Positions 1-64,000 of a DNA stretch of 64,000 nucleotides are shown here, in pieces. The stretch's first letter is position 1. Each line of letters begins with the position of its first letter. The DNA lies in contig CAZIWN010000002.1 of assembly GCA_964543265.1 (NCBI GenBank), forward strand, positions 29,554 through 93,553, written 5' to 3'. Both the position numbers and the translations under genes were made by a program. The DNA comes from an uncultured Candidatus Saccharibacteria bacterium. GTDB lineage: Bacteria; Patescibacteriota; Minisyncoccia; UBA6257; 1-14-0-10-40-38. The notes beneath the pieces are model-generated. The model saw nothing but the letters and a program-made list of their open reading frames with translations, was not told the DNA's origin and ran no database searches.

Positions 1-74
1 AGAGCAGATTCAACTGCGTCTTTTTCTTTAAGAACTTTTTCCTCGCTTGGCTTTGCAACTTTCTTCTTTCCCAT
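1..74 (-). CDS. rpsK: 30S ribosomal protein S11, N-terminal fragment (gene continues beyond window start)
   Basis: Reverse-strand ATG at 74 gives MGKKKVAKPSEEKVLKEKDAVESAL..., a basic Lys-rich N-terminus. It lies immediately downstream of rpsM in the conserved rpmJ-rpsM-rpsK order. Identity rests mainly on synteny. Confidence 0.5.
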   Translation of the reverse strand, partial: MGKKKVAKPSEEKVLKEKDAVESA

Positions 75-89
75 AAATTTTTATAATTA

Positions 90-473
90 TTATTTCAAAT
101 CAACTTTTTTCTTTCCCGACCCTGCAGTCTTTCTAACATTTCCTCTTACTGTTCTAGAATTGGTCTTTGTCCTCTGCCCCCTTACTGGAAGACGTCTCAT
201 GTGCCTTGTACCTACATAACTTTCTATTTCTTTCATTCCCTGTATGTTCTGTTTTATAACTTGTCTCAATTCTCCCTCAACTTTGAAATTATTTCTTATA
301 TAATCCTGAATCAAATTAACTTCTGCAGGTGTTAAATCTTTAGCTCTTTTATTCGGGTCAATTTTTGTAACCTCTAAAATTTTTTTAGATAAAGTAGCGC
401 CAACTCCATATATATATGGAAGCGCTGCTTCTACTCTCTTTGCATCCGGTATATTTACTCCGCTTATTCTCAT
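90..473 (-). CDS. rpsM: 30S ribosomal protein S13
   Basis: 127 aa; MRISGVNIPDAKRVEAALPYIYGVG... and a basic C-terminus are typical of S13. It follows rpmJ as expected. Confidence 0.9.
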   Translation of the reverse strand: MRISGVNIPDAKRVEAALPYIYGVGATLSKKILEVTKIDPNKRAKDLTPAEVNLIQDYIRNNFKVEGELRQVIKQNIQGMKEIESYVGTRHMRRLPVRGQRTKTNSRTVRGNVRKTAGSGKKKVDLK

Positions 474-495
474 GGTTGTTTATATAAAATAAAAA

Positions 496-609
496 TTAGC
501 CCTGTCTTTGTTTGTGTTTTGGGGTCTGGCAAATAATGTGAATTCTTTTACCTCTTCTCACAGTTTTGCACTTATTACATATTGGCTTAACAGACGCTCT
601 AACCTTCAT
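496..609 (-). CDS. rpmJ: 50S ribosomal protein L36
   Basis: Not in the ORF track because it is too short. Reverse-strand translation [37 protein letters not shown] (37 aa) carries the L36 zinc-ribbon signature. It sits between infA and rpsM. Confidence 0.85.
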
Positions 610-720
610 TTTTTTATTGAATATTAATTGTTGAATAAAACAGCTAAAAAATCAAGTATATTAGCTTAAACGAGAAAATATTCAGGCCAAATCTGCCATT
701 TTAATTGCAGAATTATCAAA

Positions 721-939
721 CTAGAATCTTCTCGAAATTCTACCTCTAGTTTCGTCATAGGGAGTAAATTCCACCATCACCCTATCCCCAGGGAGAACCC
801 TTATATGGTTCATCCTCATTTTTCCGGATAGATATGCTAAAACCTCTCTCCCATCCTCATTTATTTTAACCTTAAAAGTAGTTGCAGGAAGGGCTTCTAA
901 TACCACCCCCTCAAGACTCTTTAAATCCTTGCTCTTCAT
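721..939 (-). CDS. infA: translation initiation factor IF-1
   Basis: 72 aa; the S1-like OB fold sequence ...VLEALPATTFKVKINEDGREVLAYLSGKMRMNHIRVLPGDRVMVEFTPYD... is the canonical IF-1. Confidence 0.9.
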   Translation of the reverse strand: MKSKDLKSLEGVVLEALPATTFKVKINEDGREVLAYLSGKMRMNHIRVLPGDRVMVEFTPYDETRGRISRRF

Positions 940-1004
940 TACTTAAGATTTTAATAAATTAAGGTTTTTTAACTCGTGGATATATGATAGCTAAAGACAA
1001 TAAA

Positions 1005-2687
1005 TTAGTCAACGGTTAAGTTGATTTTTTCTACTTTTGGCACTTTTTTAACCCAAAAAGGCCAAAGAGCCACTTCCGCACTCTGCAATCCAGAAACTGA
1101 GAAAATAAGAGCCTTAACTTCAGATTCAGATTTAGCGGAAAGCTTATTCCTCAAATCATCAATATTAATTTTTTTAGAAACAACAGCATCATAATTAAAC
1201 TCGAAGGAAAGCTCAGCTCCCTTATTTTTCTGATCATTTTTTAAAGCATAATTAGATGTTGCGCTTTTAACGTCAACATCAACTCCCTCGCCCTTCTTTA
1301 ATTTTTGATCCACTATAGATAAAACATCGGATTCCTTAAATCCTATAATAGAAGCCTCTCCCTCAGAGAACACTGAAAAGGTATTATTTTTAGAGTAGTC
1401 GGTTGTTATCTCTTGTTTTAAAATTTTAAAAGAAATACTGTTCTCTAAAAATTTAAGTTCTGTTGGAATTTTAGCTAAAAGAATTGATTTTATAGAAGAC
1501 TCTAAATTCTTTGCAGATTCCTGTTTTGCCTTGCTAATTTCATCAGTTGTTGGACTAGCTATTTCACCGACAAATCCCCCGGTAAATTTGTCCTTTACAA
1601 CAGCATATATGGAATTTTCCTTAGGTGTTCCCTTAAATGCTGGAAGTTTTAATTTAATCCCTTCTAAAATATTATAATCAGCCCCCGCATTTTCAGAGAC
1701 AACATCGGCAACAATTTCAGAGCCTTCAATTTTTCCATCTGTTACCTTAGCTCCTGGTACAACAACCTTCTTTACTAATCTATAGATTTTTCCATCAGGA
1801 GTTTCAAATCTTGAGTTTTGAACCAAAGACTGTGAAGCAGAACTAAAAGTGTTATAAATCGTAATTTTACCAGAAGCTTTCTCGGCTATTCTTTTTTTAG
1901 AGTTAGTAGGAAAAGACATTGTAAAGTTTCTTTGTTCCTTAAAAACTTGTCCTGGAATTTTATTTAAAGAAACATCAATTCTCGCTAAATTAAGATCGGC
2001 ACTGACAACTTCTTTAAAAGACCAATTTTTTCTTGCCAATTTTATTTTTATATCAGCTTTTGGAAAAGCAAAGACAGTTAAATAAAACATTAAAGGCAAA
2101 AACACCAACACGCACGCCATTAGAACAAATTTATATTTTTTTCTTGGTTTTTTCTCAACTACATCGTCCTGAGCGTATTCATTAACTTTTTTATTTTTTT
2201 TAAAAAATGAGAATTTACTGCCCTCTTTAAAATCAGTCAGAACAGGAACATCCCCTTCTTCCTCAAATTTCTCATCATCAGCAACAAGTCTTTCTTCTGG
2301 TAAATTTTTCTTTGGATTAAACAATATCTCTGGAGCTTCTTCCACCGAATCCACTTCTAAAAATTCACTACCCTGTTTCTTCTGCTTAACACCTATATCA
2401 AAAACTTTTTTGGTAGGAATATCTGAAAAAAATGGATTAAAAGCTTTAAATCCATGATGTTTAGCGAATCCTATTAATTTTTCATCTACAGACTCAAAAA
2501 CAACATTTTTTCCCAATGCATCTACTTCTTTTTTTAGTATTCTAAAATTAGAACCGCTAGACACAAGTTTTGAAAATCTTGGCACCTCTAAAGTAATATC
2601 CGCTACTTCGGCTTTTGAAATAATATCAACTATTTCAGATAAATCTGTATTTTTTTCAATGACTATTTTGCCCAATTGGTTTTTCAT
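1005..2687 (-). CDS. hypothetical bitopic membrane protein. It has a ~190-aa cytoplasmic N-domain with an acidic linker, a single TM (VLMACVLVFLPLMFYLTVFAF) and a ~350-aa extracytoplasmic beta-rich domain.
   Basis: A long ORF with a clear hydrophobic segment after a Lys-rich stop-transfer (KKPRKKYKF). I recognise no family. It occupies the position where secY-adk-map usually precede infA. Confidence 0.55.
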   Translation of the reverse strand: MKNQLGKIVIEKNTDLSEIVDIISKAEVADITLEVPRFSKLVSSGSNFRILKKEVDALGKNVVFESVDEKLIGFAKHHGFKAFNPFFSDIPTKKVFDIGVKQKKQGSEFLEVDSVEEAPEILFNPKKNLPEERLVADDEKFEEEGDVPVLTDFKEGSKFSFFKKNKKVNEYAQDDVVEKKPRKKYKFVLMACVLVFLPLMFYLTVFAFPKADIKIKLARKNWSFKEVVSADLNLARIDVSLNKIPGQVFKEQRNFTMSFPTNSKKRIAEKASGKITIYNTFSSASQSLVQNSRFETPDGKIYRLVKKVVVPGAKVTDGKIEGSEIVADVVSENAGADYNILEGIKLKLPAFKGTPKENSIYAVVKDKFTGGFVGEIASPTTDEISKAKQESAKNLESSIKSILLAKIPTELKFLENSISFKILKQEITTDYSKNNTFSVFSEGEASIIGFKESDVLSIVDQKLKKGEGVDVDVKSATSNYALKNDQKNKGAELSFEFNYDAVVSKKINIDDLRNKLSAKSESEVKALIFSVSGLQSAEVALWPFWVKKVPKVEKINLTVD

Positions 2688-2791
2688 TATTAAATCTATT
2701 ATACGTAAAAACAGAAACTATTTCCACTAATTTGTAAACAAATTGTTTTTAATATTGAAGAGATATAAGATTGATTAAAAGAATAAATTAA

Positions 2792-3664
2792 ATGAAAAAT
2801 TTACTACTCATAGATGCCAGCGCTCTAATTCATCGCTTCTATCATGCCCTGCCAGAATTCGAGAATCAAAAAGGAGAAAGAACAGAAAGTTTATACGGTC
2901 TTTCCAACCTAATGCTTAAATTTTTTATAGATAAAAAAATGGATTTTTGGCTAGCTGGATTAGATAGGCCAGAACCAACCTGGAGAAAAAAAGAGTTTGA
3001 TGAATACAAAATTCAAAGACCCAAAGCAGAAAATCGTTTAATTGAGCAAATTAAAAGGATGCCAGAAATATTTTCAGCTTTCGGAATAGCGGCGCTCAGT
3101 TCCCCCGGATTTGAAGCTGACGATATTATCGGTACCGTTGTAGAAAAATTAAAAAATAATCCAGAAATTAAAATCACGATTCTTTCTGGTGACCACGACA
3201 TGTTTCAACTTATCGAAGATGACAAAATAGTAGTTGAACTTCCCCAAAGCGGAATTAATGAAATTAAAACCTATAATGAACAGGGTATTTTTGAAAAATA
3301 TGAAATACTTCCCAATCAAATTCCAGATTTTAAAGGATTAAAAGGAGACGCTTCCGATAATATTCCAGGCATTGAAGGTATCGGAGAAAAAGCCGCTAAA
3401 GATCTACTTAAAGAATTTAAAAATATAGAAGGTATTTATGAAAATCTTCCGATTATAAAAAATAAAATTGCCGAAAAACTAGAAAATAAATATGAAGATT
3501 GTTTGCTATACAGACGCCTTGCCACCATTAGACGCGATGCCCCAATCGAAATTCCCGAAATAGAAAATCTTGCCGCCACAAAACTAAATAAAGAAAATCT
3601 TCTGAAATTATTTGAAAATCTCGGTTTCCCTAGTCTGACAAAAAAACTAGAGGAGATTAAATAA
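2792..3664 (+). CDS. 5'-3' exonuclease (FEN / Pol I N-terminal-like, stand-alone)
   Basis: 290 aa; LLIDASALIHRFYHAL, GFEADDIIGT and the H3TH-region LKGDASDNIPGIEGIGEKAAKDLL are characteristic of the 5'-3' exonuclease/flap nuclease family. Confidence 0.8.
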   Translation: MKNLLLIDASALIHRFYHALPEFENQKGERTESLYGLSNLMLKFFIDKKMDFWLAGLDRPEPTWRKKEFDEYKIQRPKAENRLIEQIKRMPEIFSAFGIAALSSPGFEADDIIGTVVEKLKNNPEIKITILSGDHDMFQLIEDDKIVVELPQSGINEIKTYNEQGIFEKYEILPNQIPDFKGLKGDASDNIPGIEGIGEKAAKDLLKEFKNIEGIYENLPIIKNKIAEKLENKYEDCLLYRRLATIRRDAPIEIPEIENLAATKLNKENLLKLFENLGFPSLTKKLEEIK

Positions 3665-3666
3665 CA

Positions 3667-4950
3667 TTATTCCTCTTCTTCTAAAATTTCTCTTTGAGGA
3701 ATTAATTTTGCTTCAAGTGGAAGCGTAAAATAAACTACCGTTCCCCTATTCAATCTAGAAGCAATCCAAATCTTTCCTCCATGTCTGGCTATAATGTTTT
3801 TAGCTATAAATAATCCCAAGCCATTCCCTTCAACAGAGGTTCTGCGCGCATTGTTGCCACGGAAAAACTTTTGGAATATTTTATCAATATCTGCCTCATC
3901 TATACCCACGCCAGTATCCTTAATGCTTACCTGAAGATATGGCTCTTCCGACATTTTTTCTATTTTTACTATTATCTCTCCGTTTTGAATATTGTATCTT
4001 ATAGAATTATCTAAAATATTTTTCAAAGCTATTCCTAGTCTTATCGGATCAAAACTCATCTTAAGAATCTCAATTCCAGACTTATCAAAATAAATCTTAA
4101 TTTTTCTTAAATCTGCTCTTTCCTGTATTTCTGAAAGAAGTTTCTCTAAAAATTCAACAAAATTTTCTTCCTTAAATTCATAACCAAATCTACCCTCTTC
4201 AATTTTTGCCACATCTAGTAAATTAGAAACTATTTTAAGCAATTGAGATACCCCTCCTTGCGCACTCGCAACTAGCATTTTTTGAGAATCAGACAAAGGT
4301 TCATTTTTTAAATTTTCAATTGACCAGTTTATTGCAGTAAGAGGTGTTTGAAGTTGATGCGAAGCAATTGTTAAAAACTCTTTCTTCTGGGCTAAAAGCT
4401 TTAATTCTCTAGTTTTATCTTCTATTAATTTTATAAAAAGAGACTCTTTCTGATTTTTTAATTCATTTGTAGTTACTTTTATTTCTAAATAAGGATCAGA
4501 AAATGTGAATGTTAAAATTTGAGGATATTCTCCCGGATTAGTCCTCCTCACAACCGTCTCGGCAAGAGCTGGAAATATGGTCGAAGTTAAAACTATCATC
4601 TTAGACTGTAAATTTTTCTTATCATTTAAAGTTATGGTTTGACCGATAACTTCTGAAGCAGATAATCCAAATATTTTTTCAGCAGATTTATTAAATTTTA
4701 AAATCTTAAAGTTTTGATCATGAATGATTATTCCCTCTCTAGCCTCATTTAAGATATTTTCGAATTCTTCTCTTTGAGCTAAAAACAGTTTCCTTTTTCT
4801 AAGAAAATTAACAAAAAATACTACAGTTAAAACTAAAATTTCAAATAGAAGAATAAAAAGACCATTTTCTGGAGGAATTAAAAATCCCAAAGTACCAAAA
4901 AAAATAGCTGAAGACAAAAATAATATAGAAAACAAATCAAAGATAGGCAT
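3667..4950 (-). CDS. sensor histidine kinase (N-terminal TM helices, PAS, HisKA, HATPase_c)
   Basis: H-box HQLQTPLTAINWSIENL and G-boxes DTGVGIDEADIDKIFQKFFRG...GNGLGLFIAKNIIARHGGKIWIASRLNRGTVVYFTLP. Hydrophobic N-terminus. No response regulator lies adjacent. Confidence 0.8.
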   Translation of the reverse strand: MPIFDLFSILFLSSAIFFGTLGFLIPPENGLFILLFEILVLTVVFFVNFLRKRKLFLAQREEFENILNEAREGIIIHDQNFKILKFNKSAEKIFGLSASEVIGQTITLNDKKNLQSKMIVLTSTIFPALAETVVRRTNPGEYPQILTFTFSDPYLEIKVTTNELKNQKESLFIKLIEDKTRELKLLAQKKEFLTIASHQLQTPLTAINWSIENLKNEPLSDSQKMLVASAQGGVSQLLKIVSNLLDVAKIEEGRFGYEFKEENFVEFLEKLLSEIQERADLRKIKIYFDKSGIEILKMSFDPIRLGIALKNILDNSIRYNIQNGEIIVKIEKMSEEPYLQVSIKDTGVGIDEADIDKIFQKFFRGNNARRTSVEGNGLGLFIAKNIIARHGGKIWIASRLNRGTVVYFTLPLEAKLIPQREILEEEE

Positions 4951-5017
4951 CGAAACAAATTATAACACGATTTTACGACAAGGCGGAGCTATGATTTAAT
5001 TTGAATATTAAACAAAA

Positions 5018-5860
5018 ATGCCCGAATTACCAGAAGTTGAAACCATAGTTGGTGACCTAAATAAAGAAATTAAAGGAAATACAATTTCCGATATTTTAGT
5101 CTTTAACGAAAGAACTTTTAAAAATTATTCTCCAAAAACAAGAGAATTGATTAAAAACTCTAAAATAGAAAAATTTGAACGTGCTGGTAAATACATAATC
5201 TTTCACCTAAAAAAAGCTGATAAAAATTCATTTTTAATAACTCATCTTAAAATGACGGGTAATTTTTCTATTATTAAAAATACAAACCCCAAAGAAATAA
5301 AAAACATCAAGCACGCGCGTGCTGCATTCGTTCTCAAATCAAAAGATGCACTTGTTTTCAAAGATATAAGAAAATTTGGAAAAATATATTTTGAAAGTAA
5401 AAACTCTGCCGAAGATCTAGAAACAATAAAAAATCTCGGCCCTGATGCCCTACTCAATCTCAATCTAAAAGAGTTTGAAAAAAATATCTTAAAAAGGAAA
5501 ACCAAAATAAAACCCCTTCTTTTAAATCAAGAATTTATTTCCGGCTTAGGCAATATTTATGCCGACGAAAGTCTTTGGTCTTCAAAAATACACCCACTTA
5601 CTCCAGCAAATAAATTATCCAAAAAACAAATAAAAGAATTATTTAATTCCATTCAAGCAATTCTTAAAACCGCTGTCGAACTAAGAGGATCTTCAATGCG
5701 AGACTATAAAGACTTACTTGGCAAAGAAGGTGGTTACATAAAAATCAGAAAAGTATATATGCGGGAAGGTCTTCCTTGTTTTAGGTGTAAAACTAAAATT
5801 ATAAAAACAAAAATAGGCGCCCGAAGCGCCCATTTCTGCCCTAACTGTCAGAAGATTTAA
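5018..5860 (+). CDS. mutM: formamidopyrimidine-DNA glycosylase (Fpg/Nei family)
   Basis: Starts MPELPEVETIV (catalytic Pro2 and Glu3). C-terminal zinc finger CFRCKTKIIKTKIGARSAHFCPNCQK. Confidence 0.85.
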   Translation: MPELPEVETIVGDLNKEIKGNTISDILVFNERTFKNYSPKTRELIKNSKIEKFERAGKYIIFHLKKADKNSFLITHLKMTGNFSIIKNTNPKEIKNIKHARAAFVLKSKDALVFKDIRKFGKIYFESKNSAEDLETIKNLGPDALLNLNLKEFEKNILKRKTKIKPLLLNQEFISGLGNIYADESLWSSKIHPLTPANKLSKKQIKELFNSIQAILKTAVELRGSSMRDYKDLLGKEGGYIKIRKVYMREGLPCFRCKTKIIKTKIGARSAHFCPNCQKI

Positions 5861-7602
5861 TCTACTATTCCCCTAATTCTTCTAACTCCTGCTCCAACCG
5901 CTTCCTCTTTAGCAATTTTAAATTTACCAACCTCTCCCGTATGAGTTACGTGCGGACCTCCGCAAAACTCTTTCGAAAAAGCATCTTCTAGCGATTTTCC
6001 GGCAAAATAAACCTTAACTCGTTCTGGATATTTTTCCCTAAAGAAATATAGAGCTCCTGTTTTTTCAGCTTCAGACTTACTCATTTCTCTAAATTGCATT
6101 GGCAAATCAGCCTGCACGGCCCCATTTACCAACTCCTCAACTTTTTTAATTTCATCTGGGGTTAGCTTTCTTGGAAAAGCAAAATCAAAACGCGTTCTTT
6201 CGGCTGTTATATCTGATCCTTTTTGCGAAACTTCTGGTCCTAAAACTTTTCTCAAAGCCGCCTGAAGCAAATGAGTCGCCGTATGAAGCCGAGTCACTTT
6301 TTTAAGCTCTACCTCATCTTTTGCCTTTAATTCACCAGTATCCAAGAGTAATCCATGTCCGCCAAATTTCTTTTCTGCCCCAGCCTTGGATATTTCCTGA
6401 TGTTTAGCAAATTCCCTATCAAAGTCTTCTCTATTTAAACCTGAAGCTCTGGATTTTCCAAACTCTTTTACAACTTCATATGGCAAGCCGAAACTCTGAT
6501 AAAGGTCGAACGCCCCCTTTGCGTCTATCGCCTCTAAAATATCCAACTCTTTTAATCCTTTTTCGATTGTACGATTAAATTTTATATACTCCTCTTCGCA
6601 AACACCTCTAATAATTTCTATTTTTAAATTTGGATAAATACTTCCATATCTGACAACAACTTCATCAATTAGATTATAAAAATCAAAACCCGATCCTGAA
6701 TTTGATCTTAGCCATATATAGCTATAGGTGATAACCCTTCTTAACAACCTTCTCAAAACATAACCAGCATCCTTATTAGAAGGTCTAATTCCATCGGAAA
6801 TCAAAAATGCGGAGCTACGTGCATGATCGGCAAAAATCAGTTTTGTCTTAAGCTCCATTTCCTTTGGCAATTTTTCAACTATAGACTCAAATAAATCCGT
6901 TTCAAAAACATTTTTCTTCTTCTGACCTACCATAGCCAATCTCTCTAAACCCATTCCCGTATCAATTCCCTGTATCTTTAAATCAGTAAGCCTATTTTCC
7001 TTATCACGATAAAACTGATTAAAAACAACATTCCAAATTTCAATTCCATTAACATATATTTCAGTTGTCGGTCCGCAAGGTCCCTCATTTCCAGTTGGTC
7101 CCCAAAAATTATCAGATCCCTCTCTTCTAATCTTATCTTTTGGAACATATTTCTGCCAAATCTCATAAGACTCCTCATCGAACGGCACGCCCTTTCTCCA
7201 ATCACCGGCCGGAACTTTTTCAGGGTCGAAAACAGTCACATAATCAATATCAAGCCTCATTTCTTTAGCAATAAATTCATAAGCATATTTAATCGCTTCT
7301 TCTTTCCAATAGCCGCCGAACGAAAAATTACCCAACATTTCAAAAAACGTTAAATGTCTTTCATCTCCAACTTCATCTATATCAGAAGTTCTAAAACATT
7401 TTTGGATTGAAACAGTATTTTTAGATTTAAAATCAGCCATCGGATCCAGCTCTCCAGTAAAATACTTTTTAAACTGTTGCATTCCAGCGGTCGTCAAAAG
7501 TACCGATGGATCATCTGGCAAAAGAGAGGAGGATGGCACATATTTATGGCCATTCTTTTCAAAAAAACTTATGAATTTTTTTCTGATTTCTTCGTGAGTC
7601 AT
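5857..7602 (-). CDS. alaS: alanine--tRNA ligase, compact form (catalytic plus editing domains; no C-Ala domain)
   Basis: The N-terminus MTHEEIRKKFISFFEKNGHKYVPSSSLLPDDPSVLLTTAGMQQFK matches AlaRS motif 1. Motif 3 GMGLERL is present. The editing-domain signature ATHLLQAALRKVLG...CGGPHVTHTGEVG sits at the C-terminus. Only 581 aa versus ~870 typical. Confidence 0.85.
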   Translation of the reverse strand: MTHEEIRKKFISFFEKNGHKYVPSSSLLPDDPSVLLTTAGMQQFKKYFTGELDPMADFKSKNTVSIQKCFRTSDIDEVGDERHLTFFEMLGNFSFGGYWKEEAIKYAYEFIAKEMRLDIDYVTVFDPEKVPAGDWRKGVPFDEESYEIWQKYVPKDKIRREGSDNFWGPTGNEGPCGPTTEIYVNGIEIWNVVFNQFYRDKENRLTDLKIQGIDTGMGLERLAMVGQKKKNVFETDLFESIVEKLPKEMELKTKLIFADHARSSAFLISDGIRPSNKDAGYVLRRLLRRVITYSYIWLRSNSGSGFDFYNLIDEVVVRYGSIYPNLKIEIIRGVCEEEYIKFNRTIEKGLKELDILEAIDAKGAFDLYQSFGLPYEVVKEFGKSRASGLNREDFDREFAKHQEISKAGAEKKFGGHGLLLDTGELKAKDEVELKKVTRLHTATHLLQAALRKVLGPEVSQKGSDITAERTRFDFAFPRKLTPDEIKKVEELVNGAVQADLPMQFREMSKSEAEKTGALYFFREKYPERVKVYFAGKSLEDAFSKEFCGGPHVTHTGEVGKFKIAKEEAVGAGVRRIRGIVD

Positions 7603-7655
7603 TTGGTATTAAAAATACAATAAAAAAGGATAATTTCAAAATTCACCATAAAATA

Positions 7656-7694
7656 AAAAATAACCCCTCTATATTAGAGGGGTTATTTTTTATT
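7656..7694 (-). terminator. rho-independent terminator (bidirectional-looking) downstream of the 7696..8235 gene
   Basis: Hairpin AACCCCTC-tatatta-GAGGGGTT flanked by A-run and T-run (aaaaaataacccctctatattagaggggttattttttattttt). Confidence 0.6.
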
Positions 7695-7695
7695 T

Positions 7696-8235
7696 TTAAG
7701 AATTCAAATTTTTTAAAATCTCTGACATATCTGAATATAAATCAGATACTCCGTCTATTTCTATTTTTCCAGAATTAACAAATCTTCTAAGTCTCGCCCA
7801 ACTAGATTTCATCCTCGAAATAGAATCTGATAAATCATTTATATTTTCTTCACTTAAAGAAGAGGAAACTTCTTTCATATTTCCCAAACTCTCCTTAAAA
7901 GCTGATATAGATTTTTCAACAGCTGAAGGATTGTCAATTTCCATTGAAATCATTTTTCTAATTTCCAAAACAGCTTTTTCTTGAATCTGCTCCTCTAGTT
8001 CAAACTTTTTAAATGGAGAATTGGAAAAAATCCTATAAGCACCCCTCTTCATTCCCCTGCCAAAAGATTCCATAAAATAGAATGGATTTGTAGGTAAAAT
8101 ACCCGCGGAAGACAAGTTTTCTACAGAAGAATCATCAGTATTAGATTGTTCTTCGGAAGCAAAAGCAGTAGAAGTCAAAAGAAAAGAAATAGCCAATAAC
8201 ATTGCCAAAAAGCTATATTTCATTGATTTTTTCAT
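7696..8235 (-). CDS. secreted hypothetical protein (signal peptide; coiled-coil; NPFYF motif)
   Basis: N-terminal MKKSMKYSFLAMLLAISFLLTSTAFA|SEE signal peptide. The rest is charged and helical. It resembles the DUF5667-type secreted proteins common in Patescibacteria, but that is memory-based with no search. Confidence 0.5.
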   Translation of the reverse strand: MKKSMKYSFLAMLLAISFLLTSTAFASEEQSNTDDSSVENLSSAGILPTNPFYFMESFGRGMKRGAYRIFSNSPFKKFELEEQIQEKAVLEIRKMISMEIDNPSAVEKSISAFKESLGNMKEVSSSLSEENINDLSDSISRMKSSWARLRRFVNSGKIEIDGVSDLYSDMSEILKNLNS

Positions 8236-8310
8236 ATGTTTTATAAGTATAGCAGATCCACGGTTAATATCAAAACCCTATCCACTTATACCTATATTAT
8301 ACTAAATAAT

Positions 8311-9552
8311 TTAATAACCGTCAAGCATGTGGCTTTTATCGTGTTCTTTTATCTTTTGGAGAGCCTTAGCCTCAATCTGCCTTATTCTCTCTCTGGTAAC
8401 TCCGAATTTCTGACCCACCTCTTCAAGAGTATGAGAAATATCATCGCTAAGCCCGAATCTCATCTTTAAAATATCCTGCTCTCTAGGAGCCAAATCAACT
8501 AAAATTTCTGTTATTTTTTCTTTCAATAATCCCTGAGAAGCGATCTGGGACGGCGTAAGATTTTTATCGTCTGGAATAAATTCGGCAAGTAATGAATCCT
8601 CATCATCGCCACCAATCGGTGATTCAAGTGAAATTACTTCCTGAGAAATTTTCTGTATATGATGAACCTTCTCAACAGGCAAACCCATCTCAACCGCGAT
8701 CTCCTCTGGCAACGGCACACGACCTAAATCTTGAGTTAACTGTCTTTTAGCTTGGGTAAACTTAGCAATCGTCTCAACCATATGCACAGGAATCCTAATA
8801 GTCCTTGATTGGTCTGCCAAAGCGCGAGTAACAGCCTGCCTAATCCACCAAGTCGCATAAGTAGAAAACTTAAAACCTCTCCTATAGTCGAATTTATCCA
8901 CTGCTTTCGATAAACCAATATTTCCTTCCTGGATAAGATCCAACAAACTCAAATTAAATGACCTATGGGCATATCTTTTTGCAATAGAAACTACGAGTCT
9001 CAAGTTTGACTTAATAAATTTATGTCTAGCATCCTCATCACCCTTTTCGCATCTTTTAGCCAATTCTTTTTCCTCTTCAAAAGTTAAAAGAGGCGTCCTG
9101 CCTATTTCTCTTAAATACATCTGGACAGAATCTGGCAACTCTTCAAATCCAGGCACATATGCTGCTTCTTCCAGCTCCTTCTTAGAAATCTCACTTCTAT
9201 CATCTATATCTATAAGCTGATTAGCCTCAACAACCTTAATATTGCTCTTATCAAGCTCTTTATATATCTCTTCTATAAAATTCACATCATCCTCTATGTG
9301 AGGAAAGAAATGTATAACCTCTGATTCAGTGACAAATCCCCTACTTCTTCCCTTTTCTATAAGCTCATTTAAAGCTTCTATATTTATCTTTTTCTTTAAA
9401 GCATCCTTAGAAAGCTTACCTTCTTTCTTTTTACTTTTTGATTTAGAACTGGATTTTTTTAATCCACTCTTTTTAGCCTTAGGCTTTTTAATTTTCGCTT
9501 TTTTAAGCGATTTTGAACCTTTCTTATTAAGTTTTTTAAGCTTTTTCTTCAT
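8311..9552 (-). CDS. rpoD: RNA polymerase sigma-70 factor RpoD, with a Lys-rich N-terminal extension
   Basis: Regions 1.2 to 4 recognisable: [62 protein letters not shown], and C-terminal [30 protein letters not shown]. Immediately downstream of dnaG. Confidence 0.92.
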
Positions 9553-9567
9553 TAGAAGATTTAGACC

Positions 9568-11340
9568 TTAACTATATCTCTCTCTGTTTAAATCGTCAAA
9601 TTTTTTTAATAATTCTTTTAAAAGCTTTTCATCACCCATTTTTTCGGCTTCTTTTATTTTTAATTTCAATTCCGAAACAGTATCTTTTAATATGTCTTTT
9701 TTTAACTCTTTTAGGGTTTTAGAAAAATTAGAAATAGAATCTCCTTGAAAAATATCAGACCCGGAATGAAATCTTAGATAATCTGACATTTTTTGCACTT
9801 CAATATCTGAACTATTATTTTCGGTTATATTTTTTATAACTATTTTATAAAATTCTGGAAAAAATATAATATTTTCCAATAAATCCTTCCACAATTCTTG
9901 ATTATTCAACGCCATAGCTATGGCATTTTTAGACAAAGTATCTTTTCTAGAATTAAATTTTTTTAACAAATCTTGTTCCGAAAAATTATCTTCATCTTTT
10001 TTTACAACCTGATTTGGGATCTTTATTAATTTCAACTCCTCTTGAACATCGCGTTCAGAAACACCCACAACATCAGCAATCTCCCTCATCCACAAAGATT
10101 GCTCTATCGGGCTCTTTATCATTTTTAGCTTTGCTAATATTTTCTTTAAATCAGTTTTCTTTTGAAAAGAATCTTTAGTTTTAAATTCTCTAGATTCTCC
10201 TAAAATTGTCTTAATATAAAAATGCATAGCCGGCTCAGCCCTCTTTAATAATTCTTCGCGTAAAAATCCACTATGAGATAAAACAACATCCGCAGCATCT
10301 TTAAAATTTTCTGACTCAAACTCTTTCAGCATCCCGACATTAAAAATCTTAACCGAAAAATCTTCACTAAGCGCCATTTCGTTGGCTCTTTCTGTGGCAA
10401 TTTTTCCAGCCTCATCATTATCGTAGAAAATAATAATATTTTGAGTAATCTTTTTTAAAACATCTAAATGGTCTTTAGTTAAAGATGTTCCAGAACTGGC
10501 AAAAGTATTTTTAAGTCCATCCTGATACAACATAATTAAGTCCATCTGCCCCTCAACCAAGACAGCTAAATTCATTTCTCTTATTATATTTTTTGACTTA
10601 TTAAAACCATAAAGAATTCTTGATTTGTTAAATATTGGAGTCTCTGGAGAATTAACATATTTTCCAGAAGTTTCCGCTTCCGGACTTCCTGGCATTATTC
10701 TTCCGGTAAATCCAACCACTTTTCCAAAACTATTCCATATTGGAAACATTATCCTATCCCTAAATCTATCCCAATAAGTTCCATTATTGGTTTTAAAAAC
10801 CAAACCAGCCCTTTCTATTTCTGACATTTTAAACCCCTTAGAAAGTAAAAATCTAGACAGAGCATCATTGGAGTTTGGAGCCAACCCCATCTCAAACTCT
10901 AAAACGGTCTCTTTCTTTAGTCCCCTCTCCTTTAAATAACTCCTAGCTTTTTCAGCGATTAAAGATTCCGAAAATAAATTATTTTTAAAAAAGTCTCTAG
11001 CAGATTCAACTATCTCATATAAAACATTGTATTCTCTCTCATCCTTTGATCCGGAAATCTTCAAATTAACCCCAGCCTTGTCAGCTAGAATTTTTAAAGC
11101 TTCTATGAATTCTAAATTGTCATGCTTCATTAAAAATCCGAAAATATCACCACCAGCACCACAACCAAAACATTTAAAAATCTGCCTATCCACATTAACC
11201 ATAAAAGATGGAGTTTTTTCTTTATGAAATGGACAGTTTCCCTTAAAATTTCTTCCTGCCGGAAGAAGCGGCATGTATTGCTTTATAAATTCAACAATGT
11301 CTATTTTTTCCTTTACCAAGTCTGATGATTTCTGATCCAT
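9568..11340 (-). CDS. dnaG: DNA primase
   Basis: Zinc-binding domain CPFHKEKTPSFMVNVDRQIFKCFGCGAGGD, TOPRIM region EGQMDLIMLYQDG ... IIFYDNDEAGKIAT. Forms the classic dnaG-rpoD operon. Confidence 0.9.
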   Translation of the reverse strand: MDQKSSDLVKEKIDIVEFIKQYMPLLPAGRNFKGNCPFHKEKTPSFMVNVDRQIFKCFGCGAGGDIFGFLMKHDNLEFIEALKILADKAGVNLKISGSKDEREYNVLYEIVESARDFFKNNLFSESLIAEKARSYLKERGLKKETVLEFEMGLAPNSNDALSRFLLSKGFKMSEIERAGLVFKTNNGTYWDRFRDRIMFPIWNSFGKVVGFTGRIMPGSPEAETSGKYVNSPETPIFNKSRILYGFNKSKNIIREMNLAVLVEGQMDLIMLYQDGLKNTFASSGTSLTKDHLDVLKKITQNIIIFYDNDEAGKIATERANEMALSEDFSVKIFNVGMLKEFESENFKDAADVVLSHSGFLREELLKRAEPAMHFYIKTILGESREFKTKDSFQKKTDLKKILAKLKMIKSPIEQSLWMREIADVVGVSERDVQEELKLIKIPNQVVKKDEDNFSEQDLLKKFNSRKDTLSKNAIAMALNNQELWKDLLENIIFFPEFYKIVIKNITENNSSDIEVQKMSDYLRFHSGSDIFQGDSISNFSKTLKELKKDILKDTVSELKLKIKEAEKMGDEKLLKELLKKFDDLNRERYS

Positions 11341-11408
11341 TGTCTTGATTCTACACTAATAAGTAAAAAAAATTAACAAAAACAACTAATTAGCCTATAA
11401 TCATCAAA

Positions 11409-12566
11409 ATGAAGCTGATATACATAAGTCATTGGCGTTTTCCTTCAGAGAAAACAATGTCTCCATTAATAATGAAAACCTGTTCGGAACTGGCAAGTTC
11501 TGGTTTTGATGTGGAGTTATGGGCTCCCAAAAGAATAAATAAAGAATTTAAAAATATTGACCCACACCAATATCACAATGTCTCTAAAAATTTTGAAATC
11601 AAAAAATTACCAGTCATAGATCTGATTGGCACAATTCCATCCATTGGTTTTCCATTAATGGTAGCGAGTTTCAATCTTTCTCTGTTTATATATTCTCTTA
11701 TCAGAAATTTTTCCCAAAAAGTCATATATTATGGACACGACTTTAGAGATTTCGAATTAATATCTCTTATTTCAAAAAATATTTTTATAGAAATTCACGA
11801 TTTTAATAAGAGTAATTTTAATATTTTAAATAAATTTGTCTTAAGAAAAACAATGGGCTTAATAGTGACTAATAAAATTAAAATTGAACAATTTAAAAAA
11901 GATTTTAATTTGGCTGATAATAAATTCTTACACCAACCAAATGCAGTAGATTTAAAAATGTTTGAAATTGAAAAATCTCAAAACTCAGCAAGGGAAATTT
12001 TAAAACTTCCCAAAAATGAAAAAATAGTGCTCTATACAGGACATTTATTCTCTTGGAAAGGGGTCGATACCTTATTGTCTGCGGCACTACTCTTAGATAA
12101 ATCAATAAAAGTATATTTTGTCGGCGGAACAGATGAAGATATATCCTCGTTTAAAGAAAAACAAAAGAACCTAAATATAAATAACGTTTTTATAATTGGT
12201 AGAGTTCCCCATCAAGAAATACCAATATGGCTCAAATCTGCTGACGTACTAGTTTTACCCAACACAGCCAAAGAAGATGTTTCAAAATACGAAACGTCTC
12301 CTGTAAAAATATTTGAATATATGGCTTCTAGTATTCCAATAGTGGCCTCTGACTTACCATCCATAAGAAATATAGTTAATGAAAAAATGGTTTATTTTTT
12401 TGAGGCAGATAATTCTAAATCCTTATCAGATAAGGTGATCGAGGCCTTAAATAACAAAAAAGAGAGTTTTTCTAAAATTCAAGCCTCTTTAATTGAAGTC
12501 AAAAAATATTCTTGGGAAATTAGAACTAAAAATATAACAAATTTTATAGAAAAACTATTAAAATAA
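11409..12566 (+). CDS. glycosyltransferase, GT-B fold, family 1 (GT4-like)
   Basis: C-terminal half shows the GT1 nucleotide-sugar binding pattern: LYTGHLFSWKGVDTLL, VLVLPN, EYMASSIPIVASDLPSIRNIV. Confidence 0.7.
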   Translation: MKLIYISHWRFPSEKTMSPLIMKTCSELASSGFDVELWAPKRINKEFKNIDPHQYHNVSKNFEIKKLPVIDLIGTIPSIGFPLMVASFNLSLFIYSLIRNFSQKVIYYGHDFRDFELISLISKNIFIEIHDFNKSNFNILNKFVLRKTMGLIVTNKIKIEQFKKDFNLADNKFLHQPNAVDLKMFEIEKSQNSAREILKLPKNEKIVLYTGHLFSWKGVDTLLSAALLLDKSIKVYFVGGTDEDISSFKEKQKNLNINNVFIIGRVPHQEIPIWLKSADVLVLPNTAKEDVSKYETSPVKIFEYMASSIPIVASDLPSIRNIVNEKMVYFFEADNSKSLSDKVIEALNNKKESFSKIQASLIEVKKYSWEIRTKNITNFIEKLLK

Positions 12567-12611
12567 AGAGCTCTTGCCAAAATAAAAAGCTTATACTATA
12601 ATCTCTCTACT

Positions 12612-12839
12612 ATGAGAAAATGTGCAATTTGCTCCAAGGGTTCATTATTGGCTGGAACAAGAAAGCTATTAAGAGGCCACTATAATCCAACCGGCTGGGA
12701 GAGAAAATACCCAAATCTTCAGAAAACAAGGCTAGGAACCGGCCGTCGTGTTTTAGCTTGTGTTACTTGTATAAAACAAATTTCAAAAAGCGCAAAACCA
12801 GTAATCCCAACCAAGAAAGAAACAGTATCAGTTAAATAA
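12612..12839 (+). CDS. rpmB: 50S ribosomal protein L28
   Basis: 75 aa; MRKCAICSKGSLLAGTRK...RKYPNLQKTRL...RVLACVTCIK matches the L28 pattern (C-x-x-x-GK, R(K/R)xxPNLQ, second Cys pair). Confidence 0.75.
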   Translation: MRKCAICSKGSLLAGTRKLLRGHYNPTGWERKYPNLQKTRLGTGRRVLACVTCIKQISKSAKPVIPTKKETVSVK

Positions 12840-12841
12840 TT

Positions 12842-12872
12842 AAAAAACACCGGATTAATCCGGTGTTTTTTA
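12842..12872 (+). terminator. rho-independent terminator of rpmB
   Basis: aaaaaACACCGGAttaaTCCGGTGTtttttt lies 3 nt after the rpmB stop. Confidence 0.75.
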
Positions 12873-12929
12873 ATTGTAAAAAATAATCCAATAACTTAAC
12901 CTAAATATACAACTTAATATTATGTAAAT

Positions 12930-13000
12930 CGGGCTGTAGTATAACGGTAGTATATACCCTTGGGGTGGGTACGAACCGGGTTCAACTCCCGGCAGCCCGA
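12930..13000 (+). tRNA. tRNA-Pro, anticodon GGG (71 nt, no encoded CCA)
   Basis: Hand-folded cloverleaf. Acceptor CGGGCTG/CAGCCCG plus discriminator A. D-arm GTAT-AACGGTA-GTAT (two G.U pairs). Anticodon stem TACCC/GGGTA with loop TTGGGGT. T-arm CCGGG-TTCAACT-CCCGG. If the anticodon stem is shorter, the anticodon could instead be read UGG, which is still Pro. Confidence 0.8.
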
Positions 13001-13012
13001 CAAAATATCAAA

Positions 13013-15487
13013 CTACTTAATGATTGCCTTACTGTGAAGTTTTAAAAACTTATCATCTATCATTCTCTCTATCTCTCCTCGAGGACTTCCGTAAACCACT
13101 CTAGACAACTCCTTTATTTTTTCAGAAATTCCAGAACCACTCCTCACAGGATCTGTAATTTTTAAACTAAAAGCTGGTGCCGTCTGTCCATCAATTAAAA
13201 TTCTAGCGTAGCAATTAAAATTATCTATATTCATCAAATCATTTGCCGTAAATTCCGGAGTAAACTCTTTTTCCAATAAATCACCATCATCAGCCCCAAC
13301 TCTAAACGCAATCTTTGAACCAACATTCCCAAAAACCGCTTTAGATATATTTTCACTCAACTGCCCCACAAATTGATTGGCAATTATAAGATTCAATTTA
13401 TACTTTCTAGCCTCTGATAGTATTTTCTCGATAGAGTTTGTTGTTACGTTTTGAAATTCATCTATATAAAGATAAAACGGTTTTCTGTCGCCTTCCTGAA
13501 TATTAGACCTAGAAAAAGCAGCTAAAGCAATTTTACCAACAATTATTAAACCAATAAGAGCAGAATTTAGCTCACCAAGTTTACCCTTAGAAAGATTCAC
13601 TAGCAAAATCTTTCCAGAGTCCATAACCTCTCTAAAATTAAAAGAAGATTTTTCCTGCAAAACTATGGGGCGCATTATATCGTTTGAAAGAAACGAATCG
13701 AATTTTGACGATATGTATGGAATCATATTTTGCAAACTTGCCTCTCCCCCAGCCTTTTCAGCGATCTCTTTCCAAAATAATTTAACTAATTGATTTTTAC
13801 ATTTTTCAAGCTTCATTTCCCTGAATTTCTTATCTGCAAAAACCAAATTTATTTCCAACAAAGTATTCCCCAACTCCGGGCTATCCATCACTAAAGAAGT
13901 TGCATTTCTAAAATATTGCTCGAACATTGGACCACCAACGGTTTTCATATCGTATAATTTATTAAATATTTCCAAAAGCTCATTTATCACAAAAGTTTTT
14001 TGTTCAGGAAGCTTTTCGTCATATTCAAGCATATTTAAAGCCAATGGCCTCTCTGTGTCGCTAGGATTAAAATATATAACATCTTTTGCTCTTTCTTTTG
14101 GAATTTTAGACAAGATATCCTCAACAGCATCACCATGCGGATCAATAAAACAAACTCCCTTACCAGAGTTAATATCCTGAATAACCAAATTCTTTAAAAA
14201 ACTAGTCTTACCAGTTCCAGTTTGCCCTATTACATACAAATGCCTTGCTCTGTCATCATCCTTCATGTAAATATTTTTTTCTTCTCCTCTAAAAATATTT
14301 TTTCCTAAAAGAATTCCAGATTCTGCAATGTTAAGCGGTGCAGAACTCTGCTTTGCTTTTGAAGCAGAAAGTAGCGCATGAAAAATATTATTTGGAAAAT
14401 GAATCAAGCTGGATAATTCTTCCGTAGAAACATATGTAGCAGAAGATTTTTTTACAGGAGCTCTAAAGACGAAATCGTAAACAAACTTTTTTAACTTATT
14501 TTTTTGAATTTTTTTTACATTTAATCTATTAACCTCTTCCAAATTAAACTGAGAAAAATAAGAAGAAAATTCATCTATCAAAGCATCTGCCCTCTCTTGT
14601 GTTTGGGCAGAAGATAAGATTCTTAAAGTTGATTCAAAAATTTGTTTTTGTGATTTTGTTTTTAAAGCATTTACCAATCCCTCATCAAAATAAGTATTTA
14701 CACCCAAATCCCCAACTTCATCTTTTTTCTTATTTTTAGACATAGCCTCCCTCAACCCCTTGCCACTTTTAACATTTTTAGCCACATCTGAAAGACGCTT
14801 ATTATAATAACCCTTAGAGTATCTGCCAATAATTTGTATGGCTAAACTTTCGTTTTCTTTTTGGATTTTTGAAAAATTATTCAATAAAACGCTTAAAGGA
14901 TCTATCTCCATGCCATTGTAAGTTTTTATTGGCAAAAATTTATTTTTAGCAGTTATCATGGCTCCAGAAACCATTGACCCAGCTTTAAACATCTTATAAC
15001 CCCTAACATTATTTAAAATTGCCTCTGGATATATTCCTTGAATACTTTTTGATATTGATTTTTCATATTTTTTAGGAATTAAAACAAAAAATTCTATCTG
15101 TTGACCAGAATTCTGAACAACCACCTCCATAGAAAAAAACGGCTCACCATATAAAAAACCCTTAAACCCTCCCCTCTTAATGGTTATAAATTGAGAAAAA
15201 ACCTGTTCCATAATGGAAATTTTTTCTCTAATCTCTGCTAATCCCATTTTTTCCTTTTGGTCCTTGTTTTGATTATTTTTTGGAAATTGAACGTTTATAA
15301 CAGAAAGTCCCAAAGAATCTGAAAAAAATCCTTTTCTTAAAAAGAAATTTCTCAGAAAAATAAAAACAACAGAAATAACTAAAACAAATATAACGAAAAT
15401 TAAAAAACCGCCACTAAATATAAAATTAGTTAAAAAATCAATAATTCCAAAATTATAATCCTGAAACGATGAAAAAATATCGTTCAT
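13013..15487 (-). CDS. type IV coupling protein-like ATPase (VirD4/TraD/TrwB family; N-terminal TM anchor)
   Basis: 824 aa. N-terminal hydrophobic helices are present. The Walker A block VIGQTGTGKTSFLKNLV...GVCFIDPHGD matches TrwB GATGTGKS...VIVDPNGD. Walker B is YLYIDEFQNV. The C-terminal T4CP signature is ARKYKLNLIIANQFVGQL...FGNVGSKIAFRVGADDGDLL. HerA/DUF87-like ATPases share the DPHG motif, so exact family assignment needs HMM confirmation. Confidence 0.7.
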   Translation of the reverse strand: MNDIFSSFQDYNFGIIDFLTNFIFSGGFLIFVIFVLVISVVFIFLRNFFLRKGFFSDSLGLSVINVQFPKNNQNKDQKEKMGLAEIREKISIMEQVFSQFITIKRGGFKGFLYGEPFFSMEVVVQNSGQQIEFFVLIPKKYEKSISKSIQGIYPEAILNNVRGYKMFKAGSMVSGAMITAKNKFLPIKTYNGMEIDPLSVLLNNFSKIQKENESLAIQIIGRYSKGYYNKRLSDVAKNVKSGKGLREAMSKNKKKDEVGDLGVNTYFDEGLVNALKTKSQKQIFESTLRILSSAQTQERADALIDEFSSYFSQFNLEEVNRLNVKKIQKNKLKKFVYDFVFRAPVKKSSATYVSTEELSSLIHFPNNIFHALLSASKAKQSSAPLNIAESGILLGKNIFRGEEKNIYMKDDDRARHLYVIGQTGTGKTSFLKNLVIQDINSGKGVCFIDPHGDAVEDILSKIPKERAKDVIYFNPSDTERPLALNMLEYDEKLPEQKTFVINELLEIFNKLYDMKTVGGPMFEQYFRNATSLVMDSPELGNTLLEINLVFADKKFREMKLEKCKNQLVKLFWKEIAEKAGGEASLQNMIPYISSKFDSFLSNDIMRPIVLQEKSSFNFREVMDSGKILLVNLSKGKLGELNSALIGLIIVGKIALAAFSRSNIQEGDRKPFYLYIDEFQNVTTNSIEKILSEARKYKLNLIIANQFVGQLSENISKAVFGNVGSKIAFRVGADDGDLLEKEFTPEFTANDLMNIDNFNCYARILIDGQTAPAFSLKITDPVRSGSGISEKIKELSRVVYGSPRGEIERMIDDKFLKLHSKAIIK

Positions 15488-15864
15488 AAAATTTCTCTTC
15501 TTTTTAAAAGCTCATTATAATAATCCGGATTTTGAGATAGAGTGTTCCATAAATCTTCCACAGCATTTGGATCTTCTAAAACCATATCAACACCTCTCGC
15601 AATGCCATCTTCAAAAACAACATATATCGGAGAGTCGGACTCCAAAACAACATCTCCCCTACCAACTTCCTTCTTTGGTTTATCGATAGCCCCATTCACG
15701 CTATCTTTACCAGCCACAAAATCCCGAACAATTGTCTCTTTTCTAAGGTGTTGCTCACTAAACCCACCCAAAGCACTCTCGCGCCTAGGAGCTTCTTTTT
15801 TTTCCTCCTTAATAACCTCAATCGTCCCGCCACTTTTATTATTAAAAACATCTTGACCTTCCAT
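15484..15864 (-). CDS. hypothetical soluble protein, translationally coupled to the downstream ATPase (ATGA overlap)
   Basis: 126 aa, no TM, charged. Its stop overlaps the ATPase start by 4 nt. No recognisable motif. Confidence 0.45.
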   Translation of the reverse strand: MEGQDVFNNKSGGTIEVIKEEKKEAPRRESALGGFSEQHLRKETIVRDFVAGKDSVNGAIDKPKKEVGRGDVVLESDSPIYVVFEDGIARGVDMVLEDPNAVEDLWNTLSQNPDYYNELLKRREIL

Positions 15865-15977
15865 AATTAAATATTATATCAGAATTTATAATTAATAACT
15901 TAAATTACTCCCAACTATAGATAGTTAAATAGAGAAATTCGTAGTAATATTTAATAAAACATAAGTAAAAAAATAAA

Positions 15978-18900
15978 ATGATTTTACAACCACATAAGCA
16001 CGCATTTAGATCAATATTGCTTACAATCTTTATGGCGAGCTTCGCGCTCTTTTTATTCGTAAATTTTAGAAACACTCCAGAAAATACAGCTTTAGGAGTA
16101 AGCTGTCCGGCTGGCATTGCCGGTCAAATGGATTTATGTCCATCAACCAGAATTCCCCATCAGGGTGATACCGTTCAATTCACTGTTAACACCAGACAAG
16201 CCCAGTCCGGAATATCTGTAACTATTTATATTGGAGGTAGACCAGGAAGCGATGGCTACATCACCAATCCTCAAATTTTCACAACGGGCTCAACAAATTC
16301 TAGTGGAAATTTTGACTTCTCTTATACTGTTCCATCTGGCGACGCCTGGAACACTTTTCACTATTTTAGAGCAGAAGCCACTGTCGGAGGATCTCTCTTA
16401 AAAAGTAATCAAGTAGCCCTAACCGTAATTCCAAAAACAACCGATGCTGACTGGATCTTAACTCCAACGACTTATTGCCAAGTACAAACTGGTGGCAACT
16501 GTACTCCAATTAATAATTCATACCCACTCGACAAAGTTTACCCCCTAGCAGCAACAGGAGACGTAATTTTGCTTGAAGACGGTCAATATAATCATGCAGA
16601 ATTTAAAAGAAGTTGTCATAGTCAAACGGGACCAATGATCTGGGTTATGGCTAGAAACATAAACGGCCCAGTTTTTAATCCAAATCCTGTCGGAAGCAGC
16701 GATACAATATCTTTTAATCAAAAAAGCTGCTGGACTACATTAGTTGGTTTAAAAATTATGGGCGATGATAGAGCTGGAGTTCATTTTGTTACTTCAACCA
16801 ATAATGGACCGTACTTAAATGATCAATTTTTAGAAGTCACCATAGATGGTGGATGGGATTATTACAATAATTCTGGAACTACGGCAAAGTGGGGATTTCA
16901 ATCATACGGACTGCAAGGCTTTAGATATGTCGGAGGGGAAGTAAAAAACGTAGGAGATATGTCTGTTGGAGAACATGCTTTTTATATGCATAATCCAGAC
17001 ACAGACGCTACGGGTAATGCAATTGAACTTAGAGATGTTAATTCATCTAACGTTGGAAGAACATACGTACAAATAGTAAACAGGCCAGATGACTGCAGTT
17101 ATGCCAACCCTTGCCCACCAGGAAGTGGAATAGTCACCATAGAACATGCCGTCATTAAAAATACTGGACTTGAAGGTAATTGCACGGGAGGATCATCTTT
17201 AACTTTTGGTGGAAGAAACGACTACAACATTATAGTAAGTAATACATATGTAGAATCTGGTTTAGATACAGGGCTTTCATGTAAGGGAACTGGAGAATTT
17301 GTCACTTGGGACGGAAACAATGTTCCAGCAGAAAATAACGGCCCAACAACTGTTAGAAATTCATACTTCATAATGGCTCCTAATCAAGGTAATAAGCCAT
17401 TATCAGAAATCGGAACAGTTGATTCAATAACTATAGAAAAAAGCACATTCATTAGCGGAAAAACTTATTCGATGAACGCCAAAAAAAGTGCCGTTACTAA
17501 ATGCTTTGATAGAGATTCAAATATAACTGGAAATCCAGAAAAGAGAGTTACGGTTGACGGCGTAGATTATGCAAATTACCAAGCCATGTTAGACGCCTTA
17601 GGAGATTGCGGAAGCTCTGGAGGAAATCCAACAGTAACCCTTTCAGCCACCGATGCTAATGCCTCAGAAACAGCAGGAGATCCGGGAACATATACAATCT
17701 CAAGAACTGGAAGTACTGCAAATTCTTTATCTGTGAAGTTTTCAGTTTCCGGAACCGCCACCAACGGAACAGATTACAATCAAATCAATTCGCCAGTAAC
17801 AATCCCAGCGGGGGCATCTAGTGTAACAGTGCAACTATCCCCCATAGATGACACCTCTGCTGAATCATCAGAGACAGCAATATTAACCCTAAACTCTGAT
17901 CCATTGTATATAATCGGCTCTCCAAGCTCCGGAACGGTAACTATTGCCGACAATGATAGCGGAGGAGGGCTTCCAACTGTAACGGTTTCAACAACAGACG
18001 CTAATGCTTCTGAAACAGCCGGTGATACTGGAACTATAAAAATAATAAGAACTGGTTCAACAGCCAGTTCGCTAACTGTCTATTTTTCTATCTCAGGAAC
18101 AGCCACTAATGGTTCTGATTATTCCTCCATAAGTTCGCCGATAACAATTCCATCTGGAACCTCAACGGTAGCAATTCAAATCTCTCCAATAGACGACACC
18201 TCTATCGAATCATCAGAAACAGCCATAATCACCATAACCTCAAACGCCAGCTACACAATCGGCTCTCCAAGCTCCGGAACGGTAACTATTACTGACAACG
18301 ATAGTAGCAGCACGCCAACAGTAAGTCTCACAACCACAGACAGTAGCGCATCCGAAGCTGGACTAGATCCGGGAAGCTTCACCCTCTCAAGAACAGGAGC
18401 AACAACCAATCCATTAACTGTTTCTGTCAGTATTTCCGGAACCGCTACTAACGGAACGGATTATAATCAAATAATTTCCCCCATTACAATTCCGGCAGGT
18501 TTATCTTCAACCAATATAAACATTACACCGGTAGACGACATATCAGTTGAAAACACAGAGACGGCTGTTATAACTATTAATTCAGATCCATCTTATATAA
18601 TTGGCTCTCCAAACACCGGAACTGTTAACATCTTAGACAATGACGGAGTTCCACCTCCCCCGCTACCAACAATAAGTGTCATAGCCAATGACCCGACATC
18701 GTCTGAACCTGGATCAGATACTGGAAGCTTTACGGTCTCAAGAACAGGATCAACAACAAATTCCTTGACTATAATATTCACAATGTCGGGCACAGCCACT
18801 AACGGCTCAGACTATCAGCAAATAAATTCACCAGTAACAATTCCAGTAGGATTTTCATCTGTCTTCGTTAACCTAACACCTCTCAATGATTCCAGTATAG

Positions 18901-20198
18901 AAAATACAGAATCTGCAACCCTAACCATATCTCCAGACTCATCATACTCCATCGGTTCACCAAATAGCGCCTCCGTAGATATTCTCGATGATGATAGTGC
19001 TCCTCCACCAACCCCAATAGTCAGCATCGCAGCTAACGACCCAACAGCCTCTGAATTAGGACTAGATAATGGAATAATAACCATCTCCAGAAATGGCTCA
19101 ACAATATCCCCTCTCACAGTATCTTTCATAATCTCAGGAGACGCTATAAATGGCACAGACTATAATCAAATATTTTCATCAGCCACAATAGGAAGCGGTC
19201 TCTCTTCTGTTTCTATAAATCTAACACCGATCAACGATACAATTATAGAAAATACAGAGACCATAACATTAACAATAGCCTCCGATCCAAACTACGTAAT
19301 AGACACTCAAAACACCGCCACGGTCAACATTCTAGATGACGACAACACCCAGCCAAATCCCCCACCACCACCAACAAATCCGACAAACACCCAGCAGGCA
19401 CCTTCCAACTTCTCTGGATTAGCTCTTTCACCAAGTAAAATATATCTTAGCTGGAATTTGGTTTCTGGAGCTTCTGGAATAGAATTGTCTGAAAGTTCAG
19501 ATAATATTACCTTTGGTAAAATATATAATTTACCAGGAAATTATTACTACTATAAATTAGACGTAGTACCCGGAAGTACTCATTACTACAGAGTTAGAAG
19601 CTATGATAGTTCAGGAAGCTACTCGAGCTATTCAAACTCAACCCAGGTTTCAACCTCAAATTCAACGTCGCAGTTTACTAAGCTTCTTTATCAAGGAGTT
19701 AGCGACAAAGAAGTTTCCATACTTCAAGAGTGTCTAAAAACAGATTCTACTATTTATCCAACCGGTAAAATAACTGGCTACTTTGGACCATTAACCGAAA
19801 CTGCTGTTAGAAACTTCCAAAATAAATATGGAATAAATTCGATAGGTATAGTTGGACCACTCACAAGAGCTAAACTCAACACCGTATGCTCCCCATCATC
19901 TACAAGCTATCAATCACCAGCCGCCACAGCTCTAAAAATATCTGTAAATTTCAATCTAAGTTTTGACACGATTCTTGGTCTTGGAAGTTCAGGTGATCAA
20001 GTCTCTCTTCTTCAGGCTGTTTTAGCCAAAAATCCTAGTCTTTATCCTTCAGGAATCATTTCTGGCTACTTTGGACCATTAACCGAAACTGCTGTTAAAA
20101 ACTTCCAAAATAAATACGGAATAGAGCCGCTGGGAACGGTTGGCACAAAAACAATAATAAAACTAAACGAAATAAAGTCAGCAGGAATTAATCCATAA
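15978..20198 (+). CDS. giant cell-surface protein: N-terminal membrane anchor, right-handed beta-helix-like domain, 5 Calx-beta repeats, FN3-like domain, 2 peptidoglycan-binding (PG_binding_1) domains
   Basis: 1406 aa. Calx-beta units read TV(T/S)xSxTDxxASExxxDxGxxxISRTGSTxxxLxVxxxxSGTATNGxDYxxIxSPxTIPxGxSSxxxxxxPxxDxxxExxETAxxTxxS...IGSPxxxxVxIxDxD, five times. A Pro-rich linker PPPPTNPTN follows. C-terminal duplicated LxQGVSDKEVSILQECL...ITGYFGPLTETAVRNFQNKYGI is a PG-binding-1-like motif. Confidence 0.8.
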   Translation: MILQPHKHAFRSILLTIFMASFALFLFVNFRNTPENTALGVSCPAGIAGQMDLCPSTRIPHQGDTVQFTVNTRQAQSGISVTIYIGGRPGSDGYITNPQIFTTGSTNSSGNFDFSYTVPSGDAWNTFHYFRAEATVGGSLLKSNQVALTVIPKTTDADWILTPTTYCQVQTGGNCTPINNSYPLDKVYPLAATGDVILLEDGQYNHAEFKRSCHSQTGPMIWVMARNINGPVFNPNPVGSSDTISFNQKSCWTTLVGLKIMGDDRAGVHFVTSTNNGPYLNDQFLEVTIDGGWDYYNNSGTTAKWGFQSYGLQGFRYVGGEVKNVGDMSVGEHAFYMHNPDTDATGNAIELRDVNSSNVGRTYVQIVNRPDDCSYANPCPPGSGIVTIEHAVIKNTGLEGNCTGGSSLTFGGRNDYNIIVSNTYVESGLDTGLSCKGTGEFVTWDGNNVPAENNGPTTVRNSYFIMAPNQGNKPLSEIGTVDSITIEKSTFISGKTYSMNAKKSAVTKCFDRDSNITGNPEKRVTVDGVDYANYQAMLDALGDCGSSGGNPTVTLSATDANASETAGDPGTYTISRTGSTANSLSVKFSVSGTATNGTDYNQINSPVTIPAGASSVTVQLSPIDDTSAESSETAILTLNSDPLYIIGSPSSGTVTIADNDSGGGLPTVTVSTTDANASETAGDTGTIKIIRTGSTASSLTVYFSISGTATNGSDYSSISSPITIPSGTSTVAIQISPIDDTSIESSETAIITITSNASYTIGSPSSGTVTITDNDSSSTPTVSLTTTDSSASEAGLDPGSFTLSRTGATTNPLTVSVSISGTATNGTDYNQIISPITIPAGLSSTNINITPVDDISVENTETAVITINSDPSYIIGSPNTGTVNILDNDGVPPPPLPTISVIANDPTSSEPGSDTGSFTVSRTGSTTNSLTIIFTMSGTATNGSDYQQINSPVTIPVGFSSVFVNLTPLNDSSIENTESATLTISPDSSYSIGSPNSASVDILDDDSAPPPTPIVSIAANDPTASELGLDNGIITISRNGSTISPLTVSFIISGDAINGTDYNQIFSSATIGSGLSSVSINLTPINDTIIENTETITLTIASDPNYVIDTQNTATVNILDDDNTQPNPPPPPTNPTNTQQAPSNFSGLALSPSKIYLSWNLVSGASGIELSESSDNITFGKIYNLPGNYYYYKLDVVPGSTHYYRVRSYDSSGSYSSYSNSTQVSTSNSTSQFTKLLYQGVSDKEVSILQECLKTDSTIYPTGKITGYFGPLTETAVRNFQNKYGINSIGIVGPLTRAKLNTVCSPSSTSYQSPAATALKISVNFNLSFDTILGLGSSGDQVSLLQAVLAKNPSLYPSGIISGYFGPLTETAVKNFQNKYGIEPLGTVGTKTIIKLNEIKSAGINP
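17627..19350 (+). repeat. five tandem ~345-bp intragenic repeats encoding the Calx-beta modules
   Basis: Unit starts recur at ~17627, 17972, 18315, 18666 and 19014 (ccaacagtaac / ccaactgtaac / ccaacagtaag / ccaacaataag / ccaatagtcag). Units are related but diverged, so they are not recent duplicates. Confidence 0.8.
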
Positions 20199-20207
20199 TT
20201 AAAACAA

Positions 20208-20783
20208 ATGTCATATAATCCAAAAAAATACGAATCACTTTTAGGACTTCAGGGATTCAGCGATGCCCTATTGAAAAATCACTTCACTCTTTATGAAGGT
20301 TACGTAAAAAACGTTAATTTAATAATGAAAGAGTTAGAAGCCATGGTTAAAGAAAATAAAACGGGAACTCCAGCGCATTCTGAAATACAGCGCCGTTTTG
20401 GTTGGGAATGGAACGGTATGCGACTTCACGAACTCTATTTTGAAAACATGACCAAATCCCCATCCCCTCTTGGCGCTGGGCAATTAAAAAATTTGATAGA
20501 AAAAATTTATGGCAAATTAGAAAATTGGGAGAAAGATTTCAGAGCCTTAGCCTCAATGAGAGGAATTGGTTGGGTTATTCTTTATCATGACCCATCTGAT
20601 AATCAACTTTTTAATGTTTGGGTTAATGAACATGACATGGGTCACCTTGCAGGACTAAAACCATTATTAGTTTTGGATGTTTTTGAACATGCCTACACTC
20701 TAGACTATGGCATCAAGAAAGCTGATTATCTTGAAACTTTTATGAAATCCATTGATTGGAATGCTGTAGAAAAAAGAATTTAA
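20208..20783 (+). CDS. Fe/Mn superoxide dismutase family protein (divergent)
   Basis: 191 aa. The C-terminal DVFEHAYTLDYGIKKADYLETFMKSIDWNAV matches the SOD D-x-W-E-H-AYYLDY...W..V(N)W metal-ligand region. N-terminal ...HFTLYEGYVKNVN aligns to HHxKHHxxYVNNxN with substitutions. Confidence 0.7.
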   Translation: MSYNPKKYESLLGLQGFSDALLKNHFTLYEGYVKNVNLIMKELEAMVKENKTGTPAHSEIQRRFGWEWNGMRLHELYFENMTKSPSPLGAGQLKNLIEKIYGKLENWEKDFRALASMRGIGWVILYHDPSDNQLFNVWVNEHDMGHLAGLKPLLVLDVFEHAYTLDYGIKKADYLETFMKSIDWNAVEKRI

Positions 20784-20787
20784 ATAA

Positions 20788-20826
20788 AAATCCCCTGGCG
20801 AAAACCAAGGGGTTTTTTATTTTTCA
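20788..20826. terminator. bidirectional rho-independent terminator shared by sod (+) and the PAP2 gene (-)
   Basis: aaaaaTCCCCTGGcgaaaaCCAAGGGGttttttatttt. The PAP2 stop codon lies in the T-run. Confidence 0.75.
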
Positions 20827-21395
20827 AGAACAACCTGACCAGAAAAACTATCCCTAAGTCTAGATTCTTTTATTTGCTTTCTAAATACAAGCCAGGAAAT
20901 AAGATATGCTATAGCTCCAAAAGCAAATCCAGCAATAATATCTGATAAGAAATGAACGCCAACAAAAATTCTCGCCAAGCCAATCAAAATTGCCGAAAAT
21001 ATATATATCCACCCTCTTTTCTTAGAAAAATGAAATACGGAGAGTGCTAAGGCAAAATAAAAAGTTGCATGTCCTGATGGAAAACTAGAAAGATCTGATA
21101 ATTTTATTAAAGGATCAAAACCAAAAACCAACGGAGGTCTTAGTCTAAAATAAAAAAGGTTAAATAATTCAGTAATAAATCCCCTAGCTATAACACAAGA
21201 AAAAGCAGCCACAGCAAACTCAAAAAAATTAAGTTTCCAATTTCTTTTCGAAAAGAATATAAATGTAAAAAAATAGACTAACAAAAAATATGGTAGATAT
21301 TGAGCAATAAAAACTCCTAAAAAATCTAACACCACACTCTTCCCAGCGAAATCATGAATAAACTCAAATATCTTATAATCGTAAGTTAAGAACAT
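20817..21395 (-). CDS. PAP2-family membrane phosphatase (undecaprenyl-diphosphatase/BcrC-like)
   Basis: 192 aa polytopic. The PAP2 motifs are present as RLRPP, PSGHA and VGVHFLSDIIAG (the SRxxxxxHxxxD equivalent). Confidence 0.7.
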   Translation of the reverse strand: MFLTYDYKIFEFIHDFAGKSVVLDFLGVFIAQYLPYFLLVYFFTFIFFSKRNWKLNFFEFAVAAFSCVIARGFITELFNLFYFRLRPPLVFGFDPLIKLSDLSSFPSGHATFYFALALSVFHFSKKRGWIYIFSAILIGLARIFVGVHFLSDIIAGFAFGAIAYLISWLVFRKQIKESRLRDSFSGQVVLEK

Positions 21396-21426
21396 ATAAA
21401 AAGTATATCCAAAACAACCTCTTTAA

Positions 21427-21458
21427 TCAAAAAAATAGAGGATTTAATCCTCTATTTT
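21427..21458 (-). terminator. rho-independent terminator of the rpsF-ssb-rpsR operon
   Basis: aaaaaAATAGAGGatttaaTCCTCTATTtttta, immediately after the rpsR stop on the minus strand. Confidence 0.7.
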
Positions 21459-21464
21459 TAATCT

Positions 21465-21665
21465 TTATCTTCTAACAAATGGAATTAATCCCAAAAACCT
21501 AGATCTCTTTATGGCCGTTGCTAAAGCTCTTTGATGCTTTGCGCAGGTTCCAGTAAATTTAGGTTTTACTATTTTGGCTTGAGAAGAAATAAATCTCCTC
21601 AACAATTCAGCATCCTTATAGTCAATTTCTCTCAAATTCTGGGAACAAAAATAGCACTGTGTCAT
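21465..21665 (-). CDS. rpsR: 30S ribosomal protein S18
   Basis: 66 aa; IDYKDAELLRRFISSQAKIVKPKFTGTCAKHQRALATAIKRSRFLGLIPF is canonical S18. Confidence 0.9.
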   Translation of the reverse strand: MTQCYFCSQNLREIDYKDAELLRRFISSQAKIVKPKFTGTCAKHQRALATAIKRSRFLGLIPFVRR

Positions 21666-21669
21666 ATTT

Positions 21670-22128
21670 TTAAAATGGCAAATCTTCTGCCTTAATTTCT
21701 TCTTCGACCTCTATTGTTGGAATTTCTTCCTTTGCAGAATCAGCTCCTCTGCTGAACTCAAAGTTTTCCGATTTTCCAGAAGCTCCTCCCTGATTACCCA
21801 TAGATCTTGGTCCTAACTGAATAGCTTCAGCTATTATTTCTGTTGTTTTTCTTTTCTGACCCTGCTTATCCTCCCACGCACGAGTCTGCAGTCTTCCCTC
21901 TATTAAAGCCAAACTACCTTTAGCTAAAAATTTAGAAGCCACCTCTGCTTGCCTACCCCAAACTATCACATTATGAAATTCAACTTGTTCTTGTTTGGCT
22001 CCAGCTTTATCCTTCCAAACCCTATTTGTTGCCAATGAAAAACTGGCCACCTGTGCACCCGACGTTGTAGATCTAAGCTGTGGATCTGAAGTTAACCTTC
22101 CCAAAACAAAAACCTTATTAAGATTCAT
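21670..22128 (-). CDS. ssb: single-stranded DNA-binding protein
   Basis: OB fold MNLNKVFVLGRLTSDPQLR...FHNVIVWGRQAE..., Gly/Gln-rich tail and the acidic C-terminal EEEIKAEDLPF tip. Confidence 0.9.
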   Translation of the reverse strand: MNLNKVFVLGRLTSDPQLRSTTSGAQVASFSLATNRVWKDKAGAKQEQVEFHNVIVWGRQAEVASKFLAKGSLALIEGRLQTRAWEDKQGQKRKTTEIIAEAIQLGPRSMGNQGGASGKSENFEFSRGADSAKEEIPTIEVEEEIKAEDLPF

Positions 22129-22135
22129 CTGATGA

Positions 22136-22555
22136 TTAATTTAAAATTTCCTTTATTTTTTCTTCAATAACCTCATTGGAAGAAGTATTGGCACCCTCCT
22201 TATCTTTACTCAAAAACCTCTCTTGCCTTGTCTTAATTTCAATTGGAGGAGTAACCACTAATGATCTTAATATGTTCGTATTGAACTTAAGAGCTTCATT
22301 TATCTTAATAATCATCTCTGGTTTTCCAACAAAATAAACAAATCCAAAACTAGCAGAATTCTTTTTATTAATTGGATAAGCAAGTCTGATAACATTCACC
22401 GGACTTTCAAAATAGACACTAGCTCCAAAAGACGAAAGTATCTGCTTAACATCACTTAATCCGTTTTCGTTAACAGAAATGAAACTAAGCTCATATTTCT
22501 TATGCCCTTCTTCAACCTCTGGAACGTTTAATTTGTTTAATACTGTTTCACTCAT
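22136..22555 (-). CDS. rpsF: 30S ribosomal protein S6
   Basis: Contains the RLAYPINK motif and sits in the S6-SSB-S18 operon. Confidence 0.8.
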   Translation of the reverse strand: MSETVLNKLNVPEVEEGHKKYELSFISVNENGLSDVKQILSSFGASVYFESPVNVIRLAYPINKKNSASFGFVYFVGKPEMIIKINEALKFNTNILRSLVVTPPIEIKTRQERFLSKDKEGANTSSNEVIEEKIKEILN

Positions 22556-22598
22556 TTGTTTAAAAACTAATTTAAAATCGCAATTTTGTCAATAATAA

Positions 22599-25500
22599 CT
22601 AGGAAATTGACTCTTCCTTTTGCCCGACCATTCCATCCAATTCTAAGGCCTCCAAGCCATCAGAATCTCTTTCTCTGTAGCCAGTTCCTGCAGGAATAAG
22701 TCTTCCTATAATGACGTTTTCCTTCAATCCACGCAAAGTATCGTGTCTTCCCTCTAGGGCAGCGCCAGTTAAAGCCTTAACCGTCTCCTGGAAAGAAGCT
22801 GCTGAAAGGAAACTTTGAGCAGAAGAAGCAACCTTAGTTACACCCATCAAAAGCTGCTTAGCTTTAGCTGGAACCTTGCCGTCTCTTCTTAATTTTCTAT
22901 TATTTTCTAAGAAGATTGCCTTCTCCACCATCTCACCGGAAACAAATGCGCTATCTCCCGGATCAGAAACCCTAACCCTAGAAAACATCTGCCTAGCTAT
23001 AACTTCAAGGTGCTTATTGCTAATTTGAGCTCCTTCGTTCATGTAAATCTTTTGGACTTCTGAGATAATATATTTTTCCGCCTCTCTTACTCCCTTAATC
23101 TTAAATATTTCCCTTAGATCTAATGAACCTTCAGAAATATAATCCCCCTTTCTTACAGCATCACCAACCTTAAATAAGGTCTGAGAAATTCTAGGTATTG
23201 GATATTCGACAACCTTCTCATCGTTCTTATCTCCAGTCTTTATTTTAATTATTTTCAAAGAGCCCCTCTCTTCAATATCAATAACATTACCATCCTCTTC
23301 AGCTATGAAGCCCTTTCCTTTTGGAGTTCTAGCTTCAAATATTTCTTCTACTCTAGGAAGACCGTGAGTAATATCTGCTCCGGCAACTCCTCCGATATGG
23401 AAAGTTCTCATTGTAAGCTGTGTTCCTGGTTCTCCAATTGATTGAGCAGCAACTATTCCAACCGCCTCTCCAAGTTTAATTGGCTTATTAGTTCCCAAAT
23501 CAAATCCATAACACTTCTGGCAAACTCCATACAAAGTCTTACAAGTTAATGGAGATCTTATAAATACAGAATCTAAACCAGAAGCATCTATTTCTTCTGC
23601 GGTTTTTTCAGTAATATATTCTCCTCCCTCAACTAAAACTTTATTTCCAGATTTAATATCTTCAAGAGCAACCCTAGAAACCAACCTTGATATAAAAGAT
23701 TGCCCGAATTTAAGACCTTCTGATCTAACCACTTCAATTCCGTCCTTAACTCCACAGTCCTCATCTCTAACTATAATATCCTGAGCTACATCAACCAATC
23801 TTCTCGTTAGATATCCTGCCTGAGCCGTTTTTAAAGCAGTATCAGCCAATCCTTTTCTGGCTCCGTGAGTCGCAATAAAATATTCCAAAACATTGAATCC
23901 TTCCTTATATGAAGATCTAATAGGAAGCTCTATGGTTTCATTCTTTGGGTTGGCAACCAAACCTTTCATACCCATCATCTGAGATGGCTGAGCCCAAGAA
24001 CCTCTAGCTCCAGAATCAATAATCATAAAGACCGATCCGTTCTGATCTAATGATTTAGGTATTAATTTCTTTAAAGCGTCTGTGGTCTTTTTCCAAATTT
24101 CTATAGTCCTCTCTTTTCTTTCACTATCAGTTAAAACTCCTTCCAAATAATAACCCCTAACGACAGCCTCCTCTTTTTCTGCTTGTTTCAAAATTTCTGG
24201 CTTTTCTTTTGGAACTATAAGCTCGTTCATTCCCCAAGTTATTCCAGAGATTGTCGCATATTTAAATCCAACATCTTTTATATCATCCAAATGTTTGGCG
24301 GCAATAAGAGGTTCATAACTATTAACTAATTCTGAGCAAATTTTTTCTAACTCTTTCTTGTTAACTAGATAATTTATATATCTGAATCCTTCTGGTAAGG
24401 CAGAATTGAATATCAATCTTCCTAAAGTTGTTTCTAGCTTGCTTCCTTTCAAATAAACTTTAATTTTTGCGTTTATATCTAAGAAACCAGCATCATAAGC
24501 AAGCATAGCTTCCTTATCGGAACTAAATATTTTCCCCTCTCCCACAACCCCAGCCTTCTCCTTTGTTAAGTAATAAGAACCCAAAACAACGTCTTTAGTA
24601 GGAGTCGCAATAGATTGTCCCGTGGCTGGTTTTAATAAATTTAAAGAGGATAACATGAGCTCTCTAGCTTCTTTTTGAGCTTTAGAACTTAATGGAACGT
24701 GAACAGCCATCTGATCTCCATCGAAGTCTGCGTTAAAAGCAGTACAGACTAATGGAGGAATCTGAATAGCCAAACCCTCAACCAAGATTGGTTTAAATGC
24801 CTGGACTCCAAGTCTATGTAAAGTTGGAGCTCTGTTTAAAAGAACCTTTTTATCTTGAATAACTTCTTCTAAGATAGCCCAAATTTCAGGAGTTGCCTGC
24901 TCTATTAATCTATTAGAATTCCTAATATTGTGAGCTAATCCTCTTTCGATAACTTTTTGAATTACAAATGGCTTGAAAAGTTCCAATGCCATCTTCTTAG
25001 GCAAACCACACTCTCCAAGTCTCAAATTTGGACCGACTACAATAACGGAACGACCAGAATAGTCCACTCTTTTTCCTAGTAAGTTTTGCCTAAATCTTCC
25101 CTGCTTTCCCTTCAACATGTCTGCCAATGACCTAAGAGGTCTGCGAAGTGTAGACATCTGCTGGCTTCCCATTTTTTGAGAATTATCAATCAAAGAGTCC
25201 ACTGCCTCCTGCAACATTCTTTTTTCATTAACCACGATAACATCAGGAGCTTTAAGCTCTATCAACTTCTTTAAACGATTATTTCTATTAATAACTCTTC
25301 TATATAAATCATTTAAGTCAGATGTAGCATATCGTCCTCCATCCAACGCAACCATTGGTCTTAAATCTGGTGGCAAAACAGGAAGAACATTCATAATCAT
25401 CCACTCAGGTCTTATATTGTTATTATAAAAAGATCTAGCAATTTTTAATCTCTTTAATAATTTAGCCTCTTTCAAAGGATCTTCAGTATCCTTAATTTCT

Positions 25501-26189
25501 TCCTCAATTTCCGCTATCAACTTCTTTAGGTCTGTTTTAACTAATATGTTTCTTACAGCCTCTGCTCCAGAAGAAGCCTCAAAAACTTCTCCAAATCTTT
25601 TAGCTAAAGAGAAATATTCCAATTCAGTTAATGTTTGTCCGATCTTTAAAGACTCTAAAGTCTTCTTAATCTTACTCATCGCACTCCTTAATTCATCTTC
25701 TTTCTCTTTATCGTCTAGAGACTTCTTTCTTGTTTTAAATTCCTTTTCTAATTCTCCCAAAACCCTCTTTCTAGCTTCCTCATTAACAGCAACAACTATA
25801 TAAATCGCATAGTAAATAACTTTTTCCAATTTAGCTGGAGGAATATTTAACAAGGTTCCTATTTTTGAAGGAACATTTTTAAAATACCAAATATGTGCAA
25901 TAGGAGCAGCAAGAGCAATGTGCCCCATTCTTTCGCGCCTAACGATAGATCTAGTTACCTCAACTCCGCATTTATCACAAACCAAGCCCTTATATCTGGC
26001 TCTTCTATACTTTCCACAATAACATTCCCAATCCTTAGCTGGTCCGAAAATTCTTTCAGAGAAAAGACCGTCTTTTTCGGGACGTTGAGTTCTATAATTA
26101 ATAGTTTCTGGTTTAATTACTTCCCCGTGAGACCACTTAAGTATTTCCTCAGGAGACGCCAACTTAATTTTTATTGCCTTTAAATTCAT
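22599..26189 (-). CDS. rpoC: DNA-directed RNA polymerase subunit beta' (compact, 1196 aa)
   Basis: Zn-finger CYCGKYRRARYKGLVCDKCGVEV, catalytic NADFDGDQMAVHVP, bridge helix and trigger loop regions are recognisable. Confidence 0.95.
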   Translation of the reverse strand: MNLKAIKIKLASPEEILKWSHGEVIKPETINYRTQRPEKDGLFSERIFGPAKDWECYCGKYRRARYKGLVCDKCGVEVTRSIVRRERMGHIALAAPIAHIWYFKNVPSKIGTLLNIPPAKLEKVIYYAIYIVVAVNEEARKRVLGELEKEFKTRKKSLDDKEKEDELRSAMSKIKKTLESLKIGQTLTELEYFSLAKRFGEVFEASSGAEAVRNILVKTDLKKLIAEIEEEIKDTEDPLKEAKLLKRLKIARSFYNNNIRPEWMIMNVLPVLPPDLRPMVALDGGRYATSDLNDLYRRVINRNNRLKKLIELKAPDVIVVNEKRMLQEAVDSLIDNSQKMGSQQMSTLRRPLRSLADMLKGKQGRFRQNLLGKRVDYSGRSVIVVGPNLRLGECGLPKKMALELFKPFVIQKVIERGLAHNIRNSNRLIEQATPEIWAILEEVIQDKKVLLNRAPTLHRLGVQAFKPILVEGLAIQIPPLVCTAFNADFDGDQMAVHVPLSSKAQKEARELMLSSLNLLKPATGQSIATPTKDVVLGSYYLTKEKAGVVGEGKIFSSDKEAMLAYDAGFLDINAKIKVYLKGSKLETTLGRLIFNSALPEGFRYINYLVNKKELEKICSELVNSYEPLIAAKHLDDIKDVGFKYATISGITWGMNELIVPKEKPEILKQAEKEEAVVRGYYLEGVLTDSERKERTIEIWKKTTDALKKLIPKSLDQNGSVFMIIDSGARGSWAQPSQMMGMKGLVANPKNETIELPIRSSYKEGFNVLEYFIATHGARKGLADTALKTAQAGYLTRRLVDVAQDIIVRDEDCGVKDGIEVVRSEGLKFGQSFISRLVSRVALEDIKSGNKVLVEGGEYITEKTAEEIDASGLDSVFIRSPLTCKTLYGVCQKCYGFDLGTNKPIKLGEAVGIVAAQSIGEPGTQLTMRTFHIGGVAGADITHGLPRVEEIFEARTPKGKGFIAEEDGNVIDIEERGSLKIIKIKTGDKNDEKVVEYPIPRISQTLFKVGDAVRKGDYISEGSLDLREIFKIKGVREAEKYIISEVQKIYMNEGAQISNKHLEVIARQMFSRVRVSDPGDSAFVSGEMVEKAIFLENNRKLRRDGKVPAKAKQLLMGVTKVASSAQSFLSAASFQETVKALTGAALEGRHDTLRGLKENVIIGRLIPAGTGYRERDSDGLEALELDGMVGQKEESIS

Positions 26190-26206
26190 GTTTTTATATT
26201 TTATTT

Positions 26207-29200
26207 CTAGTCTTTTAATGGCATTTCAGAATTCTCGTCGACGCTTTTTATCAATTCAATGTCGAATGCTAAAGATTTTAACTCATTTACTAACACATTG
26301 AACGATGCTGGGATATTAGGAGTTTTTATTTCTTGTCCCCTTATTATAGATTCGTAAGCAGATGATCTTCCTAAAATATCGTCAGATTTTGTTGTGAGCA
26401 TTTCTTGCAGAATATTTGCCGCTCCATACCCTTCCAATGCCCAGACTTCCATTTCTCCAAATCTCTGACCTCCGAACTGGGCTTTTCCTCCCAATGGTTG
26501 TTGAGTTATTAAGGAGTATGGTCCGATTGACCTCATGTGGATCTTATCTTCAACTAAGTGGTTAAGTTTCAACATATAAATAACTCCAACAGTAACCGGT
26601 TGAGCAAATGGCATTCCAGTTCTTCCATCGAAAAGCACCGATTTTCCAGTATCAGAAAAACCAGCCTTTCTAAGTTCGGTTTTAATTTCTTCTTCCGTAG
26701 CTCCAGAAAGCGCTGGGGTTTCAGCTCTATATCCAAGTTTTTTAGCTGCCATTCCCAAATGAATCTCGAACATTTGTCCCAGGTTCATACGAGAAACTAT
26801 TCCTAATGGATTAAGGACTATGTCAACAGGAGTTCCATCTTCCAAATAAGGCATATCTTCAACTGGTCTTACCTGTGAAATAACACCCTTATTTCCATGT
26901 CTTCCAGACAACTTGTCTCCAGCTTGAACTTTTCTTAATTGAGCGATTTCAACTTGAATCCTCTTAATAATTCCGGGCTCCAACTTATCACTAAACTCCC
27001 TAGACTTAACTTTGATATTAACAATTCTTCCTGTTTTTCCGTGAGGCAAAACTAAAGAAGTATCCTTAACATCTCTAGCTTTTTCTCCGAAAATAGCTCT
27101 CAAAAGTCTTTCTTCGGAAGTTAATTCACTCTCTCCTTTTGGAGAAATTTTTCCAACTAAAATATCCCCAGCCTTAACCTCGGCTCCAATTCTTATAATT
27201 CCATCCTCGTCTAGATTCTTAAGTTTTTCCTCTGATACGTTTGGAATATCTGGAGTTGTCATTTCGGGTCCAAGCTTAGTGTCACGAACATCACATTCAT
27301 ATTCTTCTATGTGAATTGACGTAAATAAATCGCTCTCTACAACCCTCTCAGAAAGAACAATGGCATCTTCATGGTTTGCGCCCTCCCAAGACAAGAATGC
27401 AACGGTTAAATTCTGCCCCAAAGCCAAAGTGCCGTTTTCTATAGAAGGACCATCTGCCAAAACATCTCCCTTCTTAATCTTGTCACCCTTAGAGACAACT
27501 GGTTTCTGAGAAATACAGGTGAATTGGTTAGATCTCTTAAATTTAATCAAATCAAACTTCTTAATCTCAGATTTTGTTTTTAGCGTAATGTGAGCACTAT
27601 CAACGCTTTCAACAACTCCATCTTCCGGAGCAATCAAAAGATAACCAGAATCTCTAGCAACTTTTTTCTCCATTCCAGTTCCTACATAAGGAGCTCTTGC
27701 TTTAACAGAAACAACAGCCTGCCTTTGCATGTTAGAACCCATTCCTGCCCTATTAGCATCAGTGTGCTCCAAAAATGGAACCAATGACGTTCCAATACTG
27801 AAAGCTTGTCTTGGAGCAACGTCTATTAGTGTAATTTCATCCTTAGAACAAATACCTGGTTTTCCAAAAATTCTAGCTCCCACTATTTCATCAATAATTT
27901 TTCCGGTCTTATAATCAATATTAATTCCAGCATGAGCTATTTTTTCCTTCTCCTCTTCTAATGCATCTAACCAAACTATTTCATCTGTCATTTTTGCATT
28001 CTTAACAACCACATAAGGAGTTTCCAAGAAGCCGAATTCATTAATTTTTATAAAACTCGCAAAATAGTTAATCAAACCTATGCTTGATCCTTCAGGGGTT
28101 TGAATTGGACAAATTCTTCCATAATGAGATTGGTGAACGTCTCTTACTTCAAATCCGGCCCTATCCTTATTCAATCCTCCTCCAGGTCCTAGAGCTGAAA
28201 TTCTTCTCTTGTGCTCAACTTCAGATAATGGATTTACCTGATCCATAAACTGTGATAATTGAGATGAAGAGAAAAATTCTCTTATTACAGAAATTAGTGG
28301 CTTTGAATTAACTAATTGCAAAGGAGAGATGGTGTCATCGCTTATAGTGGACATCCTGTCTTGAATAATCCTTCTCATTCTAGCCAATCCTACTCTCATC
28401 TTTGATTGTATAAGCTCACCAACAGCTTTCACGCGCCTATTTCCAAGATGGTCTATATCATCTGGCTCTGAAGATTGATCGTTATTCAACTTAATTATCT
28501 CCCTTAAAATAGCTATTAAAATATTTGCATTCAAAAGTCTATCCGTCGCCTTCTCTTTAAGACCCAATCTGCTCATGGTCTTAAACCAACCGACATCAGA
28601 AAGATCATATCTATCGGTCCTGAAAAATATTGAGTCAATTAAACTCTTCATATTTTCAATAGTAGCCAAATCCCCCGGCCTAACCCTCTTATAAACCTCA
28701 ATATAAGACTCATCCAACGTCTTAGTTTCGCTCTTTTTTAAGGTAGTTTCGATATATTTAATTGGACCATTATCAACATCCTTCAAAAGAGTTGAAAAAT
28801 CATCTATTCCAAAAATGCGCAAAATATCAGTTGCAGCAACCTTTCTCTTTCTATCAATTTTAATTCCTATAAAACCATCTGAATCAGTTTCAAATTCAAT
28901 CCAAACTCCACGGCCTGGAATTATTTTTGCTCCAAACAACTTCTTCCCTCTCCAAAGATTGGCGGTGAAATACACTCCAGGAGATCTAATAAGCTGAGAA
29001 ATAACAACTCTTTCAACTCCATTAATAATAAAAGTTCCCCTGTCTGTCATAACAGGAAAATCTCCGAAATAAACCTCTTGAGTTTTTTCGTCGTTCAACT
29101 TTTTATTAATCAATTTAACCTTAACCCTTAAAGAAGCTTCGTAGGTTAAATCTTTTAGTCTTGATTGATTCTCGTCGTACTTAGGTTCATCAAAATAGTA

Positions 29201-29389
29201 ATCAACGAAATGAACCTCATACTCTTTTCCGGTATAGTCCTTAATAGGAGAAACTTCCTTGAATAATTCTTTTAATCCATCTTTCTTAAACCACTCATAA
29301 GAATTAATTTGGATTTCTGCTAAGTGATCTTGAGTTGCAAAAGATCCTGGATGAGCAGAAAAAACCTTTACAGGAAGCTGATTCTTCAT
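26207..29389 (-). CDS. rpoB: DNA-directed RNA polymerase subunit beta (compact, 1060 aa)
   Basis: Rif-cluster region ...FFSSSQLSQFMDQVNPLSEVEHKRRISALGPGG..., conserved GEMEVWALEGYGAA near the C-terminus. 17-nt gap to rpoC. Confidence 0.95.
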   Translation of the reverse strand: MKNQLPVKVFSAHPGSFATQDHLAEIQINSYEWFKKDGLKELFKEVSPIKDYTGKEYEVHFVDYYFDEPKYDENQSRLKDLTYEASLRVKVKLINKKLNDEKTQEVYFGDFPVMTDRGTFIINGVERVVISQLIRSPGVYFTANLWRGKKLFGAKIIPGRGVWIEFETDSDGFIGIKIDRKRKVAATDILRIFGIDDFSTLLKDVDNGPIKYIETTLKKSETKTLDESYIEVYKRVRPGDLATIENMKSLIDSIFFRTDRYDLSDVGWFKTMSRLGLKEKATDRLLNANILIAILREIIKLNNDQSSEPDDIDHLGNRRVKAVGELIQSKMRVGLARMRRIIQDRMSTISDDTISPLQLVNSKPLISVIREFFSSSQLSQFMDQVNPLSEVEHKRRISALGPGGGLNKDRAGFEVRDVHQSHYGRICPIQTPEGSSIGLINYFASFIKINEFGFLETPYVVVKNAKMTDEIVWLDALEEEKEKIAHAGINIDYKTGKIIDEIVGARIFGKPGICSKDEITLIDVAPRQAFSIGTSLVPFLEHTDANRAGMGSNMQRQAVVSVKARAPYVGTGMEKKVARDSGYLLIAPEDGVVESVDSAHITLKTKSEIKKFDLIKFKRSNQFTCISQKPVVSKGDKIKKGDVLADGPSIENGTLALGQNLTVAFLSWEGANHEDAIVLSERVVESDLFTSIHIEEYECDVRDTKLGPEMTTPDIPNVSEEKLKNLDEDGIIRIGAEVKAGDILVGKISPKGESELTSEERLLRAIFGEKARDVKDTSLVLPHGKTGRIVNIKVKSREFSDKLEPGIIKRIQVEIAQLRKVQAGDKLSGRHGNKGVISQVRPVEDMPYLEDGTPVDIVLNPLGIVSRMNLGQMFEIHLGMAAKKLGYRAETPALSGATEEEIKTELRKAGFSDTGKSVLFDGRTGMPFAQPVTVGVIYMLKLNHLVEDKIHMRSIGPYSLITQQPLGGKAQFGGQRFGEMEVWALEGYGAANILQEMLTTKSDDILGRSSAYESIIRGQEIKTPNIPASFNVLVNELKSLAFDIELIKSVDENSEMPLKD

Positions 29390-29614
29390 AAAATTTAAAT
29401 TAATTTATTTTAATAAAAACGAATCAAAACTAACTTCTGACTATGTATATTTATTTATATTAATAACCAAGAAGACAAAAAATCCCCGCGTCTGCGACGA
29501 TTTTCTTATTTTTTAAAATTTTTGCTTATTTAGACAAATCACAATATACTAACATGCCATTTTTTTAAATGCAAGTCCTCTTGACTAACAGGTCAAAATA
29601 AGCATATCAAGCAC

Positions 29615-30652
29615 CTACAATCCTAAGTGGGTAGATCTGTTTGCGGTATGCTCATCAAAGTCTACTGAAAATATTGTCTTCTTTGATTTTGGGTTAGATA
29701 AGTAATAAAAATAAGGTGATTTTTTAGGATTCAATGCGGCTAAAATCGCATCCTTTCCAGGATTTGATATTGGTCCAGCCGGCAAACCAGAAACAAAATA
29801 TGTATTATATTCAGATTTTAAAGAAAAGTCTGATTTCGATAAAGAACCACATTTATTTAAGTCACCACCAGCACCAAGTAGATCTAAACATTTTGCATAT
29901 ATAACACTAGCATCCACCTGTAGAGGCATTCCCAAAATATATCTTTTCCATAAAATACCAGAAACAATAAGTCTATCCGCCTGAAGTGGAACTTCTTTTT
30001 CTATAATCGAGGCCATCTTTAAAACATCATAAAAAGATGGAGTTATTCCGCTAAGATAACTTATTAATCTGCCATCCGCATCAAATAACGGTAATGCTTT
30101 CTCTTTAAAATTATTAAGGGCCAATTTAATAAAACTTTTTATATCTGATGTTTGAGCTATGTTGTAAGTATCTGGAAATATAAATCCTTCCAAATTAGAA
30201 ACTCCCTTTAAAAAATCAAACTCCTGGGCAAAATCAGATGCCCTATAATTCAACAGCTCTCCCCCATCAATCATACCTAGTTCCGTTAACTGATTTTCTA
30301 TAGAAAACAAATTTTTACCCTCTGTTATTAAAAATTTAAAGTCTTTTGGACCATCAACAAAATCAGAAACTATTTTAAAAACAGAATCATCATCTTTTAT
30401 TTGATAAAATCCCGGCTTCATCTTGTGGGCTCTTCCAGTTAAAATCGTCCAAACTTCAAAAGTTATTCTTGATCTTATACCGCCCATAGATTCCAATCTT
30501 TTTGATATCTCCGAAACGCCATCACCCCTCTCTATTTTAAAAGCATCTATATTGTTTCCAGCTGGTCTAGCTAAATAAAAAAAATATGCTAAAAATAATA
30601 AAAATATTATGCTAATTATTCCCCCCAAAAACACTTTTTTACTATGATTCAT
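29615..30652 (-). CDS. mltG: endolytic murein transglycosylase MltG/YceG family
   Basis: N-terminal TM, then EGFIFPDTY, MASIIEKE, GMPLQVDASVIY, YNTYFVSGLPAGPISNPG. These blocks match the YceG family consensus. Confidence 0.8.
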   Translation of the reverse strand: MNHSKKVFLGGIISIIFLLFLAYFFYLARPAGNNIDAFKIERGDGVSEISKRLESMGGIRSRITFEVWTILTGRAHKMKPGFYQIKDDDSVFKIVSDFVDGPKDFKFLITEGKNLFSIENQLTELGMIDGGELLNYRASDFAQEFDFLKGVSNLEGFIFPDTYNIAQTSDIKSFIKLALNNFKEKALPLFDADGRLISYLSGITPSFYDVLKMASIIEKEVPLQADRLIVSGILWKRYILGMPLQVDASVIYAKCLDLLGAGGDLNKCGSLSKSDFSLKSEYNTYFVSGLPAGPISNPGKDAILAALNPKKSPYFYYLSNPKSKKTIFSVDFDEHTANRSTHLGL

Positions 30653-30699
30653 GATTTAACTCTTTATATCTTAAAATTTTTATTTCAGAAAATAGATAA

Positions 30700-31773
30700 C
30701 TAAAACACTGATACCCTATAGGCACCCTGTACGATCCCCATCAAAATCGCCTTGGTAATAAAAGAAGATCCACCATAACTCAAGAATGGAAAGGTTACTC
30801 CTACAACGGGCGTAAGTCCTAGATTTGAGCCAATATTTAAAAATAATTCGACAAGCAGCAAGCTAGCAGATCCTAATGCGAATAGTTTTAAAAAATTTCC
30901 CTGAGTCTTCAAACTTATAACCAAGATTCTATAGATAATAACCGCAAAAGCAGACAAAATCAAAATTCCACCAAACAGTCCCCACTCTTCAACGAAAGCA
31001 GAAAAAATAAAATCGGTCGACGGCTCCGTTAAAAAACCTAAATGAGTCTGGGTTCCTTGAGAAAAACCCTTTCCAAAAAACCCAGCCGACCCCACGGCAA
31101 TTTTAGCCTGATTAGTGCTGTAATTAATTCCTAAAACATCATAACTTGGATTTAAAAATCCGATAATCCTCTCTTTTTGATAATCTTTAAAAAGGAAAAA
31201 CCAGGAAAAAACACCAAGCAACAAAAACACAAATCCGCCCAACACAACTTTCTTAAATGGCAACCCACCCACCAATAAAAATGTTATCCAGACAGATATT
31301 AAAACCATAGCAGAACCCCAGTCCGGTTCTTTAAAAATTATAAAAGCAGGAACTGCTAAATAAAAAAAGCTCACTGCTATTACGGAAAAATTTGCTATTC
31401 CAACATGTCTTTTTCCAAAAAAATAAGAAAATATAATTATTAAAGCAATCTTGGTTAGCTCTGATGGCTGAAATCTAAAAAACCCTATATCGATCCAACC
31501 CCTAGATTCTCTAACTATTGGAGCAAAGAAAGTTAAACAAAGTAAAATTACACTGAAAAGATAAACTCCAAAAATAAACCACCTATAATTAGATATGGCC
31601 CGCCAATCAACTGAAGATAAAAAAAATATTATCAAAAAAGAAAACAATACCCATATCAATTGCTGATAAAATATAGCATTAGAAATACTCAACAACTGAA
31701 CAAGGCTTGCGCCCGATAAAAATAAAATTGCCAAATTTAAAACCCAATCCTGTCTCTTAAAAAATGAAATCAT
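30700..31773 (-). CDS. SEDS-family peptidoglycan glycosyltransferase (RodA/FtsW)
   Basis: 357 aa, ~10 TM. Conserved PSELTK, TDFIFSAFVEEWGLFGG, SYGGSSF blocks. Confidence 0.8.
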   Translation of the reverse strand: MISFFKRQDWVLNLAILFLSGASLVQLLSISNAIFYQQLIWVLFSFLIIFFLSSVDWRAISNYRWFIFGVYLFSVILLCLTFFAPIVRESRGWIDIGFFRFQPSELTKIALIIIFSYFFGKRHVGIANFSVIAVSFFYLAVPAFIIFKEPDWGSAMVLISVWITFLLVGGLPFKKVVLGGFVFLLLGVFSWFFLFKDYQKERIIGFLNPSYDVLGINYSTNQAKIAVGSAGFFGKGFSQGTQTHLGFLTEPSTDFIFSAFVEEWGLFGGILILSAFAVIIYRILVISLKTQGNFLKLFALGSASLLLVELFLNIGSNLGLTPVVGVTFPFLSYGGSSFITKAILMGIVQGAYRVSVF

Positions 31774-31775
31774 AA

Positions 31776-32537
31776 TTATCTCTTGGAAGAGACTGAAACC
31801 TTAACAGAATTTCTATCAATTGTCTCAAAATTAATAATTGGAATAATAATTAAAAAATCTTTTTCTCCAAATTCTGATATGTTCTCTATAAATGTTTGAG
31901 AAGCGCCAGACAAGATGCCTAAATTATTTTCAACGGTTGCCAATATCTCTGATTTAGAAACGCTTCCAGCTTCTCCATTGTTCACAATACCGCTTATCCT
32001 TATCTTTCTTGCCGCATCATCAAACTCATATTTAACCTCTCTTAAGCTAATTTTAGGGGAATAAAAACCGCTCTTATTTTTCCATTTAAAATCAGAAAAG
32101 CTAATCTCTGTTTTTATAATATTTTTAGTTTCAAATTTTATTCCAAAATTAACTATTTTTTTAACCTCTCCGGGATATATAAAAGATTCTCCCGAAATAC
32201 TTCCCGCTAAAGAATTATTTGGGTTAAAAAAATCAACTTTATAAATAAAACTTTCCGCCCCCCATTCTAAATTAGGATTAATAACATCAAAAACCGCAGA
32301 CTTATATCCATCTCCATAAACAATATCAACATTACTATATTTAAATTGCTTTAAAGCCTGTAGGGCGCAAGGAGCACAACTTCCGCCACAGTCGACCCCC
32401 TCTTCTCCTACATCCTTATAGTTATTAGTACAACTTGGCGCTGGAATCAAAAAAGACTTCCAAAACAAAAAACCTATTCCAATCCAAACAAAAAGAAAAA
32501 AAGCTCCATAAATTAACTGTTTAAAAAATCGTTTCAT
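31776..32537 (-). CDS. hypothetical membrane-anchored protein with Cys-rich motif (C-x9-C-GGSC-x-PC)
   Basis: 253 aa, one N-terminal TM, 3-nt gap to rodA. No recognisable family. Confidence 0.5.
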   Translation of the reverse strand: MKRFFKQLIYGAFFLFVWIGIGFLFWKSFLIPAPSCTNNYKDVGEEGVDCGGSCAPCALQALKQFKYSNVDIVYGDGYKSAVFDVINPNLEWGAESFIYKVDFFNPNNSLAGSISGESFIYPGEVKKIVNFGIKFETKNIIKTEISFSDFKWKNKSGFYSPKISLREVKYEFDDAARKIRISGIVNNGEAGSVSKSEILATVENNLGILSGASQTFIENISEFGEKDFLIIIPIINFETIDRNSVKVSVSSKR

Positions 32538-32583
32538 TTTGCATAAATTTTACCATTTCTTATATATAAATTACTAGAAGATT

Positions 32584-32611
32584 AAAAAAACACGACTTTC
32601 ATCGTGTTTTT
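32584..32611 (-). terminator. rho-independent terminator of the 23S-5S rRNA operon
   Basis: aaaaaaACACGActttcaTCGTGTttttt, about 45 nt downstream of the 5S 3' end. Confidence 0.65.
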
Positions 32612-32666
32612 CAATTAATAACTTAATAAGTTGATCTTCAATACTTTCGCGCTTCTGAATTTTTAA

Positions 32667-32785
32667 CTGCCGGCATAGCCTACTTTCCCGACCACCAAAG
32701 CAGCAAGTATCATCAGCTTTATACGGTTTCACTTCCGAGTTCGGAAAGGGATCGGGTGGGTCACGTATAAACAAAACACCAGCAG
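32667..32785 (-). rRNA. rrf: 5S rRNA
   Basis: Minus-strand sequence CTGCTGG...CCGAACTCGGAAGTGAAAC...GGTCGGGAAAGTAGGCTATGCCGGCAG has the helix I closing pair and the conserved CCGAAC/GAAGTGAAAC loop C region. ~119 nt. Confidence 0.85.
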
Positions 32786-32911
32786 ATAAAAATCCAGAAA
32801 CGTTAATAAAGAATATATTTATAGAATCAATAACCGATACAAAATAGTCATTTGGACTTTAAATTTTGATATTTAAAGTTATCATAACGTGCTTTCCGTT
32901 ACGAAAAATAT

Positions 32912-36028
<3,117 letters not shown>

Positions 36029-36149
36029 ACATATATATTTCTCGTAACGGAAAATACATTATTTCCCGTTACTTAAAGTAATTTCACAAATGACTTGTTG
36101 TCTTTCATTCTACTTAAAAATGCTCTTTTGTACCTGTGTATTTCTACAC

Positions 36150-36180
36150 AATATATTACTTTACTCTCTTGAAAATCAAC
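36150..36180 (-). promoter_or_regulatory. candidate sigma-70 promoter for the 23S-5S operon (TTGATT-N18-TATATT)
   Basis: On the minus strand, TTGATTttcaagagagtaaagtaaTATATT lies between the upstream terminator (36264..36299) and the 23S 5' end. Sequence-only guess. Confidence 0.25.
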
Positions 36181-36263
36181 TTATTAAATTATCAATGTCC
36201 ACTCGTTTCAATCGTATTTTCTTGACTGTCCGATCCTAAGCTCATCACTTCTCAGATTCGGAT

Positions 36264-36299
36264 AGTCAAAAATAAAAGCCGCTATTTAAGCGGCTTTTA
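36264..36299 (-). terminator. rho-independent terminator downstream of the 36501..37187 gene
   Basis: aaaaGCCGCttaaataGCGGCtttt followed on the minus strand by tatttttgac. Confidence 0.55.
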
Positions 36300-36500
36300 C
36301 AAGGGCGAACTAAAAGCAAATTAGGACCGCTTAAAAAGGCTGATATTTATATGTGAAATTAACATCTATAGTTAGTAAGGATAAGTATATCCATAGAAAT
36401 CCTCTTGTCAAGCACTTACGTTGTCCACAATGTAAAAAGATACAACTTCTATAAAAAATCCCCCGATTAAGGGGAATTTTTTATTCATGAGTTACTAAAC

Positions 36501-37187
36501 TTAAGAATGATTATCAAACTCATCCTTCATTCTAGAAATCCACTTATCGGCGTGATCCTTGCCACCTAATCCGAAGGCTAATCCTCCAGCTATAGCAAGC
36601 ATAGCCACAAGTCCAGTTATTAATGTATTAATAATCTGAACAGCAACTCCCAACTGTGAAAGGGCTGCTAAAAATCCGAAGACTACAACTCCCCACCAAG
36701 CAACTTCGCCAAGAGTCTTTCCAGAATGCATTTTAACACCCATAACAGAAGCTCTCACGAAATGTTTAACAAACTTTGCTGCAACCATTGCCGCTAAAAG
36801 AATAAGTGAAGCAATGATAACGTTTGGAATATAGCTCAACACTCCCTGTATAAATCCAGACAAGGCAGTGAATCCCAATATATCAGAAGCTGCTAAGAAG
36901 AATACTAAAATGAAAAACCAATAAACTATTCTTCCTAAAAAGTTTCCAGAATTAAGCTTCATGTTTCCTCTCTGCATAAAGCTATCCATTCCGACTTGCT
37001 TCAATATATTATCTAGCTTCAAATAGAAAACTATTCTTTCTACTAATTTTTCTAATGCAGCTGCGACTATTATTCCAACAACTATTGTTATTAAAGCTCC
37101 GACTAGTGATGGTAAAAAACCAGCAACTCTCAACCATAGGTTATAAAACGAGCTGGTTAAAGCCTCTATCCAATTTTGAAAAACCAT
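36501..37187 (-). CDS. polytopic membrane protein with conserved-TM-helix repeats (MscS-like N-terminal type)
   Basis: 228 aa. Repeated amphipathic TM units LVGALITIVVGIIVAAALEKLVERIV / VIIASLILLAAMVAAKFVKHFV / GVAVQIINTLITGLVAMLAIAGG. Confidence 0.55.
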   Translation of the reverse strand: MVFQNWIEALTSSFYNLWLRVAGFLPSLVGALITIVVGIIVAAALEKLVERIVFYLKLDNILKQVGMDSFMQRGNMKLNSGNFLGRIVYWFFILVFFLAASDILGFTALSGFIQGVLSYIPNVIIASLILLAAMVAAKFVKHFVRASVMGVKMHSGKTLGEVAWWGVVVFGFLAALSQLGVAVQIINTLITGLVAMLAIAGGLAFGLGGKDHADKWISRMKDEFDNHS

Positions 37188-37273
37188 ATATTTTTATAAT
37201 TTAAACGCGACCAATTAATAATATTACTTATTTTATAAGTATAACCCTTTTAATTTAAATTAGTATGTTAATA

Positions 37274-37301
37274 AAACAAGCGGCCTTATGGCCGCTTGTT
37301 T
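37274..37301 (-). terminator. hairpin terminator after the 37319..37537 gene
   Basis: AAAACAAGCGGCC-tta-TGGCCGCTTGTTTT, a 13-bp perfect stem 18 nt past the stop. Flanking T-runs are short. Confidence 0.55.
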
Positions 37302-37318
37302 TATTATTCTAAATAATA

Positions 37319-37537
37319 TTATTTCAACTCTTTCTCTATATTGTTTAATTCATTTTCTAAACTAGAAGTATCTAACGCTCTAAGATCGCTTTCCGCGCTT
37401 GCAGTATTAGAAACTTGATCCTGATTATTAGATTGTTGCTGGTTCTTAGAACTTCCTACAAATAAATACACCAATCCCCCCAAAACAATCACTCCAAGTA
37501 TTATCCATAATCCTCCAGATTTCTTTTGTGGTTCCAT
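37319..37537 (-). CDS. small membrane protein (one TM, Gln/Asn-rich tail)
   Basis: 72 aa; WIILGVIVLGGLVYLFVG is a TM segment. Followed by a strong hairpin. Confidence 0.4.
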   Translation of the reverse strand: MEPQKKSGGLWIILGVIVLGGLVYLFVGSSKNQQQSNNQDQVSNTASAESDLRALDTSSLENELNNIEKELK

Positions 37538-37566
37538 ATTTTTTAATTAATTTTATTAATTATCTT

Positions 37567-38487
37567 TTAATTATTTGTTGTTTGTGTAGTGCTAGTTGCT
37601 TGACTCTCTCCCCTTAAAGATCTTATTTGAGGAATTAAATCCATAAGTTCCTTATGAGCAGCCCTGATTGCTTCAGCAACTTTTTTTCCAGAACTCTTAA
37701 CTGTATTAAATTCAGATTTTGGATCCGTAGATGAAGTCATTTTAGTATAAGCAGATTGGAATTCGGTCAAAGCAGATTCTGCCTCAGAAATATCAACCTT
37801 AGCATCGGCAAGCATTGATGAAAGACTTACTACATCTTTTCCCGCCTGAGATAAAATATTAATTTCAGATTCTATTTTTGAAGAAACTTCGTTCAATTTT
37901 TCTATATGCTTTGTAAAATTAGCTAAAGCATTTTCTATAGATTTTGAAATATTTTCTGATTTTTCAGATGCCCTATCTCCAAATTTTGCCTTTAATCTAT
38001 CCTTTAAATTATTTTTACTTTCTTCAAATTTATTTTTAAACTCTTCCCTTCTATCTTCCATCCTTTTCTTAAGCTCTTCCCTTTCTAAACCCATCTTCTC
38101 AATACGCTCATTTTCTCCAAGCCTCATCCTCTCTTCGATATTTTTCATCATCTCTAATCTATCAGCCCTAAGCTCACCAACATCTTCTCTTAGATCCACA
38201 ACTGCTCCCCTTCTGTCTTGTGTATTGGTCGCATTTTTTATATTTCTAATATCGGTTCTAATTTCTTTTTTATCGTTTCTAATTTCTGGAACGCCCATCT
38301 TTTTAACAGCTCCTTGCGCAGCCTTAAAAGCCTCATACTCCTTCAATGTTTTAAAATCACCCTCCCTTACTACAGCGTTTGGCTGCAAAACCGATGAAGT
38401 TGGTTTGACTTCTTCAGCTAAAGAAATTGAAGGATAAATAACAACTAAAGCAAATAACAAAGTTCCTGTTTTTAAAATTTTATTCAT
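37567..38487 (-). CDS. secreted coiled-coil protein (signal peptide; highly charged)
   Basis: 306 aa. N-terminal LLFALVVIYPSISLA|EE signal peptide, then long KE/R-rich heptad-like helices. Confidence 0.5.
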   Translation of the reverse strand: MNKILKTGTLLFALVVIYPSISLAEEVKPTSSVLQPNAVVREGDFKTLKEYEAFKAAQGAVKKMGVPEIRNDKKEIRTDIRNIKNATNTQDRRGAVVDLREDVGELRADRLEMMKNIEERMRLGENERIEKMGLEREELKKRMEDRREEFKNKFEESKNNLKDRLKAKFGDRASEKSENISKSIENALANFTKHIEKLNEVSSKIESEINILSQAGKDVVSLSSMLADAKVDISEAESALTEFQSAYTKMTSSTDPKSEFNTVKSSGKKVAEAIRAAHKELMDLIPQIRSLRGESQATSTTQTTNN

Positions 38488-38647
38488 TTAATTTTTAATA
38501 ATTTAAAGCGACTCAATATTTAATCAAGTTCATCATATCAGAAAGAATCGACTATGAAAATAGATCGTTGCCCTAATTATTAAACCGTTTTCTAATAGTT
38601 GAATAAAAACATTCCAAATAATACAATTCTAAAGATATCTAATTATT

Positions 38648-38718
38648 GGGCCCGTAGTAAAACGGCATTACGCACCCTTCGCATGGGTGAGGTAGGAGTT
38701 CAATTCTCCTCGGGTCCA
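38648..38718 (+). tRNA. tRNA-Ala, anticodon CGC (71 nt, no encoded CCA)
   Basis: Acceptor GGGCCCG/CGGGTCC with the G3.U70 wobble that is the AlaRS identity element. D-arm GTAA-AACGGCA-TTAC. Anticodon stem CACCC/GGGTG with loop TTCGCAT. T-arm AGGAG-TTCAATT-CTCCT. Confidence 0.8.
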
Positions 38719-38742
38719 CTATTTTACAAAAAAAGAATTGAA

Positions 38743-39927
38743 CTATTTTCCCTGACTTAATCCCCTCATTAAATTGGCAATTTTTTCGATATAGCTATAA
38801 GTATCTTTTATACTAGAGGATGTTTTTATAAACAAAGGTTTTAAATTTTTTTCATATCTCACTTTAAGATCATCTTCAGACTGCGCATCCACTATGTATA
38901 AATAATTTTCTCTTAAACTATTTATTAAGGAATTTGAATTTCTGACCTGCTCCATAGCAAATCTCAATTTTAACACTATCTCTTTTTCAGTTGATGGATC
39001 TGGGTTGCTGATAAAAAAGTTTTTAGATCCTCTTACTATATTTAAATTAAAATCTATTATTCTAGACAAAAGATTGGAGAATTTTCCAGAAATATTTTGA
39101 ATCCCATTATCAATATCAACCGCTCTTCTATCCCCCACTAAAATTATCAATTTAGAAATTCTTTCCTGTTTTAATTCATTAAAAATAGAAAAAGAATTCA
39201 AAACCCTATCTTTTTCAGCCATTAATTTAAAATTCAAATCATCAAAAGGATTAGTCAAAGAACCGTTTTGATCGGTCGGCAATTGATCATTTGAAGGAAC
39301 GCCCTCACCCCCAGAACCTCCAGGGGTCAATCCTGGATCTGAGCCCGGAAGATTTCCGGATCCTGAATCTGACCCAGAACCACCATTGTCACCAGAACCA
39401 TCCCCAGAGCCACTTTTAGAATCATCTTTAGAATCTTTTTCTTCAGAACCATTATTTGATCCGCCACCACTAAAAATATCTTTAGTGTCATTAATATCTT
39501 TTTTAGTATCATCAATAGGCTCCTTAACGGCATCCTTAAAATCATTCACATCATCTTTAAAGTCCTTTTCCAAATCCTCTTTTAATTCTCCAAAATCTCC
39601 CTTAGAGGTGTCCTTGGTAATTTCAATACCATCCTGAACCGTGTCTACGGCATGATCAACTCCCTCTTTAACTGTATCTATGGGTTTATCAACAACGATA
39701 TCTTTTATCTTATCTTTTATCTTTTTGGCTGCTTTTTTTATTTTATTTCTCAATCTACTACCCCAACCAGCAGTAAAAAAACTATTTATATCAACATCGC
39801 CACTCAAAACTATTGTTGGCTGATATTTATTATTTGATTCATTAATAATTTCTGCCCTAGAAATACTAACCGTGTTTAAGATCAGAACCAAAGAAACCAA
39901 AAAAACACCAACTTTCTTTAAAAACAT
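38743..39927 (-). CDS. secreted acidic protein with a Gly/Ser/Asp low-complexity linker and a C-terminal ~170-aa globular domain
   Basis: 394 aa. Signal peptide, DxxK-rich helical part, GSGDGSGDNGGSGSDSGSG linker, then ...NPFDDLNF... domain. Confidence 0.5.
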   Translation of the reverse strand: MFLKKVGVFLVSLVLILNTVSISRAEIINESNNKYQPTIVLSGDVDINSFFTAGWGSRLRNKIKKAAKKIKDKIKDIVVDKPIDTVKEGVDHAVDTVQDGIEITKDTSKGDFGELKEDLEKDFKDDVNDFKDAVKEPIDDTKKDINDTKDIFSGGGSNNGSEEKDSKDDSKSGSGDGSGDNGGSGSDSGSGNLPGSDPGLTPGGSGGEGVPSNDQLPTDQNGSLTNPFDDLNFKLMAEKDRVLNSFSIFNELKQERISKLIILVGDRRAVDIDNGIQNISGKFSNLLSRIIDFNLNIVRGSKNFFISNPDPSTEKEIVLKLRFAMEQVRNSNSLINSLRENYLYIVDAQSEDDLKVRYEKNLKPLFIKTSSSIKDTYSYIEKIANLMRGLSQGK

Positions 39928-39976
39928 ATTAACTAAATTATAGTATAATTACCCATAATTAAAAACCTTCAAAAAT

Positions 39977-40396
39977 ATGAAATTTAAATACATAGCATTA
40001 ATAATATTAGCAACTATCACTCTAATAATATGGAATCCATTTTCTGCAACCAATAAGAATAAAGACACGGTTATTAATAATCAAATAAACCCAGAAGAAA
40101 AATTGATTAATAATGAAAAAATTTCAAAAATAAATATTAATATAGACGACAATGGATTTTCACCTTCATCTTTAAAAATTAATAAGGGTGATATTGTAGC
40201 TTTCACTAATATTGGTAAAAACGCTCACTGGCCAGCATCAAATAATCATCCGTCTCATGAAATTTATCCAGAATTTGACCCAAAAAAACCCATCTCTCCA
40301 GGCTCATCTTGGGAATTCCAATTTAACAAATCCGGATCCTGGAAAATGCATGATCATCTATCTCCTAGATTTAGCGGAGTCATTATAGTTAATTAA
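39977..40396 (+). CDS. cupredoxin-fold-like secreted protein (no Cys ligand)
   Basis: 139 aa. Signal/TM, then the beta-sandwich pattern FSPSSLKINKGDIVAFTNIGKNAHWPASNNHPSH...SWKMHDHLSPRFSGVIIVN resembles plastocyanin/azurin-like domains. It has His and Met but lacks the Cys ligand. Confidence 0.45.
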   Translation: MKFKYIALIILATITLIIWNPFSATNKNKDTVINNQINPEEKLINNEKISKININIDDNGFSPSSLKINKGDIVAFTNIGKNAHWPASNNHPSHEIYPEFDPKKPISPGSSWEFQFNKSGSWKMHDHLSPRFSGVIIVN

Positions 40397-40400
40397 CTTT

Positions 40401-40432
40401 AAAAACATCCGGCTTAAAAGCCGGATGTTTTT
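40401..40432. terminator. bidirectional rho-independent terminator between convergent genes
   Basis: aaaaACATCCGGCTTaaAAGCCGGATGTtttt. Confidence 0.7.
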
Positions 40433-40436
40433 AAAG

Positions 40437-41195
40437 TTATTGTTTAATTGCTTCTAAAAATAGAAACATTGGTATCTCTTTTCTTATTCTATTCTCCTCT
40501 TCAGCCCTCTTACCTGGCTCACTTACTCTGTTAGAATTCCACTCCTCAAGACGAGAAATTAAAAAACCCGCCTTTTTCAATGCTTTAACATAAGACTGAA
40601 TTGGTCTATGAAAAGAAAATGTCACAATACTTTTATCATCGCCTGGATGCATTTCTATTTTTTGAGTAAATTCTCCTAAATATTCATCCACTCTTCTGTA
40701 TTGCCTGTTTTGCTCCTCATCCCACCCCCAACTAGATTGTTTTGGAATTCTAAAGGCCGGATGATTTAAAACTATATAAATAAATCCTCCCCTTTTTAAA
40801 ACTCTTCCCGCTTCAATTATTGCCTCTCCAAATTCTTTAATATTTTGCAAAGATAAAATAAAAACAGCCTTATTAAAAGTTGCGTCTTTAAATTGCCTTA
40901 AATCATCGGCTTTTCCTTTAATGAAGGATGGGTTAGTAATACTAACTCGTTTTTGTTCTGCAATTTTTATCAATTCTGAAGATGGCTCTACTCCAAAAAC
41001 TTTAGCCCCAGTCTTTGCAAATTCTTTTGAAAAAAATCCAGAACCAGAACCAATATCAAGTAAAACATCACCATTTTTCAATTCAAGCAATCTGACTAGA
41101 TTTGGTAATATCAAAGTCTTCTGATAACTATTATCAGAATCAACCGCATCATCGTACCACTTAGCAACATGACCCCAATCAGTATTTTTACTCAT
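40437..41195 (-). CDS. class I SAM-dependent methyltransferase
   Basis: Motif I VLDIGSGSGFFS, motif II KVFGVEPS, post-I acidic residue. 252 aa. Confidence 0.75.
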   Translation of the reverse strand: MSKNTDWGHVAKWYDDAVDSDNSYQKTLILPNLVRLLELKNGDVLLDIGSGSGFFSKEFAKTGAKVFGVEPSSELIKIAEQKRVSITNPSFIKGKADDLRQFKDATFNKAVFILSLQNIKEFGEAIIEAGRVLKRGGFIYIVLNHPAFRIPKQSSWGWDEEQNRQYRRVDEYLGEFTQKIEMHPGDDKSIVTFSFHRPIQSYVKALKKAGFLISRLEEWNSNRVSEPGKRAEEENRIRKEIPMFLFLEAIKQ

Positions 41196-41205
41196 ATTCT
41201 TTTAA

Positions 41206-41835
41206 TTATTTTTTCTCAGCAATCACAACCAATGTTTCAATATATTTTGAAGTAAAGAGGGATAAAAAATAATATATTAAATTTAATATCTTTTTTTTCC
41301 AACTCTCCTTATGCGATAACTCTAAAGTATAAATATAAGAAATTTCTTTAACTACAAAATTATTTTTTTCCAACAAGCGACGCAATGTTTTTGAATTAAA
41401 ATATGCCGTATGGTCAGAATTAACTGTGGGCTCAAACTTAGACATTTTCTCTGCAATATTAAAAAGATTAAAAGCATTCGGTGTCGTTATTATAAGCTTT
41501 CCGTTGGTCTTTAAATGTCTAAATGCGCATCCCAAAAATAATCCAGGATTTGAAAGGTGCTCAATTAAATCGCCCGCAAAAATGACGTTAAAATCAGTAT
41601 CTATAGAAAAAGATTCTGCGCTAGATTTTTTATAAAAAGCCGCCGATTGTTTTAATCGTGACAAATCATAATCAAGATCTATTCCCCAAACCTCTGACGC
41701 TCTAGATAATAAAATATTATGTACCCAATTTTCATGATCAGGATTTAATCCATGACCCCAAAAACCGACATCCAAAACAACGTCGCTTGATTCAATTTGA
41801 TTCTCTATTAATTCTTTCTTATTCCTATAAACCAT
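41206..41835 (-). CDS. class I SAM-dependent methyltransferase (second, divergent)
   Basis: VLDVGFWGHG (motif I variant) ... IFAGDLIEHL ... GKLIITTPN. 209 aa. Start overlaps the upstream gene end. Confidence 0.6.
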   Translation of the reverse strand: MVYRNKKELIENQIESSDVVLDVGFWGHGLNPDHENWVHNILLSRASEVWGIDLDYDLSRLKQSAAFYKKSSAESFSIDTDFNVIFAGDLIEHLSNPGLFLGCAFRHLKTNGKLIITTPNAFNLFNIAEKMSKFEPTVNSDHTAYFNSKTLRRLLEKNNFVVKEISYIYTLELSHKESWKKKILNLIYYFLSLFTSKYIETLVVIAEKK

Positions 41836-43345
41836 TTTGTTGAATATTTTTAGCGAGACTATCTAACAATATTTTTAAGCTATGATTATTTCTAACTATT
41901 TCTATAAAATCATTCTTGATACGTTTACGCTCTTCTGGTGATGTTTTAAATAAAAATTCAAGCTTATCCGCAAGGACCCTTGCATCTCCAGCAGGAAAAA
42001 CAAACCTATCATCAACTATTTTTGCAAAATCACTACTAGAAGCAACAACCAATAGCCCGCAAGCCATAGCTTCAAAAATAGTCTTATCAAACATACCATC
42101 CCTACTCAAATTAACAAAAAATTCATTGTTCTGATAAAAATTGACGGTCTCTCTCTTAGCTACTCCTGGAACAAAAACAACTCTATCATTAATGTTATAT
42201 TTTACTACTAATTCTTTTAAATAATCAGGATATTTAGAAGATTGATCGGATGGATCACCAACAATTGTTGCAGAAAATAATGCACCCCTCTCCTTCAAGA
42301 TACTTAAAGCCTCCAATAATATATGAATATTTTTCGACTCATCCAGTCTCCCCAAAGATAAAACACAATTTTCCAAAAAAGTTATTTTATTATTTGGAAC
42401 AAAAAAATCATCATCAACGCCAACTGGCATCTGTAAAGATTTTTTATAACGGGCAGTGTAAGAGAATTTTGATGTATAAAATACCTTATTACAAAACCAA
42501 GCAGCAAGAGAAGTCTTCCAAGAACCGGAGTAATGATTTCTCCACATAAAAATTTTTTTTCTAAACAAAATCCAGAATATTCCTCCAAGTAAAACATATT
42601 CCTCATTCATGTGCACAAACACGGCATCGTATTCTTTTCTTAAATTAAATATTAATCTATAAAAGTTTTTTAAATTTTTTAGCTTAGAAACTCCTGCCTC
42701 CTTGCCCAAAGAAAAAACATCTATATTTTCCGGCAAATTAAATTGTCCCCTATATAGACAAATTACTTTAATGCTTTCAAATCTTTTTGATAATTTTTCA
42801 ACCCAACCCTCCACAAATCCAAGAACAGAATCCTTATCATCTATTTTTTGAGTTATAAATAATAATCTATTAACCCTCATCTTGTGATCCCTGAATATAA
42901 TTTTTTTATAAAACCAAAAATTCCAAAGACCCACCAAAAATGCAGTAGTTGCCTGAGTCAGCACTAAACCATAAGATTTTCTATGAAAAAAACTTTTTAA
43001 TATACCAAAATCAAGAAAACGACCAAGTAGTGACGGTAGATTGAAAAATTCAACGAACAGATAAAACACAGCGGCATTTAAAAAAAGATTCAAAATAACA
43101 ACTCCTAAATACATAAGAACCTCACCCTTCATATAAACAGTTTCCTTATGTTTAAATGTCCAAAATTTTTGTAAACTAAAACTCACAAAAAAAGACAAAA
43201 TCAAGGCAATTGAGCTAGCCACAATATACCAAACCCTAAATTCCTCTAAAATAAATTTAAATATCAAAAGCTCAACCGAATAAGCCAAAAATCCAGATAT
43301 GGCAAATTTAAATATTTTAGTATCTTTAAAAATATTTTTTGTCAT
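41825..43345 (-). CDS. GtrA-like 4-TM domain fused to a GT1 (GT4-type) glycosyltransferase
   Basis: N-terminal ~140 aa with 4 hydrophobic helices (GtrA-like). C-terminal GT-B fold: GRLDESKNIHILLEA...VVFVPGV...GMFDKTIFEAMACGLLVVASS. Confidence 0.65.
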   Translation of the reverse strand: MTKNIFKDTKIFKFAISGFLAYSVELLIFKFILEEFRVWYIVASSIALILSFFVSFSLQKFWTFKHKETVYMKGEVLMYLGVVILNLFLNAAVFYLFVEFFNLPSLLGRFLDFGILKSFFHRKSYGLVLTQATTAFLVGLWNFWFYKKIIFRDHKMRVNRLLFITQKIDDKDSVLGFVEGWVEKLSKRFESIKVICLYRGQFNLPENIDVFSLGKEAGVSKLKNLKNFYRLIFNLRKEYDAVFVHMNEEYVLLGGIFWILFRKKIFMWRNHYSGSWKTSLAAWFCNKVFYTSKFSYTARYKKSLQMPVGVDDDFFVPNNKITFLENCVLSLGRLDESKNIHILLEALSILKERGALFSATIVGDPSDQSSKYPDYLKELVVKYNINDRVVFVPGVAKRETVNFYQNNEFFVNLSRDGMFDKTIFEAMACGLLVVASSSDFAKIVDDRFVFPAGDARVLADKLEFLFKTSPEERKRIKNDFIEIVRNNHSLKILLDSLAKNIQQNGL

Positions 43346-43346
43346 T

Positions 43347-44456
43347 TTATTTAAAAGCTTTTTGCGCGCTAATCCAAGAATCGCGATACTTTTTCAAATA
43401 TTCGGCTTCCGATATTTTATAAAAACTATTAAAATTTTTTATCCTCTTGTGTTCTCTCATTTTAGAAATTAATATCTTTGAGGCTAGTCTTGGATCTCTA
43501 GGTATTATATCTGCTCCTACTTCACCAGCCACACCACAATCAACAGAAGCAACGGGACAACCCAAAGACATTGCCTCCACCATAGTCCTTCCAAACCCCT
43601 CATATAAAGAAGTTAAAAGCAGCATATCTGCACCAAGATAGTATGGAGATAAATCATTAACCCACTCCTCTATCACAACATTTGAAGAAATCCCTGCTTG
43701 TGCAGCCTTCTTTAAAATGAATTCTTTTTCACTCCCGCTTCCAACGATTAACAAAAGTATTCTCGTGCTACCAGATACGCCTCCCCTCTTTAGAATTTCA
43801 TCCATTATTTCTATAGCTAAACCAAAATCTTTTTCCTTTTCTAATCTCGAAGCCATAAGAATTATATAATCATAATTTTTATATTTTTGCCTTAAATCAA
43901 AAAGATTTTCTTGCCCTCTTTCTCTTTTCCAATCAGTAAGTATTGGAAGCACTGTGATAAAATTTTCCGATATGCCAATCTTCATTAAAGAAAATTTAAT
44001 CCTATTAGATACCACTCTTATCTCTGAAGCTTTTTTGGTTATTAATTTTCCCAAAACAACTCTGACATCGTTTAAAAATGATAGTTTTCTAAATAATGGA
44101 TTTAAAAAATCAGTATGAATTTGAATATGTAATGGTAGTTTGAATTTTTTAGCCAAAATTCTCGCAATTAAACCGCATTCAAAAGGATCCTGGGAAGATA
44201 CTATGTCTATTTTATTTTCTTTGATTATTCTTTTTCCTAAAAAATAAAATTTAAAAAGAAATCCCAACTTGTAAGAGTTTTTAGTCGGATATAAATATAA
44301 GCTGCCGTCACGCATAAAATCTAAACCATCTTTTTTATTACTTTTTATAACCACGTGAAGACCATCGCAAAGATCAGAATATTTCTTCAATCTTAAAAAA
44401 GTTTCTGAAGTTTTCGAGAAGGCATTTTTATCCGTTCCTAAAACTAATACTTTCAT
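43347..44456 (-). CDS. glycosyltransferase family 1
   Basis: C-terminal EGFGRTMVEAMSLGCPVASVDCGVAGEV is the GT1 E-x7-E-like motif region. Confidence 0.75.
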   Translation of the reverse strand: MKVLVLGTDKNAFSKTSETFLRLKKYSDLCDGLHVVIKSNKKDGLDFMRDGSLYLYPTKNSYKLGFLFKFYFLGKRIIKENKIDIVSSQDPFECGLIARILAKKFKLPLHIQIHTDFLNPLFRKLSFLNDVRVVLGKLITKKASEIRVVSNRIKFSLMKIGISENFITVLPILTDWKRERGQENLFDLRQKYKNYDYIILMASRLEKEKDFGLAIEIMDEILKRGGVSGSTRILLLIVGSGSEKEFILKKAAQAGISSNVVIEEWVNDLSPYYLGADMLLLTSLYEGFGRTMVEAMSLGCPVASVDCGVAGEVGADIIPRDPRLASKILISKMREHKRIKNFNSFYKISEAEYLKKYRDSWISAQKAFK

Positions 44457-44458
44457 TC

Positions 44459-45592
44459 TTATAAATTAAATAGTCTCAAAATTTTATCAGAGTAATCATT
44501 CCAAGATACTTGATATTTTATACTTTCCAGGCTTTTTTGATAAGCCTTATAATTCCTTTCATTAGCTAGATATTCGAAAATATTTAAAAGCTCTAATTTA
44601 TTAAAAGGATCAAACGTTTTAGCTTTTCCCTCTAAAAAATATTGAAAACCAGTTTCTTCGGTGCAAATAAACGGAGTTCCAACAGAAAAAGAGTCTAAAA
44701 CAGAATTTGGTGTCATATCAGATAATGACGGTAAAACATAAAGATAAGATTTATAAAGCTCTCTTAAAAAATCTGCCCTTAAAAGAGCTGGTCCAATAAC
44801 TATTCCAGCATTAATTCCGCCCAATCCCCTAACCCTATCTTCCAAATCTTTCCTATAAGGACCATCTCCTAAAATTTTTAATTTAAATTCTTTATGATCT
44901 TTTCTAAATTCTAAAAATACATCTATTAAAAAATCTAGATTTTTTAATCTCATTATTCTTCCAGCATATATAATCGTTTTTTCTCTATCTTTATAATTCA
45001 ATTCACTTTCTAATTCATTTTTACTTTCGTAAGGATTTTCTATAATTGAAATGCTTTTTTCATTTATGGAATAATTTTTAACAAAAACACTCTTTTGAAG
45101 CTCTCCGGAAAAAACAATCTTATATGCCCTGACCAATGAAAAGTTTATTAGATATTTAATAATTTTCTCCTTTAGAGATAAATTAGATTCATAATATTTC
45201 TTAAACATTCCAAAATAGGCGCCAGACTCAACAGCTTTCTCCCATAAAAAATCACCACCATTTCTAATAATTAATCTCTTTCTTAAAAATAAATTAGCCA
45301 AAACAGATGGAAATGCTGCTGAAAAATTATCTAAAACTAAAATAGCATCACATTTTTTACCAAGCCTAAGACAAGCAAAAAGATAATTTAGATGCCTAAA
45401 TTTAGATTTTCTAGAAATCCTAAAAACCTCAAACCCTTGCTCTAAAGAAGATTCAGAATTATCGGCGAAAGTTAAAACGGAAACTTTAACACCCCTCTCT
45501 AAAGACCAAATCTTGGCCAATCTTCTTGCGTATTCACCAGATCCGCCCAATTCTGGTGGATAAATTCCGGTGGCTATCAAAATTGATTTCAT
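44459..45592 (-). CDS. glycosyltransferase family 1
   Basis: N-terminal ILIATGIYPPELGGSGEY and C-terminal GT-B nucleotide-binding half. Confidence 0.7.
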   Translation of the reverse strand: MKSILIATGIYPPELGGSGEYARRLAKIWSLERGVKVSVLTFADNSESSLEQGFEVFRISRKSKFRHLNYLFACLRLGKKCDAILVLDNFSAAFPSVLANLFLRKRLIIRNGGDFLWEKAVESGAYFGMFKKYYESNLSLKEKIIKYLINFSLVRAYKIVFSGELQKSVFVKNYSINEKSISIIENPYESKNELESELNYKDREKTIIYAGRIMRLKNLDFLIDVFLEFRKDHKEFKLKILGDGPYRKDLEDRVRGLGGINAGIVIGPALLRADFLRELYKSYLYVLPSLSDMTPNSVLDSFSVGTPFICTEETGFQYFLEGKAKTFDPFNKLELLNIFEYLANERNYKAYQKSLESIKYQVSWNDYSDKILRLFNL

Positions 45593-45593
45593 A

Positions 45594-47774
45594 TTATTGC
45601 CTTAAAGTCGAAATAAAATCTTTCATTTCTTCTCTTAATATATTCCAATCATACTTACCCCATACAAATTTAAAAGCCTTCTTAGACAAATCATCTCTAA
45701 GCTCTTTATTGTTTAAAATTAAAATTATTTTATTAGCCAAATCATTTTCGTCTTCTATTTTCATCTCTAATCCATTTTCACCATCCCTTAAAAAATCCGC
45801 TATTCCTCCAACTCTTGGAGCTATTATTGGCAAACCAAGAGCCATAGCCTCCAAAAAAGAACTTCCCAACCCCTCAGATCTAGATGGCCTAATGAAAACA
45901 TATGCCTCTCTTAAAAAATCTGGAATTTTATCATATTCAACCTGCCCCTTAAATGAAACCAAATTAGAAATTCCCAAATCAAAAGCTAATTTTTTTAAAT
46001 TATCTTCTTCTGGACCACTACCCGCAATTTCTAAAACCGAATTAAATTTCTCCTTAGAATTTTTTGCTAAATCTCTAGCCTTGGCAAAAGCTTTTATTAA
46101 AATATCTATGCCATTTTTATTAACCAATCTAGAAGTTGTTACTATTCTTTTAGCACCAACAAAATTAATGGGCAAATCAAAATCTTTTTTAAAAACCTCG
46201 AAATCAACTCCATTAGGAATTATTTTAATTTCTGATTTAGCCCCATGTTTTTTAGCAAATTCTCCCAAATAAGAACTTATAACTTGAATTTTATCCGCCT
46301 TTTTGAAAATCATTTTCCATAAAGGATAAAATATACCCACCCTTCTTAATATGTGACTTTCGGAATCTCCCTCCTGTAAAGTTAAAATAAAAGGAATCTT
46401 TGGATGTCTCAATTTAAACAATAGCGCCGCAAATCCTCCATAAGAAGCCATCATTCCCCAAATAGCGTCGAATGGCTTTTTTTTATGCTCAATCTCGGCT
46501 CTTCTCCAGGCCCTAAAAACATAAAGTATTTTTTCGAAACGCCTACCATAATAATCTCCAGATCCTCCCCTACCAACGCGAATTATGCTCGCACCAGAGT
46601 TTTCATCTATTCCCTCCCATTCAGCATTAAATTTATTGGTAAAAATTTTAAATCCAAAAGGCATTCTCTTTATAAATTCTCTAAGAGCAATTTCAGCTCC
46701 ACCCTCAAAAGGAAAATATGCCAAAGAAAAGACTGCAATATTAGAATTGTCCGCAAAAATCTTTCTTGTTACTGAAGAAGAAAACTCGGTTATTTTTTCC
46801 TCTTCCAAACCGACTAACCAATCCTGATTTTTCAAAAACCAATCTATAAATATTTTAACTCCATCCTCAATTTTAACTTTTGGCTTAAATCCAAAATCCT
46901 TATTTGCCCTCGAAGTATCGGCGATGGTAGCCGGAACATCTCCAGACTGAATCGGCATCAATTTCACCTTAGCTTTAATTCCTAGATTTTTTTCAATTAA
47001 ATGAACAAATTTTTTAAGAGACGTTGAGTCTGGCCCTCCAAGATTATAAATCTTACATCCCCTTATATCTTTTTTAATTATTCCCATTATTCCATCAACA
47101 ATGTCGCTTACGTAAGTGAAATTTCTCGTCATCTCTCCATTATTAAAAAGCATTATCTCTTTTCCCTGAATAATGTTTTTAGCAAACTTAAACAAAGCTA
47201 AGTCTGGCCTTCCATATTCTCCATAAACCGTAAAAAATCTTAAGCCGACAGTATCCATTCCCGACAAGTTATGATAAGAATATGCCAAGAGTTCATTAGC
47301 TCTTTTAGAAACTGCATACATAGACATCGGACTGCTAACGTCCTGACTCTCAGAAAAAGGCATTTCTTTATTGGCTCCGTAAACGGAACTAGAAGAAGCG
47401 TATAAAACTTTTTTAATACCCAAAGCCCTAGCTCCCTCGAAGATATTTAATGTGCCAATATAATTAGACTCTGCATAAGCCCAAGGATTTATTAATGAAT
47501 ATCTAACACCCGCCTGAGCAGCTAAATGAATTATTAAATCTGGTTTTTCTTTAGAGAAAATATCCTTAAGTTTTTCATAATCAACAATGTTTGTTTTATA
47601 AAATTTAAACTTTGGAAATTTACCTAAAATATTATTTCTGGCATATTTCATCCTCACATCGTAATAGTCTGTTATACAATCAATTCCAACCACACTCCAC
47701 CCCTCAGACAACATCCTCTTAGCAAGATGAAAACCTATAAATCCAGAAGTTCCGGTAATGAGCGCTTTTTTCAT
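45594..47774 (-). CDS. bifunctional fusion: NAD-dependent epimerase/dehydratase (UDP-sugar 4-epimerase-like SDR) plus C-terminal GT1 glycosyltransferase
   Basis: N-terminal Rossmann ITGTSGFIGFHLAKRML, catalytic SSSSVYG...YAVSK (YxxxK). C-terminal ~370 aa has SEGLGSSFLEAMALGLPIIAPRVGGIADFL, the GT1 motif. Confidence 0.8.
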   Translation of the reverse strand: MKKALITGTSGFIGFHLAKRMLSEGWSVVGIDCITDYYDVRMKYARNNILGKFPKFKFYKTNIVDYEKLKDIFSKEKPDLIIHLAAQAGVRYSLINPWAYAESNYIGTLNIFEGARALGIKKVLYASSSSVYGANKEMPFSESQDVSSPMSMYAVSKRANELLAYSYHNLSGMDTVGLRFFTVYGEYGRPDLALFKFAKNIIQGKEIMLFNNGEMTRNFTYVSDIVDGIMGIIKKDIRGCKIYNLGGPDSTSLKKFVHLIEKNLGIKAKVKLMPIQSGDVPATIADTSRANKDFGFKPKVKIEDGVKIFIDWFLKNQDWLVGLEEEKITEFSSSVTRKIFADNSNIAVFSLAYFPFEGGAEIALREFIKRMPFGFKIFTNKFNAEWEGIDENSGASIIRVGRGGSGDYYGRRFEKILYVFRAWRRAEIEHKKKPFDAIWGMMASYGGFAALLFKLRHPKIPFILTLQEGDSESHILRRVGIFYPLWKMIFKKADKIQVISSYLGEFAKKHGAKSEIKIIPNGVDFEVFKKDFDLPINFVGAKRIVTTSRLVNKNGIDILIKAFAKARDLAKNSKEKFNSVLEIAGSGPEEDNLKKLAFDLGISNLVSFKGQVEYDKIPDFLREAYVFIRPSRSEGLGSSFLEAMALGLPIIAPRVGGIADFLRDGENGLEMKIEDENDLANKIILILNNKELRDDLSKKAFKFVWGKYDWNILREEMKDFISTLRQ

Positions 47775-47852
47775 AAAATCTATATAATATAGCTATCTTT
47801 CTTTAATTAAAACCTTTCCTTGAAATCTACAGTTTTATAACAATAATCTTAT

Positions 47853-49007
47853 ATGAAAAGTCATAAAACTAAAATCCTCTATATAATAACCAAATCTGAC
47901 GTAGGCGGAGCTCAAAAATACGTGACCGACCTCTCAAATAATATTAATCCTGATATTTTTGAATCAAAAATAATTTATGGCGGACAGGATATAAAATCTC
48001 TATCCAACAAAACAAATCCTGGCTTATTTTTTTGGAATGATTGGAAGGCTATTTTTGAAATAGTAAAAATCTTAAGAAAAGAGTCTCCAGACATTATTCA
48101 TCTTAATAGCTCTAAAGCAGGAGTTTTAGGATCTCTCGCTGGACTGATTTATAAAAAAACCACTAATCAAAAATTAAAAATTATTTTTACTGCTCATGGT
48201 TGGATATTTAATCCTCAAAATAAGATTTCAAAATTAGAACATTTTTCCTACATAGCCCTCCATAAAATCTCTAGTCTTTTTCAAGACATAGTTATTAATG
48301 TCTCAAATTACGATAAAGAAATCGCTCTAAAATTTAACATAGCCAATCCTAAAAAATTAAAAGTAGTTTGGAATGGAATATACGAAAATATTAATTTTTT
48401 AAAGAGAGATGAGGCTAGAACGTTATTGCTTAAAAAAATACAAAACCAATCCCCAATCAAAATCACTCCAACAGAATTTCAAAACTCCAACATGGTAGGA
48501 TCAATCGGCAGACTAGTTAAAGAAAAAGATTATGAAACCCTAATCAAAGCTGCAAAACTAACAAATGAATCTATTTTTATAATTATTGGCGACGGATACG
48601 AAAAAGAAAAATTAGAAAATTTAATCAGATATTTTTCCTTAGAAAACAAATTTTTTCTTATCAAAAATGAAGGTAATGATGCTAGGTTTTTAAAAGCCTT
48701 TGATGCCTTTATTTTATCTTCTGTAAAAGAAGGTCTCCCCTACACATTAATAGAGGCGATGTCTTCTATGGTTCCAGTTATAGGAACTAAAACTGGCGGC
48801 ATAACAGAAATAATTAAATCTCAAAATTCAGAAAATGGAATCCTGGTAAATGTTAAAAATCCTCAAGAAATTACCCAGGCCATCGAAAATCTGAGAACCA
48901 ATCAAAATTTAAGAGAAAAGTTAACTAAGAATGCTTATAGCTTTTTTAAGAATCATTTAACTCTTAAGAACATGGTTCAGAGTACAGAAAAAATCTATCT
49001 AGAATAA
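47853..49007 (+). CDS. glycosyltransferase family 1
   Basis: 384 aa. DVGGAQKYV N-terminus. C-terminal KEGLPYTLIEAMSSMVPVIGTKTGGITEII. Confidence 0.75.
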   Translation: MKSHKTKILYIITKSDVGGAQKYVTDLSNNINPDIFESKIIYGGQDIKSLSNKTNPGLFFWNDWKAIFEIVKILRKESPDIIHLNSSKAGVLGSLAGLIYKKTTNQKLKIIFTAHGWIFNPQNKISKLEHFSYIALHKISSLFQDIVINVSNYDKEIALKFNIANPKKLKVVWNGIYENINFLKRDEARTLLLKKIQNQSPIKITPTEFQNSNMVGSIGRLVKEKDYETLIKAAKLTNESIFIIIGDGYEKEKLENLIRYFSLENKFFLIKNEGNDARFLKAFDAFILSSVKEGLPYTLIEAMSSMVPVIGTKTGGITEIIKSQNSENGILVNVKNPQEITQAIENLRTNQNLREKLTKNAYSFFKNHLTLKNMVQSTEKIYLE

Positions 49008-49029
49008 TAATATAGCATTAATAATAGAC

Positions 49030-49070
49030 AAAAAACAAAAAGCCCCGCTTTCGCGGGGACTTTTTGTTTT
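49030..49070. terminator. bidirectional rho-independent terminator between the convergent GT gene and the surface-protein gene
   Basis: aaaaAGCCCCGCtttcGCGGGGACtttttgtttt. Confidence 0.75.
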
Positions 49071-49094
49071 GAACATAACCTCTCTAACAAGCGA

Positions 49095-52000
49095 CTATTC
49101 GAATGAAACAGTGCTTGTGATTGGGATAATTCTGTCTTCGAGATATAAGGTCTCAGAAGCTGAATTTCCTTGAGATGACCATGTCAAAGCGGAGCTGCTT
49201 CCTAACTGCCATGACAAGCTGTCAGAAGTATTGGCAACGTTAGCAAATGCAGTCGAATCAACTCTCAACTTGAACACTTTGGATGTTCCTTGTGTTACAA
49301 GATAAGGAGTTGGAAGAGTCATTCCTAATCCAGTTGTTGTCGCATTTGTTGCGCTGGTGGTAGAAGTGATTGTGCTTCCTGTATCGCTGTCTACAAGTGA
49401 TAATGTTATGCCAGTTGCTCCAGATCCTAGGGCTGCACCAGAGAACTTGATTTGGAGAGTCTTTAACTCAACACCGTAATTTGCATCAGCGGTTATGGTT
49501 ATAGTTCCAATATCATCGTTCGCCTGTCTGGTTCTATTAGAAGTTGCTCCTAATGTTCCCAAGGCAGGGGTAAGCTTTGTTCTCAAAGCAGTTTGAATGT
49601 TTGAGGTCAAAGTCTGTGTGCTGCTAGAAGTTGTAGCAGTAACTTGCGTGTTCGAATCAACTCCGAAAGCTTTAATATCACCTCCTAATGTTGGAGTTGT
49701 ACTCGCAGAATTAATGGTGAATTGATAAAGCTTATTATGAGATGAGGTTGAATTCGTGAACGAAGCAACGTCTCCCTTCAAGGTATATGTCTTGGTTGTA
49801 TTCTTTGGAACAATCATAGAGCTTCCGAATGAAAAGTCAGAAGTATAATATGATGTCGAAGAAGCGACCAAAGAAGTTCCCGTTGGGCCAACTTGTGTAG
49901 CTCCGTCAAAGAATCTTAGATTGCTGAAAGTAGCAGGAGCTCCAGCAGATGTAGAAGCTGTAATTCTCAAGGTATCAAGTCTGATATCTTCATTATTATC
50001 AGCTGTAAATCTGAATTGAGCCAATGTTACACCATTTGATCCTAATACTATCTGTTGAGCAGATGGAGTAGAAGTATCAACTGTAGCAGTCAAAGTTCCA
50101 GCAGAAGCAACAACTATGTTTTGTCCATAGATTGGGTTAGATGAAGAAACAGCTGCACTGGTTGTTGCCAATGTCTGACTGCTTCTTGTAACAGCCCCAA
50201 CTCCAGTTGCTCCAGTGATTGATGTTGGAGCGCTGTATGTTGCAGCAGATGAACCGCTCAAAACATCTCCATAAACATCAAGGGTAATAGATGATCCGGC
50301 TGGGATCAAAGTTACGCCATTTGGTGATGTAAATGTGTATGCAGTAGAAGCGGCCAACGTTGGAACGTTATAGTTCCATTCTGTTGAACCATTCTTAACT
50401 CTCAAGTTTTGGACCTTCAATCCCGATGTAACATCCGAGGATGTTTTAACCGTGACATTGCTGACTTCAATTCCTTCAGCCGAAGAAGCTGAGAATGAGT
50501 ATGAACCCAATTTTCTCATTTGTCCTCCAGCTACATAGGTCTGAGCTCCAAATCCAGTGTTTTGTGAGGCCAAGAATGGAGAAGCAATGATTGTCAAAGC
50601 TGATCCATCCAATGTTCCTCCTGGAGCAGAAGCAGTCTGGAACGAAACTTGTCCTTCTATGTTAGATCCAGTAAATCCGGATGTTCCTGAAGGAGCAACT
50701 AATGATCCCTTAATAGAGCTAGAGGTTGCAGTTGTAGGAATTTCTACCTTCAAGCTCAACACTCTTGTAGTATTAGCTGGAATTATATAGTTGACGTTTG
50801 AAGAACTAGAACCAAATGAACAAATATAGGTTGCGCTCGTAGCTGCTGTTGCATATTCAGCAGTTCCATAAGTGCAAGATGATAATGTTCCAATTTCAGT
50901 TCCAACCTGTATTCCGTCATCTCCAACTAAACTTACGGCTCCAATTAAGCTGTCAATGTTTCCAGAGGAAACGCTAACTCCAGCAGTTGTGCTTGCTGTG
51001 AAGGTTAGTTTAAATGGTAACCATTTAATTCTAACGGCTTCTCCAGAAGCTCTAAGGTCAAATTTAGCCAAGGTAACATTTGTTGATCCCTTAGCAATAT
51101 TGCCTGTTGGGGTATTAACGTTTGTAGAAGCGGTTACTGTTCCAGCTCTTACTGTAACTTCCGTTGCAGAAGATGATGGTGTTCCACCGCTAATATTGGT
51201 GTTGTACTGTGTATCAGTTACAACCCAATCATATGGTCTCTGTAATTCAATCTTAACTGTTCTATTTGGAGTTCCAAGTACATCAAAGAATAAATCCATG
51301 ACGTGTGTTCCAGTTGTTAAGACTGGAGCGTTGGAAGCCATATCGAAAGTGATTTTTCCAGTAGCATCGGTGGATGCAGCTGTTCCAACAACTTTTCCAT
51401 CAATCATTAACTGGAAGTTTCTTGTATCGCTTCCTTTATTATTAGATCCAGTATCTCTCAAGGTTACATTACTGACCTTAATCGGGCTGTTTGAAACAGA
51501 GATTGTCCAAGCAGCTCCCCTGAATCCCATTGTTCCGGCATCAACAGTAGAAGCAACTCCTGTGTATGCAAAAGTTGCAACTGATGCTAATGATGGATTG
51601 GAAACGCTGGTAGTTACGAAGTTACCTCCATTGATTGGGAAGCTTCCTCCGACAGATCCAGTTGAAAGAGTGATATCAGATGCATTGGCCAAAGTGAACG
51701 ACAACGTATTACCGTTAGAAGCTCCTGTGGACATATCCATTCTGAGCCAAACATCAACAGTCTGACCTGCTGGGACTTCAAACAAATTTCCAGAGAAATT
51801 TACCATTCCTCCAGACAAGCTGTTGTACTGAGCAGCAATTGAACTGCCTACAGACAAATAAGCATTGGTAATGTTTGAATCTGAAACTACACCAGTCTTT
51901 AAGAATTTAGCTCCTGTGACCCAAACGTTTTGGTTTGTGCCGTTAGAAACTTTAAAGTTTAAAACTGGAATTTGAGCTGCGCCAGAAATAACTGATCCTC

Positions 52001-52490
52001 CAACATTAGATCCAGGGACGATAGTTACTTGTCCAGTAACAACTGGGGTAACTGTTGTTCCTCCGTTTCCTGTTGATGGAGTATATACAGCCATTGAAGC
52101 ATAAGCAGCTCTTGATTTAGATCCGAAATATCCTACAGCTGGGCTGATTCCGGAAGCAGATTGCCAAGCGGCAACTGCAGCTTTAGTCAAAGAACCGAAA
52201 TATCCCGTTGCGGAATAATTCAAGTGTCCTTTTGCTCTCAAGACATTCTGTAAGCAAGTAACATCATCTCCCTTAGCACCAACGGTGAGGTCGCGGGTGA
52301 AAGTGCAAGAAGCTGCTGTTGAAACAGAGGATCCTGATTGTAAAGCTACAAGCTGGGCTTGTAATTGGGCGATTTGCTGCAACAAAGCACTGATATCAGT
52401 TGTTTGAGCAGAAACCGATCCAACCAATACTGATCCAGAAAGCCACAAAACTGTCGCTAACACTAACATTCTAGAAAATATTTTACTCAT
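49095..52490 (-). CDS. large secreted Ser/Thr/Gly/Ala-rich cell-surface protein with N-terminal coiled-coil and a peptidoglycan-binding domain (S-layer/sheath-like candidate)
   Basis: 1131 aa. Signal peptide MSKIFSRMLVLATVLWLSGSVLVGSVSA|Q, then LLQQIAQLQAQLVALQ coiled-coil, then a PG_binding_1-like block DLTVGAKGDDVTCLQNVLRAKGHLNYSATGYFGSLTKAAVAAWQSASGI. The remaining ~950 aa are beta-rich and extremely rich in T/S/G/A/V/N with almost no charged residues. Confidence 0.75.
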   Translation of the reverse strand: MSKIFSRMLVLATVLWLSGSVLVGSVSAQTTDISALLQQIAQLQAQLVALQSGSSVSTAASCTFTRDLTVGAKGDDVTCLQNVLRAKGHLNYSATGYFGSLTKAAVAAWQSASGISPAVGYFGSKSRAAYASMAVYTPSTGNGGTTVTPVVTGQVTIVPGSNVGGSVISGAAQIPVLNFKVSNGTNQNVWVTGAKFLKTGVVSDSNITNAYLSVGSSIAAQYNSLSGGMVNFSGNLFEVPAGQTVDVWLRMDMSTGASNGNTLSFTLANASDITLSTGSVGGSFPINGGNFVTTSVSNPSLASVATFAYTGVASTVDAGTMGFRGAAWTISVSNSPIKVSNVTLRDTGSNNKGSDTRNFQLMIDGKVVGTAASTDATGKITFDMASNAPVLTTGTHVMDLFFDVLGTPNRTVKIELQRPYDWVVTDTQYNTNISGGTPSSSATEVTVRAGTVTASTNVNTPTGNIAKGSTNVTLAKFDLRASGEAVRIKWLPFKLTFTASTTAGVSVSSGNIDSLIGAVSLVGDDGIQVGTEIGTLSSCTYGTAEYATAATSATYICSFGSSSSNVNYIIPANTTRVLSLKVEIPTTATSSSIKGSLVAPSGTSGFTGSNIEGQVSFQTASAPGGTLDGSALTIIASPFLASQNTGFGAQTYVAGGQMRKLGSYSFSASSAEGIEVSNVTVKTSSDVTSGLKVQNLRVKNGSTEWNYNVPTLAASTAYTFTSPNGVTLIPAGSSITLDVYGDVLSGSSAATYSAPTSITGATGVGAVTRSSQTLATTSAAVSSSNPIYGQNIVVASAGTLTATVDTSTPSAQQIVLGSNGVTLAQFRFTADNNEDIRLDTLRITASTSAGAPATFSNLRFFDGATQVGPTGTSLVASSTSYYTSDFSFGSSMIVPKNTTKTYTLKGDVASFTNSTSSHNKLYQFTINSASTTPTLGGDIKAFGVDSNTQVTATTSSSTQTLTSNIQTALRTKLTPALGTLGATSNRTRQANDDIGTITITADANYGVELKTLQIKFSGAALGSGATGITLSLVDSDTGSTITSTTSATNATTTGLGMTLPTPYLVTQGTSKVFKLRVDSTAFANVANTSDSLSWQLGSSSALTWSSQGNSASETLYLEDRIIPITSTVSFE

Positions 52491-52643
52491 GTATGTGACT
52501 TAAAAAAAATTATTGATTTTATTTTATAATTACTAACTTTTAGGATGACTCTTGTGATGCTCGACCAAAAAGTCTTCCATTTTCAGGAAAAGCCGGTAAC
52601 GTCAGAGACCGACCAAGGGCTCTTAACGCCAAGCTTCTTTTAA

Positions 52644-52676
52644 CAAAAAAATCTCGCTCTTTGTGTGAAGCGAGAC
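52644..52676 (-). terminator. rho-independent terminator inside the 470-bp intergenic region upstream of the surface-protein gene
   Basis: On the minus strand GTCTCGCTtcacacaaagAGCGAGAT followed by ttttttt. Confidence 0.55.
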
Positions 52677-52766
52677 TGCGAGAAAAAAACAACAAGCCCC
52701 TTAGGGTATGAATATACCGCAAAAAGCCTGTAAAATAACGTTCCTCGCCTAGCCTCACACTAAGCA
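52644..52766 (-). ncRNA. candidate small transcript (~120 nt) bounded by a near-consensus promoter and an intrinsic terminator; identity unknown (sRNA or attenuated 5' leader)
   Basis: Promoter TTGAAA-N17-TATAAT at 52773..52801 (minus), terminator at 52644..52676. The interval has no credible ORF. The track ORF 52540..52767 reads through the terminator and is probably spurious. Confidence 0.3.
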
Positions 52767-52772
52767 AAACAT

Positions 52773-52801
52773 ATTATATCAGGTACCCCGATATATTTCA
52801 A
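52773..52801 (-). promoter_or_regulatory. sigma-70-type promoter, TTGAAA-17 nt-TATAAT
   Basis: Minus-strand TTGAAAtatatcggggtacctgaTATAATatg. Both hexamers match consensus with ideal spacing. Confidence 0.4.
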
Positions 52802-52962
52802 ATGTACAATCAATCCCTTAATCTGTGGACAATCTGTGCATAATGCTTATTTATTCAATAAACAAACGATATTAACAGTTGCCTTAAATATACAACGACT
52901 ATACGGTTCAAGTATTACGAACCCACAAAAACGAGCCACTTATAACAAATCAATATATTCCC

Positions 52963-53625
52963 CTATATATTTCTAACCCTATAAAAACTAGCCGGACCAG
53001 AACCAACTCTTTCAAGGCGACCCTCGGCACATGCCCTAGTTAAATCATATCTCAAAGTTCTTTCGCTAATATTTGGAAAGAGAGTGATTAAATCCTTTAA
53101 TTGAGCCGGCTTATCCATTTGCCTTATTTTATCTATTATAGAGGTTTGCCTTATTGCCGTATTGTCATTTGCCGCATTAAAACCATTATTAGAATCTAAT
53201 TGTTCATTAGCGGATAAATTTAAGGATTCGGCAATAACATCGCTCTTTGCCTTATTATTAGTTTTATTATCCTTCTTAAAGTTTGCCGTATTTTTATGAA
53301 TTTGATCATTGAGACCAAGATAATTACCATCAGAACTTAAACCGGTAACCATTCCCCTAGAAACATCATCCAATAAAGAAGATAATTCCTTTTTAACTAT
53401 TAACGCGTTTAATGGCTCTATTTCATAGATTATTTTACCGAAATCAACCAATCCAATAGCTAAATTAATAGACTCTATAACCTCTTCTCTCTTATTTAAG
53501 ATAACCCTTTCTAGCAAATCTAAAGACAATCTCTCTAATCTAGCCCTAAAATCATGCCTCCTTGAAGATACGGCAATTTGTATAAGTGCCAAGCTTATTT
53601 TTTTAACCCTCTCTTGTAGCTCCAT
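52963..53625 (-). CDS. hypothetical protein with an N-terminal helical bundle and a C-terminal winged-helix DNA-binding-like domain
   Basis: 220 aa. The C-terminus ISERTLRYDLTRACAEGRLERVGSGPASFYRV looks like a wHTH recognition helix plus wing. A central Asn-rich low-complexity segment separates the domains. Confidence 0.45.
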   Translation of the reverse strand: MELQERVKKISLALIQIAVSSRRHDFRARLERLSLDLLERVILNKREEVIESINLAIGLVDFGKIIYEIEPLNALIVKKELSSLLDDVSRGMVTGLSSDGNYLGLNDQIHKNTANFKKDNKTNNKAKSDVIAESLNLSANEQLDSNNGFNAANDNTAIRQTSIIDKIRQMDKPAQLKDLITLFPNISERTLRYDLTRACAEGRLERVGSGPASFYRVRNI

Positions 53626-53681
53626 TTGCCTTATATTCTATAAAAAATAAGGCAATTAAATCAAGTCTCGTAATAATATTT

Positions 53682-54275
53682 TTAAAGTAAAAGCAATGCC
53701 AACACAAAAGCTGCTAAAGCGAAAAAAGATATAGTCACACCCCTAACATCAACTCTTTCCCTAAAAACCAAAAAGAAGCTAGAAATAATAGTTACTAAGC
53801 TCAAAAAATAAGCCACAGATTCTCCGCTAGAAAAAATTAACCTAGAAATGAAAAACGACTCTGAAACTATAAGAGCTAAAACAGAAGACTTCAAAAAGCT
53901 ATTTTTCAAAGGGGCCAATCCCCCATCTTCACCGTAACTAACACTCATAGACCCAACAAACAAAAACATTACAAATAAAAATAATAAAGGTAATAAAAAA
54001 ATCATCTCTATGCCTCTAAATGAATTAAATTCAAAAAAAGCATAGAAAAATATGAAATTAGCCAAAACATAGTTCCACTCCCTTTTTCTCACAAAATAAT
54101 TATTTCTTAAACCTAAAGATATAAAGAAAACCACAGAGGCAGAAAATGAGGATATTAAAAAGTCTAAGCCACTAAAATTAAAAGCTGAAAAAAAACTCAA
54201 TATTAAAGAATATAGAAAAGGAAAAAAGAATTGAAAAAATCTCTTAGATTCAAAGCCATACAAAGCAAAACCCAT
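53682..54275 (-). CDS. polytopic membrane protein of unknown function (start uncertain)
   Basis: The track ORF runs to 54407 and would overlap the clpB 3' end by 53 nt. The internal Met at ~54275 (MGFALYGF...) avoids the overlap. Very Phe/Leu-rich, at least 6 TM. Confidence 0.4.
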   Translation of the reverse strand: MGFALYGFESKRFFQFFFPFLYSLILSFFSAFNFSGLDFLISSFSASVVFFISLGLRNNYFVRKREWNYVLANFIFFYAFFEFNSFRGIEMIFLLPLLFLFVMFLFVGSMSVSYGEDGGLAPLKNSFLKSSVLALIVSESFFISRLIFSSGESVAYFLSLVTIISSFFLVFRERVDVRGVTISFFALAAFVLALLLL

Positions 54276-54354
54276 TAAAACAATCAAAAATTGAAGGAAA
54301 AAAGACCCTCCGCTTAAATGAAGTAAAAATATGGATAGAAAAAATATCAGAGAC

Positions 54355-57000
54355 CTAACGACTAATTGAAATAGCCGAGCCTGAGTAAGAGATTTTAAGT
54401 TTGTCACCGTTTTTTATTTCACCCTTTAACATTTTGTCCGACAATTGGTTTAATATTGTTTTTTCAACAAATCTTTTAATAGGCCTTGCTCCATAGTCTG
54501 GATCAAAACCATTATCAACTAGATATTTTTTTGTATTGGCATCAAAAGCAACCTTTATATTCTTAGCCTCTAGCTTTTTTCTGACTATCTCCAACTGCAA
54601 ATCAACGATCTTTTCTATAACAGACCTACTTAAAGGATTAAATATAATTATTTCATCTAATCTATTTAAAAATTCTGGCCTGAAATTATCTTTTAATTCA
54701 GCAGATACCTTATTTTTAAAGTCGGATTCCTTTTCAGATCTATCTTTTTCAGCATTATTACCACTCCCCTCAAATCCAATCTTAGATATTTCTCTAAAGT
54801 AAAAACTACCGACATTAGATGTCATTATTATTATAGTGTTTTTAAAATTTACAGTTTTTCCCTTTGAATCAGTCAACCTTCCGTTATCTAAAACTTGTAG
54901 CAATAAATTCAAAACCTCTGGATGAGCTTTTTCAATTTCATCGAACAATATCAAATTATATGGCCTATGCCTTATAGCTTCGGTAAGTTGTCCACCATCT
55001 TCATGTCCGACATAGCCAGGAGGAGATCCAACCAAGCGAGAAACCGAATGCTTCTCCATATATTCCGACATATCAACCCTAATCATGGCCCTTTCATCAT
55101 TAAACATAAATTCAGCCAAAGCCCTGGCTAATTCAGTTTTTCCAACTCCAGTCGGACCAAGAAAGATAAAAGATCCCATCGGCCTATTTTCATCAGACAA
55201 TCCAGCCCTAGAACGCCTAAGAGCGCTAGATATTGATTTTATAGCATCATCCTGGCCAATAACTCTAGAACCTAAAACTTCTTCTATCTTTGATAATTTC
55301 TGAGATTCTGTTTCAAGCATCCTAGAAACCGGTATTCCAGTCCAACGACTTACAACTCCAGCAACATCCTCCTCATCAACCATCTCTTTTATAAAACTCT
55401 TGTCCTCGTTCTTTTTCTTAGATGTTTTTTTGCTAAAATTTTTCTTTTCGTAAGCCTGATACTCTTTTTCCGCCTGAGGTAAATTTCCATAGAGTATTTC
55501 AGCTACTTTTTCCAAATTTCCAGATCTTTCCGCAACTTCAGCCTCTCTTTTAAGATTTTCTATTCTCCTTCTTAAGTTATGTAAATTTTCAAAAATCATT
55601 TTCTCTGCATGCCAAGAAGCCGATAGCTCGTCATTTCTATCTTTTAATCCAGATATTAATTTTTCTATTTCTTTAACTCTTTCCTTGCCGGAAGATTCTT
55701 TAGATAGTGCCGATTTTTCTATCTCCAGCCTAGTGACTTCTTTTCTTACCTTCTCTATCTCTGAAGGCAAACTTTCAGACTCTAATTTTCTTGCAGCCGC
55801 TGCTTCATCTATTAAATCCACTGCTTTATCTGGTAAAAATCTATCCGTTATATATCTAGAAGATAAATTTACAGCGGAAATCAAGGCTTCATCGCTAATT
55901 CTAAGCCCATGGTGTATTTCATATTTTTCTTTCAATCCCCTCAAAATCGAAACCGCGTCTTCATAACTTGGCTCGTCAACTACTATTGGCTGAAATCTTC
56001 TCTCTAGTGCTGGATCTTTTTCTATATGTCTTTGATATTCTCTAGTGGTTGTTGCTCCAATTGCATGAAGCTCTCCCCTAGCAAGTGGCGGTTTTAATAA
56101 ATTTGAAGCATCAAGCGCTCCCTCGGCTGCTCCAGCCCCCACAATCATATGAATCTCATCTATAAATAAAATAAGTCTTCCTTGAGAATTTTGTATCTCT
56201 TTTATAAAAGCCTTTAATCTATCCTCAAATTCTCCTCTAAATTTAGTTCCGGCTATCAAGCTTCCTAAATCAAGCATAATAATCTCTTTATTTTTAAGAG
56301 TTTCTGGAACATTTCCTTCGATGATTCTTTGCGCCAATCCTTCAACTATAGCTGTTTTACCAACCCCAGGCTCTCCTATTAAGACTGGATTATTTTTTGT
56401 TCTTCTTGAAAGAACCTGTATCAATCTTCTCAATTCCTCCTCCCTGCCTATTACCGGATCAAGCTTACCCTGCTTAGCTCTTTCGGTTAAATTTATGGCA
56501 TATTTTTCCAAAACTTGAAATTTTGCCTCCGGAGTTTCGTCCGTTATCCTCATGGAACCTCTAAGTTGAGCCAAAATTCTTAGTACCTGCTCTCTTTTTA
56601 AAGAAAATTCCTCTAAAACAGTTTTTGCCTGAGATGGAGTTTCTAATATTGCCAATAATAAATGTTCGCAAGAAATAAACTCATCCTTTTGAGAAGCTGC
56701 AACCTTAGCCGCCTTATCTAAAACCTGCATCAACTCTTGAGAAAGATAAAGCTGCCCGATAGATGATGCGGCAAATATTTTTGGAAGCTTTAAAAGCTCA
56801 TCTTCAATCACCTTATATAAGGAATCGATATTAACTCCAGCTTTAACTAAAACAGGTTTAACTAAAGATTGTTCATCCGAAATCAAGCTTAATAGAAGAT
56901 GTAGCGCCTTAAACTCTCCATGATTTCTTTGTGCGGCTAAATCCTGTGCATTTTGAAGAGCTTCTTGCGCTTTTATTGTAAATTTATTGAAATTTCTCAT
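54355..57000 (-). CDS. clpB: ATP-dependent chaperone ClpB
   Basis: 881 aa. Clp N-domain repeats, NBD1 GEPGVGKTAIVEGLAQRI, long middle coiled-coil, NBD2 GPTGVGKTELARALAEF, sensor-2 GARPIKR. Confidence 0.92.
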   Translation of the reverse strand: MRNFNKFTIKAQEALQNAQDLAAQRNHGEFKALHLLLSLISDEQSLVKPVLVKAGVNIDSLYKVIEDELLKLPKIFAASSIGQLYLSQELMQVLDKAAKVAASQKDEFISCEHLLLAILETPSQAKTVLEEFSLKREQVLRILAQLRGSMRITDETPEAKFQVLEKYAINLTERAKQGKLDPVIGREEELRRLIQVLSRRTKNNPVLIGEPGVGKTAIVEGLAQRIIEGNVPETLKNKEIIMLDLGSLIAGTKFRGEFEDRLKAFIKEIQNSQGRLILFIDEIHMIVGAGAAEGALDASNLLKPPLARGELHAIGATTTREYQRHIEKDPALERRFQPIVVDEPSYEDAVSILRGLKEKYEIHHGLRISDEALISAVNLSSRYITDRFLPDKAVDLIDEAAAARKLESESLPSEIEKVRKEVTRLEIEKSALSKESSGKERVKEIEKLISGLKDRNDELSASWHAEKMIFENLHNLRRRIENLKREAEVAERSGNLEKVAEILYGNLPQAEKEYQAYEKKNFSKKTSKKKNEDKSFIKEMVDEEDVAGVVSRWTGIPVSRMLETESQKLSKIEEVLGSRVIGQDDAIKSISSALRRSRAGLSDENRPMGSFIFLGPTGVGKTELARALAEFMFNDERAMIRVDMSEYMEKHSVSRLVGSPPGYVGHEDGGQLTEAIRHRPYNLILFDEIEKAHPEVLNLLLQVLDNGRLTDSKGKTVNFKNTIIIMTSNVGSFYFREISKIGFEGSGNNAEKDRSEKESDFKNKVSAELKDNFRPEFLNRLDEIIIFNPLSRSVIEKIVDLQLEIVRKKLEAKNIKVAFDANTKKYLVDNGFDPDYGARPIKRFVEKTILNQLSDKMLKGEIKNGDKLKISYSGSAISISR

Positions 57001-57075
57001 TTTTATATATGAGCTAATTATCGGCGATTAGCACTCCAAAGTCAAGATTGCTAATAATCAATATTCACATACCTA

Positions 57076-57110
57076 AAATAAAAAAATCCCCGCACACAAT
57101 GCGAGGATTT
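57076..57110 (-). terminator. rho-independent terminator of hppA
   Basis: Minus strand aaaaaATCCTCGCattgtgtGCGGGGATttttttat (one C.A mismatch in the stem). Confidence 0.55.
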
Positions 57111-57130
57111 TTTAATTTTCAAGTTATAAC

Positions 57131-57236
57131 TTTAAATTTAAAACGGGCAGATACGAGGCGTTTCGAGGAAGTTGCATCAGAGCCATGCGGATACTACGAC
57201 GAGAAACAACAAAGTAGCTGACGTTTTAAATTTAAA
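57131..57236 (-). repeat. 15-bp perfect inverted repeat (TTTAAATTTAAAACG ... CGTTTTAAATTTAAA) enclosing a 76-bp GC-rich core, located in the hppA 3' UTR and overlapping its stop codon
   Basis: Arms at 57131..57145 and 57222..57236. The core ggcagatacgaggcgtttcgaggaagttgcatcagagccatgcggatactacgacgagaaacaacaaagtagctga is far more GC-rich than the flanks. Confidence 0.5.
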
Positions 57237-59199
57237 GAATGAAGGGAATAATTAGAAGGGCTACTATATTGATAACCTTTATTAAAGGATTGATTGCAGG
57301 TCCAGCCGTATCCTTATAAGGATCTCCCACAGTATCTCCTGTTACAGCCGCTTTATGCCAATCAGTTCCCTTTCCGCCCTGGCTCTCAATATATTTTTTA
57401 GCATTGTCCCAAGCAGCTCCACCGGTTGTCATAGAAATCCCGAGGAATAATCCCGAAACCATGCTTCCGATCAAGAATCCCGCTAAAGCTTCTGCGCCAA
57501 GCAAAAATCCAACCAACAAAACAAATATTATTGGAACAATAGCAGGCATCATCATCTTTTTTAATGCAGCCTTAGTCACGATATCAACAGCAGCTCCATA
57601 ATCTGGTTTTCCGGTCCCCTCCATTATTCCCTTTATTTCTCTAAATTGTCTCCTTACTTCTTCCACCACAGCCGAAGCAGCCAAACCAACCGCCTTCATG
57701 GCATATGAAGAAAATAAAAATGGAATAGTTCCCCCTAAAATGAGTCCGATTAAAACTTGTGGATTATCCAATCCTAAACCCAAATCAGGGATAGTCTTGT
57801 AAGCCTCAGCTGTATAAACAGAGAATAATGCTAAGGCACCCAATCCAGCAGAAGCTATTGCATAACCCTTTGTCACAGCTTTTGTAGTGTTTCCAACAGC
57901 ATCTAATGCGTCTGTAATTTTTCTAACTTCAGCTGGAGCTCCGGCCATTTCAGCAATTCCCCCAGCATTGTCAGTAATTGGTCCAAAAGAGTCTATTGCA
58001 ATAACCATTCCAGCCACAGACAACATCGAAACCGTAGCTATAGCAATTCCGATAAGACCATAAATCCAATAGCTGAAAAAGATTCCGGCTACAATCACTA
58101 AAATAGGTAAAAATACAGATTCCTGACTAACAGACAAACCCATAATCACGTTTGTTCCATGACCAGACTTTGAAGCTTCGGCAATAGATTTTACTGGTCT
58201 GAATTTTTTAGCTGTATAGTAATCTGTTATTAAAACCATAAGAACAGTTACGATGAGACCGACCACTGAACTCCAAAATATCATCATGCCTTCACCGCCA
58301 TCAAAATCTTTAAAAGCTAAATAAAAGAAAATTAAAGCAAATATTATTGTCGCCGCAAAACCTTTATAAAGGGCGCCCATTATATTTTCAGATTTTCCAA
58401 GCTTAACAAAGAAAGATCCTAAAATTGATGAAACTATTGCTAATCCGCCAATTATAAGAGGAACAAAAACTGCTGTTCCAACTCCACCGGTAACTGCAGC
58501 TATTAAAAGCATGGCCGCAGAAAGAGTGACTGCATAAGTTTCGAACAAGTCAGCCGCCATTCCAGCACAATCTCCAACATTATCTCCAACGTTATCAGCA
58601 ATAACGGCTGGATTCCTTGGATCATCTTCTGGAATATCCTTCTCAACCTTTCCAACCAAATCAGCTCCAACATCTGCCGCCTTGGTATAAATTCCCCCTC
58701 CTAATCTTGCGAATATCGAAATTAAACTAGCTCCAAATCCTAAACCTACCAACGCATTGATATCTTTTGTTATATAAACAAATCCCGCCACAGCTAGAAG
58801 TCCGAGTGCTACAACTAAAAATCCAGTCACAGATCCGGCCTTAAAAGCTAGAGAAAGAGCCGCCCCCATTCCCTTCTCAGCAGCCTTTGCGGTTTTTGAA
58901 TTAGATTTTACAGCCACCTTCATTCCGAGATATCCAGCTAAAGCAGATGCTCCTCCTCCAATTAAAAATCCTATAGCCATAACAGAACCCAAATATGCAT
59001 AAATCAAAACTCCCAAGACAATGGCTACGATTCCAATAGTTTTATATTGCCTCTTTAAATAAGCAGAAGATCCTTCCTGTATAGCCCTGGAAATTTCTTC
59101 CATCTTATCTGTTCCCTTTGGTTGCCTCTTTAACCAAAAGCTAATATATCCACTCCACAAAACAGCTATTATTATCGGTCCGAATATTAGATATTCCAT
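57232..59199 (-). CDS. hppA: membrane-bound proton-translocating pyrophosphatase (H+-PPase)
   Basis: 655 aa, ~15 TM. Conserved [61 protein letters not shown]. Confidence 0.9.
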
Positions 59200-59222
59200 A
59201 TTTTATTTATTTAATAATGTTT

Positions 59223-60446
59223 TTAATTAGAATCATTTTCCTCCGATTTTTCCTTATTTTCAAGCTCAGCCTCATTTGAAGCAGCATCTGGTTCTCCATT
59301 AGCCTGAACCTCTTCTGGTTTAGCCTCGCTTCTCACGTCTATCTTCCAGCCAGTTAGCTTTGCCGCCAAACGGACATTTTGCCCTCCGCGACCGATAGCT
59401 AAACTAAGCTCATTATCAGCTATTACCACCTTCGCTTCCCTGTTGGGGAGTATCTCTATAGATTTTGGTTTAGCTGGTGACAAAGCATTCATTATTAATT
59501 TCGAAGGATCCTCCGACCATTCAATAATATCAATTTTTTCTTGTCCTAATTCCGAAGAGACAGCCATAACTCTTGCTCCACGCTGACCAACGCAAGCGCC
59601 AACCGGATCAAGGGCTTCCGATTTTGAGTAAACCGCCATTTTTGTTCTACTTCCCTCTTCTCTAGCAATCGCCCTAATCTCAACAGTTCCATCATTAATT
59701 TCTGGAACTTCTAAAGCAAATAATTTACTAACAAATTTAGGATGACTTCTAGATAGTATTATTCCAGGACCTCTTCCATCGGTATTAATGGTTAACACTA
59801 AAAATTTAAATCTATCTCCCACATTATATCTTTCAAATCTAATACCTTCTCCAGGAAACATAACCCCTATTGCCCTCCCTAAATCGACATAAACATTTCC
59901 TCTTTCAATTCTTTGGATTGTTCCAGAAACAATTTCCCCCTCTCTATTTTTAAATTCAGAAGTTATAGATTCTCTTTCCGCGTCTCTGATTTTCTGTAAA
60001 ATAACTTGCTTTGCTGTTTGCGCAGCAATTCTTCCAAAGTCATCCATGGTTTCAAGAGGAAATTCCAATTCCTCACCCAATTCTACTGTTTTTTTAATCT
60101 TTTTAGCCTCATCTAAGAATATGTGCTTATCGGAATTATACTTAGGCAAAATTGTTCCATCTAATGGATCCGCATCAATCATTTCCTCTTCTCCTTCTTT
60201 CGGAATTCTAACAGTTGTTTCATCAACAACTATTTTAATTTGAGCAAATTTAAGATCGCCTGACTTTAAATCAAATTTTGCTTTAATAATTTCACCCTTC
60301 TTGTCGTATTCTTTTTTATAAGCAGCAGCAATAGACTGCTCTATAGCTTCTAATATTTTTTTAGCATCTATACCCTTCTCTTGAGCAAGTTGCTCAATCG
60401 CTCTCCTTAAATTTTTTAAATCTATCATCTTATTTTTTAAAACCAA
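59223..60446 (-). CDS. nusA: transcription termination/antitermination factor NusA (with acidic C-terminal tail)
   Basis: N-terminal RNAP-binding domain (ILEAIEQSIAAAYKKEY), S1 domain (GEIVSGTIQRIERGNVYVDLG), two KH domains (GACVGQRGARV; AIGRGGQNVRLAAKLTGWKIDV). Confidence 0.85.
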   Translation of the reverse strand: MVLKNKMIDLKNLRRAIEQLAQEKGIDAKKILEAIEQSIAAAYKKEYDKKGEIIKAKFDLKSGDLKFAQIKIVVDETTVRIPKEGEEEMIDADPLDGTILPKYNSDKHIFLDEAKKIKKTVELGEELEFPLETMDDFGRIAAQTAKQVILQKIRDAERESITSEFKNREGEIVSGTIQRIERGNVYVDLGRAIGVMFPGEGIRFERYNVGDRFKFLVLTINTDGRGPGIILSRSHPKFVSKLFALEVPEINDGTVEIRAIAREEGSRTKMAVYSKSEALDPVGACVGQRGARVMAVSSELGQEKIDIIEWSEDPSKLIMNALSPAKPKSIEILPNREAKVVIADNELSLAIGRGGQNVRLAAKLTGWKIDVRSEAKPEEVQANGEPDAASNEAELENKEKSEENDSN

Positions 60447-60593
60447 CTCTAATGATTTTAATTTTGTTTTTCTGAAGCCCCCGCAGTCTGTTTTGCTTGG
60501 ATTCCGCTTTAGCGGAAAAAAACTGACGAGGACTGAGTAAATTTTTCCGCAGGAGAAAAATTTACAGGCTAAAGAAAAACAAAATTAAAATTT

Positions 60594-60615
60594 TAGCCAC
60601 CTCGACGGGTGGCTA
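60594..60615 (-). terminator. hairpin downstream of recA (weak terminator candidate)
   Basis: TAGCCACCcgtcgaGGTGGCTA (minus), followed by an A/T-rich run but no clean T-tract. Confidence 0.35.
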
Positions 60616-60648
60616 AACAGCTTCAAACTTACTTCAATAATACCAATC

Positions 60649-61713
60649 TTATTCCTCTTGGTCAATAGAGGCCATGGGATTGGAATTTGCTGCCTCTTTC
60701 GTGACTTTTTCAAGTTCAGCTAGCATCTTTTTATCTTCTGCAAGCTTATTTTTTGCAGCCTCCATTCCAACTCCAACCTTTTCTCCCTTAAAAGAATAAG
60801 TCATTCCACTCTTAGTCACTACACCATATTTTATAGCTGCATTTAGAACGTCTGATTCATAAGATATTCCCGAACCATAAGAAACATCAAATTCAGCAAC
60901 TCTAAACGGTGGCGCAACCTTATTTTTTACAACCTTAGCCTTTACCCTATTTCCAATAATTTCATCACCCTTTTTTATTTGAGCAGTCTTTCTTATATCG
61001 ATTCTAACTGAAGAGTAAAATCTTAATGCTCTTCCTCCGGGAGTTGTCTCTGGATTACCAAACATAACTCCGATTTGCATTCTTATTTGATTTATAAAAA
61101 TAATTAAAGTATTAGATTTTGAAGATATTGCAGTTAACTTTCTTAAAGCCTGGCTCATTAACCTAGCCTGTAATCCTATAAATTGAGCCCCCATTTCGCC
61201 CTCTATCTCTGCCTTAGGAGTTAAAGCAGCCACAGAATCAACCACCACCACATCGATTATTTCGCTTCTAACTAAACTCTCTAAAATATTTAAAGCCTCC
61301 TCTCCATTATCTGGTTGAGAAATTAAAAGCTCTCTCGTCTTAACGCCAAGCTTCTCAGCATAATCAGGATCAAGTGCGTGCTCCGCATCTATAAATGCTG
61401 CCTTTCCACCCATTTTCTGAGCTTGAGCAACTACATTTAGGGCCAAGGTTGTTTTTCCAGAACTCTCTGGACCAAAAACTTCAACAATCCTACCCTTAGG
61501 AAATCCGCCCACACCCAGCGCAAGATCTAAAGAAAAAGATCCGCTAGGAATAGCCTCAACGTTCATTTTTTTAGTATCCCCAAGCTTCATTATTGATCCT
61601 TCTCCAAATTTATCCTGTAAAGCTTCTAGTAATTTATCAACATCTTTAAATTGTCCTTCGGCTCTTTTTTCCTCTTTAGTTTTCTCTGCCTCCTTATTTT
61701 TTTTAAATGCCAT
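60649..61713 (-). CDS. recA: recombinase RecA
   Basis: Walker [13 protein letters not shown], loop L1/L2 regions, and [12 protein letters not shown] are all RecA hallmarks. Confidence 0.95.
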
Positions 61714-61725
61714 ATTTATAATTAA

Positions 61726-62409
61726 TTATTGATTTGTATTTATTTTATCACCATTCAATAAACTTTCCTCTACTTTTTGAGCGCTTGCTTCATATATTAT
61801 TTCTCTTTCAATCACCCTTTCTGATCCAAAAAGCTTTTTAGCAGATACCTTAAGCGTATTAATTCCGGAATTAAGTTCTATTTTTTTAGAAAAACTACCA
61901 TCAGTATCAACTAAAACCTCTTCATTATCTATTAAAACTTTAGCTTCTGGATTTGTTTTGCCTAAAATCAAGAAAGTGCTAGTCGATATTGTTAAAGTGT
62001 CTTCTGGAAAATTCAATAAACTAAGTTCAACTGATTTAAGATGATTAAATGCCTGAATGCTGAAATATAAAATAATAAGCAAAGCCAAAGAAGACAGTGC
62101 TAAAAATTTAATATTTAATGTTTTAATCGCAAATCTATTTCTGGGAAGCTCGTCAGCCACCCCAGACCTCTTAAGCTGAAGGGTGTCTTTATAAAATCCC
62201 CAAAGTTCGTCAAACTCAATTCCTAAAAATTTAGCTAAAATAACTATATATCCCCTAACATAAGGAAGAGCTGGTAAATTTTTATATTCACCAGAAAAAA
62301 TAGCATCCAAAAATCTTGGAGAAATTCCTGTTTGAGATTTTAATCTCGCTAAATCAAGTCCTTTTTCTGAAAGCTTTTCGCTTAATAGCTCTTGAAGAGA
62401 CTTTTCCAT
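61726..62409 (-). CDS. RodZ-like protein (N-terminal XRE-type HTH, single TM, extracytoplasmic domain)
   Basis: LARLKSQTGISPRFLDAIFSGEYKNLPALPYVRGYIVILAKFLGIE matches the RodZ HTH (...ALPGPAFVRGFLRNYA...). A TM LALSSLALLIILYFSI follows. Confidence 0.6.
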   Translation of the reverse strand: MEKSLQELLSEKLSEKGLDLARLKSQTGISPRFLDAIFSGEYKNLPALPYVRGYIVILAKFLGIEFDELWGFYKDTLQLKRSGVADELPRNRFAIKTLNIKFLALSSLALLIILYFSIQAFNHLKSVELSLLNFPEDTLTISTSTFLILGKTNPEAKVLIDNEEVLVDTDGSFSKKIELNSGINTLKVSAKKLFGSERVIEREIIYEASAQKVEESLLNGDKINTNQ

Positions 62410-62421
62410 GATAACCCTAGT

Positions 62422-64000
62422 CTAAACCTCTTCATCCATAGGAATCAAGATTTCCCTTGGCTTTGCGCCGTCTCCGGGACCAATAACTCCTTTTTCCTCC
62501 ATAAGATCAATAAGTCTTGCGGCTCTAGCATAACCAACGCGAAGCCTTCTTTGAAGTAATGATGATGATGCCTTCTTCGCTTCTCTCACTATCTCTATCG
62601 CCTCTCTTAAAAGATCGTCATCGTCGCCATTTTCCATATACTTATCAAACATTTGATCATTTTTTGCTTCCCCATTTTCAAAACCACTCAGAACACCTGG
62701 AGCTTTTTCCTTAGTTACATCTTCTAGAATTTTCTCTAAGTGCTTTGTTTCTGGGGCAGTACCCTCTTCTTCTTGAGAGTTGTTATTTTTTAAGAAATTA
62801 GTCACCCCAACAATTTCTTCCTCTGTTATAAACGGCGCCTGAATTCTTTTTGGTTTTGAGTATTCTTGAGACAGCAGCAATAAGTCACCTCCTCCTAATA
62901 ATTTTTCGGCTCCGGCAGTATCTAAAATTGTCTTTGAATCGATTTGGCTTCCCACCTTCAAAGCTAATCTAGTAGTAATATTTGCCTTAATTAACCCAGT
63001 TACAACATCCACCGATGGTCTCTGAGTTGAAAGAAGTAGATGTATTCCTGTAGCTCTAGCCATCTGAGCCAACCTAACAATAGAACCCTCAACGTCTTTT
63101 CCATATCTAGCCATTAAATCGGCCATTTCATCTATAACTATCATTATATAAGGCAATTTCTCTTTAGCCTTAGCATTATAACTCTTTATATCCCTCGAAC
63201 CATTCTCTTGAAGTAATTGATAGCGCTTATCCATTTCATCTATCGCCCACCTAAAAACTCCCATAGATTTTTTTACATCTGTTATAACTGGAGCAACCAA
63301 ATGAGGAATTCCATCGTAGTGAGCCAACTCAACTCTTTTTGGATCTATTAAAATTAATTTCAGAGTTTGTGGCGAATTCTTATATAAAAGAGAAATTAAA
63401 ATACTATGAATTGAAATTGATTTTCCCGAGCCAGAGCTTCCAGCAATCATCATGTGTGGCATTTTTTCAATATTGGCGAATATCGGTTCTCCACTAACGT
63501 CCCTACCAGCAGGAAAAACTAATGGGTCAGCATCTATAAAATCCTTATAAGAAAGAAGATTGCCCAATCTTACAATAGCTGCGGTTTTATTTGGCACCTC
63601 AATTCCCACCAAAGACTTACCTGGAATTGGCGCCTCAATCCTTATTGGATGAGCGGCTAAAGCAAGGGCTATGTCTTGGTTTAATGAGGTTATTTTGGCA
63701 ATTTTAACTCCCTCTGCTGGTTTTAATGTATATCTGGTAACTTTTGGGCCAATATTAATTTCACCCATCTCTACAGGAATTCCAAAACTCTCCAAAGTTC
63801 TTTTTATTATATTAGCGCTACTTCTTAAATCTCCTGACGTAGGTTTCTCAACTGCGGTTTTTAAAAGAGACATTGGTGGAGCAACATACTCTTTCGCATT
63901 AGAGATAGCTGATTTTATATTTAAATTAACTTTTTCTTTAGATTCTGCAACAACGGGCTCAAACTCTTTCTCTTTTTTCTCTTTTTCTTTTTTATTTTCA
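62422..64000 (-). CDS. ftsK: DNA translocase FtsK/SpoIIIE, C-terminal motor domain plus gamma domain; 5' end lies beyond the window
   Basis: Walker A MMIAGSSGSGKSISI, Walker B IMIVIDEMADL, gamma-domain wHTH LLQRRLRVGYARAARLIDLMEEKGVIGP. The reading frame stays open upstream of the track's Met at 63873 (...EKEKKEKEFEPVVAESKEKVNLNIKSAISNAKEYVAPPMSLL), so the gene is truncated by the window edge. Confidence 0.85.
   Translation of the reverse strand, partial: ENKKEKEKKEKEFEPVVAESKEKVNLNIKSAISNAKEYVAPPMSLLKTAVEKPTSGDLRSSANIIKRTLESFGIPVEMGEINIGPKVTRYTLKPAEGVKIAKITSLNQDIALALAAHPIRIEAPIPGKSLVGIEVPNKTAAIVRLGNLLSYKDFIDADPLVFPAGRDVSGEPIFANIEKMPHMMIAGSSGSGKSISIHSILISLLYKNSPQTLKLILIDPKRVELAHYDGIPHLVAPVITDVKKSMGVFRWAIDEMDKRYQLLQENGSRDIKSYNAKAKEKLPYIMIVIDEMADLMARYGKDVEGSIVRLAQMARATGIHLLLSTQRPSVDVVTGLIKANITTRLALKVGSQIDSKTILDTAGAEKLLGGGDLLLLSQEYSKPKRIQAPFITEEEIVGVTNFLKNNNSQEEEGTAPETKHLEKILEDVTKEKAPGVLSGFENGEAKNDQMFDKYMENGDDDDLLREAIEIVREAKKASSSLLQRRLRVGYARAARLIDLMEEKGVIGPGDGAKPREILIPMDEEV

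Follow-up and report, generated by a model that had tools for sequence, protein, structure and literature searches.

A conserved leader RNA upstream of a parcubacterial surface-protein gene is a candidate three-state transcription attenuator

Introduction

Parcubacteria/Paceibacteria form a huge, nearly uncultured bacterial branch with tiny genomes, from which, to our knowledge, very few regulatory RNAs have been reported. The question raised here is what kind of RNA is encoded by a long intergenic region that carries a promoter and a terminator of its own and precedes the gene for a large surface protein. The region lies in a 64,000-nt window (the whole stretch of DNA that was analysed). A sequence-only reading had taken it for either a stand-alone sRNA or an attenuator- or riboswitch-like leader, and recognised no familiar RNA in it by eye. 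PGBD proteins of three other Paceibacteria, whose orthology to the window protein is presumed, are among the most expressed secreted proteins of these bacteria (PMC10936435). The associated wall-bound surface protein may mediate host attachment.

Results

Locus, promoter and transcript start

Read on the minus strand, which carries all leader features described below, the 472-nt intergenic region is the mRNA leader of a large peptidoglycan-binding surface-protein gene, whose product is a 1131-aa secreted protein with a PG_binding_1 domain and whose ATG lies at 52490. The near-perfect promoter and downstream intrinsic terminator described in the sequence-only reading are both present. The -35 hexamer, TTGAAA (52796..52801), is identical in three related leaders (L003, L083 and L085) and is followed, after a 17-nt spacer, by an extended -10 element, TG-a-TATAAT (52773..52781). 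Between the end of the -10 element and the terminator stem there are 96 nt, close to the estimate of about 90 nt, and the U tract ends 153 nt upstream of the ATG, where about 150 nt had been estimated. It had also been claimed that no ORF fills the interval. A 75-codon ORF with a TTG start (52540..52767) exists mechanically and is not conserved; since stop codons interrupt it after 8–16 codons in the three closest relatives, the claim holds in substance. A Pfam search with this ORF gave no match. Leader-peptide attenuation was rejected, as the window ORF is not conserved and the leaders do not start with AUG. The earlier reading overlooked a second terminator-like hairpin, T1, between the promoter and the main terminator, T2.

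The promoter matches 11 of 12 consensus positions, has the extended -10 TG and is the highest-scoring site both within 51500..54000 and within the 20 kb of 44001..64000. Promoter-like sites are in total no more numerous than in shuffled sequences, so the consensus match alone is little proof. Judged from the alignments, what marks the unit as real is conservation, not promoter consensus: relatives whose surface proteins are 55–81% identical share alignable promoter hexamers, a 5ʹ hairpin and a terminator. Transcription is predicted to start near 52766, about 7 nt past the TATAAT. In 43 of 100 leaders, a -10-like hexamer ends 6–12 nt before the first base of the 5ʹ hairpin, approximately nine times its density in the rest of the leader. 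AT-rich -10-like hexamers are also concentrated in the 40 nt next to the ATG (in the window, AATAAT at 52514..52509), and a proximal second promoter could thus supply most of the mRNA. DnaA-box-like 9-mers, apparently DNA sites, flank the promoter, and a DeoR-type wHTH gene lies directly upstream in 60 of 73 loci.

The other genes of this genome have very short leaders or none. The translation start region, AAGUCACAUAC followed by AUG (52488..52501), is invariant in the four members of the window clade. No Shine-Dalgarno-like motif was found in 34 window genes or 101 leaders; the idea that its absence is peculiar to the surface-protein gene was rejected, since none of the 34 window genes has one.

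The leader across relatives

The leader precedes the same large wall-bound surface-protein gene in more than 100 sequences from Parcubacteria (candidate phyla radiation). The set analysed here comprises 101 non-redundant leaders upstream of orthologous PG_binding_1 surface proteins of about 1100 aa, with 35–80% identity. Four of these leaders, L001 (identical to the window), L003, L083 and L085, make up the window clade. At 68 distinct loci, retrieved by protein similarity, the exact heptamer GTGAGGC occurs 150–630 nt upstream of the orthologous gene, where chance would give about 0.04 occurrences per locus. A metagenome scan that started from the motif gave 61 assessable loci, of which 45 have the surface-protein gene 160–690 nt downstream and one has another large secreted protein; the remaining 15 are chance matches inside ORFs of high-GC contigs. 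One exceptional leader, L117, precedes a 1471-aa protein that has no Pfam domain and is not similar to the surface protein. The motif is specific to the surface-protein gene, the element being found almost only before one gene family. Lineages represented by L065, L073 and L082 do not have the motif and do use Shine-Dalgarno sequences. When the leader was compared by blastn with 80 relatives' loci, only the relative with 78% identity was recovered; the family is visible only through its 7-mer and its structure.

A 5ʹ hairpin with an invariant loop

P1, the 5ʹ-terminal hairpin (52747..52765), consists of GCUUAG (52765..52760), the loop U-GUGAGG (52759..52753) and CUAGGC (52752..52747), and is proposed to act as the anti-antiterminator and the control point. 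Its form across the family is CAG-W-GUGAGG-CUG. In the comparative alignment that the sequence-only reading had suggested, relatives share the leader and the P1 stem covaries. Pairing in the stem amounts to 88.7% over 52 sequences, and 48 cells are changed on both sides, a number reached by 0 of 500 shuffles. Because this covariation includes many G-U pairs, the stem works as RNA on the minus (coding) strand. Scanned across the 64-kb window, a covariance model of the element, R1, has a single match (27.3 bits, E 9e-7; runner-up, 10.9 bits), and essentially all of its matches in 1.09 Mb of relatives' loci lie just upstream of the surface-protein gene.

The loop GUGAGG is identical in 101 of 101 non-redundant leaders. 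A loop that never varies places its pairings beyond the reach of covariation tests, and its invariance could equally reflect recognition by a protein, with the complementarities described below being secondary. In the window clade, RNAalifold pairs UCACA (52498..52494) with UGUGA of the P1 loop. This pairing of the P1 loop with AAGUCACAUAC by the AUG was set aside as unsupported, since all positions are invariant and there is no covariation. Pairing of the loop with the 16S anti-Shine-Dalgarno sequence was also set aside, the fit being limited to the 4 bp of GAGG:CCUC. Nothing supports the idea of the loop as a codon displayed to a tRNA anticodon loop, although CCUCAC (UUUCAC in L083) resembles anticodon loops.

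Terminators and a predicted competing antiterminator

In 75 of 101 leaders, P1 is followed by a weak terminator of the form GCCUCGC..GCGAG-U5-8; the terminator element is present in 75–83 of the 101, and the median hairpin has only -7.3 kcal/mol. The 5ʹ arm of this terminator, together with its 5ʹ flank, is complementary to GUGAGGC and the P1 3ʹ arm. Positions 5ʹ of the terminator stem are dispensable for the terminator itself, and their bases mirror those after GUGAGG (G in 76, A in 56 and C in 57 of 86). Beyond its core, the antiterminator helix extends by 2.57 pairs, compared with 2.27 +/- 0.08 in permuted controls. This antiterminator is the minimum-energy fold in 74 of 83 leaders, with a median difference of -3.0 kcal/mol. 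P1 and the terminator are separated by about 25 to 145 nt; this segment cannot be aligned between clades and has no conserved core. In some species, the minimal module is 62–68 nt.

The window terminator, T2 (52645..52677), aligns with the family terminator of these 75 relatives. It has a stem of GUCUCGCUU/GAGCGAGAU (52676..52651, or 52677..52650 when delimited more widely) with an 8-nt loop, followed by a U7 run (52651..52645), and the hairpin alone has -11.7 kcal/mol. Given a start near 52766, an RNA terminated at T2 would be about 122 nt long. The genome uses similar terminators at gene ends, for example at 49058..49043 after the surface-protein gene. T1 (52692..52731) is an inner terminator-like hairpin of 12+5 bp with -16.9 kcal/mol; UG and then U7 (52689..52683) come after it. 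In the four clade members, 7 of its pairs show compensatory changes. T1 is clade-specific and lies in the variable segment of the family, where other clades have different inserts or none. With its own U7, T1 is not obviously overridden by the same antiterminator as T2.

The candidate antiterminator of the window has two parts. The lower helix is formed by the purine strand GGCGAGGA (52742..52749), which pairs with UUUUCUCGC (52686..52678) in the minimum-energy fold and in the clade consensus fold (columns 20–27 with 83–92); it has no double changes, so its support is the fold prediction. The other part is region 3, GUCUCGCUUCACAC (52663..52676), in which GUCUCGC (52676..52670) is the window version of the family element GYCUCGC and complements GUGAGGC. 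Within the same region, CUUCACAC (52670..52663) is complementary to GUGUGAGG over 8 bp, and this partner is used in the minimum-energy fold of the window. The region 3 duplex has -19.6 kcal/mol. For the window leader, the antiterminator fold is predicted at -46.2 kcal/mol and the terminator state at -43.4 kcal/mol, with z = -5.1 against shuffles, and folding of successive prefixes passes from P1 to the antiterminator once the 5ʹ arm of T2 is present.

The window clade departs from the family plan in that its element is GUCUCGC, which makes two G-U pairs, its terminators are two in tandem, and the CCUCAC hairpin is missing. When the canonical register was enforced, the fold was slightly worse than P1 plus T2 (-42.2 versus -43.4 kcal/mol in L001 and -38.4 versus -40.0 kcal/mol in L003). 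The favourable antiterminator of the window uses the clade-specific CUUCACAC.

The putative read-through 5ʹ UTR and the CCUCAC complement

CCUCAC, the exact complement of the P1 loop, occurs in a later hairpin, P3, in 83 of 101 leaders. By locus, it is found downstream in 52 of 68, compared with 0–4 of 68 for control hexamers. The hexamer occupies the loops of hairpins that have stems of different sequence, with a mean stem of 6.0 bp versus 3.86 bp in shuffled sequences, and the P3 stems covary. In most relatives, P3 is conserved at the RNA level and lies 3ʹ of the terminator, which implies that transcription reads through. No promoter-like cluster was found between the terminator and the CCUCAC hairpin, the -10-like sites near the ATG being downstream of the hairpin.

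The exact CCUCAC is missing from the four leaders of the window clade, which have CUUCACAC in the terminator loop in its place. The read-through 5ʹ UTR of the window contains a stem-loop domain, GAAGCUUGGCG ... CGUUACCGGCUUUU (52588..52637), with a few compensatory changes among four sequences. This domain aligns with the P3 position of other clades; in the window, the corresponding hexamer is CGUUAC and lies within a helix. A second 5ʹ UTR hairpin (52543..52578) holds GGUCGA (52566..52561), the window copy of the family AAAGGUCGAC box, about 77 nt before the ATG.

Database and literature searches

At gathering thresholds, Rfam 15 matched only 23S, 5S and two tRNAs in the whole window and, in agreement with the earlier inspection by eye, nothing in the leader. 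At E <= 10, searches of 52400..53000 and of two typical leaders, L040 and L033, returned noise only, such as ncr982 (24.8 bits, cutoff 50) and Trp_leader (12.8 bits, cutoff 41). Literature searches on the motif and on structured RNAs of the CPR found nothing relevant. As far as these sequence comparisons reach, the leader RNA is previously undescribed and represents a new RNA family.

Discussion

A proposed three-state attenuator

The leader is untranslated and combines a promoter on the same strand, an internal terminator and a conserved competing pairing, the features of an attenuator. From these sequences and predicted folds, we consider it probable that the first 122 nt or so of the leader act as a three-state attenuator (anti-antiterminator, antiterminator and terminator), one that is read through by default and has the invariant loop as its control point. 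P1 would fold first after initiation and expose the loop GUGAGG. The emerging 5ʹ arm of the terminator (GCCUCGC in the family and GUCUCGCUUCACAC in the window) would pair with the exposed loop, and this pairing would zip into the P1 3ʹ arm, displacing the P1 5ʹ arm and consuming the terminator 5ʹ arm. RNA polymerase would then read through into the surface-protein gene, which is the expected default because the antiterminator fold is predicted to be more stable and the terminator hairpin is weak. If the P1 loop were occupied or P1 stabilised, the terminator would form and an RNA of about 120 nt would be released. Candidate agents are an RNA-binding protein or an RNA carrying CCUCAC. In the finished mRNA of most relatives, the P1 and P3 loops probably kiss and close the 5ʹ UTR; in the window clade, the loop partner appears to have moved into the terminator loop as CUUCACAC. 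The terminated by-product of about 120 nt may have a function of its own. A default-on attenuator becomes a complete mechanism only with a signal that controls it.

An extension of this scheme, which we regard as doubtful, is that the hexaloop GUGAGG is used twice in a class-wide leader, as the toehold that overrides the terminator and then as the kissing partner of CCUCAC, and that contacts in trans provide feedback. If so, full-length mRNA or a CPR-specific RNA-binding protein would occupy nascent loops and force termination. Such feedback would meter the most abundant envelope protein of the cell in organisms otherwise almost devoid of 5ʹ UTRs and Shine-Dalgarno sequences.

Alternative explanations

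The leader might instead be an architectural or stabilising 5ʹ UTR, in which P1 is protective, contact between P1 and P3 compacts the leader, and the "terminator" is a hairpin that is always read through or a pause site. P1 starts within a few nucleotides of the predicted transcription start, PGBD proteins that are presumed orthologues are highly expressed in three Paceibacteria (PMC10936435), and structured 5ʹ UTRs lengthen the life of S-layer mRNAs in lactobacilli (PMC3666127). Moreover, the antiterminator is favoured in most leaders, so that termination could be negligible, and a leader that boosts expression is plausible in a genome whose leaders are otherwise very short or absent. However, a conserved U5-8 run immediately after the stem is superfluous for a purely structural hairpin, a 5ʹ flank complementary to the P1 3ʹ arm would be unneeded, and the energies are near balance, as in a switch. 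While stabilisation fits alongside attenuation as an added function, it is somewhat unlikely as a substitute for it. The alternative offered by the sequence-only reading, a stand-alone sRNA gene, would have the GUGAGG loop act in trans on the CCUCAC hairpin of a neighbouring mRNA with a separate promoter. The unit has its own strong promoter and terminator, a perfect target exists in the adjacent leader in 83 of 101 cases, and -10-like sequences lie near the ATG. Yet these -10-like sites are downstream of the CCUCAC hairpin, which places the target outside any transcript started there, and a terminator arm complementary to the RNA's own functional loop would be harmful, not useful. The unit is never unlinked from a large secreted-protein gene and so does not behave as an independent gene, and the window clade has no CCUCAC target. 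An sRNA gene is therefore improbable.

The same reading had also likened the leader to a riboswitch, and it is this part that was not supported; the comparative evidence supports the attenuator part. A metabolite or ion riboswitch would have its aptamer between P1 and the terminator. Although the layout, a domain-enclosing helix competing with a terminator, is that of a riboswitch and the fold is more stable than shuffles (z = -5.1), the enclosed 25 to 145 nt or so share neither sequence nor structure between clades, invariance is confined to the hexaloop and its partners, and neither the window nor the two typical leaders has an Rfam riboswitch match at E <= 10. We consider a riboswitch highly improbable. 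An ANTAR-target leader was also rejected. In that class, a pair of small hairpins lies in tandem, each with a hexaloop that has A at position 1 and G at position 4, and the second hairpin overlaps the terminator; here, only one hairpin is conserved, its loop has 7 nt and its distance from the terminator varies. The least probable reading is regulation at the DNA level, with GTGAGG/CCTCAC as one double-stranded site, for example for a DeoR-like protein, and the RNA structures incidental. The two hexamers are reverse complements, the DeoR-type gene adjoins upstream in 60 of 73 loci, and DnaA-box-like 9-mers surround the promoter. However, P1 has an invariant centre and a covarying inverted repeat around it, the reverse of what a dimeric operator would show, and its frequent G-U pairs are mismatches on the other strand. 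Furthermore, the P3 stems covary too, the sites are only 6 bp long, and a third copy, CCUCGC, is part of a canonical terminator, within the hairpin that precedes the U run.

Significance of the leader

The leader has been kept over deep divergence, the hexaloop being 100% conserved while the protein falls to about 35% identity. It adds a new RNA family for genome annotation, as far as the sequences tell, and offers a defined RNA switch that is open to testing. If the attenuator model is right, the leader would be a clean natural case of a loop-initiated strand-displacement antiterminator and would give a handle on a regulator of envelope synthesis in episymbionts.

Comparison with known systems

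Among known attenuators, the PyrR-controlled pyr attenuators of Bacillus (RF00515) share with the proposed mechanism the mutually exclusive anti-antiterminator hairpin, antiterminator and terminator, the lack of a leader peptide, the antiterminator as default and a conserved purine-rich loop in the anti-antiterminator. The PyrR anti-antiterminator loop is CAGAGAGGCU. The loop here differs in size and sequence, precedes a surface-protein gene and not a pyrimidine gene, and also has RNA partners in the terminator arm and the CCUCAC hairpin. A PyrR binding site, suggested by CAGAGAGGCU beside CAGWGUGAGGCU, was rejected on the basis of gene context and because RF00515 had no match at E <= 10 in 52400..53000, L040 or L033. 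T-box leaders likewise choose between terminator and antiterminator through an RNA–RNA contact made by a displayed loop. However, the leader described here has no T-box sequence, Stem I features or RF00230 match, it does not serve an aminoacyl-tRNA synthetase or amino-acid gene, and the partner of its loop is in the same RNA, not in a tRNA.

The cryIIIA STAB-SD of B. thuringiensis and the aprE leader of B. subtilis are 5ʹ UTR stabilisers. A further one, the leader of Lactobacillus slpA, is long and structured, has a hairpin at its extreme 5ʹ end and belongs to an abundant envelope protein gene, as is the case here (PMC3666127). S-layer transcripts with long structured 5ʹ UTRs have half-lives of 14–15 min in lactobacilli (PMC3666127). 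Unlike the parcubacterial leader, all three stabilisers are without an internal intrinsic terminator or an invariant loop with complementary sites, and they have no sequence similarity to it.

The lambda nut/boxB system (N) and LoaP-type NusG paralogues also rely on a small hairpin near the promoter whose loop is sequence-specific, located upstream of terminators and preceding a long gene for a surface component. No boxA-like element was found among the most conserved 7-mers of the leaders. Those systems act by processive modification of RNA polymerase and need no complementarity between hairpin and terminator, whereas in the parcubacterial leader this complementarity is the most conserved feature.

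Genomic setting of the leader

The interval 52491..52962 is a 472-nt intergenic spacer with minus-strand genes on both sides: a gene for a 220-aa protein upstream (52963..53625, minus strand) and the gene for the 1131-aa surface protein downstream (49095..52490, minus strand). The N terminus of the surface protein resembles a signal peptide, and the protein contains a PG_binding_1 domain; its homologues, numbering in the hundreds and about 1100 aa long, are annotated as peptidoglycan-binding proteins of Parcubacteria/Paceibacterota. A sequence-only reading had described a near-perfect promoter, a strong intrinsic terminator, and no ORF filling the spacer, and its spacings of promoter, terminator, and start codon are correct. 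The promoter TTGAAA-17-TGaTATAAT (52801..52773, minus strand) matches 11 of 12 positions, carries an extended −10, and is the top-ranked site across 20 kb, while the terminator T2 (stem 52677..52650, U run to about 52645, minus strand) is among the best of the same stretch. A bidirectional terminator resembling T2 (49043..49058) closes the surface-protein gene itself, and the organism therefore uses intrinsic terminators. The sole ORF of the interval (52540..52767, minus strand; 75 codons, TTG start) has no family match and is interrupted after 8–16 codons in the three closest relatives. A promoter close to the ATG may exist as well, because −10-like AT-rich hexamers cluster within 40 nt of it.

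None of the 34 window ORFs of at least 200 codons has a Shine-Dalgarno-like motif, and many window genes have TATAAT 7–13 nt before the ATG. Most mRNAs of this genome therefore seem to have very short leaders or none, which makes a 276-nt structured leader exceptional here. In surface-protein homologues lacking the GUGAGG leader described below (loci L065, L073, and L082; Azambacteria-like), AAGGAG precedes the ATG. Elsewhere in the window, the 23S rRNA match (32912..36031, minus strand) spans 3120 nt where the model has 2925 nt, pointing to an insertion in the gene; the 5S gene follows (32668..32783, minus strand), and no 16S gene adjoins them within the window. Insertions in rRNA and unlinked rRNA genes are common in CPR bacteria.

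A conserved hairpin at the predicted 5ʹ end

Loci of relatives came from look-ups of exact proteins, a protein-profile scan with one genome per species (80 loci), and metagenome contigs scanned motif-first (88 loci). The spacer measures 460–530 nt in all close relatives. In the comparative alignment that the earlier reading had proposed, extended to 55% protein identity, the promoter hexamers, a block GTGAGGCT, the terminator, and some downstream blocks exceed the variable background. Plain blastn with the leader recovered a 78%-identity relative only. At 68 distinct loci of relatives (35–81% protein identity), the exact 7-mer GTGAGGC precedes the gene by 150–630 nt, against a chance expectation of about 0.04 per 700 nt.

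This 7-mer is part of a hairpin, P1 (ggttcag-N-GUGAGG-cugaacc), whose arms vary in a compensatory manner (uuugg/ccaaa, cuuag/cuaag, gucuug/caagau); several leaders retain the outer stem around an additional hairpin between the 5ʹ arm and GUGAGG. The 7-bp stem was scored on 52 sequences preselected for at least four adjacent pairs, a choice that raises the percentage paired but leaves the covariation unaffected. The stem is 88.7% paired, includes many G-U pairs, and shows double-sided changes in 48 cells; these values were not reached in any of 500 shuffles, and slid registers all collapse. A covariance model of P1 finds a single match in the 64-kb window (52770..52742, 27.3 bits; runner-up 10.9), and on 1.09 Mb of relatives' loci it matches only just upstream of the gene, bar two weak hits. 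In 43 of 100 leaders, a −10-like hexamer ends 6–12 nt 5ʹ of P1, a density about ninefold that of the rest of the leader; this places P1 at the very start of the predicted transcript. In the window (minus strand), TATAAT occupies 52778..52773, the arms 52765..52760 and 52752..52747, and the loop UGUGAGG 52759..52753.

Rare variants of the 5ʹ element occur at L055:262-291, L058:1390-1419, L059:5687-5716, L023, and L074. One combines GUGAGG-A-CUGAAC with a matching GCCCUCGC terminator arm; in L023, a G-U pair closes GUGAGG and a hairpin is inserted; in L074, GUGAGG directly follows TACAAT and the stem is not obvious. The six bases GUGAGG are unchanged in these variants too. Because the loop never varies, its pairings are beyond the reach of covariation tests; its invariance may reflect a sequence-specific binder or the matching of two or three partner sites at once.

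Terminator and predicted antiterminator

In 75 of 101 nonredundant leaders, GCCUCG opens a short hairpin (GCCUCGC-loop-GCGAG) followed immediately by U5–8, and GCCUCGC is complementary to GUGAGGC, one G-U pair included. The terminator stem begins at CUCGC and does not need the preceding bases; these are nonetheless conserved as ..UCAG (G in 76, A in 56, and C in 57 of 86), mirroring the CUGA 3ʹ of GUGAGG. Past the 7-nt core, the helix extends by 2.57 pairs, versus 2.27 ± 0.08 with flanks permuted among loci. When transcripts from P1 through the U run were folded, the antiterminator was present in the unconstrained minimum-energy fold of 74 of 83 leaders, a median of 3.0 kcal/mol below the best terminator-enforced fold; the terminator hairpins are weak (median −7.3 kcal/mol). 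Complementarity and predicted energies thus point to the classical 1:2 / 2:3 / 3:4 layout, in which segment 2 would comprise the P1 loop together with the 3ʹ arm. A strong terminator-like hairpin, AAAAAAUCCUCGCAUUGUGUGCGGGGAUUUUUU (57113..57081, minus strand), between a gene ending at 57232 and clpB (start 57000), shares CCUCGC with the leader terminator, probably a coincidence of G+C-rich stems.

The window and loci L003, L083, and L085 form a clade that departs from the family consensus. Its terminator arm reads GUCUCGC, and the window's T2 loop adds CUUCACAC, complementary to GUGUGAGG over 8 bp; UCUCAC (L003) and UUUCAC (L083) occupy the same place. Between P1 and T2 lies a further hairpin, T1 (52731..52692, minus strand), with its own U7 (52689..52683), maintained within the clade by compensatory changes. 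Folding of successive prefixes of the window leader yields P1, next T1, and, once the T2 arm is present, a composite antiterminator in which GUGUGAGGC pairs with GC-U-UCACAC and GGCGAGGAA with UUUUCUCGC. Over the full 127 nt, the antiterminator is predicted at −46.2 kcal/mol versus −43.4 for P1 + T1 + T2 (z-score of the leader fold against shuffles, −5.1); on these energies the two states would be nearly balanced, as a switch should be.

Elements downstream of the terminator

CCUCAC, the exact complement of the loop, lies between terminator and ATG in 52 of 68 loci, against 0–4 of 68 for control hexamers, and in 83 of 101 leaders of the larger set. It sits in the loop of a hairpin, P3, with lineage-specific stems (caucg/cgaug, cuaau/auuag, gucgc/gcgau, ucugacc/gguuaga) averaging 6.0 contiguous bp versus 3.86 when shuffled. 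Because the hexaloops are perfectly complementary and each tops a covarying stem, a P1–P3 kissing contact is suggested in the full-length mRNA; such selection on RNA beyond the terminator implies that read-through occurs. P3 is absent from the window clade, where the homologous position is CGUUAC within a helix.

Further boxes stand at fixed distances from the ATG, AAAGGUCGAC(G) in 76 and GGUCGAUA in 73 of 101 leaders (about −77 and −44), with another, (A)GUCGAAAA, closer to the start. GUCGAC can pair with GUCGAU, often with a covarying hairpin between them, which suggests an RNA helix. The 1-nt centre of GGTCGACGACC rules out a hairpin at the RNA level; this sequence resembles a DNA operator. 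Only the first box is clearly kept in the window (52566..52561, minus strand).

Gene specificity and neighboring genes

The pattern GGTTCRGNGTGAGGCYGRACC, searched with no protein prior, found 88 metagenome loci, 61 of them assessable. A surface-protein homologue begins 160–690 nt downstream in 44 and is present but frameshifted in one (L124); 15 matches lie inside long ORFs on contigs of 54–70% G+C, about the number estimated by chance for a ~37-bit pattern. In the remaining locus, L117 (Ga0315274_10000458, 11465..6962, minus strand), P1 and a GGCCUCG..CGAGG-U5 terminator lie only 88 nt before a gene for an unrelated 1471-aa secreted protein that lacks Pfam domains and does not resemble the PG_binding_1 protein, so the module may be able to move from one surface-protein gene to another.

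The gene adjoining the leader upstream (in relatives, e.g., L003:4888-5551) encodes a protein of about 220–240 aa in which a low-complexity linker joins a helical N-terminal domain to a DeoR-like winged helix at the C terminus; in relatives, PF08220 matches above its cutoff. The gene is syntenic, with its strand preserved, in 60 of 73 Parcubacteria loci, and its product is a candidate for regulating the surface-protein promoter. Also syntenic are ClpB (52 loci) and a polytopic membrane protein of 241 aa (48 loci; window 53682..54407). Two DnaA-box-like 9-mers, TTATGCACA and TTGTCCACA (52843..52835 and 52832..52824, minus strand), lie just 5ʹ of the −35. Such sites, mostly TTATCCACA, occur on the sense strand 40–100 nt 5ʹ of GUGAGG in 22 of 71 loci (chance expectation about 0.003 per 160 nt); they may tie expression of the surface protein to DnaA or the cell cycle, or may be sites for another factor.

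Mechanism and relation to known systems

The sequence-only reading left a choice between a stand-alone sRNA and an attenuator; the conserved antiterminator pairing, and the read-through implied by structural selection past the terminator, favor the attenuator half. A factor-dependent (or purely kinetic) attenuator is the best-supported model for the leader. P1 would fold before other structures, its exposed loop would nucleate pairing to the terminator arm, and strand displacement would then open P1 and block the terminator, making read-through the default; with the loop occupied, termination would return. The overriding of T1 falls outside this model.

The main rival is a stabilizing, architectural leader with no regulated termination. 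In lactobacilli, S-layer mRNAs are stabilized by long 5ʹ UTR structures (PMC3666127). In three Paceibacteria, PGBD-containing secreted proteins, likely orthologous to the window's family, rank among the top five signal-peptide genes by expression (PMC10936435). Stabilization could well be an additional role of an RNA that would also work as an attenuator.

No Rfam 15 family matches the leader region, as a scan suggested by the earlier reading showed, either at gathering thresholds or at E ≤ 10, nor do typical leaders of two distant relatives match one; no paper describing the GUGAGG leader motif was found in the literature searched. Nearest in logic is the PyrR anti-antiterminator system, although by the Rfam 15 result the leader RNA does not belong to the PyrR family. 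Terminator/antiterminator control of this kind is already well known; new are the RNA family as such, the fact that it is confined to CPR bacteria, and the proposed double use of a single invariant loop.
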